Part shown: positions 1 through 42,932 of the stretch, piece by piece
Layout: the number at the start of each line of letters is the position of its first letter
Numbering within the stretch: position 1 is the first letter of the stretch
Position numbers and translations under genes: made by a program
Notes under the pieces: generated by a model
The model's input: the letters and a program-made list of their open reading frames with translations, nothing else
What the model was told of the DNA's origin: nothing
Databases searched by the model: none
Assembly (NCBI GenBank): GCA_949293385.1
Contig: CASFDQ010000130.1
Span: forward strand, 1-42,932
Direction of reading: 5' to 3'
Origin: an uncultured bacterium
GTDB lineage: Bacteria; Bacillota; Clostridia; Oscillospirales; Acutalibacteraceae
Length of the DNA: 42,932 nucleotides

Positions 1-170
1 GCAAGTCGAAATTTTGCGACAATGAGATCCCGTCACCTGCGGTGCCGCGCTACGCGTTCGACAGGCGAAGGCAAGACCCATTGTCGCAAGCAAAGTCGCA
101 AAATCGCCGTAGGCGGAATCTCGTCGGAGATCAAAACTATTTCGCCGCGCCCTACAACGATTACCGTAAA
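1..170. repeat. Multi-hairpin intergenic repeat, copy A; the window starts inside it. Reverse-complement copy of 39423..39590.
   Basis: The reverse complement of 1..56 matches 39523..39578 with 2 substitutions in 56 nt. The alignment continues to about 170 with one indel of about 13 nt. It is built of short stems with 3-4 nt loops (cgcc/gta/ggcg, atctc/gtcg/gagat, cgcg/cta/cgcg) plus a long-range pair ttgcgacaatg (14..24) / cattgtcgcaa (79..89). Confidence 0.8.
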
Positions 171-209
171 ACCATTCTTTGATTTATTCTATATTCATAT
201 ATCCTTTCA

Positions 210-233
210 CGAACGGGGCGCCTGTTCGTTTTT
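210..233 (+). terminator. Rho-independent terminator for a + strand transcript entering from the left edge
   Basis: Stem cgaacgg / cctgttcg with a GC-rich loop, followed by TTTTT. It is convergent with the DMT gene that ends at 236. Confidence 0.5.
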
Positions 234-235
234 GC

Positions 236-1093
236 TTATAAACTGAAGAGAATAATGACTCCTATTCCGAGAAGTAAAATGATCCCCGTTCTTAGGGTAA
301 GGCGTTCTCGGAAGATCAGCAGGCTCAGCACCGCCGTCAGAAGAATTACCGAAACGTTCTGAAGAGGGAAGAAAACGGCCGAGCTCATCCTTCCTGCCAG
401 AATGGTATTAAAGAGGTTTGCCCCGCCAAAGCAGGCTCCCGTAAGGGCAGGGGGAATGCAGGCTTTAAAAGAAAATCTAAAGCCTTTACCGAAAATTAAA
501 AATGCAACAAGGGAGAAGATAAAGGCAAAGAAAAAGGCAATCGCCAAAAAGCCCTCCTTCTCCTCTGCGAAGGCGGATGACTGCTGAACCTTCTGCATAA
601 TTCCGAGCCCTCCCGAGGCCGTCATAGCCACGAGAATAAAGGGTATAAATATTCCGTGAGCGGTCTCCGTTTTTTCCTTTTTTGCCGAAAGCAGAATAAT
701 AAGGACAGCAACGAGAATACCGAGGAAACTGAAAATAGTTAAGTCTTCATTCCAAAAATAGGTTCCGACAAGGGTAGGTATTATAAACCCGAGGGAATAG
801 ATCACCGTGCAGACCGAGGCGGTTCCGTTTTTAAGAGCTAAGGTGAACATCCACTGGGAAATGAGGAGTAAAATCCCGTAAATTCCGCCGAAAACCCGGG
901 TTACGGACGAAGCGTTTATCAGATCGGTTATTCCGAAAATAAGCATTAAAACGGCGGCACAGCCGAAAAGAAGGGTCTGCGAGAAAAAGAACTGAGCTTT
1001 TCCGCTGTAGGAGACAGCGGTCTTCTTCGAGATAAGGTTTCGGCCTGATGATAGGGAGACCGATAAAAGAAGATAAGGAATATTCTCTGTCAT
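236..1093 (-). CDS. Polytopic membrane protein, DMT/EamA-like transporter (about 10 TM)
   Basis: 285-aa ORF, hydrophobic throughout, with two similar halves. Its start overlaps the GH5 stop by 4 nt (ATGA-type coupling), so it is probably co-transcribed with the glycosidase. Confidence 0.6.
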   Translation of the reverse strand: MTENIPYLLLSVSLSSGRNLISKKTAVSYSGKAQFFFSQTLLFGCAAVLMLIFGITDLINASSVTRVFGGIYGILLLISQWMFTLALKNGTASVCTVIYSLGFIIPTLVGTYFWNEDLTIFSFLGILVAVLIILLSAKKEKTETAHGIFIPFILVAMTASGGLGIMQKVQQSSAFAEEKEGFLAIAFFFAFIFSLVAFLIFGKGFRFSFKACIPPALTGACFGGANLFNTILAGRMSSAVFFPLQNVSVILLTAVLSLLIFRERLTLRTGIILLLGIGVIILFSL

Positions 1094-2178
1094 ACCTCGC
1101 CTCTGATGATCTTTGCCATTTCCTCGCTTAAAATTTTGCGGTTATCATCGTCAACGAGGCTGAATCGGTTTCCGTCGTTAGGGGTACTGAGGTAGTTCCA
1201 GACGCAGTAGGGAATATCGTTTTCCTTAAGTATGGTAATGACGTCCCTCATCCAGTTTTCACGCCATTTTATATCGGCGTGACGGATGGTGCCGAACTCG
1301 CCGCACCAAAGGATCTTGTCGGGGTGCTCTTTTACAAACTCTGTGGCAGGCTTTAAAACGTTACGCATAAATCCGATATCCATTTTCTCATAATTCTCGA
1401 AAGCCGAGAGCTTATTATGTACGACCTTTTGATAATCGCGATAGCGTTCTATATCGCAGGGATAGGGCATGGCGCGGTTATAATAAAGAGTCGCTGCCTG
1501 TAAGACCCCTCTTTGATGGGTGAACTCAAAGGGCTCGTAGGAATGGAAGGTATAAATTATATTTTCATCGTCATATATTTTAAGATGCTTAAGGGTGTAA
1601 GCGCTGTTCCAGCAGGTGGAGCCGATAATAATCTTTCTTTCCTTGTTTTTCTCCCTGATAAGGGTCACCGTCTTGTCTGCAAGGCGGTTCCATTTTTCGG
1701 GATCAACGTTTCTTACCTCGTTAAGAAGCTCGAAGGCGATGGAATTATCATCTGCGTATCTTTCCTCAAAAGCCAGCCAGAGGGAGATAAAGCGGTTCTG
1801 AAGCTCCTCGTCGTCAAGCAGCTCAACCTCCTCTTTTATGTCGCAGTAATTACCGACCGCCTTGTGCATATTAAGAACGATATTCAGCCCGTGCTTTTTG
1901 CACCAGCCGATAAAGTTGTCGATGTGACCGAATATCTCCTCACGGTAGATGTAGGGCTTTTCCTCGAAAACTATCTGATCGAAGCCTAAGCGGATATGAT
2001 CCATTCCGAGGCTTGCTATATACTTAACGTCCTCTTCGGTGATATAGGTGGCGAAATGCTCCATATCGCCCACCGTCAGACAGAGTCTTCTGTCCGGGGG
2101 CAAAACGTTAAACCTCTTATAGTTTGTAAGCCAGCCGCCTATTCCCATTCCGTGTTCAAAACCGATAAATCTTTTCAT
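1090..2178 (-). CDS. Glycoside hydrolase family 5 (cellulase/mannanase-type)
   Basis: Has the GH5 hallmarks ELLNE (acid/base NE motif) and CGEFG (nucleophile Glu), and the GIGGWL N-terminus typical of intracellular GH5. No signal peptide. The start is more likely MKRF at 2178 than the ORF-track start at 2190. Confidence 0.85.
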   Translation of the reverse strand: MKRFIGFEHGMGIGGWLTNYKRFNVLPPDRRLCLTVGDMEHFATYITEEDVKYIASLGMDHIRLGFDQIVFEEKPYIYREEIFGHIDNFIGWCKKHGLNIVLNMHKAVGNYCDIKEEVELLDDEELQNRFISLWLAFEERYADDNSIAFELLNEVRNVDPEKWNRLADKTVTLIREKNKERKIIIGSTCWNSAYTLKHLKIYDDENIIYTFHSYEPFEFTHQRGVLQAATLYYNRAMPYPCDIERYRDYQKVVHNKLSAFENYEKMDIGFMRNVLKPATEFVKEHPDKILWCGEFGTIRHADIKWRENWMRDVITILKENDIPYCVWNYLSTPNDGNRFSLVDDDNRKILSEEMAKIIRGEV

Positions 2179-2305
2179 AACTGCCTCCAAGCGAAATATT
2201 TGAAACTACCCTTATTATAGCGCGCTAAGGTCCTTGAAAGAATAACTGTGCATTTTTATACTTGCACAAAAGATAGATTTTTGATATTATATCATCGGTG
2301 ATGCT

Positions 2306-3040
2306 ATGAGTAAGGTTTCTGTTTCGATAACAAAGGAGGGTACTAAAAAATACCCCCTTCATCAGCACTCCTACGGGGAAATAATGTATTATCTCAGCGG
2401 AAGGGGAGAGCTTGCCACCGAAAATGGCGGAATCCCCTTCGAGCCGGGAAGCATTATAATCGTTCCTCCTAAAACGGTGCACGGCTCGGTGTCCGAGGAG
2501 GGATTTGTGAATATTTCGGTAGGAGCCGATTTCGGCAATCTCTTTTTGCTCGATAAGATCGTAAAAATTACCGATAGTGACGATAAAAGCGGAGAGCGGA
2601 TTGCGCGGCTCATATACGATAACCGTCATTCGGGTGAGGAATATCTTACCTCACTTACCGTTGCCTACGCTCATTTTATTCTTCAGAGCATAAAGCTGGA
2701 TAAGAAGATAACCCGTGCAGTAGCCGATATCGTCGGCGAAATAAGCAAGAGCTTTTCCGACCCGAGGCTCGAGCTGACCCCGCTGCTCATAAAAAGCGGG
2801 TACGCCGAAGACTATATAAGGACCGAATTCAAAAGGGCTACGGGCCTTACCCCCACCGAGCTACTGACCAAGCTCAGAATAGAACAGGCGCAAAAGCTGT
2901 TTGAAATATACGGCGGCAATATGTCGGTCTCGGAGATAGCTGAGGCCTGCGGATTCGACGACCCCGTCTACTTTTCCCGCCGCTTTAAAAGCTTTACGGG
3001 CACCTCCCCGTCTGCCTATAAAAAACAAAACCCGAGATGA
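2306..3040 (+). CDS. AraC family transcriptional regulator (cupin sensor + HTH)
   Basis: N-terminal cupin-like region (HQHSYGEIMYYLSG) and a C-terminal AraC HTH signature (GFDDPVYFSRRFKSFTGTSPSAY). Confidence 0.85.
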   Translation: MSKVSVSITKEGTKKYPLHQHSYGEIMYYLSGRGELATENGGIPFEPGSIIIVPPKTVHGSVSEEGFVNISVGADFGNLFLLDKIVKITDSDDKSGERIARLIYDNRHSGEEYLTSLTVAYAHFILQSIKLDKKITRAVADIVGEISKSFSDPRLELTPLLIKSGYAEDYIRTEFKRATGLTPTELLTKLRIEQAQKLFEIYGGNMSVSEIAEACGFDDPVYFSRRFKSFTGTSPSAYKKQNPR

Positions 3041-3057
3041 ATTTCATCTCGGGTTTT
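3031..3057. terminator. Bidirectional terminator between the AraC gene and abfA
   Basis: Perfect 10-bp stem cccgagatga/tcatctcggg with loop att. It is flanked by an A-run on the left and TTTT on the right. Confidence 0.7.
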
Positions 3058-3061
3058 CCGT

Positions 3062-4576
<1,515 letters not shown>

Positions 4577-4654
4577 TTAAAAACTTGAAATGCATTAAAC
4601 AATAGTTTATAATGCTATAAAACTGATGTTTTCTGCTTTTTGGAGCGTGATGTT

Positions 4655-5482
4655 ATGAAAATAGTAAACTGCGGCTACGACTACCGTCACGACGAGACCT
4701 TTCGAATAAATCGCCCGAGCGGAACGGGGGACTGTATACTGCTTATCCTCCGCTCCCCCGGATTTTTCGTGTTTGAGGGGAAAACCCACCGAAGCAGGGG
4801 AAACGCCGTCGTGCTTTTTAAGAAGGATACGCCTCAGCTCTACGGTGCAGACGGTGCTGAATTTATAAACGACTGGGTGCATTTTGAGGCCGAAGACGGT
4901 GATATGAAGCGTTACGAGGCTCTCGGACTTCCCTTCGACAGGGTTTTGGAGTTTGAAAACGTAAATGAATTTTCGAAGCTTATTAAAAATATTTTCTTCG
5001 AAAAATATTCGCAAAGTAAAAATAATACCGAGTCGGCCAAGCTCTATTTCGAGCTTATTATGTTCAAAATCTCCGATCTGCTCGATAAAAACGATATGAC
5101 CTATTCTGCTTTGTCTGAGAAGCTGTCGGAGCTCAGAAACGCGATATATTCAAACCCGCAAAGGGATTGGTCGGTTGAGAAGATAGCGAAAGAGCTTTCG
5201 GTAAGCCTTTCTTATCTTCAGCACCGGCATAAGCAGCTTTTCGGGAACAGTATAAAAAGGGACGTGACCCTGAGCCGAACGGAATACGCAAAATACCTGC
5301 TCTACAGTACCGACTATACCGTCTCGGCGGTCTCCTCCCTCTGCGGCTACGAAAACGACGTTCACTTTATGCGGATATTTAAGAAGGAAACGGGCTATAC
5401 CCCGACGAAATACCGCGAGGCAAAAAGCATTTCTTCCGAAAAGGTAAAGGAGTCGAAAAGATATATGCCCTTTTCTCTGTGA
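4655..5482 (+). CDS. AraC family transcriptional regulator
   Basis: C-terminal AraC HTH (GYENDVHFMRIFKKETGYTPTKYR). ATG at 4655 lies 9 nt after a GGAG; the ORF-track start at 4640 is a TTG. Confidence 0.85.
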   Translation: MKIVNCGYDYRHDETFRINRPSGTGDCILLILRSPGFFVFEGKTHRSRGNAVVLFKKDTPQLYGADGAEFINDWVHFEAEDGDMKRYEALGLPFDRVLEFENVNEFSKLIKNIFFEKYSQSKNNTESAKLYFELIMFKISDLLDKNDMTYSALSEKLSELRNAIYSNPQRDWSVEKIAKELSVSLSYLQHRHKQLFGNSIKRDVTLSRTEYAKYLLYSTDYTVSAVSSLCGYENDVHFMRIFKKETGYTPTKYREAKSISSEKVKESKRYMPFSL

Positions 5483-5497
5483 CCAAACTATAAAAAC

Positions 5498-5532
5498 AGC
5501 AAAAGCGAGGTGGATCTCACCTCGCTTTTGCT
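5498..5532. terminator. Bidirectional terminator between convergent AraC genes
   Basis: 15-bp stem agcaaaagcgaggtg / cacctcgcttttgct with a 5-nt loop, flanked by A and T runs. Confidence 0.75.
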
Positions 5533-5557
5533 ATGTATGGGTAAAAATATGCTGTTT

Positions 5558-6307
5558 TTATTTTCCGTATGTTTTAAGATCTCTCGGGGTACAGCCGAAC
5601 TGCTTTTTAACGACCCTTGCAAAATATTTGGGGTCATTAAAACCGCTTTCATAAGTGGCGTTTTCTATCGAAACTCCGTTGGATATGAGGCTTCTTGCGT
5701 ATTCAAGCCTCAGGCTTGTGATATATTCTATCGGAGTCTTTTGATAGTATTTTCTGAAAAGCTGTCTGAAATGGGTTGCGCTCATTCCCGCCTCGGAGCA
5801 GATCGCAGCGATATCGAGAGTGCTGTTTTTGTAGTTGGAATTTATAAAGGAAATCGCCTTAAGAAAATGCTCAGGCTGATTTATCTTGGTGCTTTTTTCG
5901 AGGATAAGCCCTAAGATCATATAAAGCTGTGAAAGGACGTAGACGTTAAAGCCGGGCTCCTTGTTTTTCCAGACGCTGAGAGCGCTTAAAAACAGCTTAT
6001 AGATCTTTTCGACGTTTTGAAAGGAATACACCTCCAGCTCCTTGTCGTCCCGAGAGGCGATAAAATGAATTACAAGTATTTCCGTATCGACATATTCCGC
6101 CTTGTAGGAAACGTTTTGAGGCAAATACAGGATATCGTTTGAACGTATATAATATTCCTTTCCGTCGGCGGTGATCGTCGTGTTACCGCTTATTCGAAAA
6201 GCAAGTGCCGAATAAGCGCGGGCCTTTACGTCAAAAACGCCGCTTTTCCAGCATACCCGCTCAACGCCTACGATCTTTAAAACAGGGTTATTGCCGTCGC
6301 ATAACAT
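5558..6307 (-). CDS. AraC family transcriptional regulator
   Basis: AraC HTH (GFNDPKYFARVVKKQFGCTPRDL). The upstream part of the ORF-track ORF contains a TGCTATAAT promoter box, so the start is probably the ATG at 6307, preceded by GGGGGTGGA. Confidence 0.85.
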   Translation of the reverse strand: MLCDGNNPVLKIVGVERVCWKSGVFDVKARAYSALAFRISGNTTITADGKEYYIRSNDILYLPQNVSYKAEYVDTEILVIHFIASRDDKELEVYSFQNVEKIYKLFLSALSVWKNKEPGFNVYVLSQLYMILGLILEKSTKINQPEHFLKAISFINSNYKNSTLDIAAICSEAGMSATHFRQLFRKYYQKTPIEYITSLRLEYARSLISNGVSIENATYESGFNDPKYFARVVKKQFGCTPRDLKTYGK

Positions 6308-6325
6308 TTTATCCACCCCCACCTC

Positions 6326-6353
6326 ATTATAGCACAAAATCACCGCAAGTCAA
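6326..6353 (-). promoter_or_regulatory. Sigma-70/SigA-type promoter of the AraC gene 5558..6307
   Basis: On the minus strand: TTGACT, 16 nt spacer, TGCTATAAT (extended -10). Confidence 0.55.
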
Positions 6354-6355
6354 CA

Positions 6356-6386
6356 GTTGAATAATCCACCTTTTGTGTTGAATAGT
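6356..6386 (+). promoter_or_regulatory. Direct repeat GTTGAATAAT / GTTGAATAGT, candidate AraC-type operator
   Basis: Two 10-mers, identical at 9 of 10 positions, start at 6356 and 6377. The 21-nt spacing is two helical turns. They lie in the divergent region between the AraC gene and the 6470..10044 operon. Confidence 0.4.
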
Positions 6387-6469
6387 GAGTTTCCTTCAGG
6401 CGCGTTAAGGTATATTATTGAATTGGTTAAGGCGGTAGCATTAAAAAACTAACTAAAAGGAGAAAAGCT

Positions 6470-7507
6470 ATGGCAATTAAACACACGGCGGTAAGCTACT
6501 ACGGATTAAACTACGTGGAGCACGCGATCGAAGATTTTAAGGAGATGAAGGATCACGGCTGTGACACGGTCATTCTCGCTATCACTGAGTTTGACGTGGA
6601 CTTCTGGTTCCCCAATATCAACAATATCGTAAAGGCGGCTCACGATTTAGGCCTTCGGGTCATTGCGGATACCTGGGGTATCGGTAAATATTTCGGCGGA
6701 GAGCAGGTAAGCCTCTTTCTGCAGAATAATATTCACCACCGTCAGGTTTCGGCTTACACAGGCGAGGTTTTAAACGCCGCCTGCTTTAACACCAATTCCT
6801 TCCGTGACTATTTCAAAAACATCTGTCTGAAGATCGCCAAGAACACCGAGGTCGACGGCTTTTTCTGGGACGAGCCGCACTACGCTTATCCTAAATCCTA
6901 CGCTTCTATTACGGGCGGTGCAGGTGACGACTGGGCCTGCCGCTGTCCCGAATGTATGAAGAAGTTCGAGGAATACTACGGCTACGAAATGCCCAAGTTT
7001 ATGAACGACGACGTTAAGCAGTTCCGCTGGCGCGAGGCCCTCTTTACTTTAAGCGATACCTCAAAGGCCTTAAAGGAGTATAACCCCGACCTCGAGATCA
7101 CCTGCTGTGTTCACGCAACCTTAAACAGCTACTACGTAACCGAGCTTCGCGGCTACGATAACTGGGATATGGTAGCCTCCTGTCCCTATTTCGACGTCTT
7201 CTCTACCACCATTATCAACTGGTCGTTGCCCGAGAGCTTCTTCCGCGAAATTACCGAAAGAACGGTAGCAATGGCTAAGAAATACGGTAAGCAGAGCGAG
7301 CGTTGGCTTATGGGCTATAACAAGCGTCCCGACGACTTTGCACAGATCGACAAGGTGGTAGATATGTACGAGGAATTAGGGGTAGACCGTCTTGCGACCT
7401 GGACCTACCGCGGCGGCTACGGAACGGTCGTTGCCGCAAAGGACCCGATTGAGCTTTGGGACAATATCGGAAGAAATTATAAACGCGTACTTAAAAAGGA
7501 GGACTAA
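6470..7507 (+). CDS. Uncharacterised TIM-barrel-like protein, tentatively glycoside-hydrolase-like (GH42-like Cys motif)
   Basis: 345-aa ORF with a good RBS (AAAGGAGA). It shows an alternating beta/alpha pattern. The segment WDEPHY...CRCPECMKKFEEYYG resembles the NE acid/base segment followed by the CxCxxC...F..W/Y zinc motif of GH42 enzymes. This assignment is from memory of the family and has not been searched. Confidence 0.4.
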   Translation: MAIKHTAVSYYGLNYVEHAIEDFKEMKDHGCDTVILAITEFDVDFWFPNINNIVKAAHDLGLRVIADTWGIGKYFGGEQVSLFLQNNIHHRQVSAYTGEVLNAACFNTNSFRDYFKNICLKIAKNTEVDGFFWDEPHYAYPKSYASITGGAGDDWACRCPECMKKFEEYYGYEMPKFMNDDVKQFRWREALFTLSDTSKALKEYNPDLEITCCVHATLNSYYVTELRGYDNWDMVASCPYFDVFSTTIINWSLPESFFREITERTVAMAKKYGKQSERWLMGYNKRPDDFAQIDKVVDMYEELGVDRLATWTYRGGYGTVVAAKDPIELWDNIGRNYKRVLKKED

Positions 7508-7510
7508 AAT

Positions 7511-8260
7511 ATGAACGATTTCGGATACTATAAGGCTGTTATCGAAAACCTGGAGAAGGTAAATGCGACTCAGGAGGAAAACATCAAAAAGGCGGCCTCC
7601 CTTATGGCAGACGCCATTGAAAACGACCGTCTTATAAACGTTTACGGAGGCGGCGGTCATACCACCCTGCCGGTCGGCGAAATGTTTTTCCGTGCGGGTG
7701 GCCTTTCCTGCATCAATCCCGTAATGGAAACGGGACTTTCGGTCTTTAATCAGGCCCTTAAATATTTAGAGCTTGAAAGAACCGTAAACTACGGTAGCTC
7801 GATAGTAAAATATTACGACCTTAAAAAGGACGATCTTCTTATAATTTTCCACAATATCGGAATCAATCCCGCTACCATCGACGCGGCAATGGAGGCCAAA
7901 AAGAAAGGCGCTAAAATAATAGCCGTTTCAAGCGAGGCCTGGCAAAAGGAAATGCCTGCCGATCACTTTATCCGTCATCCTAACAAGACGAATCTTTTTG
8001 ATTACGCCGACGTTTGCATAGAGGATTTCAACCCCGTCGGTGACGCCGTTGTAAATGTCCCCGGACTCGACACCCCCATCGGACCCGTTTCCAACATCGT
8101 CGATTTCTATATTGCACACCTGCTTGAGATCGAATGTGTAAGGCAGTGCATCGAAAGAGGCATCACCCCTCCCGTTTGGTCAAGCGCAAACACCCCGGGC
8201 GGTGACGAGAAAAATGCGGCCTACCTTGAAAAATACAAGCCTAGAGTTAAAATGCTTTAA
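7511..8260 (+). CDS. SIS (sugar isomerase) domain protein, UPF0309-like
   Basis: The motif NVYGGGGHTTLPVGEMFFRAGGL and the ~250-aa size are typical of the UPF0309/SIS family. It begins 3 nt after the preceding gene. Confidence 0.7.
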   Translation: MNDFGYYKAVIENLEKVNATQEENIKKAASLMADAIENDRLINVYGGGGHTTLPVGEMFFRAGGLSCINPVMETGLSVFNQALKYLELERTVNYGSSIVKYYDLKKDDLLIIFHNIGINPATIDAAMEAKKKGAKIIAVSSEAWQKEMPADHFIRHPNKTNLFDYADVCIEDFNPVGDAVVNVPGLDTPIGPVSNIVDFYIAHLLEIECVRQCIERGITPPVWSSANTPGGDEKNAAYLEKYKPRVKML

Positions 8261-8274
8261 AGGAGCTGAAAGCA

Positions 8275-8967
8275 ATGACAAATTTACAGGAAAAGCTCGA
8301 TTTTCTTACCGAAAAATACGACGTGGAAAAAAGAGCGGTGCTAAAGGATGAAAAAACCGTTATAATAGACGGTCGGGATATCCCCCTTTTCTCACACCGA
8401 CTTGAACGCAGATTTATCGAGCTTAAAAACATCGTTCAGGGCGGTACTCTCGTGGGTATCAGCGTTATGCGTGTTGCTCGTATCGTAGAAAAGGGATCGG
8501 ATATTTTTGCCGAGCTTTACCGAGAGCTGGACATCTGTCAGTACGTTTTAGGGAGAAAGCTTGTCGGAATTACCGCTATGCAAAACGACAATACCCTTAA
8601 TCTTATCGCAACCGCAGAAGAGGGCATCGTTTGCACCTTAGAGATATCCGCCACCCTTAAGGAGGGAGAGCCCGCAAAGGATAAGCACGAGATCATTTCT
8701 CAGCGCGGTATAGCCTGCGACGTCGTTGTTGACGCACAGCTAAAGCAGGACTCCATCTACCTTTTCGGCTCCGAGAATAAGAAATTCACCGACGTTGATT
8801 TTGAGCTTTACGGACTTTCTGCCGAGGATATCGCGATCGTTCGTTCTGCCTTTACTGCCACCCAAAAGGGTACCGAGGAGGAGCTCCTGGCCGCCGATTC
8901 CAAGCTTAAGGCGTTGGTGGAAAAGGCAAGAATTTCCGCCGAAACCGGAGAAAGGCAGGTAATATAA
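8275..8967 (+). CDS. Hypothetical protein, possibly a Gfo/Idh/MocA C-terminal-like domain without a Rossmann fold
   Basis: 230-aa ORF with no recognisable motif. It is translationally coupled to the next gene (stop TAA, then ATG immediately). Confidence 0.35.
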   Translation: MTNLQEKLDFLTEKYDVEKRAVLKDEKTVIIDGRDIPLFSHRLERRFIELKNIVQGGTLVGISVMRVARIVEKGSDIFAELYRELDICQYVLGRKLVGITAMQNDNTLNLIATAEEGIVCTLEISATLKEGEPAKDKHEIISQRGIACDVVVDAQLKQDSIYLFGSENKKFTDVDFELYGLSAEDIAIVRSAFTATQKGTEEELLAADSKLKALVEKARISAETGERQVI

Positions 8968-10044
8968 ATGAAACCGTTAAAAATTGCTATGATGAGTATG
9001 ACCCATGGCCATACGAGAAAATATTATCAGACCCTTAAGGATAACCCTAAGCTCGATTGGGTAGCGGTCGCTACCGCCAACGAAGAGGTAAAGGAGATAT
9101 TTTTAAACAGCGTACAGGGTATACCCTGCTACGACAGCGAGATCGAAATGCTGGACGCACACCCCGAGATCGAGGCCGTAGTTCTTGCCAGCGAAAACAG
9201 CGAGCATCTTCGTCAGATGAAGCTTTGTGCCGAGCGCGGTATTCATATTCTTTCCATGAAGGTGCCGACCTTCGATATGGACGAATACGACGAGATGATA
9301 GACGTTATCGAAAAGAAGGGTCTCGTTTGTCAGGTAGAGCTTGAAATGCATTATAATCCCGTTATCGTGCGAATGAAGGAGCTGCTCTTGAAAGGCGAGA
9401 TCGGTAAGATCAAGTCCTTTAACGCAACCAATATTACCCTTTCTCCCGTTTGGGCCTTCCCTTGGCAGGGTGTTCCCGAGAAAAGCTATGGAAAGCGCGT
9501 GCCCATAAAGGAGGGCGATCCCCGTTTCCGCGGAGGTGCACTTTGCGACCATCCCCATATTTTCGATATGATCCGCCACATGACGGGAAGCGATTTTGAA
9601 AGCATTTACGCCGAGGTGGCGCCCAACATCCGCCCCGATATCGAAGAGGAGGATATGCTTTCGGTTATCGGCAGAATGAAAGACGGAACCGTCTTTTCTC
9701 TCGACCCCTCCTGGTCTAAGATGGAGGAGCGTATCAAGGTTCCCGGTCCGGGCTGGGAGGTGTTCCCCAAGCGTATGGAGGTAAATATTACCATAAACGG
9801 CGAAAAGGGAACCCTGATGGCCGACTGCTTCGGACCCAACGTCTACCATAACGGCTGTCCGAACGACAGATATACCGTTCAGTATACCTACTTTGACGAG
9901 TGGATCGGTCTTATAGACGAGTTTGTTGATAATATCAGAAACTCCAAAACGCCTCTTATCAACCTCAAATGGCATAAGCGTACCATCGAGGCAATGAACG
10001 CCGTGTACGAGAGTATCGCCACGGGCAAGGTCGTCAAATTATAA
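8968..10044 (+). CDS. Gfo/Idh/MocA family oxidoreductase
   Basis: N-terminal Rossmann-like segment (LKIAMMSMTHGH...AVVLASENSEH...GIHILSMKVP) and a C-terminal alpha/beta domain of the typical length. Confidence 0.75.
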   Translation: MKPLKIAMMSMTHGHTRKYYQTLKDNPKLDWVAVATANEEVKEIFLNSVQGIPCYDSEIEMLDAHPEIEAVVLASENSEHLRQMKLCAERGIHILSMKVPTFDMDEYDEMIDVIEKKGLVCQVELEMHYNPVIVRMKELLLKGEIGKIKSFNATNITLSPVWAFPWQGVPEKSYGKRVPIKEGDPRFRGGALCDHPHIFDMIRHMTGSDFESIYAEVAPNIRPDIEEEDMLSVIGRMKDGTVFSLDPSWSKMEERIKVPGPGWEVFPKRMEVNITINGEKGTLMADCFGPNVYHNGCPNDRYTVQYTYFDEWIGLIDEFVDNIRNSKTPLINLKWHKRTIEAMNAVYESIATGKVVKL

Positions 10045-10049
10045 AACTA

Positions 10050-10080
10050 AAAAGCGAGGTGAAAACCTCGCTTTTGCTTT
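10050..10080. terminator. Terminator of the 6470..10044 operon (bidirectional)
   Basis: 11-bp stem aaaagcgaggt / acctcgctttt with a GAAA loop, followed by a T-rich run. Confidence 0.75.
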
Positions 10081-10086
10081 TATCGG

Positions 10087-10269
10087 TTAATATCCGTTAT
10101 ATCCGTTATAACGGTCTATAATGTTCCTTACCGCCCGAAAAAACCTTTCAGCGTCACTATGTATCTCCAATGGGTCGCCTTCGCGAATCCGCATAGTGCG
10201 ACGGATTTCTTTGGGGATAACCACACGACCCAAATCGTCTATTCTACGAACAATTCCGGTGGCTTTCAT
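10087..10269 (-). CDS. SpoVT/AbrB-type swapped-hairpin DNA-binding domain only; truncated SpoVT-like copy
   Basis: MKATGIVRRIDDLGRVVIPKEIRRTMRIREGDPLEI is nearly the canonical SpoVT N-terminus. After residue ~37 the similarity ends. The ORF stops after 60 aa, inside a tandem 9-nt repeat (atccgttat x2, encoding NGYNGY). The C-terminal GAF-like domain of SpoVT is absent. Confidence 0.7.
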   Translation of the reverse strand: MKATGIVRRIDDLGRVVIPKEIRRTMRIREGDPLEIHSDAERFFRAVRNIIDRYNGYNGY

Positions 10270-10357
10270 AATTATATAAAAACTCCTTGCTTTACAGACC
10301 TGACTGTTAGTATCTGTAAACACACGAGATTTATACTGCGCGAATTGACTTTTTAAT

Positions 10358-11110
10358 CTATGCCATTGTTTTAAGCATTTCTAACGTCACTTCATATCGG
10401 CAGGGTCTGTTTTGGATAAGCTTTTCGTATTCTTCTTTCATATATTCGCCCATTCGGCGTACTTCATTGCCTGAGCTTCCTGCGATATGAGGCGTGAGAA
10501 TGCAGTTTGGCAGAGTGTAAAACTCGCTGTCGCTTTCGGGCGGCTCGGGGAGGGTCACATCAAGCAGAGCCGTAAGGTCGGGGCGCGCTTTCAGTACCTT
10601 TATCAGATCTGCTTCTACAACCTGTGCCCCACGTCCCGTGTTGATAAAGGTGGCGTTAGTAAGCATCGTTTCAAACAGCCTGCCGTCTAACATCCCTTTG
10701 GTCTGCTCGTTATTGGCAAGGTGATTGGATACCACCTGACATTCCTTGAAAAGCGTTTCAAGGCCGACCTTTTTAACTCCAAGCGCAGCGGCTTTTTCAT
10801 CCGGCAAAAACGGGTCAAAGACCAGCACCTCAAGATTATAGCTTTTAAGCATATTTATGACCAGTTTGCCGATCATTCCCGCTCCGATGATTCCGATCTT
10901 CACATCATAGTTTCCGGGATATGAGTGGAAGCATTGCGAAGCGGCTTTGCGGTCACCCGTTTTTGCAAGGCGGCTGCTTCTGAAAAAAGCCCTTGTTGGC
11001 TAAAACTATCTGCGCCACGGTATATTCGGCAACGGGTACGGCATTGGCCGCCCATGCGGAAAAGCCTTATAATACGGCAGTATTACTGCATTTTTCATCT
11101 TCGCTTTTGG
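10358..11110 (-). pseudogene. D-isomer-specific 2-hydroxyacid dehydrogenase, frameshifted and 5'-degraded
   Basis: The intact 181-aa ORF covers only the NAD-binding and C-terminal part (KIGIIGAGMIGK...TPHIAGS). Upstream, the expected catalytic-domain segment GFSAWAANAVPVAEYTVAQIVLANKGFF is readable in another frame (about 10960..11050). It is preceded by an in-frame stop and followed by a TGA. Confidence 0.75.
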
Positions 11111-11310
11111 AAACAAAGTTACACCTACAAAACTGCTACGCACCCGAAAATGGATGATTTTTATGTAAGAAAAGGCAAAAAACCACGGTAACGCTGACGC
11201 GTCGTTAGTGAAGTTTTTGTTTTAGCATAGAATAATATATCGGGTTAGAACCAGCATCGCATTTGTATGTACAAATACAGTTGGGCAGTAGCCCAAACCC
11301 ACTAACAACA

Positions 11311-11353
11311 GAAAAGAGAAGATTCGTTTTTGCAACGAGTCTTCTCTTTTTTT
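11311..11353. terminator. Strong stem-loop with flanking A/T runs (bidirectional terminator-like)
   Basis: gaaaagagaagattcg / cgagtcttctcttttt (one mismatch) followed by TTTTTTT and preceded by an A-rich run. Confidence 0.6.
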
Positions 11354-11362
11354 GCCTGTTAA

Positions 11363-11607
11363 GTGATATGCTGACTAAAGTCAGCGTGATATTTTCTTTT
11401 GAAAATTCCTCGTCTATAGAGAGATATTTCCAAAAGAAAGTGATATTAAACCCTACGGGTTTAGTGATATTCTATTCGCCCGTAAACTTGCGAAGCAAAT
11501 AACACTCGACTGAAAGTCGAATATCACTGCGCAGCAATATAACTCGCCGTTAGGCGAATAGAGCTGCAGAAATGTTCGCTAAGAACATTTCTACTAACCC
11601 GTTCGGG
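11363..11607. repeat. Mini-hairpin array B with iterated GTGATAT motif
   Basis: GTGATAT occurs at 11363, 11386, 11440 and 11464, with an inverted ATATCAC at 11521. The motif copies bracket unrelated hairpins: gctgac/taaa/gtcagc, tttcttttg...caaaagaaa and taaaccc/tac/gggttta. Further hairpins are tcgac/tgaaa/gtcga, tcgcc/gtta/ggcga, gaaatgttc/gctaa/gaacatttc and ccc/gttc/ggg. Confidence 0.8.
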
Positions 11608-11629
11608 CGGTTATGATTAGGTATTCAGT

Positions 11630-13236
11630 TTACTTTACGGAGCTTTTTTTGCGGAAAACCAAGACTGCCGTAAGGATGGAAAGACAGGCTGCGGCCACGA
11701 CTGCCTAGTGGAGGACCGCCGAGCTGTCACCGGTGGGTGGGATCTCAAGCTCTTTCCACTGTGCGTAAAGCACGAGATCTCGGTCGCCCATCGTAAGCAT
11801 ACGCTCGGGATCGATGGTTACGCCCTTGCCGTCGGGAATCCGGTGCCAGCCGAGGAACATATATCCGTCGGCGGTAGGCTTCTCGTCGCTGACATAAAAT
11901 TCCTGATAAGAATAATATTCTCTGCCTTCGGGCATTTCGGCATCGACGCCGTTAGCGTCGTAGATAAGCTTATGGCAGTTTCCGAAGTAATCGTCAATAT
12001 CGGCCGCCGCTTTAACTACGGGAGCAGCGTTTTCATCCGCCTTATAAACGACGCCCGCAAAATTAGTATCTGCGGTCATAACGTCGGCGGTTTTGCCTTT
12101 AGCAAAGATGTTAGCGTCGATAAGATCGAAGGAGGCGGGAGCAATAAGGAAGATGCCCGCGCTGTCGGCCGCGTTTTCGGCCTCTGCGAGTCCGCTGATC
12201 AAACCGCCCTTAACCTTAACCGCGGAGGTGAAGATTCCGTAGGCCTCGGCCTCGCCACGGGATTCTCCGACGATCTCGCTTTCTTCGGCGTCGATTGACG
12301 GCGCGATAATTCCGTTGCTGATATCATCTCCGAGTCCGCCTGTGGCATCGATGTAGGAGGAGATCGCCTTAAGGGTACCGTGGCAAACAAGACCTGCACT
12401 TACCGTGGCGTCTCTGGCTTTGGCGTTAAGCCGGCAGTCCTCTAAGGTCGCGTCTGAGCTTACGAAAATACCATAATTTCGGGAGAATATCCCGTCGTCG
12501 GCATATACTTCGTCTGTTCTGGCTTCAATAACGCTGTTTTTAGCTACGAGCTTTTTTGTTTTCAGGGCGCAAAGGGCAAGATCGTCCTCCGCTCCACCGG
12601 GATAGCTCTGTTCCTCCAAATAGCCTGCGCAACTGAAGTCGAGCTCGGCGTACGAAGCGGTAAGAGTGCCTCCGACGGTCAATGCGTAGGAGTGGGGCTT
12701 GAAAGGGTCGGAATCGTCATAGGCTGACACGGATGCGCCAAAGCTTCCGCCGCTGACCGTAAGGTTGTTCTTAATAAACGCTCCCTCGTAGTGACCTGAA
12801 AAGTCGATCTCCAAGTCCTCTGTGCCGTAAAAGTTGGTCTCGTCGGCAAGAGAATAAAGTCCGTGCTCGCTATTAAAGCCGCAGTCTCCCTCAAAGGTGA
12901 AATCTACCCTTGAAACGCCGTCGGCAACGTAAATTACCGAATAGTCGGGAATAGTCGTTTCGTTATATTCCGGGGGTAAGCGTTGAGGACGTAGAGGTCT
13001 CGCAGGGTCACCTTGTGGGAACCGCTGAGGATCTTAATGTTATGGCCGGTGAAATCGGAGACTTCTCCGAAAATGACGTGACCGGGACATTCGGCACCGC
13101 AGTCGTTTATCACCACCGAGCCTGCAGAGATATCGTGCTGAATAGCGGTGGGCGTTTCGGCGTAGGCGGTAACGCCCGCCATAGTAACGAGCAGACCCAG
13201 AGCTAAAATAAGGCTTAAAATTCGTTTTTTTATAAT
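11630..13236 (-). pseudogene. Cell-wall-anchored surface protein with a Listeria-Bacteroides (Flg_new) repeat. It has three lesions: no canonical start, a frameshift and a premature amber codon.
   Basis: A signal peptide (IKKRILSLILALGLLVTMAGVTAYA) is readable from 13236 behind a GGAGG, but its first codons are ATT/ATA. The reading frame shifts at the G5 run 12972..12976; one extra base would join ...LNAYP to PEYNETTIPDY.... The C-terminus has a Flg_new-like module (YMFLGWHRIPDG...LVLYAQW) and then IPPTGD. TAG at 11705..11707 is followed in frame by AVVAAACLSILTAVLVFRKKSSVK. Together this is a complete LPXTG-type sorting signal split by a stop codon. Confidence 0.7.
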
Positions 13237-13247
13237 GCTTCCTCCGT

Positions 13248-13287
13248 GGAAATAGGGTTATTTATATATATAAATAACCCTATTTCC
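13248..13287. repeat. Perfect 40-bp palindrome abutting the RBS of the surface-protein gene
   Basis: ggaaatagggttatttatat | atataaataaccctatttcc: 20+20 nt with no mismatch and no loop. It lies 2 nt from the GGAGG (13241..13245, minus strand). Confidence 0.9.
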
Positions 13288-13499
13288 CCCGTTTGTCAAT
13301 AAGTCAGCCACAACAACAAGAAAACAAATGTATTCCTCATGGAAAAAACGAACCATATCAAAAAACGAGGTCCCCCACATCGTTTTTTACATTCCGATCA
13401 TTCTTCTGTATTCCCCGGGAAGGGGAGCCTCCGCCACACGTGAGCCCGCTCGATATTATCGTTGATATACTGCCGCGCCAAAAGCAAAGTCACGTTTCT

Positions 13500-13982
13500 C
13501 TATTCGTTTTCGCTTAAGACAGCGCCGCTGTGAATAGCGCCGACCTGCTCTAAGCCGTCAAACTCTATTTCGTAGCTCGTGTCGTTTAATTTGATAAGCT
13601 TAAAGCTTTCTAAGGTATCTCCCGAATAACCTTCAAAGGTCTTTTCGGTTACGGTTAGGTTTATGTCACCGTTACCGTCCTCCTCGTAGGTGCCCAAAAT
13701 ATCGCCGAAGCCCTCGTAGAGATTTACCTGCATTTTAAAGGTGAGATCTTCCTTAAGCTCTATATGTGCGGCGGGATACATCGAATCCTCCATGGGGCAG
13801 ACTATGGTTTTGTTAAGACCTTCGGTCTCGTCGATATCCCCGATCTTATCGACCGAGGGTACGAGATCCGATACTGCGGGAACCTTTTGCGCGGACTTTT
13901 CTACCCTTGCCAAAAGCAGGGAGCAGCCGCTGAGAGATAAAACGAGAGCTACGCTAAGGGTTAAACATAAAAGCTTTTTCAT
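13500..13982 (-). CDS. Lipoprotein, function unknown
   Basis: Signal peptide with lipobox (LVLSLSGC). Confidence 0.7.
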   Translation of the reverse strand: MKKLLCLTLSVALVLSLSGCSLLLARVEKSAQKVPAVSDLVPSVDKIGDIDETEGLNKTIVCPMEDSMYPAAHIELKEDLTFKMQVNLYEGFGDILGTYEEDGNGDINLTVTEKTFEGYSGDTLESFKLIKLNDTSYEIEFDGLEQVGAIHSGAVLSENE

Positions 13983-14001
13983 AAAATTTCTCCTTTTAAT
14001 T

Positions 14002-14748
14002 TTATTCTTCTAATAAATAACGAAGCATTCTTTCGGGGTTCTCGAGAAAGCTTTTCGTTATATTAAAATGCTCGGTATCCTTATACTTGACCTCTTTTAT
14101 ACCCTTGTCCGAAAACTCCAATATCTGAGCCTCGGGGAAGGTCATAAGGATAGGGGAGTGGGTCGCGATAATAAACTGTGAATCCTTTTTAACAAGGCGG
14201 TTCATTTCGCTCATAAGGGTCATCAGCCGCATAGGGGAAAGAGCGGCTTCAGGCTCGTCAAGTATATAAAGGCCTTTTCCGCCGAAGCGGTTTTGAACGA
14301 TAGCAAGAAAGCTTTCGCCGTGGGACTGATGATGTAGGGAGGTACCGCCGTAGCTTGCCGAAATAGCGGGAGAAGCGGCGGCGATACGGTCGAGCTCCTC
14401 GATATTCGTGGCGACGTTATAAAGGCTTTCGGCGCGGAGGAAAAAACCGTCCTCTGCGAAGCCTCTTTTAAGAAGGGTAAGATTTTTAAAGAGGGGCGAA
14501 TGGGTCTCGTTCGTTGAAAAGCAGAAATTTCTCGTTCCCCCCTCGGCGTTAAAGCCGAAGGCTACCGCAATAGCCTCAAGCAAGGTCGATTTTCCCGTAC
14601 CGTTTTCCCCGACGAAAAAGGTAACGGCCTCGGAAAAGCGAAGCTCCTTTTCGTCCTCTAAATGCTTTACTGCGGGAAGGGAATTCAGGTAAGAACCTTC
14701 GGGTAAAGTTCCTTCGAAAAGCAGGCCGCTTATATATTTTGCTTTCAT
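14002..14748 (-). CDS. Stand-alone AAA/ABC-like ATPase (COG3910-type predicted ATPase)
   Basis: Walker A GENGTGKST, Walker B LYILDEPEAALS and a downstream IIATHSP (H-loop). It is 248 aa with no partner permease. Confidence 0.7.
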   Translation of the reverse strand: MKAKYISGLLFEGTLPEGSYLNSLPAVKHLEDEKELRFSEAVTFFVGENGTGKSTLLEAIAVAFGFNAEGGTRNFCFSTNETHSPLFKNLTLLKRGFAEDGFFLRAESLYNVATNIEELDRIAAASPAISASYGGTSLHHQSHGESFLAIVQNRFGGKGLYILDEPEAALSPMRLMTLMSEMNRLVKKDSQFIIATHSPILMTFPEAQILEFSDKGIKEVKYKDTEHFNITKSFLENPERMLRYLLEE

Positions 14749-14781
14749 TTTCTCCCTCCTTTTTTATAATGATTGTAGTTT

Positions 14782-14949
14782 GTCGAAACGCTAAAAAGCG
14801 CTTCGACAAGCCACTTTTTAAGTGGCTTAAGCAAAATTAAATTTTAATATTTAATTTTGCACAACACTCATTGCAATGGAATAGGACAAATTTTTATTGA
14901 AAATTTGTCGCAAAATCAAAGATTTTGCGGCGAAATAGGATTGTTTCGC
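14782..14949. repeat. Mini-hairpin array C: seven consecutive unrelated hairpins
   Basis: Hairpins at 14782..14807, 14808..14828, 14831..14860, 14869..14878, 14885..14909, 14909..14929 and 14930..14949. Stems are 5-11 bp and linkers 0-8 nt. It shares the gtcgcaaaat / gattttgcggcgaaatag modules with copies A and G. Confidence 0.8.
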
Positions 14950-15035
14950 TTAACCTATACCATTATAATTATAACACATATAATTTCTTCTTGCAACCGT
15001 CGGATATTTCCGAAAGTTTTTCGTTAAAAGCCGCC

Positions 15036-15064
15036 TTGACTTAGAGTTGCCGCTATGCTAATAT
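15036..15064 (+). promoter_or_regulatory. SigA-type promoter of the 653-aa gene
   Basis: TTGACT, 17 nt spacer, TAATAT. The RBS GAGGAGGG and the ATG at 15087 follow. Confidence 0.6.
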
Positions 15065-15086
15065 GAGGGTGTGAGGAGGGAATATT

Positions 15087-17048
15087 ATGCTTTATAATTA
15101 CTCTATAACCCCCCTTTCCGAAAATGAGTTCGAGAAAAGGGCAGAAGATATAATAACGCAGGTAAAAAGAGGGGCTTTTTCGATGCCGCTCTTTATGATG
15201 ATACTCGTCCCCGAGGGAGATCCCGTCTGGGATAAGGCGGGACCTGCCGCAAAACTTTACGCACGCTACCGCGACCGTCTCGCAAAAGAAGGCGTGGAGG
15301 CGGGCATCCTTATTCAGGCAAGCCTCGGTGACGGATATGAGATAACCCACGCACCTTTTCAGACCTACGTAGGACTTTCCGACGCCGACGGAAACTGCTG
15401 TCCCGACGGGGTTCAGACCACAAATTCCTATTGTCCCTATGATAAGGGCTTTTTGGCTCATTTCAGCGAGGTAATGAGGACTCTTGCAAAAGAGCACCCT
15501 AAGGCCATTATGCTGGACGACGATTTCCGTCTTATGCACCGAAGCGGAAGAGGCTGTGCCTGTCCCCTCCACATGGCAGAATTTAACCGCAGAACGGGGC
15601 TTAACTGGACGAGAGAGGACCTTTGGAAGCACGTCTCTACCCACCCTGCAAGTGACCCTATTACTACCGTTTTCGAGGAAACTCAGCGCGATTCAATGGT
15701 CGAAGCGGCAAAGGTGTTCCGTGCAGCTATGGACGAAATCGACCCGTCTATTCAGGGTATCAACTGCACAAGCGGTCATATCTGCGAAGCGGTGGACTTT
15801 ACCAACAAGGTCTTTGCGGGAAAGGGCAACCCGACCATGGTCAGAGTACCCAACGGCTGTTACGCCCCTTATTCGGTAAGAGAATTCGCGAAAGGAATTA
15901 TAAACGCCGCTATCTGCTCAAGAAGGCTTAAAAAGCGCGGAATCGATATCCTTCTAGCCGAAACCGATACAATTCCCTTTAACCGTTATGCCAAAAGCGC
16001 CCGTCACCTCCATGCACACTTTGTGTCTTCGATCTTAGAGGGGCTAAAAGGCGCCAAGCATTGGCTGACCCGTACCTCTGCTTTCGAGCCCGAATCGGGC
16101 AAAGCCTACAGAGATATTCTGGCCGAGCATAATAAAATGTACGAAAAACTTGCCGACATTTCTGACGATATAAAGTGGCTTGGTGTTTCGGCGACCTTCA
16201 CCGAGCAAAAATATATGAAATTTTCGGGCAACGTTTGGTATAACTACATCCACGATATCGTGGAGAAAAATCTTGAGCGTATGGGAATGCCCTTCTATCT
16301 TTCGGATGATGCCGAAAAACTCAATTTCATAGAGGGCAAGGTTGCCGAAGAGCTGACCGACGAGCAGCTTTCCGAAATGTTTAAAACCTCGGTCTTCTGC
16401 GACGGCCTTGCGGCGCAGATCTTCTGTGAGAGAGGGTACGGTGAAAAACTCGGTGTAAGGGCCAACGAGTGGGATTTAGGTGTCTGCCACGGCGAGACCT
16501 TCGACGGAAGTCTCTATCAGTGCTGTACCAAGCAGAAGGATATGAAAAAGCTTGTTTCTGCAAATCCTGCCACAAAGGCGCTTTCTCATAACTATTTCAG
16601 AAAGGACGGCTATGCCGAGCTTCTCGCTCCCGCAGTAACCTGCCTCGATAGGGGAGAGGGCAGATTGTCGGTGGTCTTCTGCGGTTCCTTTACCTATAGC
16701 TTCGACTATATGCAGGGCTTTGCCTTCTTAAACGAGAGCAGAAAAGCGCAGTTTGTATCCCTATTTTCCCGTGCAGGAGCGCTGCCTATCTACTGCGTAG
16801 GCGACGAGGAGATCTGCTTTAAGGCAGGTATCTTGCCCGACGAAAGAATAATGGCCTCGGTATGCCTTCTCGGAATCGATCCTGCCGAGGGGCTAAGCCT
16901 CTTCCTCGAAAAAGAGCCTGAGGAAATAACCAAAATGCTCCCCGACGGCTCCGAAGCACCCGTCTCCTTTACCGAAAAGGGCGACGGTGTTTACACCCTC
17001 GATATAAGGCTCGAGACCCTCTATCCTGCAATCCTTTTTATAAAGTAA
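15087..17048 (+). CDS. Large uncharacterised cytoplasmic protein, possibly carbohydrate-active
   Basis: 653-aa ORF with a strong RBS, no signal peptide and no TM segment. It contains LDDDFRL...GCACPLHMAEFNRRTG, the same CxCPxxMxxF arrangement seen in the 6470..7507 protein. The C-terminal ~100 aa look like a beta-sandwich. No firm family assignment is possible by eye. Confidence 0.35.
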   Translation: MLYNYSITPLSENEFEKRAEDIITQVKRGAFSMPLFMMILVPEGDPVWDKAGPAAKLYARYRDRLAKEGVEAGILIQASLGDGYEITHAPFQTYVGLSDADGNCCPDGVQTTNSYCPYDKGFLAHFSEVMRTLAKEHPKAIMLDDDFRLMHRSGRGCACPLHMAEFNRRTGLNWTREDLWKHVSTHPASDPITTVFEETQRDSMVEAAKVFRAAMDEIDPSIQGINCTSGHICEAVDFTNKVFAGKGNPTMVRVPNGCYAPYSVREFAKGIINAAICSRRLKKRGIDILLAETDTIPFNRYAKSARHLHAHFVSSILEGLKGAKHWLTRTSAFEPESGKAYRDILAEHNKMYEKLADISDDIKWLGVSATFTEQKYMKFSGNVWYNYIHDIVEKNLERMGMPFYLSDDAEKLNFIEGKVAEELTDEQLSEMFKTSVFCDGLAAQIFCERGYGEKLGVRANEWDLGVCHGETFDGSLYQCCTKQKDMKKLVSANPATKALSHNYFRKDGYAELLAPAVTCLDRGEGRLSVVFCGSFTYSFDYMQGFAFLNESRKAQFVSLFSRAGALPIYCVGDEEICFKAGILPDERIMASVCLLGIDPAEGLSLFLEKEPEEITKMLPDGSEAPVSFTEKGDGVYTLDIRLETLYPAILFIK

Positions 17049-17141
17049 TGCGCATTTTTACAATATAATTGCTCAGAAAAGCAATTCCAAATTAAGGCTT
17101 TATATGGTAGAATATAAAAAACTGCCTTTGGAGGAGACCTT

Positions 17142-17774
17142 ATGGAAAACTTATCCGCCTTTTTATCCGAGGTTATCAGGCCTTCCGAGATAACCACCCC
17201 TACCGAGCCCTATTTTGACGTTACGAAGCACGGCGTTGTCGGCGACGGGGTCACCAATAATACGAAAGCCATAAACGAGCTTATAAAGTCGGTTTCCGGG
17301 GGAATAATATTCTTCCCTCCCGGTCGCTATCTTACGGGAACCATAATGCTTAAAAGCAATATGACCCTTTATTTGACCAGCGGCGCCGACTGCAAGGATA
17401 TGGAGCTTTTCGATTTCGGTCCCCGTCCTCTTGCCGACGATACCCCCGTTATGGAGGACATCTCCATAAATAACGTGATGGTCCGAAGGGCTACCGTCGC
17501 CGCAATGTATATTTTCGGCATACCCGAGCGTCCGATTAAAAACCTCCGTGTTCATAACTTCTCGGTCGAAAGCGTTATAGACCCCGCTATAAGACGGGAG
17601 CCGGTTATGATGCCCACCTTCGAAAAAATGCAGGGTAAGGGAATAATAATTAAAAACGTTTCCGATTCGGTCTTCTCCGAGATTTTAGTCACTACCGAAA
17701 ACGTGCCCCTCGAGTACGAAAACCTCGAAAACGTCACCTTCAACGGCAAAACCCTTGCGGCTGTGCCGCAGTGA
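17142..17774 (+). CDS. Pectate-lyase-superfamily / GH28-like protein, short form (probable internally deleted remnant)
   Basis: The N-terminus FDVTKHGVVGDGVTNNTKAINELIK...IIFFPPGRYLTGTIML is the Pectate_lyase_3/GH28 entry motif. The protein is only 210 aa, and I cannot find the central catalytic coils (NTDG, DD, HG, RIK-type motifs). The stop codon TGA (17772..17774) lies inside the first GTGATAT repeat. Confidence 0.6.
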   Translation: MENLSAFLSEVIRPSEITTPTEPYFDVTKHGVVGDGVTNNTKAINELIKSVSGGIIFFPPGRYLTGTIMLKSNMTLYLTSGADCKDMELFDFGPRPLADDTPVMEDISINNVMVRRATVAAMYIFGIPERPIKNLRVHNFSVESVIDPAIRREPVMMPTFEKMQGKGIIIKNVSDSVFSEILVTTENVPLEYENLENVTFNGKTLAAVPQ

Positions 17775-18139
17775 TATTCGCCTTCGGCGAGTGATATAGG
17801 GCTTTGCCCTGTGATATTTTTCCTTCGGAAAAGTGATATATTTTGCCTTTGGCAAAATGTTAACGTGTCTCCGACGGATCATATACGGCTTCGCACGAAA
17901 TATATTATACATCTTCCGGTCGGAAAACGATGTTGCCTTACGGCAAATGATGTTATGCTTCGCATAAACGATGTTGCGACTATCGTCGCAAACGAAATTT
18001 TTCCGTAGCGGTGGAGGGATAGTGCTCCCTCGTGAGATATTGCAAATTAGAATAAATTTCTACGGAGAGCGTAGGGGAGGGGCTTGCTCCTCCCGTGAGA
18101 TATTGCAAATTAAAATAAATCTTTTCGGCTACGAAAAAA
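17771..18139. repeat. Mini-hairpin array D: GTGATAT x4, AAAYGATGTT x3, 63-nt tandem duplication
   Basis: GTGATAT at 17771, 17791, 17811 and 17833, each followed by a different 5-8 bp hairpin with a TTC/TTT loop. GATGTT at 17929, 17949 and 17970, each followed by a hairpin. CGTGAGATATTGCAAATTA occurs at 18031 and 18094. The segment 17921..18015 is 92/95 identical to 26070..26164. Confidence 0.85.
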
Positions 18140-18140
18140 C

Positions 18141-18176
18141 ACCCGCTAAGCGTAAAAACTTAGCGGGTTTAAATTT
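18141..18176 (-). terminator. Terminator of the PHP-phosphatase/MBL operon
   Basis: 10-bp stem acccgctaag / cttagcgggt, followed on the minus strand by GTTTTTTCG. Confidence 0.7.
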
Positions 18177-18950
18177 TTAAATAATTCTTATTTTCGGCTC
18201 GCCGATATAGTTAAGACCGTATTTTTTCACCATTTTAAGGGCCTTTTTAACCGACTTACCGTCGTAGGTATCGATGGGCTCGTGGGCATCCGAGCCGAAG
18301 GTCACGGGGGAGCCTACCTCGCCTGCAATTTCCCAGAAAAGGGGATTTGGATAATGCCTGTCGGTTCGTACGCCCAAAAGGTTAATTTCAAGCGGCACGT
18401 CCTTTTCCTTGGAGGCAACGCAAACACGTCTCATCTCGGCCTTGTAGACCTTACCGTCTCCCGAAAACTTTAAAACGTCGGGATGTGCAACGTAGGTGAA
18501 GACCCCCGTATTTATTCCCTCGACGATAAGATCGGCGTAGCTTTTTACGGCCTCGTCCGAGTCGGAACCCACCATACTCGCGTGGGTGTAGCCTTCGTTT
18601 TCGGGCCCCAAAAAGTGCTGTCCCAAAATAAGGTACTCTGCTCCGAGGGCTTTAACGTATTCCAGGGTTTTATCGAAAAGCGTGGGATAATATTCCATCT
18701 CGAAGCCGATTTTTATATCGAGCTTATCTCGATACTTTTCCCTTAAAGCCTTTATGCTCTCGATATATTCCTCCGCCTCCTTTGTGGGACAGCGGAAGCC
18801 CGATTCGCTCCCATCAGCAAATTTAAGAGGAACGTGGTCAGAAAAGCCGAGGGTTTTTATTCCGCCCTCAACAGCCCTCTTTACATAGTCCTCGTCTGCG
18901 CCGTTTGCGTGACGGCAACGGTAGGTATGTGTGTGATAATTATAGTTCAT
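18177..18950 (-). CDS. Histidinol-phosphatase HisJ-family PHP-domain phosphoesterase
   Basis: N-terminal YHTHTYRCRHA and GFSDHVP motifs, ~257 aa. Confidence 0.8.
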   Translation of the reverse strand: MNYNYHTHTYRCRHANGADEDYVKRAVEGGIKTLGFSDHVPLKFADGSESGFRCPTKEAEEYIESIKALREKYRDKLDIKIGFEMEYYPTLFDKTLEYVKALGAEYLILGQHFLGPENEGYTHASMVGSDSDEAVKSYADLIVEGINTGVFTYVAHPDVLKFSGDGKVYKAEMRRVCVASKEKDVPLEINLLGVRTDRHYPNPLFWEIAGEVGSPVTFGSDAHEPIDTYDGKSVKKALKMVKKYGLNYIGEPKIRII

Positions 18951-18959
18951 TTTTTCGCC

Positions 18960-19697
18960 TCAGAGGGTTATTATCATATCGTCGGTTGCTCTCGTTACGG
19001 GAATGTTTGGAAGGAGTCTCGTCATCTCGATAACCGACTCTAAAAATCTGTCGGAATAGTGGTTAAAGCAAAGCATTTTAAGGTTTTCGTTACCCTCGAA
19101 TAAGGGGAGATATTCGGTTGCCTTAAAGTGAGCGGCTTCACAGATCGCAAGGTCAAGCGGAGCTTCTAAAACCGAAAGGGGGAAATCCTCTTTCGGACCC
19201 TTATGGCAAAGGTCGCCGCTGAACAGTACGCGCTTGCCTTCGGCCTCTACGAGATAAGCATAAGAAGGAGTGACGGAAGTATGTAGGGTCTTGAAAGCAG
19301 TAAGCTTTATAATGCCGTCATCGTAAATCACACCTTCAGCAACTTCTAAAAACTCGAAGGGACGCATCTTGGTACCGGTGAGAGAGATCCAGTCGTTAAT
19401 GACCCCTCTTGCCTTTTCGGGGTCGCAGGGAAAATACACCTTGGGGTTTGCCTTCAGGAATTTCCAACTGCAAATATCTAAAAAAGAAATAACGCCGTTA
19501 GTGTGGTCTCCGTGCATATGGGTAAGGAAAATTGCCTTGACCGACTCAATAGGAATTCCGCGGTTGCGAAGCCCCTCCGAAGACATAGTTCCCATATCGA
19601 TAAAATAACGGTTTTCACCTACCTCAATAAGGGTGGATGAGCATCTTCTGTGGGGCTCGGGATATCCGTGACTTGAACCGAAAAAAGTTATTTTCAT
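18960..19697 (-). CDS. MBL-fold metallo-hydrolase (RNase Z/YhfI-like)
   Basis: HxHxDH motif (THMHGDH) and an N-terminal beta-lactamase-fold pattern (KITFFGSSHGYP...). Confidence 0.75.
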   Translation of the reverse strand: MKITFFGSSHGYPEPHRRCSSTLIEVGENRYFIDMGTMSSEGLRNRGIPIESVKAIFLTHMHGDHTNGVISFLDICSWKFLKANPKVYFPCDPEKARGVINDWISLTGTKMRPFEFLEVAEGVIYDDGIIKLTAFKTLHTSVTPSYAYLVEAEGKRVLFSGDLCHKGPKEDFPLSVLEAPLDLAICEAAHFKATEYLPLFEGNENLKMLCFNHYSDRFLESVIEMTRLLPNIPVTRATDDMIITL

Positions 19698-19761
19698 AAA
19701 TTAACCGCCTTTTTTAAAAGTCTGATTTAATTATATTCCTTTCAAAGAAAAAAGCAATAGC

Positions 19762-20574
19762 TCATCTACATTTTTTTCGATACTGCGTGGGGGTTTCGCC
19801 GCAGATCTGCTTGAATTTTCGGCTGAAATAGTTTATATCGTCAAAACCCACCGCACAGGCGATTTCCGAAACCGACATATTTTCTTTTTCGAGGTAGAGT
19901 CGAGCCTTATTTATACGCACCTCGCCGAGAAAGACCATAACACCCTTGCCTGTACGCTTTTTAAAAAGATGAGCGAGATAGGAGGGGGAAATAAAAAAAT
20001 GCTCAGCGATTTCCGCCACGGTCAGTGCGTCTGTAGCGTTGTCCTCAATATATTTTACAATATCGTTGAAGCTATCCGATCTTTTAAAGCTTTTCTTAAA
20101 TTCGCTCTCGTTTGTGGCGGTTTTAACGTAATTCTCTGCGAGAATTCCGAAGAAATCATATAAATATCCTGCGGCATTTATCCTGCTTTTAAAGTCGCCG
20201 CGCCGATGACAGGCGATCACCTTGTCAAGTAAAGCTCGGCATCGCTCGTCCCTTATAAGATTTTCAAAAACGATGTGCTCATCACCGATATGGTTACTGA
20301 AAAAGGCCTTGTTTATATGAAAACAGTAAAATTCTCCGTGTACGGGCATATTGTTTCCGCAATGAAGCTCGTTTGAGTTTACAAACAGTATGTCCCCGAC
20401 CTTTAAGGAAACACCTTCGAGGTTACAGGTGGGGAAGGCCTCCCCTTTAACGACATATTGCAGTTCTATCTCCTCATGCCAATGATTTCTTCCGCCCGAG
20501 CGGTGATTTATAAAATGCCTTATATTAAGGGGAAATAGCTCGGGCAGGTTCTCTTTTCTCGTTCTCAATATCAA
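19762..20574 (-). CDS. AraC family transcriptional regulator
   Basis: Cupin-like N-terminus and AraC HTH (GFDDINYFSRKFKQICGETPTQYR). The start is a TTG, either 20574 or 20568. Confidence 0.8.
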   Translation of the reverse strand: MILRTRKENLPELFPLNIRHFINHRSGGRNHWHEEIELQYVVKGEAFPTCNLEGVSLKVGDILFVNSNELHCGNNMPVHGEFYCFHINKAFFSNHIGDEHIVFENLIRDERCRALLDKVIACHRRGDFKSRINAAGYLYDFFGILAENYVKTATNESEFKKSFKRSDSFNDIVKYIEDNATDALTVAEIAEHFFISPSYLAHLFKKRTGKGVMVFLGEVRINKARLYLEKENMSVSEIACAVGFDDINYFSRKFKQICGETPTQYRKKCR

Positions 20575-20674
20575 AACTCCATTCTGCTAATAAAGAGCAG
20601 TTTTGTGCTATTATTTATCTGCTTTTATGATAAAATGAAAACCGATAAAAGTCAAGCAAAAAGGAGTTTTTGTT

Positions 20675-21967
20675 ATGGATAAGCAGATAACGGCCGTTTT
20701 AGTAGGAGCAGGTAACCGTGCTAACGTATACGCTTCGGTATCCTTTACCTTTCCCGAAAAGCTTAAGGTGGTAGGTATAGTCGACCCCAATCCCGAACGC
20801 AGGGAATATATGAAAAACCGTTTCGGCGTTCCGGAAGAGAACTGCTTCGATTACGTAGACGCTCTCTGTAAGCGCGAAAAATTCGCCGACGTGGTCATAA
20901 ACGGAACAATGGACTGGCTTCACGTCGACACCGCGATCCCCGTCCTCGAAAAGGGCTACGACCTTCTGCTCGAAAAGCCCTTTGCCGTAAACGAGGAGGA
21001 AATGAACCGTCTCCGCAAGGTGGCAAAGCGCAACGGCTCGAAGGTGGTAATATGCCACGTTCTGCGTTACACCAAGTTTTACCGTGCCATAAAGGAACAT
21101 ATTTTAAAGGGAGATATAGGCGATATCGTTTCGATAGAAATGAACGAGCACGTAAATTATCATCACATGTCGGTCTCCTACGTCAGAGGAAAGTGGCGTA
21201 GCGAGGAGGTATGCTTCGCTCCGATGCTGCTTGCAAAATCCTGCCACGATATCGACCTTATGATGTGGATGATGAATCATACCAAGCCGGTGGCGGTGTC
21301 CAGCTTCGGAAGCGATTTTCAGTACGGCCCCGACAGAAAGCCCGAGGGAGCAGGCAACCGCTGTATGGTGGACTGCCCTTATAATAACGAATGTATCTAT
21401 TCTGCAGAGAAGCACTATATTGATATTCTGCGCTGGAATCAGTACGTCTGGGAGGACGATCCCCAAAAGATAAATATGTCGGTAGAGGAGAAAAAGGAGC
21501 GGCTTAAAACCGATAACCCCTTCGGCGAGTGCCTCTGGAACTTTGATCGCGGAGGTAACGTCGATCATCAGACCCTAATCGTTAATTTTGAAAACGGCGC
21601 GACGGGCTCCTTCAGTATGATAGGAGGCTCGGCCAAATCAGAGCGCAATATTCACATTATCGGCACCAAGGGGGAGATAAAGGGCATTTTCGAAAGCTCG
21701 AAATACGTCCTTCGCAATATGACCCCGTCGGAAAGCTACGCCGGATTTTGCGAGCAGGAGTTCGATCTTAACGTTACCGGCGATATGATAGGCGCAAAGG
21801 GCGGTCACGGCGGCGGCGACGAGAATCTCGTCATTGACTTTATCGATTATATAAACGGTCACGAGCCCTCGGTCTCCTGTACTACTCTGGAGGATTCGGT
21901 AGTAAGTCACCACACCGTTTTCTGCGCCAACGAGTCTAGAAAAAGCGGTAAAACTGTATTGCTATAA
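20675..21967 (+). CDS. Gfo/Idh/MocA family oxidoreductase (long form, 430 aa)
   Basis: Rossmann N-terminus (VLVGAGNRANVY) and the EKP motif (LLLEKPFAVN). It is divergent from the AraC gene. Confidence 0.8.
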   Translation: MDKQITAVLVGAGNRANVYASVSFTFPEKLKVVGIVDPNPERREYMKNRFGVPEENCFDYVDALCKREKFADVVINGTMDWLHVDTAIPVLEKGYDLLLEKPFAVNEEEMNRLRKVAKRNGSKVVICHVLRYTKFYRAIKEHILKGDIGDIVSIEMNEHVNYHHMSVSYVRGKWRSEEVCFAPMLLAKSCHDIDLMMWMMNHTKPVAVSSFGSDFQYGPDRKPEGAGNRCMVDCPYNNECIYSAEKHYIDILRWNQYVWEDDPQKINMSVEEKKERLKTDNPFGECLWNFDRGGNVDHQTLIVNFENGATGSFSMIGGSAKSERNIHIIGTKGEIKGIFESSKYVLRNMTPSESYAGFCEQEFDLNVTGDMIGAKGGHGGGDENLVIDFIDYINGHEPSVSCTTLEDSVVSHHTVFCANESRKSGKTVLL

Positions 21968-22025
21968 AAAACGGCACTTGTAAGGCGGTTTTATTTTCAT
22001 CTTCGGCTTCGCCGAGGGAAATATT

Positions 22026-22134
22026 GAGGTTTAGGGAAGAGGGATGAGGGACGAGGGGATTTCACGTAAGAACGATATAAATTTGTTTTCCCTCCTCCCT
22101 TTTCCCTTATCCCTAACCATTAAAGCTAAACCTC
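22026..22134. repeat. Imperfect inverted repeat whose two arms are each a canonical G-quadruplex motif, one per strand
   Basis: Plus strand 22034..22058 reads GGGaagaGGGatgaGGGacgaGGGG. Minus strand over 22090..22113 reads GGGataaGGGaaaaGGGaggaGGG. Both arms consist of heptad repeats. An outer perfect 9-bp stem gaggtttag (22026..22034) / ctaaacctc (22126..22134) encloses them. Confidence 0.8.
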
Positions 22135-22150
22135 TGCGGCACGCAGAAGA

Positions 22151-22178
22151 AAACAACCGCCTTACGGCGGGTGTTTTT
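22151..22178. terminator. Bidirectional terminator between the convergent Gfo and SDR genes
   Basis: Stem ccgcc/ggcgg with loop ttac, flanked by AAAACAA and GTTTTT. Confidence 0.55.
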
Positions 22179-22830
22179 ATTCTTTCCAGATGAAATTATG
22201 ATTTATGGCTTCGCCGCCGTCTACAAGGATGCTCTGTCCCGTGCAAAAGCCGTTTATTGCGGTCAAAAAATATGCCCATTCGGCTATCTCCTCGGGGGTA
22301 GCCCACCTTCTGAGGGGAGTCTCCTGCATAATCTTATCCCAAAGCTCCCTATCCTCCATAACGCACTCGTTTAAGGGGGTAAGAACTCCGCCGGGGTCTA
22401 AGCTGTTGCAGGTAGCGCCGAAGGGCGCAACCCTTTTTGCGGTGTTTTTGGTGTAGGCCATAACTCCGCCCTTGCTTGCGCAGTAGAGGGGAAATTCCGC
22501 CCCCGTGTGACCGCTTGCCGAGCCGATGTTCAGTATCGAGCTTATACCCTGTCTGACGCCGTATTTTTCGGTGATACCGATAAGCGCCTTGAGGTTTATA
22601 TCTATGTCCTCTTCATTTTGCGTCCCTGCGTTGTTTATAAGGATATCTACGTCTTCGATTTCGGGAAGCCTTTCGGTCTCTCTTATATCAAGCACAAAAT
22701 GAGTATATCCGACGGAAGTTATCGAAGCCTCGTTTCGGTCGATGCCGAAAACCGTATGTCCCTCATTTAAAAATTTTTCGGCAATAGCCCTTCCTATTCC
22801 TCTCGAAGTACCCGTTATTAAAACTCTCAT
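22177..22830 (-). CDS. Short-chain dehydrogenase/reductase (short, 217 aa)
   Basis: TGTSRGIGRAIA (cofactor binding), NNAG and YCASK catalytic motifs. Its start overlaps the yhhQ-like stop by 4 nt. Confidence 0.8.
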   Translation of the reverse strand: MRVLITGTSRGIGRAIAEKFLNEGHTVFGIDRNEASITSVGYTHFVLDIRETERLPEIEDVDILINNAGTQNEEDIDINLKALIGITEKYGVRQGISSILNIGSASGHTGAEFPLYCASKGGVMAYTKNTAKRVAPFGATCNSLDPGGVLTPLNECVMEDRELWDKIMQETPLRRWATPEEIAEWAYFLTAINGFCTGQSILVDGGEAINHNFIWKE

Positions 22831-23561
22831 TTTCCGCCCTCCTTATTTATATGGTCGAAATATTCTTTTCCGATATTATCCCGTTTCCACTTTTTCGATA
22901 TTTTATATCCAATAGGGGAGAATAGGGCCTCCATAATAAGCTCGGCCACAGCTCCCGTCAGGGCGCAGGTAGCACACTGCAGTATCGTCCAGTAAAAGCC
23001 GTCCCAGAAGATAGGGGCGAAGAAATAGAAAACGATTACCGAGAATATAAAATTATCGAGATACTGCGCTACGAAGGTCGAAATATACGAACGCATCATA
23101 AAGGCCGCTTTTCCGTCGGGCTTTCTTTTGAACATTCGGCCGATAAGGTGATTTAAAAGGGCGTTTACTACCGCCGAAGCGAGAAAGGCAACCGTACTTC
23201 CCAGCAGTATAAACCAGGTGCCGCCGAAAATGGAGTCGTAGGCCGAATAGTCCTTGGCGTTTGACTGAATTATACTGACGATATAAAAAATAAGGCAGGT
23301 AAGCAGGTTTATAATAACCGCGTGAACAGAAATTAGGGTAGAGGCCTTGGGGCCGAAGTGCTTAGTTATAATATCCATACACATAAAGGAGAGCCAGGAT
23401 ATAAGAATACCGCCGTCGAGGGCTATCCAGTCGAGCTGCAAAAGGGTCTTGTTCGCTAAAAGATTCATACAGATAACGCTTACCACGAAAAGGGTAACGA
23501 CGGTAGCGGGGATAGACCTTAGAAGGATTTTATATTCATTTACCGTTTTCTTTAAAGACAT
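22827..23561 (-). CDS. yhhQ: VUT/YhhQ family queuosine-precursor transporter
   Basis: Polytopic membrane protein with a YhhQ-like segment (LANKTLLQLDWIALDGGILISWLSFMCMDIITKHFG). The start is probably MSLKK at 23561, downstream of the promoter listed below. Confidence 0.65.
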   Translation of the reverse strand: MSLKKTVNEYKILLRSIPATVVTLFVVSVICMNLLANKTLLQLDWIALDGGILISWLSFMCMDIITKHFGPKASTLISVHAVIINLLTCLIFYIVSIIQSNAKDYSAYDSIFGGTWFILLGSTVAFLASAVVNALLNHLIGRMFKRKPDGKAAFMMRSYISTFVAQYLDNFIFSVIVFYFFAPIFWDGFYWTILQCATCALTGAVAELIMEALFSPIGYKISKKWKRDNIGKEYFDHINKEGGK

Positions 23562-23595
23562 AAGCTTTTGATCCTTTAAAAAATAATACCTCTTG

Positions 23596-23624
23596 AGTAT
23601 AACATAAAAATTTAATATGTGCAA
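23596..23624 (-). promoter_or_regulatory. SigA-type promoter of the yhhQ-SDR operon
   Basis: On the minus strand: TTGCAC, 17 nt spacer, TATACT. Confidence 0.55.
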
Positions 23625-23632
23625 CCGCCATA

Positions 23633-23668
23633 AAAAAACAAGGTACGTCAATCGTACCTTGTTTTTAA
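23633..23668. terminator. Terminator after upp (bidirectional)
   Basis: 10-bp stem acaaggtacg / cgtaccttgt with a 5-nt loop, flanked by A7 and T5 runs. Confidence 0.75.
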
Positions 23669-23678
23669 AAATCAGCAA

Positions 23679-24320
23679 TTATTTCGTTCCGAAAAGACGG
23701 TCGCCTGCATCTCCGAGACCAGGCAGGATATATCCGTTTTCGTTAAGGCAGCGATCTAAGGTCGAAACGAAGATCTCTACGTCGGGATGAGCCTCTGCAA
23801 CGCGGGTAACGCCTTCGGGTGCGCCGATAACTGCCATAAACTTAATGTTTTTACAGCCGCGGGCCTTAAGACGGTCGATAGCGTCGCAGGCACTGCCTCC
23901 CGTGGCCAGCATAGGATCGATTATAAGAACGAGCTTGTCCTCGATCCCGTCCGGCATCTTGCAGTAATACTCATAAGGCTCAAGGGTCTCCTCGTTTCTG
24001 CAAAGACCGATATGTCCGACCCTTGCCGAGGGGAAGAGCACGTGAACTCCGTTTACCATACCGAGGCCTGCCCTGAGGATGGGAACGATAACTATGGAGT
24101 TATCCTTAACGACCTCCTGAGTGCAGGTTTCGAGGGGAGTTTTAACCTCTTTCTTAACGGTGGGGACTCCCTCCTTAAGACATTCGAAGGTCATAAGGGT
24201 GGTGATCTCCTCAATAAGCTCGCGGAACTCCTTCATGCTGGTCTTTTCGTCACGAAGGATAGCGACCTTGTGGTTTATAAGAGGATGATTAAAAATAGTA
24301 ACGTTATCGTACTGTTTCAT
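23679..24320 (-). CDS. upp: Uracil phosphoribosyltransferase
   Basis: Canonical Upp sequence (NHPLINHKVAILRD..., PRPP loop LIIDPMLATGGS, C-terminal GLGDAGDRLFGTK). The start is the ATG at 24320 with an AAGGAG RBS. Confidence 0.92.
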   Translation of the reverse strand: MKQYDNVTIFNHPLINHKVAILRDEKTSMKEFRELIEEITTLMTFECLKEGVPTVKKEVKTPLETCTQEVVKDNSIVIVPILRAGLGMVNGVHVLFPSARVGHIGLCRNEETLEPYEYYCKMPDGIEDKLVLIIDPMLATGGSACDAIDRLKARGCKNIKFMAVIGAPEGVTRVAEAHPDVEIFVSTLDRCLNENGYILPGLGDAGDRLFGTK

Positions 24321-24342
24321 GGGGTAATGCTCCTTGTAGGCT

Positions 24343-25725
24343 TTAGGCAGCCTTTTTCTTAAGGTGAAGAACAACGTTTACGATGATGCCGAGGATAAGT
24401 GCGCAAGCGATGTTTGTAATCTTAACTTCGCCGATCTGCATAGCAAGTCCGCCGATTCCGGGGATAAGAATAGCCGATACGGTGAAGAGGTTAGCGTTAT
24501 CCTCAAGGTCGACCTTCTGAACCATCTTAAGACCGGAAACTGCTATAAAGCCGTAAAGGGTAACGCAAACGCCGCCCATTACGCATCCGGGGATAGAATC
24601 AAGGAATGCGACGAAGGGGGAAACGAAGGCAATGAGGATAGCCATGATAGAGGTGGTGGTAATGGTTGCGACAGAGGCGTTACGGGTAATGGCAACGCAG
24701 CCTATCGACTCGCCGTAGGTGGTGTTGGGGCAACCACCGAAGAAGGCACCTGCTATAGAGCCTACGCCGTCACCGAGGAGGGTGCGATGAAGACCGGGAT
24801 CCTCGAGAAGATCCTTGTCGATGATGGACGAAAGATTCTTATGGTCGGCAATATGCTCTGCGAATACTACGAAAGCAACGGGAACGTAAGCAACTGCGAT
24901 AGTAGCGAGGTAGGAAAGATCGAAGGCTTTAAGTCCTTTGAATGCGTTTACAAACGTGAAGTCGGGTGTAGAAACAAAGGTGGAAAGACCTACTCCGTCG
25001 GCAACAAGAGCCTTGAAGGGAGCGAAATCGATAACCTTTAAAGCGTCGTTTCCGGTCCGGATGCCGATAAGGGTGAAGATAAGTGCTACCGCATAGCCTG
25101 CGAGGATACCGATAATAAAGGGTACGAGCTTTACCATCTTTTTGCCGTAGGTAGAGCAAATAACAACTACGAAAAGGGTAACCATAGCGCAAACGAAGGA
25201 GACCCAGGTGCTCGTTGTCATCATAAATGCCGAGGCGTCTCCGTTTTTGGCACCGTAGGAAAATACGTCGTTGATAGCGGCGCCTGCGAGAGAAAGACCG
25301 ATAAGGGCAACGGTGGGTCCGATAACTGCGGCAGGCATAAGCTTGTTTATCCAGCCAACGCCGACGAATTTTACGACGACAGCGATAACAACGTAAACGA
25401 GACCTGCGAATGCGGCACCGAGGATAAGACCGAGATATCCGAGGTATACGTTAGAAAGTGCGCCTGCAAAGGCTGCGGTCATAGAGCCGATGAATGCGAA
25501 GGACGAGCCAAGGAATACGGGGCTGCGGAATTTGGTGAAAAGCTGATAAACGAGAGTACCGACGCCTGCACCGAAAAGTGCGGCCGATGCGCTCATACCG
25601 TTACCTACGATTGCGGGCACGGCGATGGTTGCTGCCATAATTGCAAGCAGCTGCTGAATAGCGAAAATAATAAGCTGTCCGAATTTAGGCTTGTCGTGAA
25701 TGCCAAAAACAAGTTTGTTCTCCAT
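24343..25725 (-). CDS. pyrP: Uracil/xanthine permease (NCS2 family)
   Basis: About 12-14 TM with NCS2-type motifs, located upstream of upp. The start is the ATG at 25725 behind GGAGGG. Confidence 0.85.
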   Translation of the reverse strand: MENKLVFGIHDKPKFGQLIIFAIQQLLAIMAATIAVPAIVGNGMSASAALFGAGVGTLVYQLFTKFRSPVFLGSSFAFIGSMTAAFAGALSNVYLGYLGLILGAAFAGLVYVVIAVVVKFVGVGWINKLMPAAVIGPTVALIGLSLAGAAINDVFSYGAKNGDASAFMMTTSTWVSFVCAMVTLFVVVICSTYGKKMVKLVPFIIGILAGYAVALIFTLIGIRTGNDALKVIDFAPFKALVADGVGLSTFVSTPDFTFVNAFKGLKAFDLSYLATIAVAYVPVAFVVFAEHIADHKNLSSIIDKDLLEDPGLHRTLLGDGVGSIAGAFFGGCPNTTYGESIGCVAITRNASVATITTTSIMAILIAFVSPFVAFLDSIPGCVMGGVCVTLYGFIAVSGLKMVQKVDLEDNANLFTVSAILIPGIGGLAMQIGEVKITNIACALILGIIVNVVLHLKKKAA

Positions 25726-25777
25726 AAAGGACCCTCCATAAATTTGATTTTGGAACGTTTTACGCTCCGCGACTTTC

Positions 25778-25806
25778 ATTCTAACACACTTTGTATAATA
25801 TTTCAA
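25778..25806 (-). promoter_or_regulatory. SigA-type promoter of pyrP-upp
   Basis: On the minus strand: TTGAAA, 17 nt spacer, TAGAAT. Confidence 0.55.
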
Positions 25807-25857
25807 ACCTAATTTAACAAATTTTTTCAAAATCCGACAAAAAATCTGAAACGCCCG

Positions 25858-26189
25858 CCGTAATTCGGTTGTGCACAGTGAATTACGGCGAGCGTAGGAG
25901 GCTCTGTTCCCCGCGTTTTAAACTTAAATGCTTATAAGAGAAAAACGGCTACGATGCTCGGCCATCTCCGGTGGGAGAAGGGGGACCACGACCCGTAGGG
26001 TCGTATTTCCGCCCGCAGGGAGGAACACCGTTTTGCGCCAAAGGCGCAAATATCGTTTTCGTTTGCGGACGGAAAACGATGTTGCCTTACGGCAAATGAT
26101 GTTATGCTTCGCATAAATGATGTTGCGACTGTCGTCGCAAACGAAACTTTTCCGTAGCGGTGGATGAGGCATATCGTAGCCGAGTTTTT
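25858..26189. repeat. Mini-hairpin array F, closed by a long-range helix
   Basis: Contains at least 9 hairpins, including ccgtaattc...gaattacgg, ctcc/ggtg/ggag, acgaccc/gta/gggtcgt, ttgcgcc/aaa/ggcgcaa and cgttttc...gaaaacg. It includes the 95-nt block shared with array D. The 10-bp helix cggctacgat (25946..25955) / atcgtagccg (26173..26182) is flanked by AAAAA and TTTTT. Confidence 0.85.
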
Positions 26190-26259
26190 ATATACTTATT
26201 TCGTCTATGAGTCTGAGCTCTTCTTGGGTAAATACCGTATTTTCGGCTGCCTTGTACAT
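26188..26259 (-). CDS. Candidate 23-aa small ORF (MYKAAENTVFTQEELRLIDEISI)
   Basis: AAAGGAGG lies 6 nt upstream of the ATG at 26259. The stop TAA (26188..26190) is 5 nt before the closing helix of array F. No homology can be asserted. Confidence 0.3.
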   Translation of the reverse strand: MYKAAENTVFTQEELRLIDEISI

Positions 26260-26350
26260 ATTCTTCCTCCTTTAAGGTCGTGTTTTTAATACATCATACT
26301 ATACAACCTTTCCTTCGAAAAGGATTTTATTTGAAGAAATAATATTGCAG

Positions 26351-26379
26351 TTGAAAAACAAGCGGTTTTATAGTATAAT
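26351..26379 (+). promoter_or_regulatory. SigA-type promoter of ymdB
   Basis: TTGAAA, 17 nt spacer, TATAAT (consensus -10). Confidence 0.65.
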
Positions 26380-26409
26380 AAAATTAACATTGTAAACGGT
26401 GGTGCAAAC

Positions 26410-27192
26410 TTGAAGATACTTGCCGTAGGCGACGTATGCTCTGAGGGCGGAACGGAATTTCTCCTTAAAACCCTTCCTAAAATAAAAAAAGAATACGGTA
26501 TCGACTTTACGGTGGTAAACGGAGAAAATTCCTCGGTCTCAAACGCGATCTCTGCCGACTCTGCCGCCCTTATTTATGCGGCGGGAGCCGACGTTATAAC
26601 CGGCGGTAATCATACCCTTCACCGAAAGGATTTCCGTCCACTTCTCGATAGCGACGACACCCTGCTTCGTCCCGATAATATGCCTAAGGCCGAATTCGGG
26701 AAGGGCTACTGCCTCTATGATATGGGGCATACTAAGATAGCGGTCATAAACCTGCTGGGTCAGACCTACCTAGAGCTTCACGAAGCCGAAAACCCCTTTA
26801 CCTGCGCCGACCGGCTTATCGAAAGGGCCGAAAACGACGGCGCCGATCTCATACTTCTGGATTTTCACGCCGAGGCCACCAGCGAAAAGGTCGCAATGGG
26901 ACTCTATCTTGACGGAAGGGTCACGGCGGTATTCGGAACGCATACCCACGTTCAAACCTCCGACTGCAGGGTTCTGAAAAACGGAACGGCCTATATGACC
27001 GATCTGGGTATGACGGGCCCCGAGGACGGCGTTCTCGGCGTAAAAGCCGAAATTATTATCGACCGTTTTAAAAACGGCGGTACGGGACGCTTTACTCACG
27101 CCGAAGGAAACTGCGTCCTCGAGGGAATGATAATAGAGGCCGACAAAAACAGCGGAAAAGCAATTTCGGCTACGGCCGTTCGTATTAAATAA
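26410..27192 (+). CDS. ymdB: YmdB-family metallophosphoesterase (2',3'-cyclic-nucleotide phosphodiesterase)
   Basis: Motifs GDV...VVNGENS...GGNH...DFHAEATSEK...GTHTH. TTG start. Confidence 0.88.
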   Translation: MKILAVGDVCSEGGTEFLLKTLPKIKKEYGIDFTVVNGENSSVSNAISADSAALIYAAGADVITGGNHTLHRKDFRPLLDSDDTLLRPDNMPKAEFGKGYCLYDMGHTKIAVINLLGQTYLELHEAENPFTCADRLIERAENDGADLILLDFHAEATSEKVAMGLYLDGRVTAVFGTHTHVQTSDCRVLKNGTAYMTDLGMTGPEDGVLGVKAEIIIDRFKNGGTGRFTHAEGNCVLEGMIIEADKNSGKAISATAVRIK

Positions 27193-27203
27193 TTGGAGTT
27201 ATA

Positions 27204-28841
27204 ATGATAAAAAGGTTTATTTCAATACTGCTGGCGGCGGCGCTGCTTTTAGGTTTGGCAGGTTGCGGCAAAACGCCCGAAAAAAACGGACCTACCCCCG
27301 CTCCGAGCAGTACCGAAAACGAGGAAAAGGGCTCGACCCTTCGCCTTTTATACTGTGCTAACGATACCCTTAACCCTTATAAGACCATAAGTAAGCTTAA
27401 TTTCGAGCTTTCCTCCCTTATGTTCGATCCGCTTATAAAGCTCGACAATTCCTTAGGAGAGGTCTTCGTCCTTGCGAAAAGCGTAAAAAATGAGGACTCG
27501 GTATGTACCGTTACCCTTTCGGATGCGCTTTTTTCCGACGGTACCCCCCTTACCGCCGAGGACGTCATATTTTCCTTTAACCTCGCAAGAGAAAGCGAAA
27601 GGTATTCACACCTGACGGCAGGCGTAGAAAAGGTCGAGGCGACCGAGGACGGAGCCGTTCGGTTCGACCTTAAGAAAAACGACCCCTATTTTTATAGGCT
27701 TCTCGGCTTCCCCATACTTAAAAACGGCTCGGATCAGCTTAAAAACGAGGACAACGTCGAGCTTGTACCGATAGGTACGGGACGCTTTGTTTTCGGCGAC
27801 AAAAGCAAAAAGCTGACGGCAAATCCGAAATATTTCGGAGAAAAGCCGAGCGTTACCGAAATAACGCTTATAAACGCTCCCGACGGCGAATCTATGGAGC
27901 ATTACGTTGAGGTCGGCGCCACCGATATCTACTATGCCGACGGGGGAGACGAAAATATTATCCGTATGAGCGGTCAGAAGGCCCCCGTAAACCTTAACAA
28001 CCTCGTTTACCTCGGTATAAACCACGATTACGGCCCCCTGAGAAGCGACGACCTGCGTCATATTATCTCCTCGGCCATCTCGAGAAAGCTTATCGTAAGC
28101 GAGGCCTTTTACTCCAACGGAGTTGCCGCTACCGGCTTTTTTCACCCCGAATGGAGCGTAACTCAGGGATATCAGACCCTATCAGATTCGGCGAATTTAA
28201 AAATATGTGTTGAGAATTTGGCCAACATAGGTTATAATAGATTAAATGAGGAAGGTTATTCTGAAAATAAGAGCGGTAAGATATTAGAGCTCGACCTTCT
28301 CGTAAACCGAGACAGTTATACCAAGCTCTCGGCCGCCAACCTCATAAAAAAGCAGCTCGGCGAGGCAGGAATTAAAATAAACGTTAAGACCTCCTCCTCG
28401 GAGCAGTTTGTAAACGCCCTTAAAAACGGTCAGTTTCAGCTTTATCTCGGCGAAATTAAGCTGAACAGAAATATGGATATATCTTCCCTCGTTTTAAAGG
28501 GAGGCTCGGCCGCCTACGGAATGCCCGAGGCGCCGAAAAAGTCCGAAAACAAGAAGGATGAGGACGATAAAAAGGAGGAAGGCTCCTTCGATATGCCCGA
28601 AGAGGAGGAGATCCCCGAGGATTTCGACGGAGAAACCTCGTACATCTCGGTGATCGAGGGCTACTATAAGGGCGAAAATTCGGTAACCGATATTGCCTCC
28701 GCCCTTCTTTCCTCAATGCCCGTTATCCCCCTTCTTTACAGAAGCGCAGTGGTCTTTTATTCTGACGAAATTGAAAATATCGGTGAGGTATCCTGCTACG
28801 ATATATTCTTTTCGGCTGATAAATATAAAGTTAAAAAATAA
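27204..28841 (+). CDS. ABC-transporter substrate-binding lipoprotein, family 5 (peptide/nickel type); orphan
   Basis: Lipobox LLGLAGCG and SBP_bac_5-like architecture, with an acidic low-complexity insert (KKSENKKDEDDKKEEGSFDMPEEEEIPEDFDGE). No permease or ATPase genes are adjacent. Confidence 0.7.
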   Translation: MIKRFISILLAAALLLGLAGCGKTPEKNGPTPAPSSTENEEKGSTLRLLYCANDTLNPYKTISKLNFELSSLMFDPLIKLDNSLGEVFVLAKSVKNEDSVCTVTLSDALFSDGTPLTAEDVIFSFNLARESERYSHLTAGVEKVEATEDGAVRFDLKKNDPYFYRLLGFPILKNGSDQLKNEDNVELVPIGTGRFVFGDKSKKLTANPKYFGEKPSVTEITLINAPDGESMEHYVEVGATDIYYADGGDENIIRMSGQKAPVNLNNLVYLGINHDYGPLRSDDLRHIISSAISRKLIVSEAFYSNGVAATGFFHPEWSVTQGYQTLSDSANLKICVENLANIGYNRLNEEGYSENKSGKILELDLLVNRDSYTKLSAANLIKKQLGEAGIKINVKTSSSEQFVNALKNGQFQLYLGEIKLNRNMDISSLVLKGGSAAYGMPEAPKKSENKKDEDDKKEEGSFDMPEEEEIPEDFDGETSYISVIEGYYKGENSVTDIASALLSSMPVIPLLYRSAVVFYSDEIENIGEVSCYDIFFSADKYKVKK

Positions 28842-28859
28842 TTTCCGGAGGATTTTACA

Positions 28860-29210
28860 ATGATTTCTTACGAAACCCGAATTGGCAAAATTTCGCTTTC
28901 TGAAGACTATCTTCAGAAACTGATTGGCGAAGCCGTCACCTCCTGCTTCGGAGTTGTCGGTATGGTTCCCAGCGGAGGAAAGCAGCACTTCTTCAACTTC
29001 ATCTCCAAAAAGGAACGCCTCAGCAAGGGTATAATCATTCGCGGCGATGCCGATAACGTTACCATTGAGCTTCATATAATCGTATCCTACGGAATGAATA
29101 TAAACGCAATCGCTCAAAGCATTGTTCATAAGGTTCACTACGTTGTTACCGAGGCCACCGGCATCAAGGTCAACAAGGTTACCGTAAAGGTAGACGGAAT
29201 CAAAGAATGA
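28860..29210 (+). CDS. yloU: Asp23/Gls24 family envelope-stress protein (YloU-like)
   Basis: 116 aa with an Asp23-type sequence (LIGEAVTSCFGVVGM...VSYGMNI...V...V). It sits in the conserved position upstream of yloV-recG. Confidence 0.8.
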   Translation: MISYETRIGKISLSEDYLQKLIGEAVTSCFGVVGMVPSGGKQHFFNFISKKERLSKGIIIRGDADNVTIELHIIVSYGMNINAIAQSIVHKVHYVVTEATGIKVNKVTVKVDGIKE

Positions 29211-29267
29211 TAAAGCCCCGAGGCTATCACCGCGCATTTTTTGTGCCCAATTTTAAGGAGTGTTCTG

Positions 29268-30935
29268 ATGTTTAACGGAAACATACTGCGTGACGCAATT
29301 ATTTCTGCAGCAAACAACATTGCAAATAATAAAAAGGCGGTCGACGATCTTAACGTTTTCCCCGTGCCCGACGGAGATACCGGTACCAATATGTCTATGA
29401 GTATCGGAAACGCCGCAAAGGAGCTTGCCCGTGTTAAGGATGAGCCGGTCGGCAAGGTCGCACAAACCGCCGCCTCCGCCCTTCTTCGCGGAGCAAGAGG
29501 AAATTCGGGCGTTATTACCTCCCTCCTTTTCAGAGGCCTTGCAAAGGGCTTTAAGGACGCCGACGAAATAACCTCCGAGAATCTTGCCGCCGCCTTTAAG
29601 GCAGGCGTTGAGGCCGCATACAAGGCCGTTATGAAGCCTACCGAGGGTACTATTCTTACGGTTGCCCGCGTTGCAAGTGAATACGCGAGCCGCGCAAACG
29701 ATACGGGAAAAGACCCCTTAGAGGTTTTCGAGGCCGCTATGGAAGGAGCTAAGAAGGCTCTTGCAGAGACCCCCGAAATGCTTCCCGTTCTCAAGAAGGC
29801 AGGGGTCGTCGACGCAGGAGGACAGGGCTTCGTCGTTATCCTCGAGGGTATGTACTCGGTGTTTAAGGACGGCGTTATGATAATGCCTGCTGCCGCACCT
29901 GCCGTCAAGGAGACCGAGGAAGAAGCCGCACCTACGGTCAGAAACGCCGCAGGCGAGCTTGAAGACTTCGACATCAACTTCCCCTACTGTACCGAATTTA
30001 TTATAATCCGTTCGGCCGACTGCGATAAGGAGCCCGCAGAGCTCAGAAGCTATCTTGAGTCTATGGGCGACTGCGTAGTAGTGGTCGACGACGAGGAGAT
30101 AATAAAGGTTCACGTTCATACCGATCATCCCGGTAACGCTATCGAGAAGGCCCTTACCTTCGGCGCTCTTACCAAGCTGAAGATAGAAAATATGGCCGAG
30201 CAGCACGAGCAGGCCAAGCAGGAGGCCGCGGCCGCTGCTAAATCAAACGAGCCCTTCAAGCCTGCCGAGCCCGAAAAGCCCTTCGGCTTCGTATCGGTTG
30301 CCGCAGGTGACGGTCTTGCCGCCCTCTTTACCGATCTTGGCGCAGACGTCGTCGTCAGCGGCGGTCAGACTATGAACCCCTCTACCGACGATATCCTTCA
30401 CGCTATCGAGTCTACTCCCGCCGAGACGGTATTCGTTCTCCCCAATAATAAGAATATTATTATGGCGGCCGAGCAGGCTATCCCCCTTGCCACGAGAAAC
30501 GTCGTCGTTATTCACAGCCGTACCATTCCTCAGGGAATTACCGCTATGCTTAATTTCGATCCCGATGCCGACACCGATACCAACGCTATAAACCTCGGAA
30601 ACGCTATCAACAACGTCTCAACGGGTCAGATAACCTTTGCCGCCCGCGACTCTGAGTTCGACGGCAAGAAGATCAGACAGGGCGAGCTTTTAGCCCTCGA
30701 CGGCGGAAAGATCGTATTTACCGAAACGAGCATCGAAAACTGCCTTGTTCGTCTTACTAAGCAGCTTATTAAAAAGGACTCCTCCTTCGTTACCGTATTT
30801 TACGGCGAAGACGTTACCGATAAGCAGGCCGAATCCCTCTTTAAGGTTTTAGAGAGCAAGTTCGGAAGCAAGGTCGAATTCACTCTGGTAAACGGCGGTC
30901 AGCCCGTATACTATTTCATTATTTCCGTAGAGTAA
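29268..30935 (+). CDS. yloV: DAK2-domain protein YloV
   Basis: DAK2 N-terminal motifs (FPVPDGDTGTNM, RGARGNSGVI) and a DegV-like C-terminal part. ATG at 29268 behind AAGGAG. Confidence 0.88.
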   Translation: MFNGNILRDAIISAANNIANNKKAVDDLNVFPVPDGDTGTNMSMSIGNAAKELARVKDEPVGKVAQTAASALLRGARGNSGVITSLLFRGLAKGFKDADEITSENLAAAFKAGVEAAYKAVMKPTEGTILTVARVASEYASRANDTGKDPLEVFEAAMEGAKKALAETPEMLPVLKKAGVVDAGGQGFVVILEGMYSVFKDGVMIMPAAAPAVKETEEEAAPTVRNAAGELEDFDINFPYCTEFIIIRSADCDKEPAELRSYLESMGDCVVVVDDEEIIKVHVHTDHPGNAIEKALTFGALTKLKIENMAEQHEQAKQEAAAAAKSNEPFKPAEPEKPFGFVSVAAGDGLAALFTDLGADVVVSGGQTMNPSTDDILHAIESTPAETVFVLPNNKNIIMAAEQAIPLATRNVVVIHSRTIPQGITAMLNFDPDADTDTNAINLGNAINNVSTGQITFAARDSEFDGKKIRQGELLALDGGKIVFTETSIENCLVRLTKQLIKKDSSFVTVFYGEDVTDKQAESLFKVLESKFGSKVEFTLVNGGQPVYYFIISVE

Positions 30936-30948
30936 TCGGAGGTGCCTT

Positions 30949-32973
30949 ATGGCAACCGAATCGGACAGCATAAGATATCTTAAAGGGATAGGCGAAAAAC
31001 GCTCCCTGTTATATAGCAAATTGGGCATCGACACCGTCGGCGCCCTTTTGCGTTTTTATCCCCGTTCCTACGAGGATTGGAGCCTCATTACTCCTATCTC
31101 CGAGGCAAGGGGAAGAGGAACCGTCTGTATAAAGGCCGAGGTCGTTACCCCCGTTAAAGAAAACTATATCCGAAAAAATATGGTTCTTTACAAGACGACG
31201 GTAAGGGATAAAAGCGGCATTATGACGGTTACCGTTTTTAACAATAAATACGACGCAGAAAAGCTTAAGGTCGGAAGCGAATTCCTTTTTTACGGAAAGC
31301 TTTCTACCGAGTCTTTTTATGCCGAAATGTCCTCCCCGAAGATAAGACCTGCGGGTTTCGATTATCTAAGACCTATCTACCCCGCAACCGCAGGACTTGG
31401 CAGTGCCGCCCTCGAAAAATCGGTAAAAACCGCCCTTAGTGCCGTAGAGCCCAAGGAGATACTGCCTAAAAGCGTTATTGACGAAAACCGCTTGATGTCA
31501 AGAAGTGCGGCTATAAAAAACGTTCATTTTCCCGAAAATAAGGAGATTCTCGTTAAAGCGAGGCACCGCCTTATCTTCGAAGAGCTTTTTATGCTTCAGG
31601 CGGGTCTTCTGCTTATAAAAAACGTCAACAGAGGCCTGACCCCCTGCGTATTTAAGACCGACTTTACTAAAGAATTTTACGAGCTTCTACCCTTTGAGCT
31701 TACCTCGGCGCAGAAAAGATGTATAGCCGAGGCGGCCGCCGATATGTCGGATAAGCGACCGATGAATCGCCTTATTCAGGGCGACGTCGGAAGCGGAAAA
31801 ACCGCCGTTGCCGCCGCCTGCTGTTATTCTGCCGTCAAAAACGGTTATCAGGCCGCTATGATGGCTCCTACCGAGATCTTGGCCGAGCAGCATTTTAAAA
31901 CCTTCTCGAATTTCTTTGAAACGACCGATATACGGGTCGCTCTCCTTACGGGAAGCCTCAGCAAGAAAAAGAAGGACGAGCTTAAAGCCGGGCTCGAAGG
32001 CGGCGAGATAGACCTTGTTATAGGTACTCACGCTCTGCTTTCGGATAACGTCTATTTTAAAAACCTCGGACTTGTCATAACCGACGAGCAGCACCGCTTC
32101 GGCGTTGAGCAGAGGGCGGTCCTTTCCTCGAAGGGAAAAGCGCCCCATCTTCTCGTTATGTCGGCTACCCCCATACCCCGTACCCTTGCCCTTATAATGC
32201 ACGGAGACCTTGATATTTCGATAATCGACGAATATCCGAGGGGCCGGCAGGCGGTAAAGACCTACTGCGTCGGCTCCTCCTACCGCGAAAGGATCTATAA
32301 CTATATAAAAAAGCATATTGAAAACGGTCATCAGGGCTATATAGTATGCCCCTTGGTCGAAGAGGGGGAAGAGGCAGGCGACCTGATATCGGCCGAGAAA
32401 TATTTCGAGACCCTTTCGAAAAATGAGTTTAAGGACTATAGGCTCGGCCTGCTTCACGGAAAAATGAAGCCGAAGGAAAAGGACGGGGTAATGCGCGACT
32501 TCGCAAAAGGGGATATCGACCTGCTTATTTCAACTACGGTCATTGAGGTCGGTATCGATGTTCCGAATTCTACCGTTATGGTTATCGAAAACGCCGAGCG
32601 CTTCGGCCTTTCACAGCTTCACCAGCTCAGAGGCCGTATCGGACGCGGAAGCGGAAGCTCCGACTGTATCCTTATTTCCGACTCTAAGACCGCGAAGAAG
32701 ACCCGCCTTAAAATAATGTGCGATACGGTGGACGGCTTCGAGATCGCCGATAAAGACTTAGCCCTTCGAGGCCCCGGTGACTTCCTCGGTAACCGTCAGC
32801 ACGGTCTGCCAGAGCTTCGTATCGCCGACCTGTCGAGCGATATCGGCGTGCTTCGCCTTGCGGGACGTCAGGCCGCCGAGCTTATAAAGGCCGACCCTCT
32901 TCTTAAAGACCCCGAAAACGCCGCCTTTAAGGCCGAAATTCATCGGATGCTTTCGAGAATGAAAAATAATTAG
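30949..32973 (+). CDS. recG: ATP-dependent DNA helicase RecG
   Basis: Wedge-domain N-terminus, Walker A GDVGSGKT, DEQHRFG, SATPIPRTL and QLHQLRGRIGRG. Ends at TAG. Confidence 0.95.
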   Translation: MATESDSIRYLKGIGEKRSLLYSKLGIDTVGALLRFYPRSYEDWSLITPISEARGRGTVCIKAEVVTPVKENYIRKNMVLYKTTVRDKSGIMTVTVFNNKYDAEKLKVGSEFLFYGKLSTESFYAEMSSPKIRPAGFDYLRPIYPATAGLGSAALEKSVKTALSAVEPKEILPKSVIDENRLMSRSAAIKNVHFPENKEILVKARHRLIFEELFMLQAGLLLIKNVNRGLTPCVFKTDFTKEFYELLPFELTSAQKRCIAEAAADMSDKRPMNRLIQGDVGSGKTAVAAACCYSAVKNGYQAAMMAPTEILAEQHFKTFSNFFETTDIRVALLTGSLSKKKKDELKAGLEGGEIDLVIGTHALLSDNVYFKNLGLVITDEQHRFGVEQRAVLSSKGKAPHLLVMSATPIPRTLALIMHGDLDISIIDEYPRGRQAVKTYCVGSSYRERIYNYIKKHIENGHQGYIVCPLVEEGEEAGDLISAEKYFETLSKNEFKDYRLGLLHGKMKPKEKDGVMRDFAKGDIDLLISTTVIEVGIDVPNSTVMVIENAERFGLSQLHQLRGRIGRGSGSSDCILISDSKTAKKTRLKIMCDTVDGFEIADKDLALRGPGDFLGNRQHGLPELRIADLSSDIGVLRLAGRQAAELIKADPLLKDPENAAFKAEIHRMLSRMKNN

Positions 32974-33032
32974 TGCAATTTTTAAAAAAGTATGGTAAAA
33001 TAGCGAAAGACTTTTTTATTTGGAGAAATATA

Positions 33033-33896
33033 ATGCCACACGAGATACTACACGCGCTGGAGCATAGCCTTATAGAAACGGCTAAAATGGCTCCCATAAT
33101 ATTTCTTGCCTATTTGTTTATGGAATGGCTTGAGCATACGAGCAGTGCGCGTCTCGGAAACGCAGTGCATAAGGTTAAAGGTGCGGGTCCGTTTATCGGC
33201 TCTGCCTTGGGCCTTATTCCGCAGTGCGGCTTTTCGGGCGCGATAGCGGGAATGTACGCCGCAGGAACGGTAACTATGGGAACCCTTCTTGCCGTCCTCC
33301 TTGCCACGAGCGACGAAATGCTCGTTATTATGCTTCCCGAGCTTGGAAAGGGACGTATAACCCTATGGCTTCTGATCTTTATACTTGTTTTCAAGTTTGT
33401 TATAGGCGCTTTGGTCGGATTCATAGCCGACTTTATTCTGAGAAAACGTCACGCCGAACGGGAAGAGGATATTCACGGCTTCTGTGAAAGGGAAAACTGC
33501 TCCTGCAGCGACGGCGTATGGCTATCGGCCGTAAAGCATACTCTTAAGATCCTGCTTATAATCTTTGTCGTTTCGGTACTGCTTCATATAGCCGTAGAGC
33601 TTATCCCCGAGGAGGCGTTAAAAAGCGCACTCAACTTCCCCGTACTTAGCGAGCTTGCCGCCGCCCTCGTAGGACTTGTTCCGAGCTGTGCCGTATCGGT
33701 GACCCTGACCTCCCTTTACGTAGAGGGTGCCTTGGGTCTCGGGCCTCTGCTCTGTGGCCTTCTTACCAACGGCGGAGTCGGACTTTTAGTTCTCTACCGC
33801 GTAAACAAAAGCAAAAAAGACAGCCTTATCATAACGGCCGTCGTTTTCGCTGCAGGACTTATCTTTGGAAGCCTTGCGGGACTTATAATGGGATAA
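33033..33896 (+). CDS. 10-TM putative metal-ion transporter (ArsP_2 / 'putative manganese transporter'-like family)
   Basis: Motifs LIPQCGFSGA and LLATSDEMLVI in a polytopic protein. The family name is recalled from memory. ATG at 33033 behind GGAGA. Confidence 0.5.
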   Translation: MPHEILHALEHSLIETAKMAPIIFLAYLFMEWLEHTSSARLGNAVHKVKGAGPFIGSALGLIPQCGFSGAIAGMYAAGTVTMGTLLAVLLATSDEMLVIMLPELGKGRITLWLLIFILVFKFVIGALVGFIADFILRKRHAEREEDIHGFCERENCSCSDGVWLSAVKHTLKILLIIFVVSVLLHIAVELIPEEALKSALNFPVLSELAAALVGLVPSCAVSVTLTSLYVEGALGLGPLLCGLLTNGGVGLLVLYRVNKSKKDSLIITAVVFAAGLIFGSLAGLIMG

Positions 33897-33928
33897 AAAA
33901 GACACGGATCGGTTGATCTGTGTCTTTT
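33896..33928. terminator. Bidirectional terminator
   Basis: aagacacggatc / gatctgtgtctt (one G-T pair) with loop ggtt, flanked by A6 and T4 runs. Confidence 0.65.
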
Positions 33929-33931
33929 GAT

Positions 33932-35338
33932 TTATATATTTACGCCCTGAGCTTTAAGGAGCTTTCTTACCTCGGTGCCGTCAAGTAAGGACGGTGCCGT
34001 TTTGCTTTTCACAGATATAGCCGCCGCAGTGCCTGCCGCCTGCCCCGTTAAGATACAGGTTCCCTGAATACGGGTGCTCGCGTGGGCAATATGGTCGACC
34101 GAAATACATCTTCCGCAAACCAAAAGGTTTTCAGCCTCGTCGGTAACAAGGCTTCCGTAGGGTATCTCGTAAAAGTCGCCCTTGATACTTCCGCCGATGG
34201 CCGAGGATTTACCCTTCGGGTCGTGCAGGTCGATAATATAAGAGCCTCTTGCTACAGCGTCGTCGAAGCGCTTGCAGGAGATGACCTCTCCGCCCGAAAG
34301 CAGGTATTTGCCTCTGAGCCTGCGGGTCTCTCTTATACCGAGGGTCGCGCCCGACTGAATAAGGTAGCTTTTTTCAAAACCGGGTATAAATGTCTGAAGA
34401 AAATCGACTATGGCGATAAGCTGAAGCTGAGCCTTTATCTCTCCCTCGTTAAGACTGTCCGAATCGGCGCCGTTTATACCTACTACCCGCGACATATTTA
34501 TTACGGCAACGTCGCTTTTTGTGCCTCGGGAAACGAGAACTCTGCCCTGCGGCATAGGTATACTGTCGTCGTCCGAAAGCTCGAAGCCGCAGGTGTTTGC
34601 GAAGCTCCAGTTTTCGAACCGTTCCCTCGTTATACCGTAGTCCCCGAAGAGAAGATGCTTATTGTTAAGAGCCGAAGCCCTTTCGTAATCGACTCCGCCC
34701 ATAGTAAAGAATATCGACACGGGCTGCATAACGCCTACCGCGCCCTGATACCTTTCCTCCGAATTATGCCTTATATCAAGGTCGTTTTCCTTAAGGGTAT
34801 CGTAAACTCCGCTTTCGCTTCCAAGCGAAAAATCACATCCCGAAAGGGCTAAAAGATCACCGTCACCGCTGGCGTCGATAAACACCTCGGCAAAGATCTC
34901 GGTAAAGCCCGATTTTTCCAAAATGGTTATTTTTTTGATCTCCTTACCCTCTTTTACGGTATCGCAGAGGGTAGAATGAAACCTTATTTCGACGCCCGCA
35001 TCGTCAAGCAGCTTTAAAAGAAGATACTTAACGATATGAGGGGCCGCTATCTGCCAGTGGTGGCCTTCATCGGGGTCGTTGGTGCAGTATTTTTCCGAAA
35101 GCATACACACCCCGTCGCTTATTTCCTTCAGTATTCCGCCGAAGCTCTCGCCCGATAGGGTAACCCGCGAATCGAGAGGCGTAACTATTCCGAGACCTGC
35201 CTGACCGCCCAAAACCCCCGACGACTCTATAAGAAGGGTATCGGCGCCGTTTCGTGCCGCCGCCAGTGCCGCCGCACAGCCCGCAACTCCTCCGCCTATA
35301 ACTACGACCTGCTTCTTTATAGTTTTAGATATCTTCAT
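33932..35338 (-). CDS. FAD-dependent oxidoreductase (FAD_oxidored/PF12831-like)
   Basis: Dinucleotide-binding VVVIGGGVAGCAAALAAARNG. ATG at 35338. Overlaps the end of the upstream EamA gene by 14 nt. Confidence 0.75.
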   Translation of the reverse strand: MKISKTIKKQVVVIGGGVAGCAAALAAARNGADTLLIESSGVLGGQAGLGIVTPLDSRVTLSGESFGGILKEISDGVCMLSEKYCTNDPDEGHHWQIAAPHIVKYLLLKLLDDAGVEIRFHSTLCDTVKEGKEIKKITILEKSGFTEIFAEVFIDASGDGDLLALSGCDFSLGSESGVYDTLKENDLDIRHNSEERYQGAVGVMQPVSIFFTMGGVDYERASALNNKHLLFGDYGITRERFENWSFANTCGFELSDDDSIPMPQGRVLVSRGTKSDVAVINMSRVVGINGADSDSLNEGEIKAQLQLIAIVDFLQTFIPGFEKSYLIQSGATLGIRETRRLRGKYLLSGGEVISCKRFDDAVARGSYIIDLHDPKGKSSAIGGSIKGDFYEIPYGSLVTDEAENLLVCGRCISVDHIAHASTRIQGTCILTGQAAGTAAAISVKSKTAPSLLDGTEVRKLLKAQGVNI

Positions 35339-36215
35339 TTCTCTTTCTCCCCTTAAACTTGATATCAAGCTCGCTTAAAAGCGCGCCTAAAAGAATTAAA
35401 ACTGCGCCGATCTTGGCGAAATCGTCCATAGGCTGCGAAAGGATGATAGCCGAAAGAACGATCGCAAGAGCGGGATCGATATAGCTGAAAATAGCGGCGG
35501 TGGTTGCCGATACTCCCGAAAGAGAACCGAAATAAAGAAGGTAAGCGAGTCCCGTATGAACTACTCCTACGCAGATAAGAAGCGAAAGGCTGAGGGGCGT
35601 AAAGGCCTCCGCCTTTATGCTTTCGAAAATAAGACTGTATGGCAGGACCACGATCGCGGCTGAGGCAAGCTGAACCACCGTTTTGTTGTTAGCCGAGATA
35701 TCCTTAAGCTTTTTGTTCATAAGGATGACCGAAGCGTAAAGAAGGGCCGCCGAAAGTCCGAATATTATTCCGATAACGATCTCACCTTCGGGAAGCTCTC
35801 CGCCGATGATCCCCGAAACGAAGACCATTCCGACAAGAGCCAATATTATACTGAAGAGCTTTTTAAGGGTGAAACGCTCCTTTAAAACAAAGGGAGATGC
35901 AATCATAACAAAAACCGGTGCCATATAGTAGCAAAGGGTTCCTATCGGTACTCCTGCGAACCTATAAGATTCGAAAAGGAATATCCAGTTAAAGCCTATT
36001 GCGGCTCCCGAAATAACCAGAAGCCAAAAATTATTCTTTATTTCGGTCTTGGATATGGGCGACCTTGATAAAAGCGCGAAAAGAACAAGACAAGCCGCTC
36101 CTATTCCACCGCGCACGAAGGCGATAAATCCCGACGGCAGATCGATATAGTTTACGAAAATACCGATGGTGCCGAAAATGAGCATAGAGGTTATAAGCTT
36201 AAGCTTAGAGATCAT
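35325..36215 (-). CDS. DMT/EamA family transporter
   Basis: 10-TM two-repeat architecture. The start is probably MISKLK at 36215, overlapping the yfhO stop. Confidence 0.75.
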   Translation of the reverse strand: MISKLKLITSMLIFGTIGIFVNYIDLPSGFIAFVRGGIGAACLVLFALLSRSPISKTEIKNNFWLLVISGAAIGFNWIFLFESYRFAGVPIGTLCYYMAPVFVMIASPFVLKERFTLKKLFSIILALVGMVFVSGIIGGELPEGEIVIGIIFGLSAALLYASVILMNKKLKDISANNKTVVQLASAAIVVLPYSLIFESIKAEAFTPLSLSLLICVGVVHTGLAYLLYFGSLSGVSATTAAIFSYIDPALAIVLSAIILSQPMDDFAKIGAVLILLGALLSELDIKFKGRKRNEDI

Positions 36216-38751
36216 CGGGCATTTCCTCCGTCTCCTCGTCGCTTTCGTTGAAGATATCGTCAAAGGCTTCCTCTGTAAGGTAAGCCGCGGCCTCGCTTTC
36301 AAGCTCGTTTTCCCAGCGCGAAAGAAGCTCTTCACCTTCAGGATAGCTTAGGTCGGCGCCCTGCTTTTTGCGCAGGATAAAGCATACCGCAAGGTAGATA
36401 AGAAGTATTCCGAGGGCCGAAACCGAAACTATCATACCGACACCGAGTCCGGGGGTCTTATAGGTAAATACTATCTCGCTTTTTCCCGCTTCTACGGGTA
36501 CTGCCATAAAGCCGACGTTTACCTTTTCTATGGGAGCGGCCTTTCCGTTGACCGTAGCCGACCAGCCCTCGTCGTAGGGGATCGAGAAGAAAACAAGGTT
36601 AGCACGGTCCCGCTCAACCGTTGCGGTAAAGGAATTCTTACCCGTCTTAAAGGAGGTTGCGGCGGTTGCCTGACGCTTGTCGGATTCTGCTCTGACGTCG
36701 GTGTATGACATATTGTAGCCTGCGTACTCGTCGCTTATATAGTCGTCGCGATGGGTAAGGAGATGACGGTATTTGTCTATCTGTGCCTCGTCTAAAAGAA
36801 TTGCCCTGAGCATCTCTTTAGAACGTTCGCTTCCGCTCATATCCTCACAGTCGGCATAGGACATATAAGCATCGTAGGAGAAGCCGTAACCGATATAGTT
36901 CAGGTTTTCGTAAATCTCAAAGCCCGAAGCGTTATGAATATATTCATAACCGGGCATTTCGTTATTTCCGTTTTCGTCGGTAAAGGGATCTTCCGATTCC
37001 TGCTGAATAAGATACTTAACCGAAAGAAGGGGTCTTATAGCGTAGTGATCGGTGTCGGGACGGCTTGCCACGTCGCGGTTTATTCCTATAAACTCATAAA
37101 ACTCCATTATGGAGGAGGGTACTATAGAGTGAAAGGCGTTGATACTGGAATAACCTAAGAACATAGGGGTATTATCCATACAGGAATAGGTATCAATTCT
37201 GAAGGTGTCGGGGTCGCCTTCAAGGGCAAGATCTCCCTCTATGAGCTGATCTACGACGACCTCGTGGGTATAGGAATGGGACTTTCCTCCCGCTATGAAG
37301 AAATTGGTATAAAATATCGCCGCGACCATAGCCCAGAGGATAGAATGTTTAACGAATTTTTTGGTGTCGTTTCTGAATTTCTTAATAAGGACGAAGAGTA
37401 TGCAAAGGCAAACAAGAGCAACGGCGCAGGTTATCCAGAAGCGGCTTACATACATAAGGTTATTGGGTTCGGTAAAGAGACCGAATATAAGTCCGTCGTC
37501 GGTGGTCTGCGGGAAGAAGCCGACGATAAGGGTAATACCCATAGTTATTCCGAAGACCCACTTGAAGGGCTTATCGAAGGAGATGTCGGTCTGCTCTACG
37601 GCGATAGACGTGGCAAGGGCCATAAGCAGTATGGGCATATAGAACCAGCGTACGTAGTAAGCGTCGTTAAAGGCGTAAAAGGCCGAGTTTAAAACAGGAA
37701 CGAAGGCCATCACGGCGCAGGTTATAAGAACCCTTTTGAGCCAGCTCCCCTTTCGGGCGTGGACAAAAGCGAAAACTCCCACCATACTGAAAAGCGGTAG
37801 CCACGCTCCCAGTGACGACCATTTTACGTCGGCCTCGGGGAAGAATACGGGTCGGGCGGGAAGGTCGGGCGGGAAGAAGAATACCTCGAAAACGTTGGCA
37901 TAAATACTTTCCTTGCCGAAAAGAAGAGAGTTCCAGCCGAGGTCTATCTCGCTTATACGGGAGTTTCCCGAAATGGCAAGATAGGAAGGCAGAAGAACGA
38001 TACAGGCAAGGAGCATTCCGATTATCGCCTCAAAGAATACCGCAAAAAATACCGATGCGGTGGGCTTTATGGCGCGGCTTATAAGCCTTATCACAAAATA
38101 GATAACTCCGAATACCAGCATTCCGACGAAGAAGAAATAGTTCACCATGGCGCAGACCGCTACCGTTACCGCAAAAACGCCCCGTTTGTTTTCGGTCACG
38201 AGCATTTCGAAGGCAAGCAGCAGAAGCGGAAAGAATACTATCGCTTCGTGGAAATGATTGAAAAAGATATTGTAGATCGAGAAGCCCGAAAAGGCGTAAA
38301 GGAGAGCGCCGAGCTTGGCGGTATAGTCGTAGCGGGTAAAACGTCTTATAAATAAAAAGGCAGTGAGGGCGGCGCAGGCGAACTTTAAAATAAGAAGCGG
38401 TCCCATAAAATAAGGCACCCAGGAGTTCGGGAAGGGCAGGGTCAGCCAGAAAAAAGGACTCGTAATATTATAAAAGGTATAAGAGCCTATAAAGTTAGCG
38501 CCCAGATCGGTAGTAAAGCTCCAACCGATCTCTCCGTTTCTGATAGCCTCGTGACAAAGCTTATAGAAGGGTATCTGCTGAACGTTAAAGTCGCCGAAGA
38601 ACAAAAAATATCCTCCGTCGTATATCATAAAAGGCACGAAAAAGCAGGCGGCGCAGACAAGTGCGATAAAAAATACCGACCGCGCCTGCCCTTTTTCTTT
38701 ACCGAGCAGTCGTTTTTTTGCGACAGAATAGGTCAAAGCCGTTTCCTCCAT
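36205..38751 (-). CDS. yfhO: YfhO family membrane protein (GT-C-like glycosyltransferase)
   Basis: 848 aa. Many N-terminal TM helices, a large extracytoplasmic domain, a final TM helix and an acidic tail; this is the typical YfhO layout. Confidence 0.75.
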   Translation of the reverse strand: MEETALTYSVAKKRLLGKEKGQARSVFFIALVCAACFFVPFMIYDGGYFLFFGDFNVQQIPFYKLCHEAIRNGEIGWSFTTDLGANFIGSYTFYNITSPFFWLTLPFPNSWVPYFMGPLLILKFACAALTAFLFIRRFTRYDYTAKLGALLYAFSGFSIYNIFFNHFHEAIVFFPLLLLAFEMLVTENKRGVFAVTVAVCAMVNYFFFVGMLVFGVIYFVIRLISRAIKPTASVFFAVFFEAIIGMLLACIVLLPSYLAISGNSRISEIDLGWNSLLFGKESIYANVFEVFFFPPDLPARPVFFPEADVKWSSLGAWLPLFSMVGVFAFVHARKGSWLKRVLITCAVMAFVPVLNSAFYAFNDAYYVRWFYMPILLMALATSIAVEQTDISFDKPFKWVFGITMGITLIVGFFPQTTDDGLIFGLFTEPNNLMYVSRFWITCAVALVCLCILFVLIKKFRNDTKKFVKHSILWAMVAAIFYTNFFIAGGKSHSYTHEVVVDQLIEGDLALEGDPDTFRIDTYSCMDNTPMFLGYSSINAFHSIVPSSIMEFYEFIGINRDVASRPDTDHYAIRPLLSVKYLIQQESEDPFTDENGNNEMPGYEYIHNASGFEIYENLNYIGYGFSYDAYMSYADCEDMSGSERSKEMLRAILLDEAQIDKYRHLLTHRDDYISDEYAGYNMSYTDVRAESDKRQATAATSFKTGKNSFTATVERDRANLVFFSIPYDEGWSATVNGKAAPIEKVNVGFMAVPVEAGKSEIVFTYKTPGLGVGMIVSVSALGILLIYLAVCFILRKKQGADLSYPEGEELLSRWENELESEAAAYLTEEAFDDIFNESDEETEEMPDDL

Positions 38752-38819
38752 AAAAAAGATATTGATATTATATCATTAAATGGTATAATTATCAAGTAAA
38801 CAAATAAGGAGATTTTTAT

Positions 38820-39398
38820 ATGCCGAGTCATTTTTACGCCATTCTTTCCCGAATGAAAAACATAAACCGCTGGGGCCTTATGAGAAACACCCGTCAGGAG
38901 AATTTAAGCGAGCATTCCTTAGAGGTAGCCTTTATCGCTCACTGCCTTGCCCTTATCGGGAACAAGAGAATGGGAAAAAGCTACGACGCCGACAGAATTG
39001 CGGTCTGCGCCATGTTTCACGATACCTCCGAGATCATTACCGGCGATATGCCGACTCCGATAAAATACTATAACCCCGAAATCAAAGAGGCCTATAAAAA
39101 GATCGAGGCGGTGGCCGAGGAGGAGCTTATCTCTATGCTTCCCGAGGATTTAAGGGAAGAATTTTCGTCGGTCTATTCTCCCGACCCCGATGCCGAGCGT
39201 CTTATCAAAGCGGCCGATAAGCTTTCGGCCCTTATAAAATGTATCGAAGAGGTCAAAATGGGCAATTTGGAGTTTAAGGACGCCGAGATCTCAACGAGAG
39301 CCTCCATAGAAAGACTCGGCTGCCCCGAGGCCGACGCCTTTATGGCGGAATTTATCGACAGCTTCTATTTAACCCTCGACGAGCAAAGAAAAAACTGA
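38820..39398 (+). CDS. yfbR: HD-domain 5'-deoxynucleotidase, YfbR-like
   Basis: Motifs RW...NLSEHSLEVA and FHDTSEIITGDMPTPIK. Confidence 0.8.
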   Translation: MPSHFYAILSRMKNINRWGLMRNTRQENLSEHSLEVAFIAHCLALIGNKRMGKSYDADRIAVCAMFHDTSEIITGDMPTPIKYYNPEIKEAYKKIEAVAEEELISMLPEDLREEFSSVYSPDPDAERLIKAADKLSALIKCIEEVKMGNLEFKDAEISTRASIERLGCPEADAFMAEFIDSFYLTLDEQRKN

Positions 39399-39422
39399 TA
39401 CTTAAGGCGGTTGTGCTAGGGA

Positions 39423-39640
39423 TTTACGGAAAATGTTGTAGAGCGCGACGGTGCGATTTTGATCTCCGACGAGATTCCGCCTACGGCTATGCAAGCGACA
39501 ATGGGTCATCTTGAGCGTAAGTCGAACGCGTAGCGCGGCACCGTAGGTGACGAGATCTCATTGTCGCAAAATTTCGACCAGCTCAGAATGACCCGTCGGG
39601 GTAAGGCAGGTTTTTCCGTCGCGCCCTACGCTCGCCATCA
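39423..39640. repeat. Multi-hairpin intergenic repeat, copy G (inverted relative to copy A)
   Basis: See copy A. Internally closed by gtagagcgcgacgg (39438..39451) / ccgtcgcgccctac (39616..39629), 13 of 14 bp. An inner 9-bp helix gcgacaatg / cattgtcgc encloses cgcg/tag/cgcg and cacc/gta/ggtg. Confidence 0.8.
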
Positions 39641-39653
39641 ATTTTTCAAAAAA

Positions 39654-39687
39654 AGAGGATATGTATCAAGTTGGATACATATCCTCT
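39654..39687. terminator. Bidirectional terminator between the yfbR-like and EamA genes
   Basis: Perfect 14-bp stem agaggatatgtatc / gatacatatcctct with a 6-nt loop, flanked by A7 on the left and a T-rich run on the right. Confidence 0.8.
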
Positions 39688-39712
39688 AGTTTTATTCCCA
39701 ACCTTAACTACC

Positions 39713-40591
39713 TTAAAGGTCAGTTTTTTGTTTCTCCAAAAGAATTATTCCCGCTACTACGCCGAGCATACCGACGATGCCGGTAATTCCCGGATTTTCA
39801 CCGAAGGCCAAAAAGCCAACAACGGCGGCGACCACCGGCTCGATTATCGAAAGGACGGCCGCCTTGCCTGCCTCGGTTTTCGAAAGACCGTAGGTATAAA
39901 GCAGATAGGGCAGTATCGTACAAATAACCGATATTAAAGCTCCGAGAAGTATGTTTTCGGGGCGGTAAAAAAGAGGGATCACCTTGCCAATATTGCATAT
40001 TGGGATAGCTCCTGCCGACGCGAAGGCAAAGGTGTAGAAAATAACCGTAGTTGTGGAATATTTTCTTGTTGCGTACTTTCCGAAAATACTGTAAAGTCCG
40101 TAACCGAGACCCGAAAGCAGGCCGTAAACGAGGCCGATACTGCTGAGCCTGAGCGAAGAAGAAAGGCAGAGCACCGCGCAGGAAATAATGCATATCAAAA
40201 GGGCCAAAAGCTTACCGACAGTCAGCTTTTCTTTAAAAAGCAACGCCGAAAAGAGGGTTACCCATATCGGAGAGGTGTACATCAGCATACAGGCTACCGA
40301 AACCGAGTTTTCGCCGATAGAGGACATATAGCAGACGTTGAAAAAGAGAAAGCTTGCTATCCCCGTACCTAAAAACATCCAAAGATCTTTAAGCCTTATT
40401 TTAAGAAGGGAGCGGTCCTTTATAAGTATTACGAAGAACATTACGACGGTGGTGGTGACCGCCCTTACCGCAACTATCATGGGCGAGGAAAAGCCGTTTT
40501 CCTGCATAGGTCGGGTAAAAAGGCTTATACAGCCCCAAAGCACGGCCGCCGAGATTATGGAAAGGTCCTGCCTTTTTATAAATTTCGCCAT
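39713..40591 (-). CDS. DMT/EamA family transporter
   Basis: 292 aa, 10 TM, two EamA-like halves. Starts 3 nt after the RnfA-like stop. Confidence 0.75.
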   Translation of the reverse strand: MAKFIKRQDLSIISAAVLWGCISLFTRPMQENGFSSPMIVAVRAVTTTVVMFFVILIKDRSLLKIRLKDLWMFLGTGIASFLFFNVCYMSSIGENSVSVACMLMYTSPIWVTLFSALLFKEKLTVGKLLALLICIISCAVLCLSSSLRLSSIGLVYGLLSGLGYGLYSIFGKYATRKYSTTTVIFYTFAFASAGAIPICNIGKVIPLFYRPENILLGALISVICTILPYLLYTYGLSKTEAGKAAVLSIIEPVVAAVVGFLAFGENPGITGIVGMLGVVAGIILLEKQKTDL

Positions 40592-40594
40592 AGC

Positions 40595-41173
40595 TTAAAC
40601 TCCTGTAAAGCCCTGAAATGCCATAGAGATCAGAGCGGCGACGAGGAGGGTTACGGGAAGCCCTCTGAGTGAACGGGGAAGCTCCTCACTGTTTAAAACG
40701 CCGCGCAGAGACCAAAAGATCAAAGAAACCAAAAGAAATCCTATCATAGAGAACACCGCGTAAAGCAGAGCGGTAGCGTAATCCGAAACCGCGCTCGAAG
40801 AAAAGAGCTTAAGGCATATTCCGAGTACGAGTGCCGAGCAGGTCGTAACGGCTTTATAGCCGTTTAAGAAGCCGTAGACCGCGGGCAGGAAGAGCTTTGT
40901 AAGGGTAAAGGCGGCAAAAATAAGTCCGCAGATAACGAGAACGCAGATAAGCCCCGTCAGCACCTCGAGTCCAAGCAGAGGAAGGACCCATTTTATTACG
41001 GGGTAGGAAACGGCCGAGGATAAAAAGACGAGGACCGCCGTAATACCGCACCGTTTAAGTATTTCGGTAAAGGAGGGTGATTTGTCGGTGGCCTGCTCGA
41101 ACCCTAAAAGGGAAGAAAGCATAATATTGTCGGTCAAGACCGCGGCCGCGACTACCGAAAGGAATATACTCAT
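40595..41173 (-). CDS. RnfA/NqrE-like membrane subunit (Rnf-Nqr family), divergent
   Basis: 192 aa, 6 TM. The C-terminal LRGLPVTLLVAALISMAFQGFTG matches the RnfA C-terminus pattern, and a central VTTCSALVLG is present. ATGA overlap with the upstream gene. Confidence 0.6.
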   Translation of the reverse strand: MSIFLSVVAAAVLTDNIMLSSLLGFEQATDKSPSFTEILKRCGITAVLVFLSSAVSYPVIKWVLPLLGLEVLTGLICVLVICGLIFAAFTLTKLFLPAVYGFLNGYKAVTTCSALVLGICLKLFSSSAVSDYATALLYAVFSMIGFLLVSLIFWSLRGVLNSEELPRSLRGLPVTLLVAALISMAFQGFTGV

Positions 41174-41763
41174 TTCTGCTCCTCCTTTCGCTTTTTATTT
41201 TTGCCGACCGAAAGGCAGTAGACCGTAAGCAGGACTGCCGTCGTAAGAAGACCGCCCGCAGGGGTCTTTAAAAAGGCTATGGGGGTAAGATATTTCGAAT
41301 AGATATCGAAGCCTAAAAGGCTTCCGTTTCCGAAAAACTCCCTTATTAAAGAGGAAACTATCAAAAAGGCCGAACCTACCGCCGCCGATAATCCACAGCC
41401 CGAAATAAGTCCCGAAAGATCGGCGCTTATAACGAAATCGCTTCGGACGAGAAGTACCGCAGATACCGCCGCAATATTTACGTAGATGCCGAGGGCCGCA
41501 ATATCCTCCTTAAAGAATATACCGAGCAGGGTCGCCGAAATTCCTACGACTCCGACCGAAATAATAAGTCGGGCAAAGGGGGCGGTCTTTTCGGTTAAAA
41601 GGGCTTTTAGGGCGAATACCGCAAGGGAGGAAATAATAAGAGCTAAAACGGTTATGACCGAAATGAGAAGTCCCGTTTTAACCGAAGCGGATACCGCAAC
41701 AAGGGGCAGAACAGCCAGAACCCAGTTTTCATAAAGTTGCTTTTCTCTTAAAAGGTCAAGCAT
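41170..41763 (-). CDS. RnfE/NqrD-like membrane subunit (Rnf-Nqr family), divergent
   Basis: 197 aa, 6 TM. LGIYVNIAAVSAVLLVRS and SSLIREFFGNGSLLG align by eye with the RnfE segments LGIF.PLI.VNC.ILGR and IRE..G.G. Overlaps the rnfD-like stop by 8 nt. Confidence 0.55.
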   Translation of the reverse strand: MLDLLREKQLYENWVLAVLPLVAVSASVKTGLLISVITVLALIISSLAVFALKALLTEKTAPFARLIISVGVVGISATLLGIFFKEDIAALGIYVNIAAVSAVLLVRSDFVISADLSGLISGCGLSAAVGSAFLIVSSLIREFFGNGSLLGFDIYSKYLTPIAFLKTPAGGLLTTAVLLTVYCLSVGKNKKRKEEQK

Positions 41764-42679
41764 TTTCTTCCTCCTTTCTTACGGCGAGCATCCTTCCGAA
41801 AGGAACCGTAGGCAGATAGCGGTCTATAGCGGGAACCGCAAGATTCATAAGAATAATACTATAGGAGACGCCTTCGGGCATACCTCCGAAAATACGGAAG
41901 AACATGGTCAAAAGGCCGCAGCCAATACCGAAAACGAGCTGACCTACGGGGGTCACGGGGCTCGTGGTATAATCGGTTGCCATAAATATCGCCCCGAGAA
42001 GTATTCCGCCTGAGCAGACCTCGGTCAAAGGAGCCCGTCCCGCAATAAGGGAAACGAGCATAACGGTAAGAATAAAGGAAAGAGGAATATGCAGGGTTAT
42101 TACCTTTCTTAAAACCAGATAGGCACCCCCGAAAAGCAGCATGACCTCCGAGGTCTCGCCGATGGTACCGCTGCAGACCCCGAAGAAAAGCTCTTTAAAT
42201 ATGTAATTGCCGCCCGAAAGCGGGGTAGCCGCAGCCACTAGGTCGGTAAAGGGCTCGTAATAGGTCGACATGGCGGTACCGAAGGACAAAAGCATAAAAA
42301 CTCTTGCCGCCGCGGCAGGGTTTAAAAGATTTTTTCCGATTCCGCCGAAAAGGATCTTTATAACGACGATCGCAAAAGCCGAGCCGACAGCCGCCATATA
42401 AAAAGGTATTCTCGGAGGAAGGTTAAGGGCCAGAATAAGACCCGTTACCGCCGCCGAAAGATCCCAAGCGGTAACCGGCTTTTTAAGAATGTAGCAGAAA
42501 AGAGCCTCGGACAAAACGGCAGAGGCTACCGAAACGGCAACGACCAATAAAGCCCTGAAGCCGAAGATAGAAACGCCGAAAAGGGTTACGGGAGAAAGAG
42601 CGACGATAAGGTCGAACATGATCCGCCTTGTGCTTTCGGCGGCTTTTATATGAGGAGAGATAGCGGTAATAAGTTCCAT
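41756..42679 (-). CDS. RnfD/NqrB-like membrane subunit
   Basis: N-terminal SPHI, FGGIGKNLLNPAAAARVF, GTIGETSEV and FMATDYTTSP motifs typical of RnfD/NqrB. ATG at 42679 behind GGAGGTG. Confidence 0.75.
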   Translation of the reverse strand: MELITAISPHIKAAESTRRIMFDLIVALSPVTLFGVSIFGFRALLVVAVSVASAVLSEALFCYILKKPVTAWDLSAAVTGLILALNLPPRIPFYMAAVGSAFAIVVIKILFGGIGKNLLNPAAAARVFMLLSFGTAMSTYYEPFTDLVAAATPLSGGNYIFKELFFGVCSGTIGETSEVMLLFGGAYLVLRKVITLHIPLSFILTVMLVSLIAGRAPLTEVCSGGILLGAIFMATDYTTSPVTPVGQLVFGIGCGLLTMFFRIFGGMPEGVSYSIILMNLAVPAIDRYLPTVPFGRMLAVRKEEENA

Positions 42680-42706
42680 TAAGCACCTCCGCAAAATATT
42701 TATAAC

Positions 42707-42735
42707 ATTTTACCATATTTTGTCGGATATTACAA
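42707..42735 (-). promoter_or_regulatory. SigA-type promoter of the rnfDEA-like operon
   Basis: On the minus strand: TTGTAA, 17 nt spacer, TGGTAAAAT (extended -10). Confidence 0.55.
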
Positions 42736-42796
42736 GTACGGAATGCTTAATACGAGACCCTGTCGAAAAGATTTTTAATTTTTTTCAAAAAAAGGG

Positions 42797-42825
42797 TTGC
42801 AAAACGCTTTAGTTTGTGGTATTAT
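42797..42825 (+). promoter_or_regulatory. Promoter of tRNA-fMet
   Basis: TTGCAA, 17 nt spacer, TATTAT. It lies about 30 nt upstream of the tRNA 5' end. Confidence 0.5.
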
Positions 42826-42855
42826 AATTTGGCACCCGTAAGGGACGCGACATAT

Positions 42856-42932
<77 letters not shown>

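Follow-up and report, generated by a model that had tools for sequence, protein, structure and literature searches.

What is the run of short repeats and hairpins at positions 11363-11607 of the window (the whole 42,932-nt stretch of contig CASFDQ010000130.1 that we analysed), and at what level might it act? A sequence-only reading had described the heptamer GTGATAT recurring here among hairpins, together with one inverted copy. By motif search, we found that GTGATAT starts at 11363, 11386, 11440 and 11464 on the plus strand and that its complement ATATCAC lies at 11521-11527; every position and all six hairpins named in that reading are present in the sequence. Across the window there are 12 copies of GTGATAT, compared with 2.78 ± 1.58 expected from dinucleotide shuffles (0 of 100 shuffles reach 12). 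A hairpin of at least 5 Watson-Crick base pairs lies directly 3' of the heptamer at 9 of the 12 copies; in 300 shuffles this occurs 0.15 times on average and never more than twice, and the association between heptamer and hairpin that the sequence-only reading proposed thus stands against its shuffled control within the window. The copies outside the arrays (2039, 4899 and 5718) are all within coding ORFs and their number equals the chance expectation. The features of the locus and its surroundings are as follows.

10361-11063 (-): remnant of a 2-hydroxyacid dehydrogenase gene, first 81 codons absent, frameshift near 10985-10993
11247-11309: conserved upstream domain with two small hairpins, GCATTTGTA..TACAAATAC and TTGGGCagtaGCCCAA
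11310-11352: long hairpin, its 5' arm polypurine, flanked by an A-run and, on the opposite side, by a T-run; terminator-like on both strands
11363-11470 (+): first array, with heptamers G1 (11363-69), G2 (11386-92), G3 (11440-46) and G4 (11464-70) and hairpins h1, h2 and h3 between them
11370-11385: hairpin h1, gctgac/taaa/gtcagc
11393-11439: hairpin h2, tttcttttg..caaaagaaa
11447-11463: hairpin h3, taaaccc/tac/gggttta
11440-11566 (+): double-element core, as found with covariance model R1
11471-11480: 5' arm of helix P1, TCTATTCGCC, complementary to 11553-11562
11488-11557 (-): second, opposed array, with hairpins h4 (11488-98), h5 (11506-20), h6 (11528-36) and h7 (11544-57)
11499-505, 11521-27 and 11537-43: inverted heptamers ATAACAC, ATATCAC and ATATAAC of the second array, Gut-1-like when read on the minus strand
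11507-11519: tcgac/tgaaa/gtcga, inside hairpin h5 (11506-11520)
11545-11557: tcgcc/gtta/ggcga, inside hairpin h7 (11544-11557)
11553-11562: 3' arm of helix P1, GGCGAATAGA, whose first five bases are also in the 3' arm of h7
11569-11591: terminal hairpin of 9 bp, gaaatgttc/gctaa/gaacatttc
11633-13182 (-): surface-protein gene with a Listeria-Bacteroides repeat, 3' end towards the element
17769-17844 (+): sister locus, the 17.8-kb array

The tcgcc/ggcga stem of h7 is also found at 17778-17790 in the window, there with a ttc loop.

Relation of the arrays to the Gut-1 family

We scanned the whole window against Rfam 15 at gathering thresholds, and positions 11150-11750 in sensitive mode. The whole-window scan gave two matches, one tRNA and the Gut-1 RNA (RF01706). 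The Gut-1 match is the 17.8-kb array, a canonical single array that scores 65.1 bits against a gathering score of 50, and the motif, which the sequence-only reading had not recognised, is a published one. Gut-1 was first described by Weinberg et al. in 2010 from human gut metagenomes only, with no organism and no function, and was graded as certainly RNA and not cis-regulatory (PMC2864571). In a literature search we found no work on Gut-1 later than the 2010 paper, no published function and nothing on the heptamer. The published unit is the same as the one in the window: a GUGA(A/U)AU heptamer is followed by a short G+C-rich hairpin, the pair is repeated at least three times, the halves of the heptamer lengthen each stem by A-U and U-G pairs, and the habitat is gut Clostridia.

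Gut-1 is recognised by at least three hairpins with GUGA(A/U)AU linkers and by compensatory changes in the stems. At the locus we found four exact GTGATAT copies and three hairpins on the plus strand, minus-strand linkers that read GUGAUAU, GUGUUAU and GUUAUAU, also with hairpins, and, in its family of homologues, compensatory stem changes evident both as double changes and in the covariation score. The sensitive scan placed a Gut-1 match on the minus strand at 11494-11566 with 42.9 bits (E 4e-7 in the 601-nt search). This is under the cut-off of 50 bits because the inverted heptamers are degenerate and h2 carries a 29-nt insertion. Weak plus-strand matches to Gut-1 lie at 11438-11529 and 11361-11410 (18.9 and 16.4 bits). 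We found no credible match to another Rfam family in 11150-11750; a weak GibS-like match falls in the upstream domain (E 0.15). A CRISPR array was considered and rejected: the repeat is 7 nt rather than about 23-48, the spacers are 9-17 nt (once 47) and palindromic, and the flanking ORFs contain no cas domains.

Relatives, anatomy and covariation of the double element

To collect relatives, we took one genome from each species and searched it for three copies of GTGATAT at spacings of 11-19 nt, which gave at least 120 stretches; ascertainment thus required three perfect heptamers, and the loci are contigs of metagenome-assembled genomes (MAGs). Hairpin units are present in 102 of the 120 matches listed, and the few pattern matches in other phyla are unrelated tandem repeats, not Gut-1 units. 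Among the titles listed for L001-L080, every locus with hairpin units belongs to a Clostridia-class gut or rumen MAG, with labels including Oscillospiraceae, Acutalibacteraceae, Christensenellaceae, Ruminococcus and 'Eubacteriales'. More than 50 homologues of the double element were found, in Oscillospiraceae, Acutalibacteraceae and Christensenellaceae MAGs, and the window copy is 76-86% identical to many of them by blastn. A covariance model built from 31 double elements with the window left out (R1; h3, G4, P1, h5 and h6) matches the window at 11440-11566 (+) over its full length (model 1-127) with 128.3 bits (E 3.4e-26) and finds 57 copies in 100 loci among the matches listed. In one relative (L012), both halves score above the Rfam Gut-1 cut-off, on opposite strands; in L016, L070, L055, L017, L029, L103 and L114, opposite-strand reading of the second half gives 54-60 bits, and equivalent halves in the homologous double elements range over 52-60 bits against the gathering score of 50. 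By transitive homology, we regard the locus as a diverged Gut-1 homologue and not as an Rfam-threshold member. Gut-1, an orphan since 2010, can now be placed in Oscillospiraceae, Acutalibacteraceae and Christensenellaceae genomes, with many copies per genome.

In the double form, the first part runs GTGATAT-h1-GTGATAT-h2-GTGATAT-h3-GTGATAT and is followed by TnTATTCGCC and a C/A-rich spacer; the second part runs h4-ATATCAC-h5-ATATCAC-h6-ATAT(C/A)AC-h7, the 3' arm of h7 continues as GGCGAATAn'A, and a long terminal hairpin comes last. In the single form, as at 17.8 kb, a 5' hairpin is followed by 3-5 GTGATAT-hairpin units, a final GTTnnGG linker and a 3' hairpin or terminator. Judged by this layout, the locus is the common double form of Gut-1, two arrays that face each other, and we hold it to be a Gut-1-type double element with high confidence. 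The inverted motif copy of the sequence-only reading is present at 11521, but it is not a stray copy; it is part of the second, opposed array. That reading had passed over three degenerate inverted heptamers (ATAACAC at 11499, ATATAAC at 11537 and ATAGAGC at 11558), the long-range complementarity between 11471-11480 and 11553-11562, the upstream domain and terminator at 11247-11352, and the known Rfam family.

The Rfam Gut-1 model describes one 77-nt array only, whereas the locus has the double architecture; in its usual form, Gut-1 consists of two opposed arrays fused through a covarying long-range helix that the Rfam model does not contain. In the published seeds, the opposed second array and the UAUAUUCGCC..GGCGAAUAUA helix are already visible in the flanks, and the seed sequences BAAZ01000095 and BAAZ01025322 have the double layout there, oriented as the window's minus strand. 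The double architecture, P1 with its competition with h7, and the terminator brackets appear to be absent from the 2010 paper, from which the link to tRNA genes and gene 3' ends and any assignment to organisms are absent. The conserved upstream domain, the copy number, the orientation rules and the absence of G-U pairs appear to be undescribed.

When we folded 33 loci with RNAalifold, all local hairpins and the long-range helix were predicted, with double substitutions in 25 of 49 pairs. In an independent alignment of 31 sequences, 96.9% of cells are paired; shuffled alignments reach 84.7%, and sliding the partners leaves 51% at most. The covariation score of 0.28 compares with 0.065 for shuffles (0 of 500 reach it) and no more than 0.063 for slid controls; 12 pairs have double changes. 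The proposal of the sequence-only reading that the heptamer and foldability are conserved while the stems turn over was thus borne out in 31-57 homologous loci, where double substitutions keep the pairing. The first array can be aligned with 32 homologues, in which its stems covary; the 29-nt loop of h2 is found only in the window copy.

P1 is invariant except at its third position n:n', which is A:T in 18, T:A in 18, C:G in 12 and mismatched in 1 of 49 loci; in the 31-sequence set it is AU in 13, UA in 11 and CG in 7. The window carries TnTATTCGCC as TCTATTCGCC and GGCGAATAn'A as GGCGAATAGA, and n and n' are complementary in 48 of the 49 loci. Because the 3' arm of P1 shares five bases with h7, P1 and h7 are mutually exclusive. 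Both are 98-100% paired across the 31 loci (h7 100%, with one double change), so two mutually exclusive pairings are both maintained.

Watson-Crick pairs make up about 97% of the stem pairs, and the plus strand has 10 G-T pairs and 17 A-C mismatches, so there is no G-U excess. As for the loops, 51% have three bases and 81% are closed by C-G, and they are mostly TTC, TGC and TAC, which read GNA on the other strand. C-GNA-G triloops are classic hyper-stable DNA mini-hairpins. The near-absence of G-U pairs together with C-G triloops is unusual for a selected RNA.

Further interpretations of the sequence were rejected. Pairing of GUGAUAU with AUAUCAC linkers, which RNAfold sometimes draws as a ladder of four-way junctions, does not fit the variation of the inverted heptamers (ATACCAC, ATAACAC, ATATAAC and ATAGAAC), which the forward heptamers do not mirror. 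An array of DNA-binding sites in phase with the helix is at odds with heptamer periods that spread over 18-27 bp. A 79-aa ORF at 11263-11502 and similar ORFs in homologues are translations of the element itself, and the start codon of a micro-ORF in the upstream domain is not conserved in the alignment.

Upstream of the first array, region 11247-11396 is 87-93% identical by blastn to L048, L016, L070 and L078, and the flanking genes are unrelated. Related upstream domains precede other subfamilies too; the domain at 11247-11309 may be part of the element or a separate small RNA. The hairpin at 11310-11352 is an inverted repeat that folds on both strands, where its 16-bp stem is followed by TTTTTTT on the plus strand and by TTTTCTGTTGTT on the minus strand, as in an intrinsic terminator, and it is conserved in relatives. 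The terminal hairpin at 11569-11591 is the counterpart of a long, terminator-like hairpin found at the same end in every homologue. Terminator-like hairpins are aimed into the element from both sides, and read-through into it may be low.

Damaged neighbour genes and distribution of the family

The sequence-only reading had placed the array in a zone of gene decay and suggested that it marks a rearrangement or insertion hot spot. Both neighbours are indeed damaged. The dehydrogenase remnant corresponds to residues 82-315 of a 315-aa homologue, with residues 82-110 in another frame than the rest. The surface-protein gene has a frameshift near 12820-12930, just past the signal peptide, and an in-frame TAG at 11705-11707 within ...IPPTGDSSAVLH*AVVAAACLSILTAVLVFRKK (the asterisk marks the stop), which contains an IPPTG sorting signal; we take IPPTGDSSAVLH*AVVAAACLSILTAVLVFRKK to be a sorting signal of the sortase type.

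In looking up orthologous loci, the exact-protein route gave short contigs of the same organism (L121 and L242) that end before the array, and the dehydrogenase route gave L245, the nearest relative found, with 83% nucleotide identity over window positions 10238-10994. Homology to L245 stops exactly at the window's frameshift point; L245 has the same 5'-truncated dehydrogenase, and the 5 kb of its contig that lie upstream of this gene contain no array. Truncated 172-aa versions of the dehydrogenase are common in metagenomes. Since the truncation occurs in L245 without the array and 172-aa forms recur, the decay is not tied to the array: the gene-decay context described earlier stands, but the array as its cause or marker does not. 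We therefore consider it very unlikely that the array marks or causes rearrangement or insertion and that the neighbours decayed in consequence. What speaks for such a hot spot, besides the damage on both sides, is that homology of the dehydrogenase ends at 11063, about 180 bp from the conserved domain, and that the same-organism contigs L121 and L242 break on either side of the region; yet the defects of the surface-protein gene are a nonsense point mutation and a frameshift more than 100 bp off, not junctions, and the family normally lies immediately downstream of apparently intact, co-oriented genes or of tRNA genes. In annotation, such arrays are better labelled Gut-1-type elements than signs of decay or CRISPR-like arrays.

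The family is dispersed and multi-copy. We found 7 further arrays in 679 kb of flanking sequence (about 1 per 100 kb), and the window alone has two Gut-1 arrays in 43 kb. Many pattern matches among those listed lie at contig ends. A flank protein is common to only 14 of 1830 locus pairs, and the search for recurrent neighbour protein families within 2.5 kb of 104 loci found none except a 23S_rRNA_IVP/bAvd-like gene at 5 loci. An origin from phages or plasmids was rejected, as the search of plasmids for the pattern gave no match and hairpin units occur in only 3 of 120 viral pattern matches. Copies inside one MAG belong to different subfamilies, and subfamilies are common to several species (L005/L080 and L020/L048). 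Long-maintained paralogues would fit this distribution of subfamilies better than a recent burst of a mobile element.

Strand and possible function

Evidence on the strand that comes from folding is contradictory or neutral. The folding z-score is about -11 on both strands. Single-sequence folding energy favours the window's minus strand (32:16), whereas the consensus fold favours the plus strand (-38.2 versus -30.9 kcal/mol), because the TAT and GTG halves add U-G, A-U and U-G pairs to the stems only on the GTGATAT strand; the Rfam Gut-1 model incorporates this extension of the stems. Counts of G-U pairs do not settle the strand either. Scans of the loci for promoter and terminator consensus sequences found no conserved promoter and were uninformative.

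The clearest strand signal is the genomic context. With neighbour orientation in the relatives judged from stop-to-stop ORFs of at least 150 aa, we found that on the right-hand side the adjacent gene is directed into the element in 36 of 42 cases (36:6), whereas the left-hand neighbour is unbiased (15:22), both among the matches listed. The 3' end of a tRNA gene adjoins 11 of 61 double elements among the matches listed and is always co-oriented with the Gut-1 array of the second half (11:0). For single arrays, the gene upstream has the orientation of the array in a ratio of 13:6 and the gene downstream in a ratio of 13:5; several of these arrays lie between cistrons. In the window, the surface-protein gene on the minus strand is directed into the element, and the 17.8-kb array begins at the stop codon of a plus-strand ORF. 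Given this bias in the orientation of upstream genes and tRNA genes, the RNA at this locus is more likely to come from the minus strand.

An RNA-level role on the minus strand is thus the reading that we prefer, and we consider it somewhat more probable than its absence. We infer that the element is transcribed, from the window's minus strand, as a trailer of the surface-protein gene. The RNA from 11591 to 11471 would form a closed Gut-1 domain, that from 11470 to 11363 would form three very stable hairpins parted by single-stranded AUAUCAC, and the 11352-11310 hairpin would end the transcript. The heptamer, invariant at the base of every hairpin, would be read by a putative sequence-specific factor (an RNA-binding protein or else an endoribonuclease), and the upstream transcript would have its 3' end capped and insulated by the hairpins. 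Function would then be like that of REP/BIME elements, except that the conserved part is the linker, not the palindrome. We put this mechanism of a multivalent platform and 3' cap forward only tentatively; the explanation overall, a compromise among its components, has in our judgement an even chance. The match of R1 (128.3 bits on 11440-11566) argues for membership of the family, and the grading of Gut-1 as RNA by Weinberg et al. (PMC2864571) for a role as RNA. Against it are the absence of a G-U excess, the better consensus fold on the plus strand and, in the loci searched, the failure to find a conserved promoter or a linked protein gene. A factor that recognises the heptamer, should there be one, would be a widespread, uncharacterised regulator or nuclease of abundant gut anaerobes.

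As the main alternative, the element might act as DNA, with single-stranded DNA hairpins and with the heptamer as the recognition or nick site of an unlinked HUH/Y1 nuclease (compare RAYT and REPs) or structure-reading recombinase (compare IntI and attC), and the family would then persist and spread as DNA, preferably beside terminators and tRNA genes. We find this doubtful, although much fits it: the Watson-Crick-only stems with no G-U excess, the predominantly C-G-closed triloops that read GNA on the other strand, the symmetry and opposition of the two halves, the many copies with two arrays in the 43-kb window, the matches at contig ends, the truncated gene beside the window copy, and flanks that are non-syntenic in 1816 of 1830 pairs though the elements are 76-93% identical. 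GTGATAT also bears what we take to be a resemblance to CTTG/ATA, the nick site of phiX174 gpA and pC194-type Rep proteins. However, copies in one genome differ in their stems and subfamilies cross species, unlike a recent MITE or REP burst, and within 2.5 kb there is no recurrent gene for a transposase, HUH protein or recombinase. We saw neither target-site duplications nor terminal inverted repeats, plasmids gave no matches and viral contigs nearly none (3 of 120 pattern matches), and heptamers are spaced broadly, at 18-27 bp. A transcriptional feature, moreover, is the simplest reading of the bias in orientation with respect to upstream genes. Another alternative is a free-standing small RNA from the plus strand, which would have a promoter upstream of about 11235 and a leader (11247-11352) that ends in an attenuator-type terminator; read-through would yield four GUGAUAU units and then AUAUCAC units up to the 11569-11591 hairpin, and the RNA would titrate a protein or RNA as CsrB/RsmZ or the riboswitch-controlled EutX/Rli55 do. 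This arrangement would account for the better consensus fold on the plus strand, where alone the GUG and UAU halves extend the stems, for four plus-strand heptamers that are far better conserved than the inverted ones, for the conserved leader and terminator just upstream in several subfamilies and the -10-like boxes about 30 nt upstream in others, and for the perfect hairpin and T-run that end many homologues on the plus strand. We nevertheless judge it unlikely: a downstream neighbour that is convergent in 36 of 42 cases and tRNA genes that are always opposed are not expected of an independent gene, the terminal hairpin of the window lacks a T-run, the 5' part of the leader is degenerate in the window compared with its relatives, and tens of copies in each genome are many for a sponge RNA.

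A broader possibility, which we rate as rather unlikely, is that Gut-1 arrays represent a novel class of repeat specified by structure: a putative enzyme of Oscillospirales and Christensenellales would read a 7-nt tag together with any perfect hairpin on single-stranded nucleic acid. In that case the double form would be a two-state device (P1 versus h7) or the propagated unit. If true, this would account at once for stems restricted to Watson-Crick pairs, for the GNA/TNC triloops and for opposed arrays that inward terminators insulate.

Several known systems resemble the element in part. REP/BIME sequences of Enterobacteria and Pseudomonas, which are mobilised by RAYT (Y1) transposases, are likewise multi-copy extragenic hairpins that lie after genes or between convergent genes in opposed orientations, with a short tag by the hairpin, and they share the candidate roles of 3'-end protection and termination. 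In REP, however, the palindrome is conserved and the tag is GTAG, whereas in Gut-1-type arrays the palindromes vary and conservation is confined to the 7-nt linker: different stems are found from unit to unit, in the window's two arrays and among copies in one MAG. We found no RAYT-like gene and no recurrent transposase-like family within 2.5 kb of the 104 loci, where RAYT, being single-copy, need not adjoin. CsrB and RsmZ resemble the locus in that a short motif is repeated on a scaffold of hairpins, which suggests multivalent binding; in CsrB, however, the GGA motifs are mainly in loops and the partner CsrA is known, whereas here the motif lies between hairpins, may be largely base-paired and has a much higher copy number per genome, and no candidate protein came to light. 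The element is presumably also like integron attC sites, in which, as we understand them, structure is conserved over sequence save for short boxes, and the strict Watson-Crick pairing fits folding as single-stranded DNA. Unlike attC, the locus has no R/L box consensus, extrahelical bases, cassettes or nearby integrase.

The loci supply testable rules: the position after co-oriented genes and tRNA genes, and stems made of Watson-Crick pairs only. As a separate observation, a related family, with the linker AA(A/C)GATGTT, is present in the window in two copies that are 95% identical.

Genes flanking the double element

Three coding features lie beside the double element (two opposed Gut-1 hairpin arrays) in the window:

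10087-10323, minus strand: small AbrB/MazE-fold (SpoVT_AbrB) gene
10361-11063, minus strand: 2-hydroxyacid dehydrogenase remnant
11633-13182, minus strand: surface-protein gene (Listeria-Bacteroides repeat)

We found that C-terminal fragments of this dehydrogenase, exactly 172 aa long and 67-85% identical, occur repeatedly across many metagenomes (P0010, P0012-P0014, P0016, P0018, P0021, P0044, P0064, P0082, P0086, P0104, P0107, P0113 and P0117). In L245, the nearest relative found, homology to the window ends exactly at the point of the window's dehydrogenase frameshift, 10994. Taken together, these data suggest either a recurrent breakpoint or a truncated form that is conserved. The SpoVT_AbrB gene adjoins the remnant, and at another locus (L044) its homologue, 83% identical, adjoins the double element.

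On the other side, the surface-protein gene has an in-frame TAG (11705-11707) that falls within the IPPTG sorting signal, and a frameshift separates the signal-peptide ORF (12934-13182) from the main ORF (11705-12814). A gene for a 23S_rRNA_IVP/bAvd-like four-helix bundle (PF05635, E 3e-28) accompanies the double element at five loci from other genomes (L008, L021, L088, L092 and a fifth); its start is about 45 nt away from the element's first heptamer, and it is oriented divergently from the element.

Conserved domain upstream of the double element

11247-11355: conserved non-coding domain with a strong terminator at its end

This domain is 87-93% identical in MAGs of four other species, where the flanking genes are unrelated. 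Other double-element subfamilies are preceded by similar domains, comprising CTTAnCGGAGAA, two hairpins and a polypurine-arm terminator. It may represent a small RNA in its own right, or a leader/attenuator.

Surroundings of the 17.8-kb Gut-1 array

17142-17774, plus strand: pectate-lyase-like ORF, 210 aa
17914-18015: second hairpin-array family, copy 1, 102 nt
18023-18065 and 18085-18128: direct repeat, 86% identity, each unit a G+C-rich hairpin then GTGAGATATTGCAAATTA
18141-18168: bidirectional terminator
26063-26164: second hairpin-array family, copy 2, 102 nt

The stop codon of the pectate-lyase-like ORF is a TGA within the first GTGATAT of the array, and the gene may be truncated there. 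Elsewhere, at L094, a complete single Gut-1 unit is duplicated in tandem (1958-2035 and 2112-2189, 66.8 bits each), its 3' GTTATGGAATATTCC tail included.

Immediately after the 17.8-kb array comes one copy of the second family; the two copies are 95% identical, with an AA(A/C)GATGTT linker and three hairpins (ttgcc/ggcaa, ttatgc/gcataa and ttgcgac/gtcgcaa), and this family had no Rfam match. The direct repeat has the hairpin arrays on one side and the bidirectional terminator on the other.

Follow-up and report, generated by a model that had tools for sequence, protein, structure and literature searches.

An array of constant heptamers and variable hairpins behind a pectate-lyase-like gene is a copy of the Gut-1 motif, which appears to be one half of a larger dispersed element of gut Oscillospirales

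What is the string of invariant heptamers, each followed by a different mini-hairpin, that begins inside the stop codon of a pectate-lyase-like (GH28-like) ORF of an uncultured Oscillospirales bacterium (Clostridia)? We analysed the whole 42,932-nt stretch of DNA that harbours it (hereafter called the window) and related loci (designated by L numbers). The array itself is the following feature.

17769–17858, + strand: Gut-1 array of the 'B-half' type (see below), from sequence reading, a match to Rfam RF01706 and shuffles

Direct reading of the sequence showed that the GTGATAT linkers start at 17771, 17791, 17811 and 17833, and that the ORF at 17142–17774 uses the TGA inside the first copy as its stop codon. 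The array comprises four perfect hairpins (17778–17790, 17798–17810, 17818–17832 and 17840–17858), the first three of which read TCGCC/ttc/GGCGA, AGGGC/ttt/GCCCT and TTTTCC/ttc/GGAAAA, and the fourth ATTTTGCC/ttt/GGCAAAAT. The positions that the original prediction gave for the GTGATAT heptamers, the GATGTT series and the duplication downstream, together with the self-complementarity of the spacers, were all borne out by this reading. GTGATAT occurs 12 times in the window for 2.8 expected occurrences, with 8 or 9 of the 12 copies in two arrays. Three or more identical 7-mers with hairpin spacers were found as one array in the window and in none of 200 dinucleotide-preserving shuffles, confirming that the array is non-random and follows the proposed logic of a constant single-stranded linker plus a variable hairpin. 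It is unlikely that the region is an assembly artefact, a concern raised earlier, since a separately listed ENA metagenome contig (L001) carries the array sequence at 100% identity. The suggested period of about two helical turns is coincidental, as the heptamer spacing of 20–26 nt tracks stem length.

The array had been thought to match no terminators, REP/BIME elements, attC sites or known riboswitches. It does belong to a catalogued family, the Gut-1 RNA motif: the Rfam model (RF01706) matches 17769–17844 at 65.1 bits, above its gathering score (50 bits; E = 7e-11 for the window as a whole), the match spans the full model (positions 1–77 of 77), and in the alignment all four linkers read GUGAUAU and every modelled stem pair is formed. 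The same model matches nine related arrays at 54–75 bits. In the Gut-1 consensus, variable hairpins are set apart by (G)UGAAAU linkers, as here (Weinberg et al. 2010, Genome Biol 11:R31, PMC2864571). It was described at the time from the human gut only, with no known organism and no proposed function, and was rated 'RNA: certainly; not cis-regulatory' (PMC2864571). Gut-1 has been present in Rfam since 2010, filed as 'Gene; sRNA', and a full-text literature search found no follow-up studies beyond the original description.

As judged from sequence comparisons, Gut-1 makes up half of a larger intergenic element of ~200–230 nt that is modular, dispersed and rich in hairpins. When complete, this element is composed of a GC-rich terminator-like hairpin, a B-half and an A-half in the opposite orientation. 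In the B-half, which is the part modelled by Rfam, the first hairpin (conserved in sequence) and the last one are conserved, the hairpins between them vary, and 7-nt linkers of the YGAWAU type separate them all; a long-range stem of ~11 bp closes the B-half and competes with its first local hairpin. The A-half is made up of 3–4 simple linker-plus-hairpin units in reversed orientation. Such an element is present elsewhere in the window.

11363–11470, + strand: A-half of the second element, with four GTGATAT linkers (11363, 11386, 11440 and 11464) and their hairpins
11471–11566, − strand (Gut-1 sense): B-half of the second element, from an Rfam match and stem covariation

The A-half comes after a terminator hairpin (~11314–11346) and a T-run (to ~11353). 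In the B-half, the long-range stem TCTATTCGCC (11471–11480)/GGCGAATAGA (11553–11562) surrounds three hairpins, the competing local hairpin being TCGCC-gtta-GGCGA, and Rfam Gut-1 matches 11494–11566 on the − strand at 42.9 bits (E = 3e-7), under the gathering score. The full layout of this element recurs in L029, L207, L245, L258 (twice), L259, L278, L306 and L314, and it is also found in Weinberg's seed sequence BAAZ01000095. Composite elements with the halves in the opposite order occur in L135 and L175, and those of L278, L245 and L179 abut a gene start. The conserved hairpins of B-halves elsewhere correspond to the first (TTCGCC/GGCGA) and the last (TGCC..GGCA then GTT) hairpins of the 17769–17858 array, which is a B-half without the closing strand; after it come two more repeat modules, D1 and a duplication of 63 nt.

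The 11 pairs of the long-range stem are formed in 97% of the alignment cells and the local hairpin in 94%. One pair of the stem is AU in six cases, CG in two and UA in two, and another is CG in seven and GC in one. The covariation score of the stem is 0.141, compared with 0.024 in shuffles, none of which (0/500) reaches 0.141. A subfamily with GTGAAAT linkers has the same long-range stem with a wholly different sequence (GAAATAAATCC/GGATTTATTTC), and in L259 three pairing segments have changed jointly (TTCGCG, CGCGA and CGCGAATAGAA).

Downstream of the array, the intergenic region contains the following features, one of which has a second copy in the window.

17859–17913, + strand: spacer between both hairpin series, from sequence reading against complete elements
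17914–18015, + strand: repeat D1 (family D1, 102 nt), with a second copy 95% identical
26063–26164, + strand: second D1 copy, in the divergent intergenic region upstream of a YmdB-like gene (26410–27192)
18014–18139, + strand: 63-nt tandem duplication (family D2: 18031–18065 and 18094–18128)
17998–18138, + strand: long-range complementarity TTTTTCCGTAGC (17998–18009)/GCTACGAAAAA (18128–18138) around the duplication
18141–18168, both strands: predicted bidirectional intrinsic terminator, terminator-like on each strand

In the spacer, GCACGAAATATATTATACATC (17893–17913) may be a decayed distal stem strand plus the first reverse linker (GGCGAATATAATATCAC) that close complete elements. D1 comprises four hairpins (TTCC/GGAA, TTGCC/GGCAA, TTATGC/GCATAA and TTGCGAC/GTCGCAA) with AAYGATG linkers between them, followed by ACGAAATTTTTCCGTAGCGGTGGA; GATGTT is found at 17929, 17949 and 17970, with a hairpin after each. 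Its loop types (ttac, ttc, tatc) match those of the Gut-1 array, and the Rfam Gut-1 model does not match D1 even at E <= 10. In L123, the closest relative, the site orthologous to 26063–26164 lacks the D1 segment or has other sequence in its place; this D1 copy lies in a 5' region, an observation that counts against a 3'-end reading.

In both copies of the duplication, CGTGAGATATTGCAAATTA(G/A)AATAAAT (at 18031 and 18094, 63 nt apart) comes after a GC-rich hairpin (GAGGGA..TCCCTC, then GGAGG..CCTCC). The constant parts show one difference across the first 27 nt, and the hairpins have diverged. The last ~40 nt of the 18014–18139 region are orthologous to L123. tttttccgtagc (17998–18009) is complementary to gctacgaaaaa (18128–18138), and the minimum-energy structure computed for the minus strand pairs them with each other. 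A search of ~2.2 Mb of related loci revealed no copy of the 17859–17913 spacer, of D1 or of the 63-nt unit outside this organism.

The original prediction counted related arrays in five more intergenic regions, with 40–50 hairpins, which we could not reproduce. The only further constant-linker/variable-hairpin arrays of the window are those at 11363–11566 and 26063–26164 (the second copy of the GATG series), the remaining hairpin-rich intergenic regions being made of ordinary terminators and isolated palindromes.

The neighbours of the 17771 array are the GH28-like ORF and a PHP-domain gene. These convergent genes (+ and − strands, respectively) share the 18141–18168 terminator, which is kept in L123. 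No promoter-like sites were found in 17775–18140. From this anatomy, the 365-nt stretch between the stop codon and the shared terminator is most simply read as the 3'UTR of the + strand GH28-like ORF, with which it would be co-transcribed. Of the roles initially suggested, a structured 3'UTR or non-coding RNA family fits the evidence.

We found further copies beyond this contig, as the hypothesis of a repeat had called for, notably in L314, L278 and L207 and in the phage contig L029. The first three are ~93–95% identical across ~225 nt with unrelated flanks. The array is absent from the orthologous sites of L123, where the flanks are 84–91% identical at the nucleotide level, and of L124, and the 11363–11566 element lies in a 3.4-kb segment missing from L123. 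Near-identical copies in unrelated flanks and absence in the closest relatives indicate a dispersed repeat, in agreement with the earlier proposal of a non-autonomous repeat element. Several copies per genome fragment are found in the window, L258, L098, L270 and L159. Alignment of L314, L278 and L207 with their flanks showed sharp boundaries, with neither terminal inverted repeats nor a target-site duplication. At the sites of the second D1 copy and of the 17771 array, the sequences of L123 and L124 are replaced rather than cleanly interrupted, so that no target duplication is readable there. Copies adjoin tRNA, tmRNA and 5S rRNA genes, and one abuts a truncated IS256-type transposase ORF.

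In pattern scans of public collections, chance matches and tandem repeats dominate the matches listed, among which true arrays represent about 13 of at least 120 metagenome matches and at least about 12 viral loci. The closest relatives of the PHP gene (84% and 77% amino acid identity) come from uncultured Clostridia MAGs, and it has 80 relatives in Oscillospiraceae/Acutalibacteraceae MAGs. The relatives of phage contig L029 are phages of Oscillospiraceae, Ruminococcus and Acutalibacteraceae, and those of the window and L029 together come from gut MAGs of humans and animals and from gut phages. By these relationships, the hosts of Gut-1 are uncultured Oscillospirales (class Clostridia) of the gut, together with their phages.

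All 11 single-orientation arrays are located 0–85 nt 3' of an ORF or tRNA gene on the same strand, and where an element lies between convergent genes, either half reads in the same sense as the gene closest to it. In L098 and L029, arrays lie between co-directional phage head genes, which fits an RNA role within operons. Many arrays (window 11363, L051, L159 and L189) are found downstream of a predicted terminator, and their transcription would require read-through. The linker varies among arrays (GTGATAT, GTGAAAT, ATGATAT, TCGATAT, GTGAAGT, ATTACAT), and the L159 genome fragment has arrays with two different linkers. Among 130 distinct hairpins between like linkers, 120 are perfectly Watson-Crick paired, with unrelated stem sequences. 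Compensatory changes, expected by the original prediction for a structured family, are present: an A-T to G-C change in a duplicated unit of L226 adds to the perfect pairing of most hairpins and the covariation of the B-half stem.

The stems give no strand signal, as the excess of G·U mismatches expected for an RNA selected on one strand is not seen (3 G·U-type and 4 A·C-type mismatches in the curated set of 130 hairpins, 8 versus 9 in a noisy set); the covariation of the stems is therefore no proof of an RNA. Folding energies do not discriminate strands either, because each strand folds far better as RNA than shuffles (z = −4.9 and −8.2; −11.7 and −12.6). On the strand opposite the linkers, the loops are of GNA/GNNA type closed by C-G (complements of TTC in 22 cases, TGC in 11, TAC in 8 and TTAC in 8), which we take to be the hyper-stable DNA mini-hairpin type. 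The arrays behind predicted terminators, the reversed halves, the abutment to gene starts and the lack of strand signal are observations that run against a 3'-end reading.

We tentatively favour the view that the array is a REP/BOX-like dispersed repeat, co-transcribed as a 3'UTR hairpin array and acting as a 3'-end module. By analogy with REP, a string of small, very stable hairpins on the transcript would form such a module, in which the hairpins would stop 3'-to-5' exonucleases, and an endoribonuclease such as RNase Y would enter or cut at the exposed G-A-W-rich linkers, or a protein would bind there. The elements would spread or turn over as repeats and, when in sense orientation, be tolerated or selected mainly directly 3' of genes (those for tRNA, tmRNA and rRNA included). 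A pure exonuclease barrier would leave unexplained why the linker stays constant along an array.

The same dispersal would be expected of a selfish or neutral repeat of the REP/REPIN or MITE/PATE kind acting as single-stranded DNA, an explanation that we consider somewhat unlikely. Here, a transposase-like enzyme (e.g. HUH/Y1) would recognize the hairpins and the 7-nt linker and copy the element, and the position behind genes and terminators would merely be where insertions are harmless. Near-identical copies in unrelated flanks, arrays missing at the orthologous sites of relatives, several copies per genome fragment, copies in phages and copies beside tRNA, tmRNA and 5S rRNA genes or at the truncated IS256-type ORF all agree with it, as do the perfect palindromes, the lack of G·U excess and the GNA/GNNA loops on one strand. 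However, the sequence is maintained among copies of REP, REPIN and MITE elements, unlike the stems here, which change from unit to unit and from element to element; apart from the IS256-type fragment, no transposase was found in the window or adjoining the arrays examined; additional selection must be invoked to explain why the 11 simple arrays are all strictly sense; and the two linkers of L159 are awkward for a single cognate enzyme. In a more specific and decidedly improbable version, Gut-1 would be the non-autonomous partner of an unrecognized REP-RAYT-like system in Clostridia. A single-strand-specific enzyme could recognize the mini-hairpin and the 7-nt linker as its cleavage or guide sequence, with the GNA-loop hairpins on the acting strand, and could amplify these units within phage operons as well as downstream of terminators and of tRNA, tmRNA and rRNA genes. 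The two-state fold of the B-half (local hairpin versus 11-bp stem) would gate the reaction. If so, linker identity should co-vary with enzyme specificity and arrays should grow unit by unit.

An independent trans-acting sRNA, e.g. a sponge that displays YGAWAU sites to titrate an RNA-binding protein or a nuclease in a layout analogous to CsrB/RsmZ, is an unlikely alternative to the 3'-end module. It would agree with the rating of Weinberg et al., 'RNA: certainly; not cis-regulatory' (PMC2864571), with the single-stranded motifs repeated between hairpins, with the covariation-supported conservation of the closed B-half domain and with the terminators that follow each half, in the sense of that half, in L175 and L135. 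Against it, there is no conserved promoter upstream, the 17771 array begins within a stop codon and others 20–85 nt past one, linkers differ among arrays and even inside L159, and multiple copies with presence or absence between close relatives are unlike a conserved sRNA gene. We regard as very unlikely a chromosomal site acting at the DNA level, either a BIME-like target of gyrase or nucleoid proteins or a set of heptamers bound by a protein (iterons, or WATCACW heptads of the omega type), even though BIMEs occupy the same niche (behind genes for tRNA, rRNA and tmRNA, and between convergent genes) and the heptamers occur in both orientations. ATATCAC includes ATCAC, which we take to be the core of the omega-repressor heptad. 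Spacing that follows stem length puts double-stranded sites out of phase, the linker varies among arrays, loop composition is strand-asymmetric and simple arrays are strictly sense. The iterons put forward in the original prediction are disfavoured by this variable spacing and by the lack of a replication gene nearby; plasmid or phage iterons are 17–22-bp sites in fixed phase, and here only 7 nt are constant, at 20–26 nt spacing, with no rep gene in the window. There is a very slim chance that the element is a cis-acting two-state RNA switch that would respond to some factor by changing state, controlling read-through or decay, in which the 5' segment of the B-half would pair either with the adjacent GGCGA or, at long range, with the distal GGCGAATATA. 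Both pairings are kept (97% and 94% of cells), the three segments changed jointly in L259, and the dual arrangement persists in the GTGAAAT subfamily with a different sequence. Nevertheless, no conserved core resembles a ligand pocket, the 17771 array and several others lack the distal strand, and the pattern would be trivial if the distal segment were an inverted copy of the linker and first arm.

Other candidates were rejected. A 'ladder' in which GUGAUAU pairs with AUAUCAC as stacked four-way junctions is ruled out because the degenerate linkers of B-halves (GTTATAT, GTGTTAT, GTGGTAT, GTTCTAT) have no matching change in the A-half, whose linkers are always GTGATAT, and because many arrays have no reverse partner. 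Integrase arm-type sites by tRNA genes are ruled out as well, since arrays are also found far from tRNA genes and the neighbouring ORFs in L451, L455, L458, L468, L396 and L445 are not integrases; they include one four-helix-bundle-like protein (by eye) and one truncated IS256-type transposase fragment. We assume that Shine-Dalgarno-like pairing of GUGAU with the 16S 3' end, recognition by MazF (UACAU) or ToxN (AAAU), SECIS elements and UGA in three frames fit only some of the linker variants.

Comparison with known systems shows that the arrays resemble REP/BIME elements as short extragenic palindromes in mosaics of both orientations, at gene 3' ends and between convergent genes, multi-copy and strain-variable; REPs are known to stabilize upstream mRNA as 3' hairpins. 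However, REP stems are conserved with a GTAG/CTAC foot, whereas in our arrays it is the linker that is constant and the stems that vary; the GTAG foot and the conserved ~35-nt palindrome are absent from the arrays. BIME units alternate in orientation, whereas here two blocks are opposed. REP/BIME hosts are Enterobacteria and Pseudomonas with RAYT transposases; ours are Clostridia, and no RAYT (Y1 transposase) gene was seen among the ORFs of the 43-kb window. The 11-bp inverted repeat is internal and surrounds only the B-half, unlike in a MITE. The BOX elements of Streptococcus pneumoniae (boxA-boxB(n)-boxC) are likewise modular, dispersed and intergenic, with variable hairpin modules between conserved ends and co-transcription with neighbouring genes, but their modules are 45–59 nt long and conserved in sequence, without a constant 7-nt linker and variable mini-hairpins, and there is no sequence similarity.

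CRISPR arrays also alternate constant and variable segments regularly. Here the logic is inverted, with a constant, unstructured 7-nt linker (CRISPR direct repeats are 23–47 nt) and variable, self-complementary units of 11–19 nt that are palindromic rather than foreign-derived, only 3–5 per array; no cas genes appear among the Pfam matches of the window ORFs. In gut metagenomes, such arrays are open to confusion with sRNA genes or CRISPR-like loci, and they flag hot spots of intergenic turnover. Like CsrB/RsmZ and ToxI, the arrays would present a short recognition motif repeated on a hairpin-rich RNA, but Csr sponges have GGA motifs in loops and their own promoters, neither of which is found here. 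ToxI, a type III antitoxin, consists of identical 36-nt repeats beside a toxin gene, whereas our units differ and adjoin the pectate-lyase-like ORF and the PHP-domain gene. Integron attC sites are imperfect palindromes of 57–141 nt between gene cassettes next to intI; here units are 20–26 nt with no cassettes between them, the RYYYAAC/GTTRRRY core sites are absent, and no integrase was seen in the window.

The closest relative is Gut-1 itself, with its 3–4 short variable hairpins, constant (G)UGAWAU linker, first hairpin UUCGCC/GGCGA and gut-associated habitat. The linker here is GUGAUAU for a consensus of GUGAAAU, and the Rfam model comprises three hairpins without the long-range stem, the A-half, the terminator-like hairpin or the multi-copy nature. 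An orphan motif thus becomes testable, as a Clostridial counterpart of REP/BOX (a 3'-end stabilizer or processing site) or as a mobile single-stranded-DNA element with its enzyme. Whereas Gut-1 was described from the human gut only, it occurs here in Oscillospirales MAGs, including those from animal guts, and in phage contigs. What is new for Gut-1 is therefore its host clade of uncultured Oscillospirales and their phages, its larger architecture, in which an inverted A-half and a terminator-like hairpin accompany a closed B-half whose two pairings compete, and its nature as a dispersed, fast-turning-over repeat with array-specific linkers and a strong bias to the sense side of gene 3' ends.

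The array of four GTGATAT linkers and four variable mini-hairpins at 17769-17858 (plus strand) is a rediscovery of an already catalogued RNA motif. Searching the complete window with the Rfam models at their gathering thresholds gave two matches, a tRNA and Gut-1 (RF01706); the latter, at 17769-17844 on the plus strand, scores 65.1 bits (cut-off 50) and spans the full model. The design of constant linkers and variable hairpins, which had been taken as unclassified in the original prediction, is that of the Gut-1 consensus, CAaUGAAAU-hairpin-GUGAAAU-hairpin-GUGAAAU-hairpin-UGAAAU. Gut-1 was reported from 43 examples, without organism or function, and rated 'RNA: certainly; cis-regulatory: probably not; human gut only' (Weinberg et al. 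2010, PMC2864571). The literature searched yielded no subsequent study of the motif.

Direct reading of 17500-18500 bore out all predicted coordinates, those of the heptamers, hairpins, GATGTT series, 63-nt duplication and closing complementarity:

17142-17774, plus strand: ORF whose TGA stop codon lies within the first GTGATAT heptamer
17771, 17791, 17811 and 17833, plus strand: starts of the GTGATAT heptamers
17929, 17949 and 17970: second series, GATGTT
17998-18009 with 18128-18138: closing complementarity
18031 and 18094: copies of the 63-nt duplication

The four hairpins are perfect (TCGCC/ttc/GGCGA, AGGGC/ttt/GCCCT, TTTTCC/ttc/GGAAAA and ATTTTGCC/ttt/GGCAAAAT). Such a pattern greatly exceeds what chance would give, with 12 GTGATAT occurrences in the window versus 2.8 expected, and one array of at least three identical 7-mers with hairpin spacers versus none in 200 dinucleotide-preserving shuffles. 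An assembly artefact is unlikely, because the separately listed ENA contig L001 has the identical sequence. Related arrays had been proposed for five further intergenic regions, but only two regions qualify, 11363-11566 and 26063-26164; the remaining hairpin-rich spacers are ordinary terminators and isolated palindromes. The former includes a second Gut-1 match below threshold (11494-11566, minus strand, 42.9 bits). A perfect 18-bp palindrome around a 4-nt core, GGAAATAGGGTTATTTAT atat ATAAATAACCCTATTTCC, occupies 13248-13287 in the spacer 12815-13499; it bears no relation to the arrays and could serve as an operator or terminator.

The region at 26063-26164 is a second copy, at 95% identity, of D1, the module of four hairpins with AAYGATG linkers that follows the array. 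Behind D1, the constant part of the 63-nt duplication is almost unchanged and its hairpin has diverged. Both D1 copies end in a short conserved element, CGTAGCGGTGGA(T/G)GAG (18005-18022 and 26154-26171), also found in the orthologous, array-less spacers of the related loci L123 (~10888) and L124. Downstream of the second copy, at a distance of ~245 nt, is a gene for a YmdB-family phosphodiesterase (26410-27192). YmdB of Bacillus has been connected with RNA processing that depends on RNase Y; this proximity may be a coincidence.

To define the complete element, we gathered arrays from 80 related genome loci, one metagenome pattern scan and three viral-contig scans. It is ~200-230 nt long and consists of a GC-rich, terminator-like hairpin, a 'B-half', which is the portion covered by the Rfam model, and an 'A-half', in which three or four simple units of GTGATAT plus hairpin run the opposite way. 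In the raw alignment of Weinberg et al., reverse units (hairpin-AUAUCAC) likewise come after the Gut-1 hairpins. The B-half reads TTATATTCGCC-loop-GGCGA, linker, variable hairpin, linker, variable hairpin, linker, TGCC-loop-GGCA, GTTTnACC, GGCGAATATAA, and its 5' segment can pair with either the adjacent GGCGA or the distal GGCGAATATAA. Pairing in the long-range stem reaches 97% over ten B-halves, with one pair varying as AU/CG/UA and another as CG/GC; the stem's covariation score of 0.141 (0.024 in shuffles) was reached by none of 500 shuffles. The local hairpin is likewise kept. The strongest evidence that architecture rather than sequence is the conserved feature comes from the GTGAAAT subfamily, in which an unchanged B-half design appears with a wholly different stem, GAAATAAATCC/GGATTTATTTC, and the local hairpin AAATCC/GGATTT. 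Judged by this layout, our array is a B-half: its first and last hairpins are the conserved ones, the last followed by GTT, and it is devoid of the distal strand and of an A-half. The arrays of L051 and L159:5401 show a like truncation. The linkers of other arrays vary as follows:

GTGAAAT: some of the other arrays
ATGATAT(A): L175
ATTACAT(A): L135
TCGATAT and ATGAAAT: both in L159
GTGAAGT: L189, scoring 58 bits to Gut-1 even so
TGAAG: L179
TGAAT: L188

A Y-G-A-W core is common to most of them. Linker identity is array-specific, not genome-specific, and linkers are nearly invariant in A-halves and looser in B-halves.

Two convergent genes flank the array, one a GH28-like ORF with pectate-lyase fold (plus strand), the other a PHP-domain gene (minus strand). 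Relatives of the PHP protein in a species-representative genome collection all belong to uncultured Clostridia of human and animal guts that carry the labels Oscillospiraceae, Acutalibacteraceae or 'Eubacteriales'; the best are those of L123 and L124 (84% and 77% amino-acid identity), and the window aligns collinearly with L123 at 84-93% nucleotide identity. Other genes of the window are those of an ordinary chromosome (glycoside hydrolases, AraC regulators, RecG, FakA, YmdB, uracil permease), and no transposase, integrase or cas genes were seen in it. By its anatomy, the entire hairpin-rich stretch appears to be the 3'UTR of the GH28-like ORF, since no promoter-like site was found between the stop codon and 18140 and a bidirectional intrinsic terminator is predicted at 18141-18168. 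This ORF codes for 210 residues, its orthologues in L123 and L124 for 458, and nucleotide alignment places an in-frame ~756-bp internal deletion at 17389-17397; the gene may therefore be a remnant. A nearby metallo-beta-lactamase-fold gene (18960-19697), with a weak sub-threshold match to the anti-Pycsar Apyc1 family, is apparently missing at the corresponding place in L123 and present in L124. A long imperfect inverted repeat of heptad-like runs (22030-22115; AGGGAAG... and TTTTCCC... arms) is conserved in L123 and partly duplicated there.

Comparisons between loci show that Gut-1 behaves as a dispersed, fast-changing repeat. The orthologous GH28-PHP spacers of L123 and L124 lack the array and hold only a shared terminator and the GTAGCGGTGGATGAG motif. 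The second element of the window (11363) sits in a ~3.4-kb segment (10081-13501) missing from L123, and the site of the second D1 copy is occupied there by other sequence. That segment also contains a truncated 2-hydroxyacid-dehydrogenase fragment (10358-10903), a Listeria-Bacteroides-repeat protein gene (11705-12814) and further hairpin-rich spacers. Beside it, an AAA_21 (AbiEii-like)/SMC-type ATPase gene (14002-14748) is followed by a 160-aa ORF without Pfam match (13500-13982); the two (13500-14748) may form a small defence-type gene pair. Copies in L314, L278 and L207 are ~93-95% identical over ~225 nt, with sharp boundaries and unrelated flanks, and alignment with these flanks revealed no target duplication. 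Two or three arrays occur in each of L258, L098, L270 and L159. In L159, the 3' ends of two paralogous genes (5250-5500, 8100-8500) are near-identical and the arrays behind them differ in linker: one has ATGAAAT and comes after a terminator, the other has TCGATAT and comes immediately after the stop. This indicates that arrays are replaced faster than genes diverge and that the linker is not genome-fixed. Arrays often adjoin genes for stable RNAs, namely 5S rRNA (L135), tmRNA (L175) and tRNAs (L258, L051, L396, L445, L451, L455), and complete elements lie directly behind the terminators of all three kinds (L135 220-630; L175 10970-11542; L258 3783-4700; L396, L445, L451, L455). An IS256-type transposase ORF, truncated at its N terminus, directly adjoins the element in L458 and L468. 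Arrays are also present in phage head-gene clusters (L029, L098), and L029 is related to phages of Oscillospiraceae, Ruminococcus and Acutalibacteraceae. The metagenome contig L303 ends within a Gut-1 element in CTGTCTCTTATACACATCT (last ~20 nt), which we take to be Nextera adapter sequence, an untrimmed-adapter artefact in a public assembly.

The identification is secure: the array is Gut-1, which forms half of a modular repeat dispersed in gut Oscillospirales and their phages. As to its function, we tentatively favour, at somewhat below an even chance, a REP/BOX-like element whose hairpin array would act at the 3' end of the transcript. It would be transcribed together with the upstream gene; its hairpins would block exonucleases, and the G-A-W linkers left exposed might be recognised by a protein or by an endonuclease such as RNase Y. 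Placement argues for action as RNA: each of the 11 arrays with a single orientation follows an ORF or tRNA of its own strand at a distance of 0-85 nt, each half is in sense orientation to its nearer gene between convergent genes, and arrays occur between co-directional phage genes. Heptamer spacing (20-26 nt) follows stem length, which fits a folded single strand and speaks against phased double-stranded sites; iterons were rejected on this ground, and a DNA-topology or binding site is among the less likely readings. So are an independent sponge-type sRNA, in line with the Rfam label, and a two-state cis switch, for which the B-half offers its alternative pairings.

Other features are neutral or count against an RNA role. 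Of 130 distinct hairpins, 120 are perfectly Watson-Crick paired, and mismatches show no G·U excess (three G·U-type versus four A·C-type). Loops on the linker-sense strand are TTC, TGC, TTT, TAC and TTAC, and those on the opposite strand GNA or GNNA closed by C-G, a loop type familiar from hyper-stable DNA mini-hairpins and, in part, from GNRA loops of RNA. Many arrays come after a predicted terminator, the halves are in reverse order in L135 and L175, three half-arrays abut gene starts, and both strands fold far better than shuffles. The main rival, a selfish single-stranded-DNA repeat mobilised by a putative enzyme, is in our view less probable than the 3'-end reading, with which it is compatible.

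Among known systems, CRISPR, attC sites, integrase arm sites and type III antitoxin arrays were rejected, as was a 'ladder' model of linker-linker pairing. For Gut-1, a motif of unassigned function, the host clade, the larger conserved architecture with competing pairings, the evidence of mobility or turnover and the orientation rule are new, and together they make it experimentally approachable.

Follow-up and report, generated by a model that had tools for sequence, protein, structure and literature searches.

Tandem hairpin repeats apparently nested in the terminator loop of a decayed aldo-keto reductase gene in an uncultured member of the Acutalibacteraceae

REP/BIME elements have a conserved palindromic unit of ~35 nt and a RAYT transposase in the genome. 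The attC sites of integrons are defined by R''/L''-L'/R' core sites with GTTRRRY and by an adjacent tyrosine integrase, and a CRISPR array consists of 23-50-nt repeats, non-palindromic spacers of similar length and cas genes. The intervening sequences (IVSs) of 23S rRNA are extra DNA in the terminal loop of an existing hairpin, and some of them encode PF05635 proteins. PF05635 is homologous to Avd, the accessory protein of diversity-generating retroelements (DGRs) (PMC10053308). The Gut-1 motif (RF01706) is curated in Rfam as an sRNA; its 2010 description names no function and no genomic host and treats the motif as a free-standing sRNA (PMC2864571). A search of the literature on tandem-hairpin repeats in Clostridia found nothing relevant.

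A hairpin array was analysed at about 26 kb of the window, by which is meant the whole 42,932-nt stretch of DNA under study (the 43-kb window). Like Gut-1, this array contains at least three short hairpins with a repeated linker, but the linker is AAYGAUGUU as opposed to GUGAAAU, and the Gut-1 model (gathering score, 50 bits) did not match 25750-26420, even with the cutoff relaxed to E ≤ 10. Along the minus strand a 23-codon ORF (26259-26188) comes first, followed by the array, the promoter of pyrP and then pyrP (PF00860) and upp (PF14681), the identities of these two genes being supported by Pfam; ymdB is divergent, on the plus strand. The site comprises the following features, in which AKR stands for aldo-keto reductase and the insert layers are those proposed below.

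25778..25806, minus strand: pyrP-upp promoter (TTGAAA, 17 nt, TGnTAGAAT)
25852..25894, minus strand: second intrinsic terminator (15-bp hairpin and U-run), lying immediately before the pyrP promoter
25946..25955: AKR terminator stem, left arm cggctacgat; the minus-strand U-run after it is the complement of 25936-25945
25956..25987: putative layer-1 insert, left part (32 nt), also in L125, absent from L120 and L121
25965-25978: hairpin tctcc/ggtg/ggaga within the left part of layer 1
25988..26156: putative layer-2 insert (169 nt), delimited by alignment against L125
25988-26004: hairpin acgaccc/gta/gggtcgt
26032-26050: hairpin tttgcgcc/aaa/ggcgcaaa
26070..26164, plus strand: 95-nt block, a closing helix and three hairpins
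26157..26172: putative layer-1 insert, right part gcggtggatgaggcat (16 nt), of which the first 8 nt are GCGGTGGA
26173..26182: AKR terminator stem, right arm atcgtagccg, pairing with 25946-55
26188..26259, minus strand: 23-codon ORF, a putative AKR gene remnant by comparison with the full-length protein of L120

The initial annotation had described a multi-hairpin array closed by a terminator-type helix and lying, on the minus strand, downstream of the 23-codon ORF and upstream of the pyrP promoter, and this anatomy was borne out. The hairpins that it named exist, including those at 25988-26004 and 26032-26050, and the 10-bp helix 25946-55/26173-82, flanked by A5 and T5, encloses 217 nt, close to the 215 nt estimated. 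By definition an intrinsic terminator has a GC-rich stem, a loop of only 3-8 nt and a U-run behind it; the outer helix, with a 'loop' of 217 nt, was not called by the terminator scan. The terminator hairpin at 25852-25894 is conserved in L121 and L125, and its single plus-strand C·A pair is a G·U pair on the minus strand. No promoter belonging to the array was detected at the 26-kb site by a promoter scan. A plus-strand promoter considered by eye at 25792-25799 was dropped, as its TG is immediately adjacent to TATAAT and a −35 element is lacking.

Contigs of relatives were retrieved via the proteins that flank the array. The YmdB protein was 98% (L120) or 94% (L121) identical to that of the window, and the pyrP identity of L125 was 97%. 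A gene for a 329-aa AKR is intact in all three of these relatives; the L120 protein starts with MYKAAD… and terminates in …ATENTVFTEEELRLIDEISI. The ORF of the window encodes MYKAAENTVFTQEELRLIDEISI, which is MYKAA joined to ENTVFTQEELRLIDEISI. As these are the first 5 and the last 18 codons of the AKR gene, fused in frame, the ORF appears to be an in-frame deletion remnant of this gene rather than a small gene, and it should not be called a gene in annotation. In L120 and L121 the same 10-bp helix is present directly after the AKR stop codon, with a 7-nt loop, flanking A/T runs and the U-run of an intrinsic terminator; that of L121 carries a compensatory pair (cggctacgGt/aCcgtagccg). Because the relatives have this plain hairpin, the giant multi-branched terminator of the initial annotation is best read as an ordinary AKR terminator with foreign sequence in its loop. 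It is accordingly very improbable that the site is a dedicated giant terminator and 3'UTR of a genuine 23-codon small-protein gene. The strong SD before the ORF, the A and U runs flanking the outer helix and the placement of the array between the ORF and the pyrP promoter speak for such a gene, but the ORF looks like the two ends of a deleted AKR gene, 5' and 3', joined together, relatives carry the helix as a simple terminator and the content of the loop varies between strains. Hence, of the proposal that the array forms the 3'UTR of a small transcript, the position stands, but the ORF seems to be an AKR remnant and the orientation of the 95-nt block is reversed at its other site at 17.9 kb. 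Transcription of the minus strand would make the array only the 3' tail of the transcript of a dead gene, which would stop either at the split terminator or at the one that follows it (25852-25894).

The terminator loops of the four strains form a nested series: L120 and L121 have 7 nt, L125 has 54 nt and the window has 217 nt. The 54-nt loop of L125 reads gctcggccttctccggtgggagaagggggacc–GCTTTT–gcggtggatgaggcat and includes a hairpin, accgc/tttt/gcggt. In the window the outer 32 and 16 nt are the same, and the GCTTTT is replaced by 169 nt (25988-26156) at the position of the loop of the L125 hairpin; every step of the 7-, 54- and 217-nt series falls inside the loop of a hairpin. When L120 and L121 are taken as outgroups, parsimony would favour a simple loop first, then +54 nt, then +169 nt, so that the change was probably one of gain and not of loss, as judged over only four strains. 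The 169-nt insert is a mosaic of the hairpin at 25988-26004, a module of inverted units (R-unit module, 26022-26069) and then most of the 95-nt block. A homologue of the R-unit module is present in L121 outside the terminator. The last 8 nt of the block, GCGGTGGA, are also found in L125, which lacks the block, and at 18008-18015 in the 17.9-kb copy, and the right junction is therefore an 8-nt microhomology. A comparison of the filled (window) and empty (L125) sites showed no target-site duplication.

Loop insertion was seen a second time at the 17.9-kb array, where the hairpin ggggagggg/ctt/gctcctccc (window 18075-18097) carries an extra 63 nt in L120, consisting of small hairpins (L120 1727-1814 against window 18071-18096). 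In a relative of the gene upstream of this array (88% identity), no array follows the stop codon. Modules have been shuffled between strains and between loci, and the 26-kb feature appears from these alignments to be a strain-specific nested repeat insertion in a terminator loop behind a decayed gene.

Two further arrays are present in the window, one of them holding the second copy of the block.

11363..11562: third array, GTGATAT units followed by inverted ATATCAC units, directly after the terminator at 11310-11353
17769..17844, plus strand: Gut-1 RNA motif (RF01706) with GUGAUAU linkers, 65.1 bits against a gathering score of 50
17921..18015, plus strand: paralogous copy of the 95-nt block, in a 400-nt array between convergent genes

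The two copies of the block (17921-18015 and 26070-26164) are identical at 92 of 95 positions and have unrelated flanks. The three differences, at 17969/26118 (C/T), 17982/26131 (A/G) and 17998/26147 (T/C), are those given in the initial annotation, as is the alignment of the copies. A repeat search lengthened the match to 102 nt at 95% identity, and the two arrays also have tacggNgagcgtagg and cggctacga in common, in differing order. The block is closed by a 7-bp helix, CGGAAAA (26070-76)/TTTTCCG (26148-54), and contains hairpins at 26082-95, 26102-16 and 26123-40, with stems of 5, 6 and 7 bp, loops of 4, 3 and 4 nt and linkers AAAACGATGTT, AAATGATGTT and AAAYGATGTT. An inverted linker lies opposite a forward linker in the pairing of ATCGTTTTC (26052-60) with GAAAACGAT (26072-80). 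These data indicated that the block is a recent intragenomic copy between the 26-kb site and the 17.9-kb array.

The initial annotation held that substitutions avoid the stems. All three do miss them, but this is not significant (P = 0.23 for 36 stem nt of 95; P = 0.10 when the closing helix is included). A metagenome scan with a fixed-length pattern, in which linkers were fixed and stems free, gave 0 matches to further copies of the block; no diverged copies of the exact block were thus obtained, and the stem/loop comparison therefore rests on three differences. Relative to local transcription the block is sense to the upstream gene at 17.9 kb and antisense at 26 kb, which argues against a strand-specific function in the 3'UTR.

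The Gut-1 match in the 17.9-kb array lies 80 nt upstream of the block copy, within one intergenic array. Several minor features of this array were observed. The first GTGATAT linker (17769-17777) in the Gut-1 array includes the stop codon (TGA) of a pectate-lyase-like gene (17142-17774); since each linker contains a TGA and the unit length is not a multiple of 3, stops occur in all three frames. A 35-nt direct repeat, cgtgagatattgcaaatta[g/a]aataaat…, is present at 18031-18065 and 18094-18128, in each case after a G-rich hairpin; it is a further module type of this array, and a related module lies beside the AKR terminator in L120. A search for homologues of the 210-aa gene upstream of the array returned the gene itself and one fragment only. 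One short-read metagenome contig (L002) ends inside the array, at about 17880 of the window.

On each strand the 251-261-nt region at 26 kb folded far better than shuffled sequences, both as RNA (z = −5.6 for the plus strand and −6.8 for the minus strand) and as DNA (z = −7.1 and −7.9). Predicted energies show no clear strand preference; across 42 arrays the two strands were favoured in a ratio of 28:14 and differed by a mean of only 2.3 kcal/mol, on a total of about 90. Pairing in the unit hairpins was almost exclusively of the Watson-Crick type, a strict count of distinct unit hairpins giving 1282 Watson-Crick pairs and 1 G·T, as compared with 1968 Watson-Crick, 30 G·T and 18 A·C pairs in terminator-like hairpins of the same loci (Fisher P = 7e-6). 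With a laxer unit definition, 154 of 243 units were perfect, and most mismatches paired two pyrimidines (G·T, 4; A·C, 14). G·U pairs are scarce partly through a bias of detection, since a hairpin with a mismatched 5-6-bp stem is harder to call, and the pairing count is therefore supportive only. Loops on the GATGTT strand are TTC, TGC, TAC, TGAC and TTGC and those on the other strand GAA, GCA, GTA, GTCA and GCAA; inverted units bear inverted loops, so that neither strand is favoured overall.

Long-range helices change in a compensatory manner between genomes, for instance TcTATTCGCC/GGCGAATAgA in the window corresponding to TaTATTCGCC/GGCGAATAtA in L034 and L042, and CATTTGTG/CACAAATG corresponding to CATTTATG/CATAAATG. 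For canonical elements, a selected folded form, of either single-stranded DNA or RNA, is possible. Tandem duplication of units is visible in L004, L072 and L098. Construction of a covariance model of the three-hairpin domain was abandoned, as MAFFT lost the register of the unequal-length hairpins and RNAalifold paired the linkers together.

These properties bear on whether the array acts as RNA. A functional Gut-1-like RNA would be a 3'UTR module or sRNA that offers single-stranded UGAUG(U) linkers to an RNA-binding protein, as a sponge or scaffold, or, alternatively, a structure that blocks 3' exonucleases and stabilises the transcript. The curation of Gut-1 as an sRNA and the true Gut-1 match in the sister array are in line with this, as are the strong folding z-scores, the covariation in a long-range helix and the conservation of linkers while stems vary with pairing retained; moreover, at both window sites the block is bracketed by a stop codon and a terminator and so would be transcribed. 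We nevertheless judge such an RNA to be unlikely, given that the block is opposite in sense to transcription at its two sites and is absent from the 26-kb site in the 97%-related strain L125, that G·U pairs are essentially absent, that a forward/inverted array gives Gut-1 matches on either strand, that canonical copies, described below, follow a strong terminator and precede a promoter, and that a promoter of its own was not detected for the 26-kb array. The near restriction of the stems to Watson-Crick pairs, the symmetry of the strands, the opposite orientations and the canonical position therefore favour maintenance at the DNA level. Two features would match repeats of this kind, namely the tandem duplication noted above and a correction of palindromes by template switching, the latter being a proposal of our own.

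The wider family was sought in the GTDB species genomes (596 Gb) with the pattern GATGTT-N7-18-AAYGATGTT-N7-18-AAYGATGTT, for which we estimate about 2.5 matches by chance. Arrays were assigned to the family if they had at least three AAYGATGTT linkers, spaced 7-18 nt apart, and if each spacer was a perfect palindrome of at least 4 bp; the 95-nt block is such an array. The pattern was found at more than 117 GTDB loci, and 77 of 116 among the matches listed were true hairpin arrays, nearly all of them in MAGs of gut or rumen Clostridia (Oscillospiraceae, Acutalibacteraceae, Ruminococcus, Faecousia and others). Over 77 gut Clostridia genomes share this grammar of a linker followed by a variable perfect palindrome. 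A phage origin was considered and rejected, as 1 of 75 pattern matches in viral contigs was a hairpin array. In 18 loci no Rfam 15 family covered the GATGTT arrays; Gut-1 and tRNAs were the only families detected. Many family members sit at contig ends. As arrays break short-read assemblies, copy number is underestimated.

In complete elements several units of one orientation are succeeded by several that are inverted, and hence the linkers of the two halves are complementary. The linker variants observed in such matching halves were GATGTT/AACATC, GAAGTT/AACTTC, GTGAAAT/ATTTCAC and GTGATAT/ATATCAC. Within arrays the linkers are conserved and the palindromes differ from unit to unit, with pairing kept; across distant genomes both linkers and long-range helices are conserved with compensatory changes. 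The third array of the window is built in this way. Its long-range 10-bp helix (11471-80/11553-62) covaries with those of L034, L042 and L087, and it gave Gut-1 matches below threshold on both strands (42.9 bits on the minus strand and 18.9 bits on the plus strand). Gut-1 resembles the GATGTT arrays in having tandem short hairpins, variable stems and a conserved 7-10-nt linker containing UGA, and both come from gut Clostridia and metagenomes. The arrays are a large and mostly undescribed repeat family of gut Clostridia that is related to Gut-1.

A tRNA gene, of many types, was located within 400 nt of 25 of the 77 listed arrays, at a typical distance of 44-63 nt, the span of a single terminator. 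A gene for a PF05635 protein ("23S rRNA intervening sequence protein") was present within 500 nt of 16 of the 77. Conversely, among 60 metagenomic loci of PF05635 relatives, at least 31 had a GATGTT-type array upstream, other loci had arrays with other linker variants, and 39 had an upstream tRNA gene of varied identity on the same strand. The canonical layout consists of a tRNA gene, a terminator, a forward/inverted array of ~250 nt, a near-consensus promoter and the PF05635 gene; it was seen in L084, L079, L051, L108, L073, L045, L067, L013 and others, and in L206-L285. Both Gut-1-type and GATGTT-type arrays occur in this forward-plus-inverted form after tRNA terminators and upstream of PF05635 genes, and the linker variant (GATGTT, GAAGTT or GTGAAAT) differs among PF05635 subgroups. 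The conserved linkers and helices with compensation, together with the fixed canonical position, suggest that the family, or at least its canonical members, are selected for function, which speaks against the passenger interpretation given below.

A further arrangement was found in L034 (3100-7950), in which at least six small genes on one strand, mostly unannotatable, are separated by a conserved spacer of ~330 nt. This spacer comprises a 3' flank, gaaaaccgaggattttc, a terminator, a GATGTT- or GTGATAT-type array and a conserved promoter/SD that includes the anti-SD-like GCGGTGGA. The organisation of these cassettes is integron-like. No recombinase was found in the 8 kb of L034 or in the other loci examined, and the cassette-boundary motifs of L034 are absent from the window.

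This context raises the question of a functional site at the DNA level, by which the arrays, folded as single strands or cruciforms, might serve as recombination or binding sites of an attC/BIME-like kind, or mark cassette boundaries, and might be recognised by the PF05635 proteins (Avd-like four-helix bundles) encoded next to canonical copies. The association with PF05635 and tRNA genes in both directions of search (16 and 25 of the 77 listed arrays; at least 31 and 39 of the 60 PF05635 loci) would fit such a site, as would the other linker variants preceding other PF05635 homologues, the at least six small genes of L034 parted by a terminator, an array and a conserved promoter/SD, the Watson-Crick-only stems and the loops of GNA/GNNA type on one strand. 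For the 26-kb array we consider such a role quite unlikely, since a recombinase was not found in the loci examined, the 43-kb window has no PF05635 gene and the window arrays adjoin ordinary metabolic genes.

A broader proposal can be made from the same associations. The hairpin 'ladders', including Gut-1, might be a new class of structured DNA element of gut Clostridia that, much as IVSs do, inserts in or beside hairpins belonging to RNA genes or terminators and is functionally tied to the PF05635 proteins encoded directly downstream of canonical copies, for instance as a binding, landing or recombination site for small cassettes behind tRNA genes, with the arrays of the window being dispersed solo fragments. 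We offer this as a speculation that is unlikely as it stands.

As with REP/BIME, SMAG and BOX elements, the arrays are short extragenic palindromes that form mosaic clusters in both orientations near terminators, lie between genes, vary between strains and have modules in common at distant loci. In REP/BIME, however, the palindrome is conserved and the linkers vary, whereas in the GATGTT arrays the linker is conserved and the palindromes differ; the host lineages, Enterobacteria and Clostridia, are also different, and no RAYT/Y1 or other transposase of the kind that accompanies REP/BIME was found in the 43-kb window. The array resembles a 23S rRNA IVS in being extra, self-folding DNA in the terminal loop of an existing hairpin whose helix persists, and PF05635 is associated with both, but the host hairpin of an IVS is an rRNA helix and not the terminator of a protein gene, and the copy in the window has no ORF. 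Integron attC sites are similar in that structure is conserved over sequence and, with regard to L034, in that imperfect inverted repeats lie between small cassettes of the same orientation; they differ in forming one long bulged hairpin rather than several, the arrays appear to lack R/L core sites, the L034-type cassettes have their own promoters, and no integrase was found in the window or in L034.

Other classes were examined and rejected. The array is not a MITE, there being no terminal inverted repeat or target-site duplication, and the window differs from L125 in that GCTTTT is replaced and has an 8-nt microhomology at one junction. It is not a CRISPR array, as the unit is 20-24 nt, with a constant part of 9-10 nt and a palindromic variable part, and there are no cas genes nearby. 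A tRNA-like element was dismissed, the only Rfam tRNA in the window being at 42856-42929; the topology of the block is a four-way junction, but with linkers of 5-7 nt and loops of 3-4 nt. A C/D box or K-turn, suggested by the resemblance of AUGAUGU to box C, was dropped by eye, as inverted and forward linkers are fully complementary, and so were type III antitoxin repeats, as the units are not identical.

Taken together, these comparisons make it reasonably probable that the array is a DNA-level, REP/BIME-like repeat that plays a passenger role at the 26-kb locus and is tolerated in the terminator loop. The module consists of an AAYGATGTT linker followed by a variable, nearly perfect palindrome of 4-8 bp, three such units and the 7-bp helix making up the block, and non-coding modular palindromic repeats of this type would have been built up in two nested steps inside the AKR terminator loop. 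The block would have been copied recently between the 26-kb site and the 17.9-kb array, with one junction in the 8-nt microhomology. Modules may spread as DNA, by tandem duplication and by ectopic copy-choice or microhomology-mediated recombination among hairpin-rich intergenic regions; neither a mobilising enzyme nor target-site duplications or terminal inverted repeats were found for the arrays. They would survive in terminator loops because their self-folding keeps both terminator arms together, and a function specific to this locus is probably absent.

If this passenger interpretation is correct, the curated Gut-1 sRNA family covers only a single linker variant, and only half of the element, within a much larger set of arrays of forward and inverted hairpins. 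The arrays of this set would resemble genomic repeats of the REP/BIME type more closely than they do one RNA gene, which would alter how covariation in such motifs is read. The nesting of repeats in terminator loops would likewise be a simple route for the growth of intergenic regions and 3'UTRs. Of all these findings, the link of the family to tRNA terminators and PF05635 genes most deserves further study. It would provide a testable handle on the role of PF05635 proteins outside DGRs.

Two other observations were made in the window. The ORF at 10358-10903 matches the NAD-binding domain of 2-hydroxyacid dehydrogenases in its C-terminal part alone and is followed by ~400 nt of non-coding DNA (10358-11320 in all); it is probably another decayed gene. 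The 8-mer CGGCTACG occurs nine times on the plus strand, at 3220, 4672, 5344, 6979, 7150, 7414, 18126, 25946 and 27167, against about 0.7 expected; as most of these sites are in coding sequence, the excess is probably due to codon usage (GGC-TAC) and not to a repeat.

Follow-up and report, generated by a model that had tools for sequence, protein, structure and literature searches.

A conserved RnfD-RnfE-RnfA-like operon without adjacent RnfC, RnfG or RnfB genes in uncultured gut Clostridia

We report here a trio of RnfD-, RnfE- and RnfA-like genes (encoding D', E' and A') that is a real and conserved derivative of the Rnf membrane core, vertically inherited in uncultured gut Oscillospirales/Acutalibacteraceae-like Clostridia. 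Among the literature searched it is an undescribed cut-down Rnf, as we found there no description of a D-E-A-only Rnf or of an Rnf without RnfB. The trio was recognized in a 42,932-nucleotide stretch of DNA (the window), and its descent from the Rnf/Nqr membrane core, proposed in the initial annotation, is supported, with matches to PF03116 and PF02508 and a conserved clade. We propose, tentatively and at somewhat short of even confidence, that in the trio a flavin-carrying RnfD serves as a conduit, next to an E/A pair that has no cluster and acts as scaffold or cation path, and that the partners of the trio are probably encoded elsewhere.

The four minus-strand open reading frames at 39713-42679, RnfD-like, RnfE-like, RnfA-like and then an EamA transporter, constitute a single operon with a conserved promoter and a terminator (Table 1). 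The tight coupling and single promoter described at the outset hold up, in that the overlaps (ATGCTTGA at the D-like/E-like junction and ATGA at the E-like/A-like junction) and the gap at the A-like/EamA junction are read directly in the sequence, and a consensus scan gives 42735-42707 as the only promoter-like site of the operon. The promoter motif, CTTGTAA-N17-TATGnTAAAAT, is invariant across six lineages. We place the D-like start at the ATG at 42679, after GGAGGTG, the alternative listed TTG at 42694 being less likely. The leader between promoter and start codon is short and unstructured, and a riboswitch or leader RNA upstream of D' was rejected, as the leader fold is no better than those of shuffled sequences and the leader has no match in an Rfam search of eight loci at gathering thresholds, which returned only tRNA-Met and the unrelated Gut-1 RNA.

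Table 1. Features of the operon and its surroundings, in window coordinates
Feature	Position	Strand	Evidence
RnfD-like subunit D', 307 aa	41756..42679	-	PF03116, 345 bits (gathering threshold 27.7), sole Pfam domain; TIGR01946 rnfD, 269.6 bits (cutoff 207)
RnfE-like subunit E', 197 aa, overlaps D-like gene by 8 nt	41170..41763	-	PF02508, 47.7 bits (gathering score 23.8)
RnfA-like subunit A', 192 aa, overlaps E-like gene by 4 nt	40595..41173	-	PF02508, 48.2 bits (gathering score 23.8)
EamA/DMT transporter, 292 aa, 3-nt gap after A-like gene	39713..40591	-	PF00892, 153 bits, two domains
Sigma-A-type promoter: -35 TTGTAA, 17-nt spacer, extended -10 TG-TAAAAT	42707..42735	-	Consensus scan
RBS GGAGGTG, 4 nt 5' of D-like ATG	42684..42690	-	Sequence; kept in homologous leaders
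Intrinsic terminator for both directions, hairpin with 14-bp stem and 6-nt loop and T-runs on either strand	39654..39687	.	Lies between operon and convergent yfbR
Divergent tRNA-Met, outside module, conserved synteny anchor	42856..42932	+	ARAGORN
YfbR-type 5'-deoxynucleotidase, convergent neighbor, separate transcription unit	38820..39398	+	PF12917, 257 bits; NF003009, 254 bits

D' is not degenerate, and scores 269 bits against C. tetanomorphum RnfD (7zc6_D) and 135 bits, below the cutoff of 414, against the NqrB equivalog model. It keeps the FMN-attachment threonine in AAATPL (motif TDLVAAATPL, of the D-x-x-[ST]-x-A-T type), an N-terminal SPHI arm, and the riboflavin ligands, which are N123 and D249 in A. 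woodii RnfD (PMC11889175) and here N125 in NPA and the aspartate in MATDY. Across the clade the flavinylation threonine of [AST]ATPL and the NPA asparagine are present in all 54 of 54 members, and the MATDY aspartate in 53 of 54. Such conservation does not by itself establish flavin binding or electron flow in D'. The N-terminal arm is buried in RnfC in the C. tetanomorphum complex (PMC9588780), and members of the trio clade share a pairwise identity of 0.60 over it versus 0.67 for canonical RnfD, with 0.70 versus 0.71 for the core; the C-terminal arm, which also contacts RnfC in canonical Rnf, is poorly conserved (0.19 versus 0.37). Because the flavin motifs and the RnfC-docking arm are conserved, a non-redox D is unlikely, and the earlier suggestion of a possibly non-redox derivative finds no support; every determinant open to testing is kept in D', from the flavinylation threonine in its motif to the pair of riboflavin ligands and the N-terminal arm on the cytoplasmic side.

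E' and A', both named 'hypothetical protein' by NCBI, have diverged much further, and fall far under the NCBIfam cutoffs for rnfE (TIGR01948, 41.9 bits for E', cutoff 213.4) and rnfA (TIGR01943, 72.6 bits for A', cutoff 229.3), as well as missing those for NqrD (31 versus 235) and NqrE (29 versus 248). An AF2 model of E' (pLDDT 70) has RnfE 9eri_E as its best match with a TM score of 0.70, which indicates that the RnfE fold is retained. The [2Fe-2S] ligands in A. woodii Rnf (9eri) are C25 and C108 of RnfE and C25 and C113 of RnfA (PMC11889175), and we scored these positions by alignment to 9eri_E and 9eri_A. All four are substituted, as a reading by eye had largely anticipated: L19 (AVLP versus GMCP) and A102 (VSA versus VNC) occupy the RnfE C25 and C108 positions in E', and E26 (GFEQ versus GICP) and A114 the RnfA C25 and C113 positions in A'. 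The cysteine in TTCSALVLG that had been thought to persist at the second A' position is indeed present and conserved (C112), but it is out of register, aligning with T111, two residues upstream of the ligand. The same loss extends to every member with a profile-search score of 135 bits or more, and in nine of ten lineages there is a glutamate or aspartate at the RnfA Cys25 position together with a conserved cysteine or serine, the exception being locus L018 with CGLSA and LTGSA. The acidic equivalent of E115(RnfE) is retained in E' as D109, and A61 stands in the place of R67(RnfE), which belongs to the ion pair at the Na+ entry. On this alignment the pair lacks all four canonical ligands and is predicted to be unable to hold a canonical [2Fe-2S] center.

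The trio is not peculiar to the window. About 52 clusters of D proteins (at 90% identity), reaching down to 59% D identity, form a single clade that contains all seven context-verified trio D proteins and is sister to canonical clostridial RnfD, including that of a canonical rnfCDGEAB operon (L019); the clade is taken from a neighbor-joining tree without support values, with membership set by the labelled tree and not by a score cutoff. All ten loci inspected carry D-E-A only. Identity is 62-80% for D', 34-60% for E' and 42-67% for A', and the open reading frames are intact in every lineage with dN/dS, at unsaturated dS, of 0.09 (D), 0.16 (E) and 0.11 (A), which indicates purifying selection on all three. 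A scan of genome contigs with an E' pattern recovered only four species genomes, because E' is too divergent for a pattern search, and the D' search later gave the larger family; a JGI metagenome survey with the E' profile returned no relatives.

The initial annotation had also reported that RnfC, RnfG and RnfB are missing beside the trio, and this extends to its relatives. In the window, the 36 largest ORFs have no match to RnfC, RnfG, RnfB, ApbE or FMN_bind, and our own HMMs and a ferredoxin-motif scan were likewise empty. No RnfC, RnfG, RnfB or ApbE and no ferredoxin motif was found at the ten orthologous loci inspected, a six-subunit set with RnfC, RnfG and RnfB encoded together with the rest was encountered neither there nor in the window, and there is no RnfC-like, FMN_bind or ApbE partner within 10 kb at any trio locus. 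The cysteine ligands are not kept, the inspected relatives have no rnfC, rnfG or rnfB adjacent, and the trio stays within the Rnf/Nqr family, so none of the findings named at the outset as refuting the first reading turned up.

Comparison with canonical clostridial Rnf (RnfCDGEAB; A. woodii 9eri and C. tetanomorphum 7zc6) shows D' to be about 50% identical to RnfD (268-269 bits), passing TIGR01946 and sharing its FMN threonine, riboflavin ligands and N-terminal arm, with E' and A' as full-length homologues of similar fold (for E', the TM score given above) and the gene order D...E-A. However, the trio locus lacks RnfC, RnfG and RnfB, with rnfG missing between D and E, all four [2Fe-2S] cysteines are replaced with E' and A' far under the RnfE and RnfA cutoffs, and the trio is predicted to be incapable of ferredoxin:NAD+ electron transfer. 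The initial claim that C, G and B are present in every canonical Rnf operon proves too strong, as RnfC-D-G-E-A clusters without RnfB exist (L013-L017) and the Acutalibacteraceae isolate BL-6 has an annotated rnfC-D-E-A that its authors noted as an incomplete Rnf (PMC7764203, supplementary file 4). The B-less clusters resemble the trio in having lost both the RnfB branch and the E/A cluster ligands, with Asp or Glu at the RnfA Cys25 position and the FMN threonine kept in RnfD, but they retain RnfC and RnfG (and ApbE in L013), so that an NADH to C to D to G path is complete in cis, and their D proteins branch outside the trio clade. BL-6 belongs to the same bacterial family as the trio and, as compared by annotation, likewise has D, E and A side by side, without an rnfG annotated after D, but rnfC lies directly upstream, an exported protein follows rnfA, and an RsxB-like gene is elsewhere (PMC7764203).

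Other relatives are more remote. Meheust et al. 2021 and Huang et al. 2024 described two-subunit NQR/RNF-like systems, for which one-way electron transfer through the membrane was proposed, and these too are reduced Rnf/Nqr derivatives built on an NqrB/RnfD-type domain (PMC8238504, PMC11334425). In these the domain is fused to an NqrF NAD-binding domain (PF00175), pairs with an FMN_bind subunit, and clusters with FMN_bind or ApbE (PMC8238504), the D flavinylation threonine and the E/A subunits are lacking, and the distribution is mainly in Actinobacteria and CPR (PMC8238504, PMC11334425). The trio differs in keeping the threonine and E/A and in having neither the fusion nor an FMN_bind partner nearby, and D', at 307 residues with PF03116 only and no FMN_bind or ApbE in its vicinity, falls outside the class. 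The Na+-NQR membrane subunits NqrB, NqrD and NqrE are homologous, with the same cluster site between D and E, but they resemble the trio much less (81 bits for NqrB and 16-27 bits for NqrD/E), NqrA, NqrC and NqrF are absent, and neither the NqrA-F set nor equivalog scores for NqrB, NqrD and NqrE are found.

The fourth gene of the operon is less constant than the trio. The EamA product belongs to the EamA family of the DMT superfamily, whose members have about 10 TM helices and carry the PF00892 repeat twice, and two matching stretches occur here; it reaches no substrate-specific NCBIfam equivalog. EamA directly follows the trio only in the window and loci L002, L004 and L005, which form the window's sub-clade; in L001 it is upstream in a separate unit, in L018 it is absent, and in L003, L007, L008 and L011/12 a DUF2752 protein takes its slot. 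The latter substitution makes the transporter coupling weak, and we infer that EamA is an optional gene of the operon, a passenger or accessory confined to certain lineages, and not a core partner, contrary to the proposal that the trio works with a small-molecule transporter.

With the four cysteines lost and rnfB, rnfG and rnfC absent at every inspected locus, the branch from ferredoxin through RnfB and the AE cluster to RnfG is predicted to be inoperable, and the module would not be a ferredoxin:NAD+ oxidoreductase. The model that we favor is that D'E'A' is a three-subunit membrane module descended from the clostridial Rnf complex, in which D' would still be a two-flavin protein moving electrons across the membrane from a cytoplasmic donor to an extracytosolic acceptor. 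The donor would dock on the conserved D' N-terminal arm, and would most simply be an RnfC-like NADH-oxidizing module encoded elsewhere, as would the acceptor. E' and A' may be kept to partner D' in the structure of the module and possibly to conduct cations, with the fixed carboxylate at the RnfA Cys25 position and the conserved Cys/Ser replacing the negative charge that the reduced cluster carries in Rnf. The B-less C-D-G-E-A clusters with Cys-less E/A indicate that E/A can be kept after cluster loss and that a C-D-G branch can stand alone, and these distant Cys-less E/A pairs suggest a stepwise loss of the ferredoxin branch.

There are several alternatives to consider. The Rnf membrane core could have been repurposed as a redox-independent transporter or channel for cations or small molecules, with E'/A' alternating access using a fixed carboxylate, D' serving as a structural or channel subunit, and perhaps with EamA participating. 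In A. woodii, Na+ does pass through RnfA/E by alternating access, which the reduced cluster drives through its charge (PMC11889175), and the carboxylate with Cys/Ser in the place of the cluster (in nine of ten lineages, and likewise in B-less variants), the acidic D109, the translationally close EamA in the window and the want of a redox partner encoded nearby all fit; but strict conservation of the flavinylation threonine and riboflavin ligands is inexplicable for a non-redox protein, the RnfC-docking arm is conserved, R67(RnfE) is lost, and EamA is replaced or absent in most lineages, such that we consider this unlikely. We are similarly doubtful that D'E'A' is a self-sufficient minimal core with no RnfC, RnfG or RnfB anywhere in the genome, acting either as a flavin-gated or carboxylate cation transporter or as a two-flavin conduit fed by soluble carriers, although if so the Rnf/Nqr membrane core would be an autonomous functional unit, and the trio a natural cluster-less A/E pair with which to settle which subunit conducts ions. 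Decay to a functionless operon remnant might account for the lost subunits and cysteines and for the faster evolution of E' and A' relative to D', but it is effectively refuted by the intact reading frames and dN/dS values of 0.09-0.16, and is also at odds with the conserved translational coupling, promoter and RBS and with the number and depth of the sequence clusters.

Two further alternatives supply the trio with different partners. Cultured Acutalibacteraceae, among them BL-4 and CPB6, commonly have a canonical Rnf (PMC7764203), and if the trio-bearing genomes also encode rnfCDGEAB, then D'E'A' could swap into that complex or modulate it, for instance as an isoform that is uncoupled or regulatory and shares RnfC, RnfG and RnfB. 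The conserved RnfC-docking arm and the sister relationship of D' to canonical clostridial RnfD are consistent with this, but it is quite unlikely, as E'/A', missing the cluster, could not take electrons from RnfB and a hybrid could not run the ferredoxin branch, E'/A' are far from the canonical subunits (42-73 bits versus cutoffs of 213-229), including surfaces such as R67(RnfE), and the trio stands at a fixed place in the chromosome under a conserved promoter of its own. Alternatively, DUF2752 may be a true fourth subunit in most lineages, providing cysteine ligands for a metal or cluster or acting as a thiol-redox partner, with the window's lineage having moved or lost it and gained EamA by local rearrangement. 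The gene sits immediately after A' in L003, L007, L008 and L011/12, and its product has 3-4 TM helices and a conserved PC-x9-C-x2-CG motif with three conserved cysteines. Against this, it is absent from the whole 43-kb window, the sub-clade loci and L018, in L003 and L011 a Zn-ribbon gene and gaps of about 100 nt lie between it and A', it is not mentioned in the literature searched, and it could be next to A' through inherited synteny, like yfbR and yfhO; we therefore regard a four-subunit complex as improbable. We know of no link of DUF2752 to Rnf. We also note that DUF2752 and A' share 14 nt in L007 and are 3 nt apart in L008, and that, being translationally coupled in deeper lineages, DUF2752 could be a real fourth subunit.

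The trio bears on a standing dispute over where Na+ crosses in Rnf/Nqr, and on the question of how electron transfer is coupled to crossing. The crossing has been placed in RnfA/E (PMC11889175) and in RnfD/NqrB (PMC9588780), and an NqrB Na+ pathway is that of Hau et al. 2023, as summarized in PMC12174285. The trio clade and the B-less C-D-G-E-A variants are natural dissection mutants, in which A/E outlives the cluster, usually with a carboxylate, and the RnfD flavin sites are kept; this survival argues for an A/E role independent of the cluster, for which they supply defined proteins to test. A practical consequence is that the D subunit is labelled 'RnfABCDGE ... subunit D', so that pathway callers may assign to these gut Clostridia an Rnf complex that they would not have.

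The surroundings of the operon are those of an ordinary chromosome, and a mobile element or defense context was rejected. Rfam detects a tRNA in the corresponding place in L001, L003, L004, L007 and L011, and a YfbR gene comes after the module in L002-L004, L007, L008 and L011/12. YfbR and YfhO were rejected as functional partners, being convergent or separate transcription units and thus probably syntenic. In L018, an island separates the trio from the site at which the other loci have tRNA-Met.

Four minus-strand genes make up window 39713-42679 and are tightly joined, with an 8-nt overlap between the RnfD-like (D-like) and RnfE-like (E-like) genes, a 4-nt overlap between the latter and the RnfA-like (A-like) gene, and a 3-nt gap before the EamA gene. 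We assign the D-like start to the ATG at 42679, which follows GGAGGTG and fits the N-termini of homologues; the alternative TTG at 42694 is less likely. Only the D-like protein passes a curated NCBIfam Rnf cutoff (TIGR01946, 269.6 versus 207), and the E-like and A-like proteins score 41.9 and 72.6 against cutoffs of 213 and 229 and are therefore both very divergent; their relatives carry the NCBI name 'hypothetical protein'.

Features of the window and of homologous loci in other assemblies (L handles); scores are from Pfam unless noted
Locus	Feature	Coordinates	Strand	Remarks
Window	RnfD-like gene	41756-42679	-	PF03116, 345 bits
Window	RnfE-like gene	41170-41763	-	PF02508, 47.7 bits
Window	RnfA-like gene	40595-41173	-	PF02508, 48.2 bits
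Window	EamA transporter gene	39713-40591	-	EamA, 153 bits, two repeats
Window	Single promoter-like site	42735-42707		Upstream of D-like gene; TTGTAA, 17 nt, TG-TAAAAT
Window	Strong bidirectional terminator	39654-39687		Closes the unit
Window	tRNA-Met	42856-42932		Divergent from operon
Window	Second EamA-family ORF	35325-36335	-	Weak score
Window	Third DMT transporter	236-1093
Window	181-aa ORF	10358-10903	-	2-Hacid_dh_C NAD-binding domain, positions 38-178 only
Window	Gut-1 RNA match	17769-17844	+	RF01706, 65 bits (gathering score 50)
L002	Post-yfhO EamA-family ORF	6785-7678
L007	Post-yfhO EamA-family ORF	14775-15662
L007	DUF2752 gene	11150-11572		Overlaps A-like gene by 14 nt
L008	DUF2752 gene	3107-3511		3-nt gap after A-like gene
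L011	DUF2752 gene	7911-8279		Zn-ribbon/DUF4234 gene between it and A-like gene
L003	DUF2752 gene	3099-3512		Zn-ribbon/DUF4234 gene between it and A-like gene
L013/14	ApbE-RnfC-D-G-E-A-NusG_II-Hpre_diP_synt_I	L013 128-6676
L015/16	RnfC-D-G-E-A	L015 2894-6793
L017	RnfC-D-G-E-A	336-4628
L018	Island upstream of trio	968-9655
L010	RnfD with neighboring Cys-less E	339-1945		Short contig

The A. woodii [2Fe-2S] ligands are RnfA C25 and C113 and RnfE C25 and C108 (Kumar et al. 2025, PMC11889175), and these correspond to E26 and A114 of the A-like protein and to L19 and A102 of the E-like protein, as given both by HMMER alignments to the solved chains and by a MAFFT alignment to the complete canonical operon L019, which agree. 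The loss of cysteines reported in the initial annotation is thus borne out and slightly strengthened, with no canonical ligand surviving; the cysteine of TTCSALVLG, which had been read as a retained second ligand of the A-like protein, is C112, which is out of register and pairs with T111, two residues ahead of the ligand position. Modelled with AlphaFold (pLDDT 70), the E-like protein best matches the RnfE chain of the A. woodii structure (9eri_E, TM 0.70), with NqrD next, and it keeps its fold and its identity as an E subunit. In nine of ten lineages of the trio clade an acidic residue occupies the first RnfA ligand position or the next residue, and C112 is likewise kept in nine, L018 being the sole exception on both counts. 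In A. woodii, electrostatic attraction by the reduced cluster brings Na+ to the alternating-access site of A/E (PMC11889175), and a fixed carboxylate there would therefore, by analogy, be a reasonable stand-in for the charge of the cluster.

A search of 1.84 billion representatives with an E-like profile recovers 12 full-length proteins scoring at least 135 bits, followed by a gap to 88 bits or fewer, and both ligand columns are without cysteine in every family member above that gap. The D-like search reaches further, to about 52 clusters (90% identity) of 59-92% identity that group as a single clade in a neighbour-joining tree without support values; all seven context-verified trio D proteins fall inside it, and its sister clade includes P0231, an RnfD-type protein from a textbook rnfC-D-G-E-A-B operon (L019/L020). 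The D-E-A arrangement, with no rnfG separating D and E, is present in all ten clade loci inspected (the window, L001-L005, L007, L008, L011/12, and L018), and no RnfC, RnfG, ApbE, or ferredoxin-type Cys motif was found within their available flanks. The hosts all belong to uncultured Clostridia and carry the labels Acutalibacteraceae, Eubacteriales, or 'Clostridia bacterium'. Besides the assembly of the window, those with the trio include GCA_052841705.1, GCA_964599835.1, GCA_045590355.1, GCA_052838125.1, SFWF01, JAZOBS01, and JAGBGJ01; a sampling site is named in one trio record only (water-deer rectum), and no relatives were found in the JGI metagenome collection. The chromosomal setting is fixed, consisting of a divergent tRNA-Met, the trio, one variable gene, a convergent yfbR, and yfhO, and together with a promoter motif that is invariant in six lineages this indicates vertical inheritance. 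Comparison of the window with L005 (dS 0.42-0.70) gives dN/dS values of 0.09 for D, 0.16 for E, 0.11 for A, and 0.12 for EamA, and these genes evolve under purifying selection. We also note that in L018 the position directly upstream of the trio, where other loci have the divergent tRNA-Met, is taken by an island with integrase, HTH regulator, primase/VapE-like, and Fic genes; this island is probably a mobile element that inserted at the tRNA gene or close by.

D is much the slowest to evolve of the three subunits, with identities across the clade of 62-80%, relative to 34-60% for E and 42-67% for A. All 54 clade members scored have the flavinylation-type motif threonine ([ST]D..A[AST]ATPL) and the asparagine of NPA, and 53 have the aspartate of MATDY; this asparagine and aspartate are the equivalents of the riboflavin ligands N123 and D249 of A. 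woodii RnfD (PMC11889175). Pairwise identity in the N-terminal cytoplasmic arm (ISPHIKAAESTRRIMFD) is 0.60 in the trio clade versus 0.67 in canonical RnfD, with corresponding values of 0.70 and 0.71 for the core and of 0.19 and 0.37 for the less conserved C-terminal arm. The motifs, the N-terminal arm, and the slow evolution argue that D would still bind its flavins and make it plausible that a cytoplasmic partner is encoded elsewhere in the genome, and are our main reason for not accepting the earlier suggestion of a non-redox derivative.

Which gene comes fourth differs between lineages. EamA takes the position after the trio in the sub-clade of the window alone (the window, L002, L004, and L005), and in L001 its orthologue lies upstream, past the tRNA; a DUF2752 protein fills the slot in L003, L007, L008, and L011/12, and L018 has neither. 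The association with a DMT transporter is therefore lineage-specific and cannot define the system, and the proposal that the trio works with a small-molecule transporter is not supported. The DUF2752 products of the trio loci are membrane proteins of 3-4 TM helices in which the motif PC-x9-C-x2-CG is conserved.

The ferredoxin branch (RnfB and the AE cluster) is gone, and the module therefore cannot be a ferredoxin:NAD+ oxidoreductase. The model we favor, with a confidence somewhat short of even, is that the D-like protein still carries electrons across the membrane by way of two flavins, with partners encoded at other loci: the donor would be an RnfC-like protein seated on its conserved arm and the acceptor an extracytosolic flavoprotein or small acceptor, and the E-like and A-like proteins would persist as a scaffold, possibly providing a carboxylate-based cation path. 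A fully non-redox transporter is unlikely, given that the evidence from D speaks for retained flavins, and it is distinctly unlikely that the genome also has a canonical Rnf for which the trio supplies spare parts. We attach a small probability to a four-subunit complex with DUF2752, for which it can be cited that in L007 and L008 its gene is translationally coupled to that of the A-like protein. Decay has a negligible probability, and the reading of the trio as a decaying remnant is ruled out by the dN/dS range of 0.09-0.16 and by the ORFs of the operon, all of which are intact. The observation behind the initial annotation is confirmed, and its interpretation is partly supported.

The E-like profile search also turned up more distant Cys-less E proteins, several of which are encoded in clusters with RnfC, D, and G and no RnfB (L013-L017). 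Their E subunits have zero cysteines, and the first ligand position of A is Asp or Glu in all but L017, where that one Cys is retained. In L013 the Rnf genes are preceded by ApbE and followed by NusG_II, Hpre_diP_synt_I, and ECF genes, and RnfG is 414 aa long. Judged by gene content, these variants look like a one-way system running from NADH through C and D to G. In BL-6, a cultured Acutalibacteraceae isolate, rnfC-D-E-A are annotated together with an exported protein of unknown function and no rnfG (CLOSBL6_v1_3464-3469, supplementary file 4); locus 0694 holds a separate RsxB-like gene, and the isolate also has an Ech hydrogenase. Its authors call the cluster an incomplete Rnf (PMC7764203), and BL-6 may offer a cultured system in which to study reduced forms of Rnf. 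Together the B-less, BL-6, and trio forms suggest stepwise loss, from CDGEAB by loss of B and the AE cluster, and then by loss or relocation of G and C. Another Cys-less form, in L010, has its two E ligand positions filled by Thr and Gly, and the adjacent RnfD reads TAIHPL at the flavinylation position, with His replacing Thr.

The trio is homologous to canonical Rnf but fails two of its defining features, the subunit set and the cluster ligands. The 'NQR/RNF-like' systems of the Light laboratory consist of a D-NqrF fusion and an FMN_bind subunit, lack the D threonine and E/A, and are found in Actinobacteria and CPR (PMC8238504, PMC11334425); the trio resembles them in none of these respects. 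No description of D-E-A-only Rnf, B-less Rnf, or DUF2752 was found in the literature searched, and a 2025 Rnf/Nqr review yielded no D-E-A-only or B-less forms under the terms searched. The trio joins natural cluster-less A/E pairs to an intact RnfD and is for this reason of moderate to high interest to bioenergetics specialists, and the question of partners in trans limits that interest.

A scan of the window's remaining 32 large ORFs, among whose products are carbohydrate enzymes, AraC regulators, RecG, FakA, YmdB, YfhO, and YfbR, found no RnfC, RnfG, RnfB, ApbE, or FMN_bind protein. The 181-aa 2-Hacid_dh_C ORF has no catalytic-domain ORF beside it among those scanned, and is either a truncated dehydrogenase gene or one with a mis-called start. 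The Gut-1 RNA match begins just before the end of a rhamnogalacturonase/pectate-lyase-like ORF (17142-17774). The second EamA-family ORF lies directly 3' of yfhO, with equivalents in L002 and L007, and there are thus two DMT transporters in this neighbourhood.
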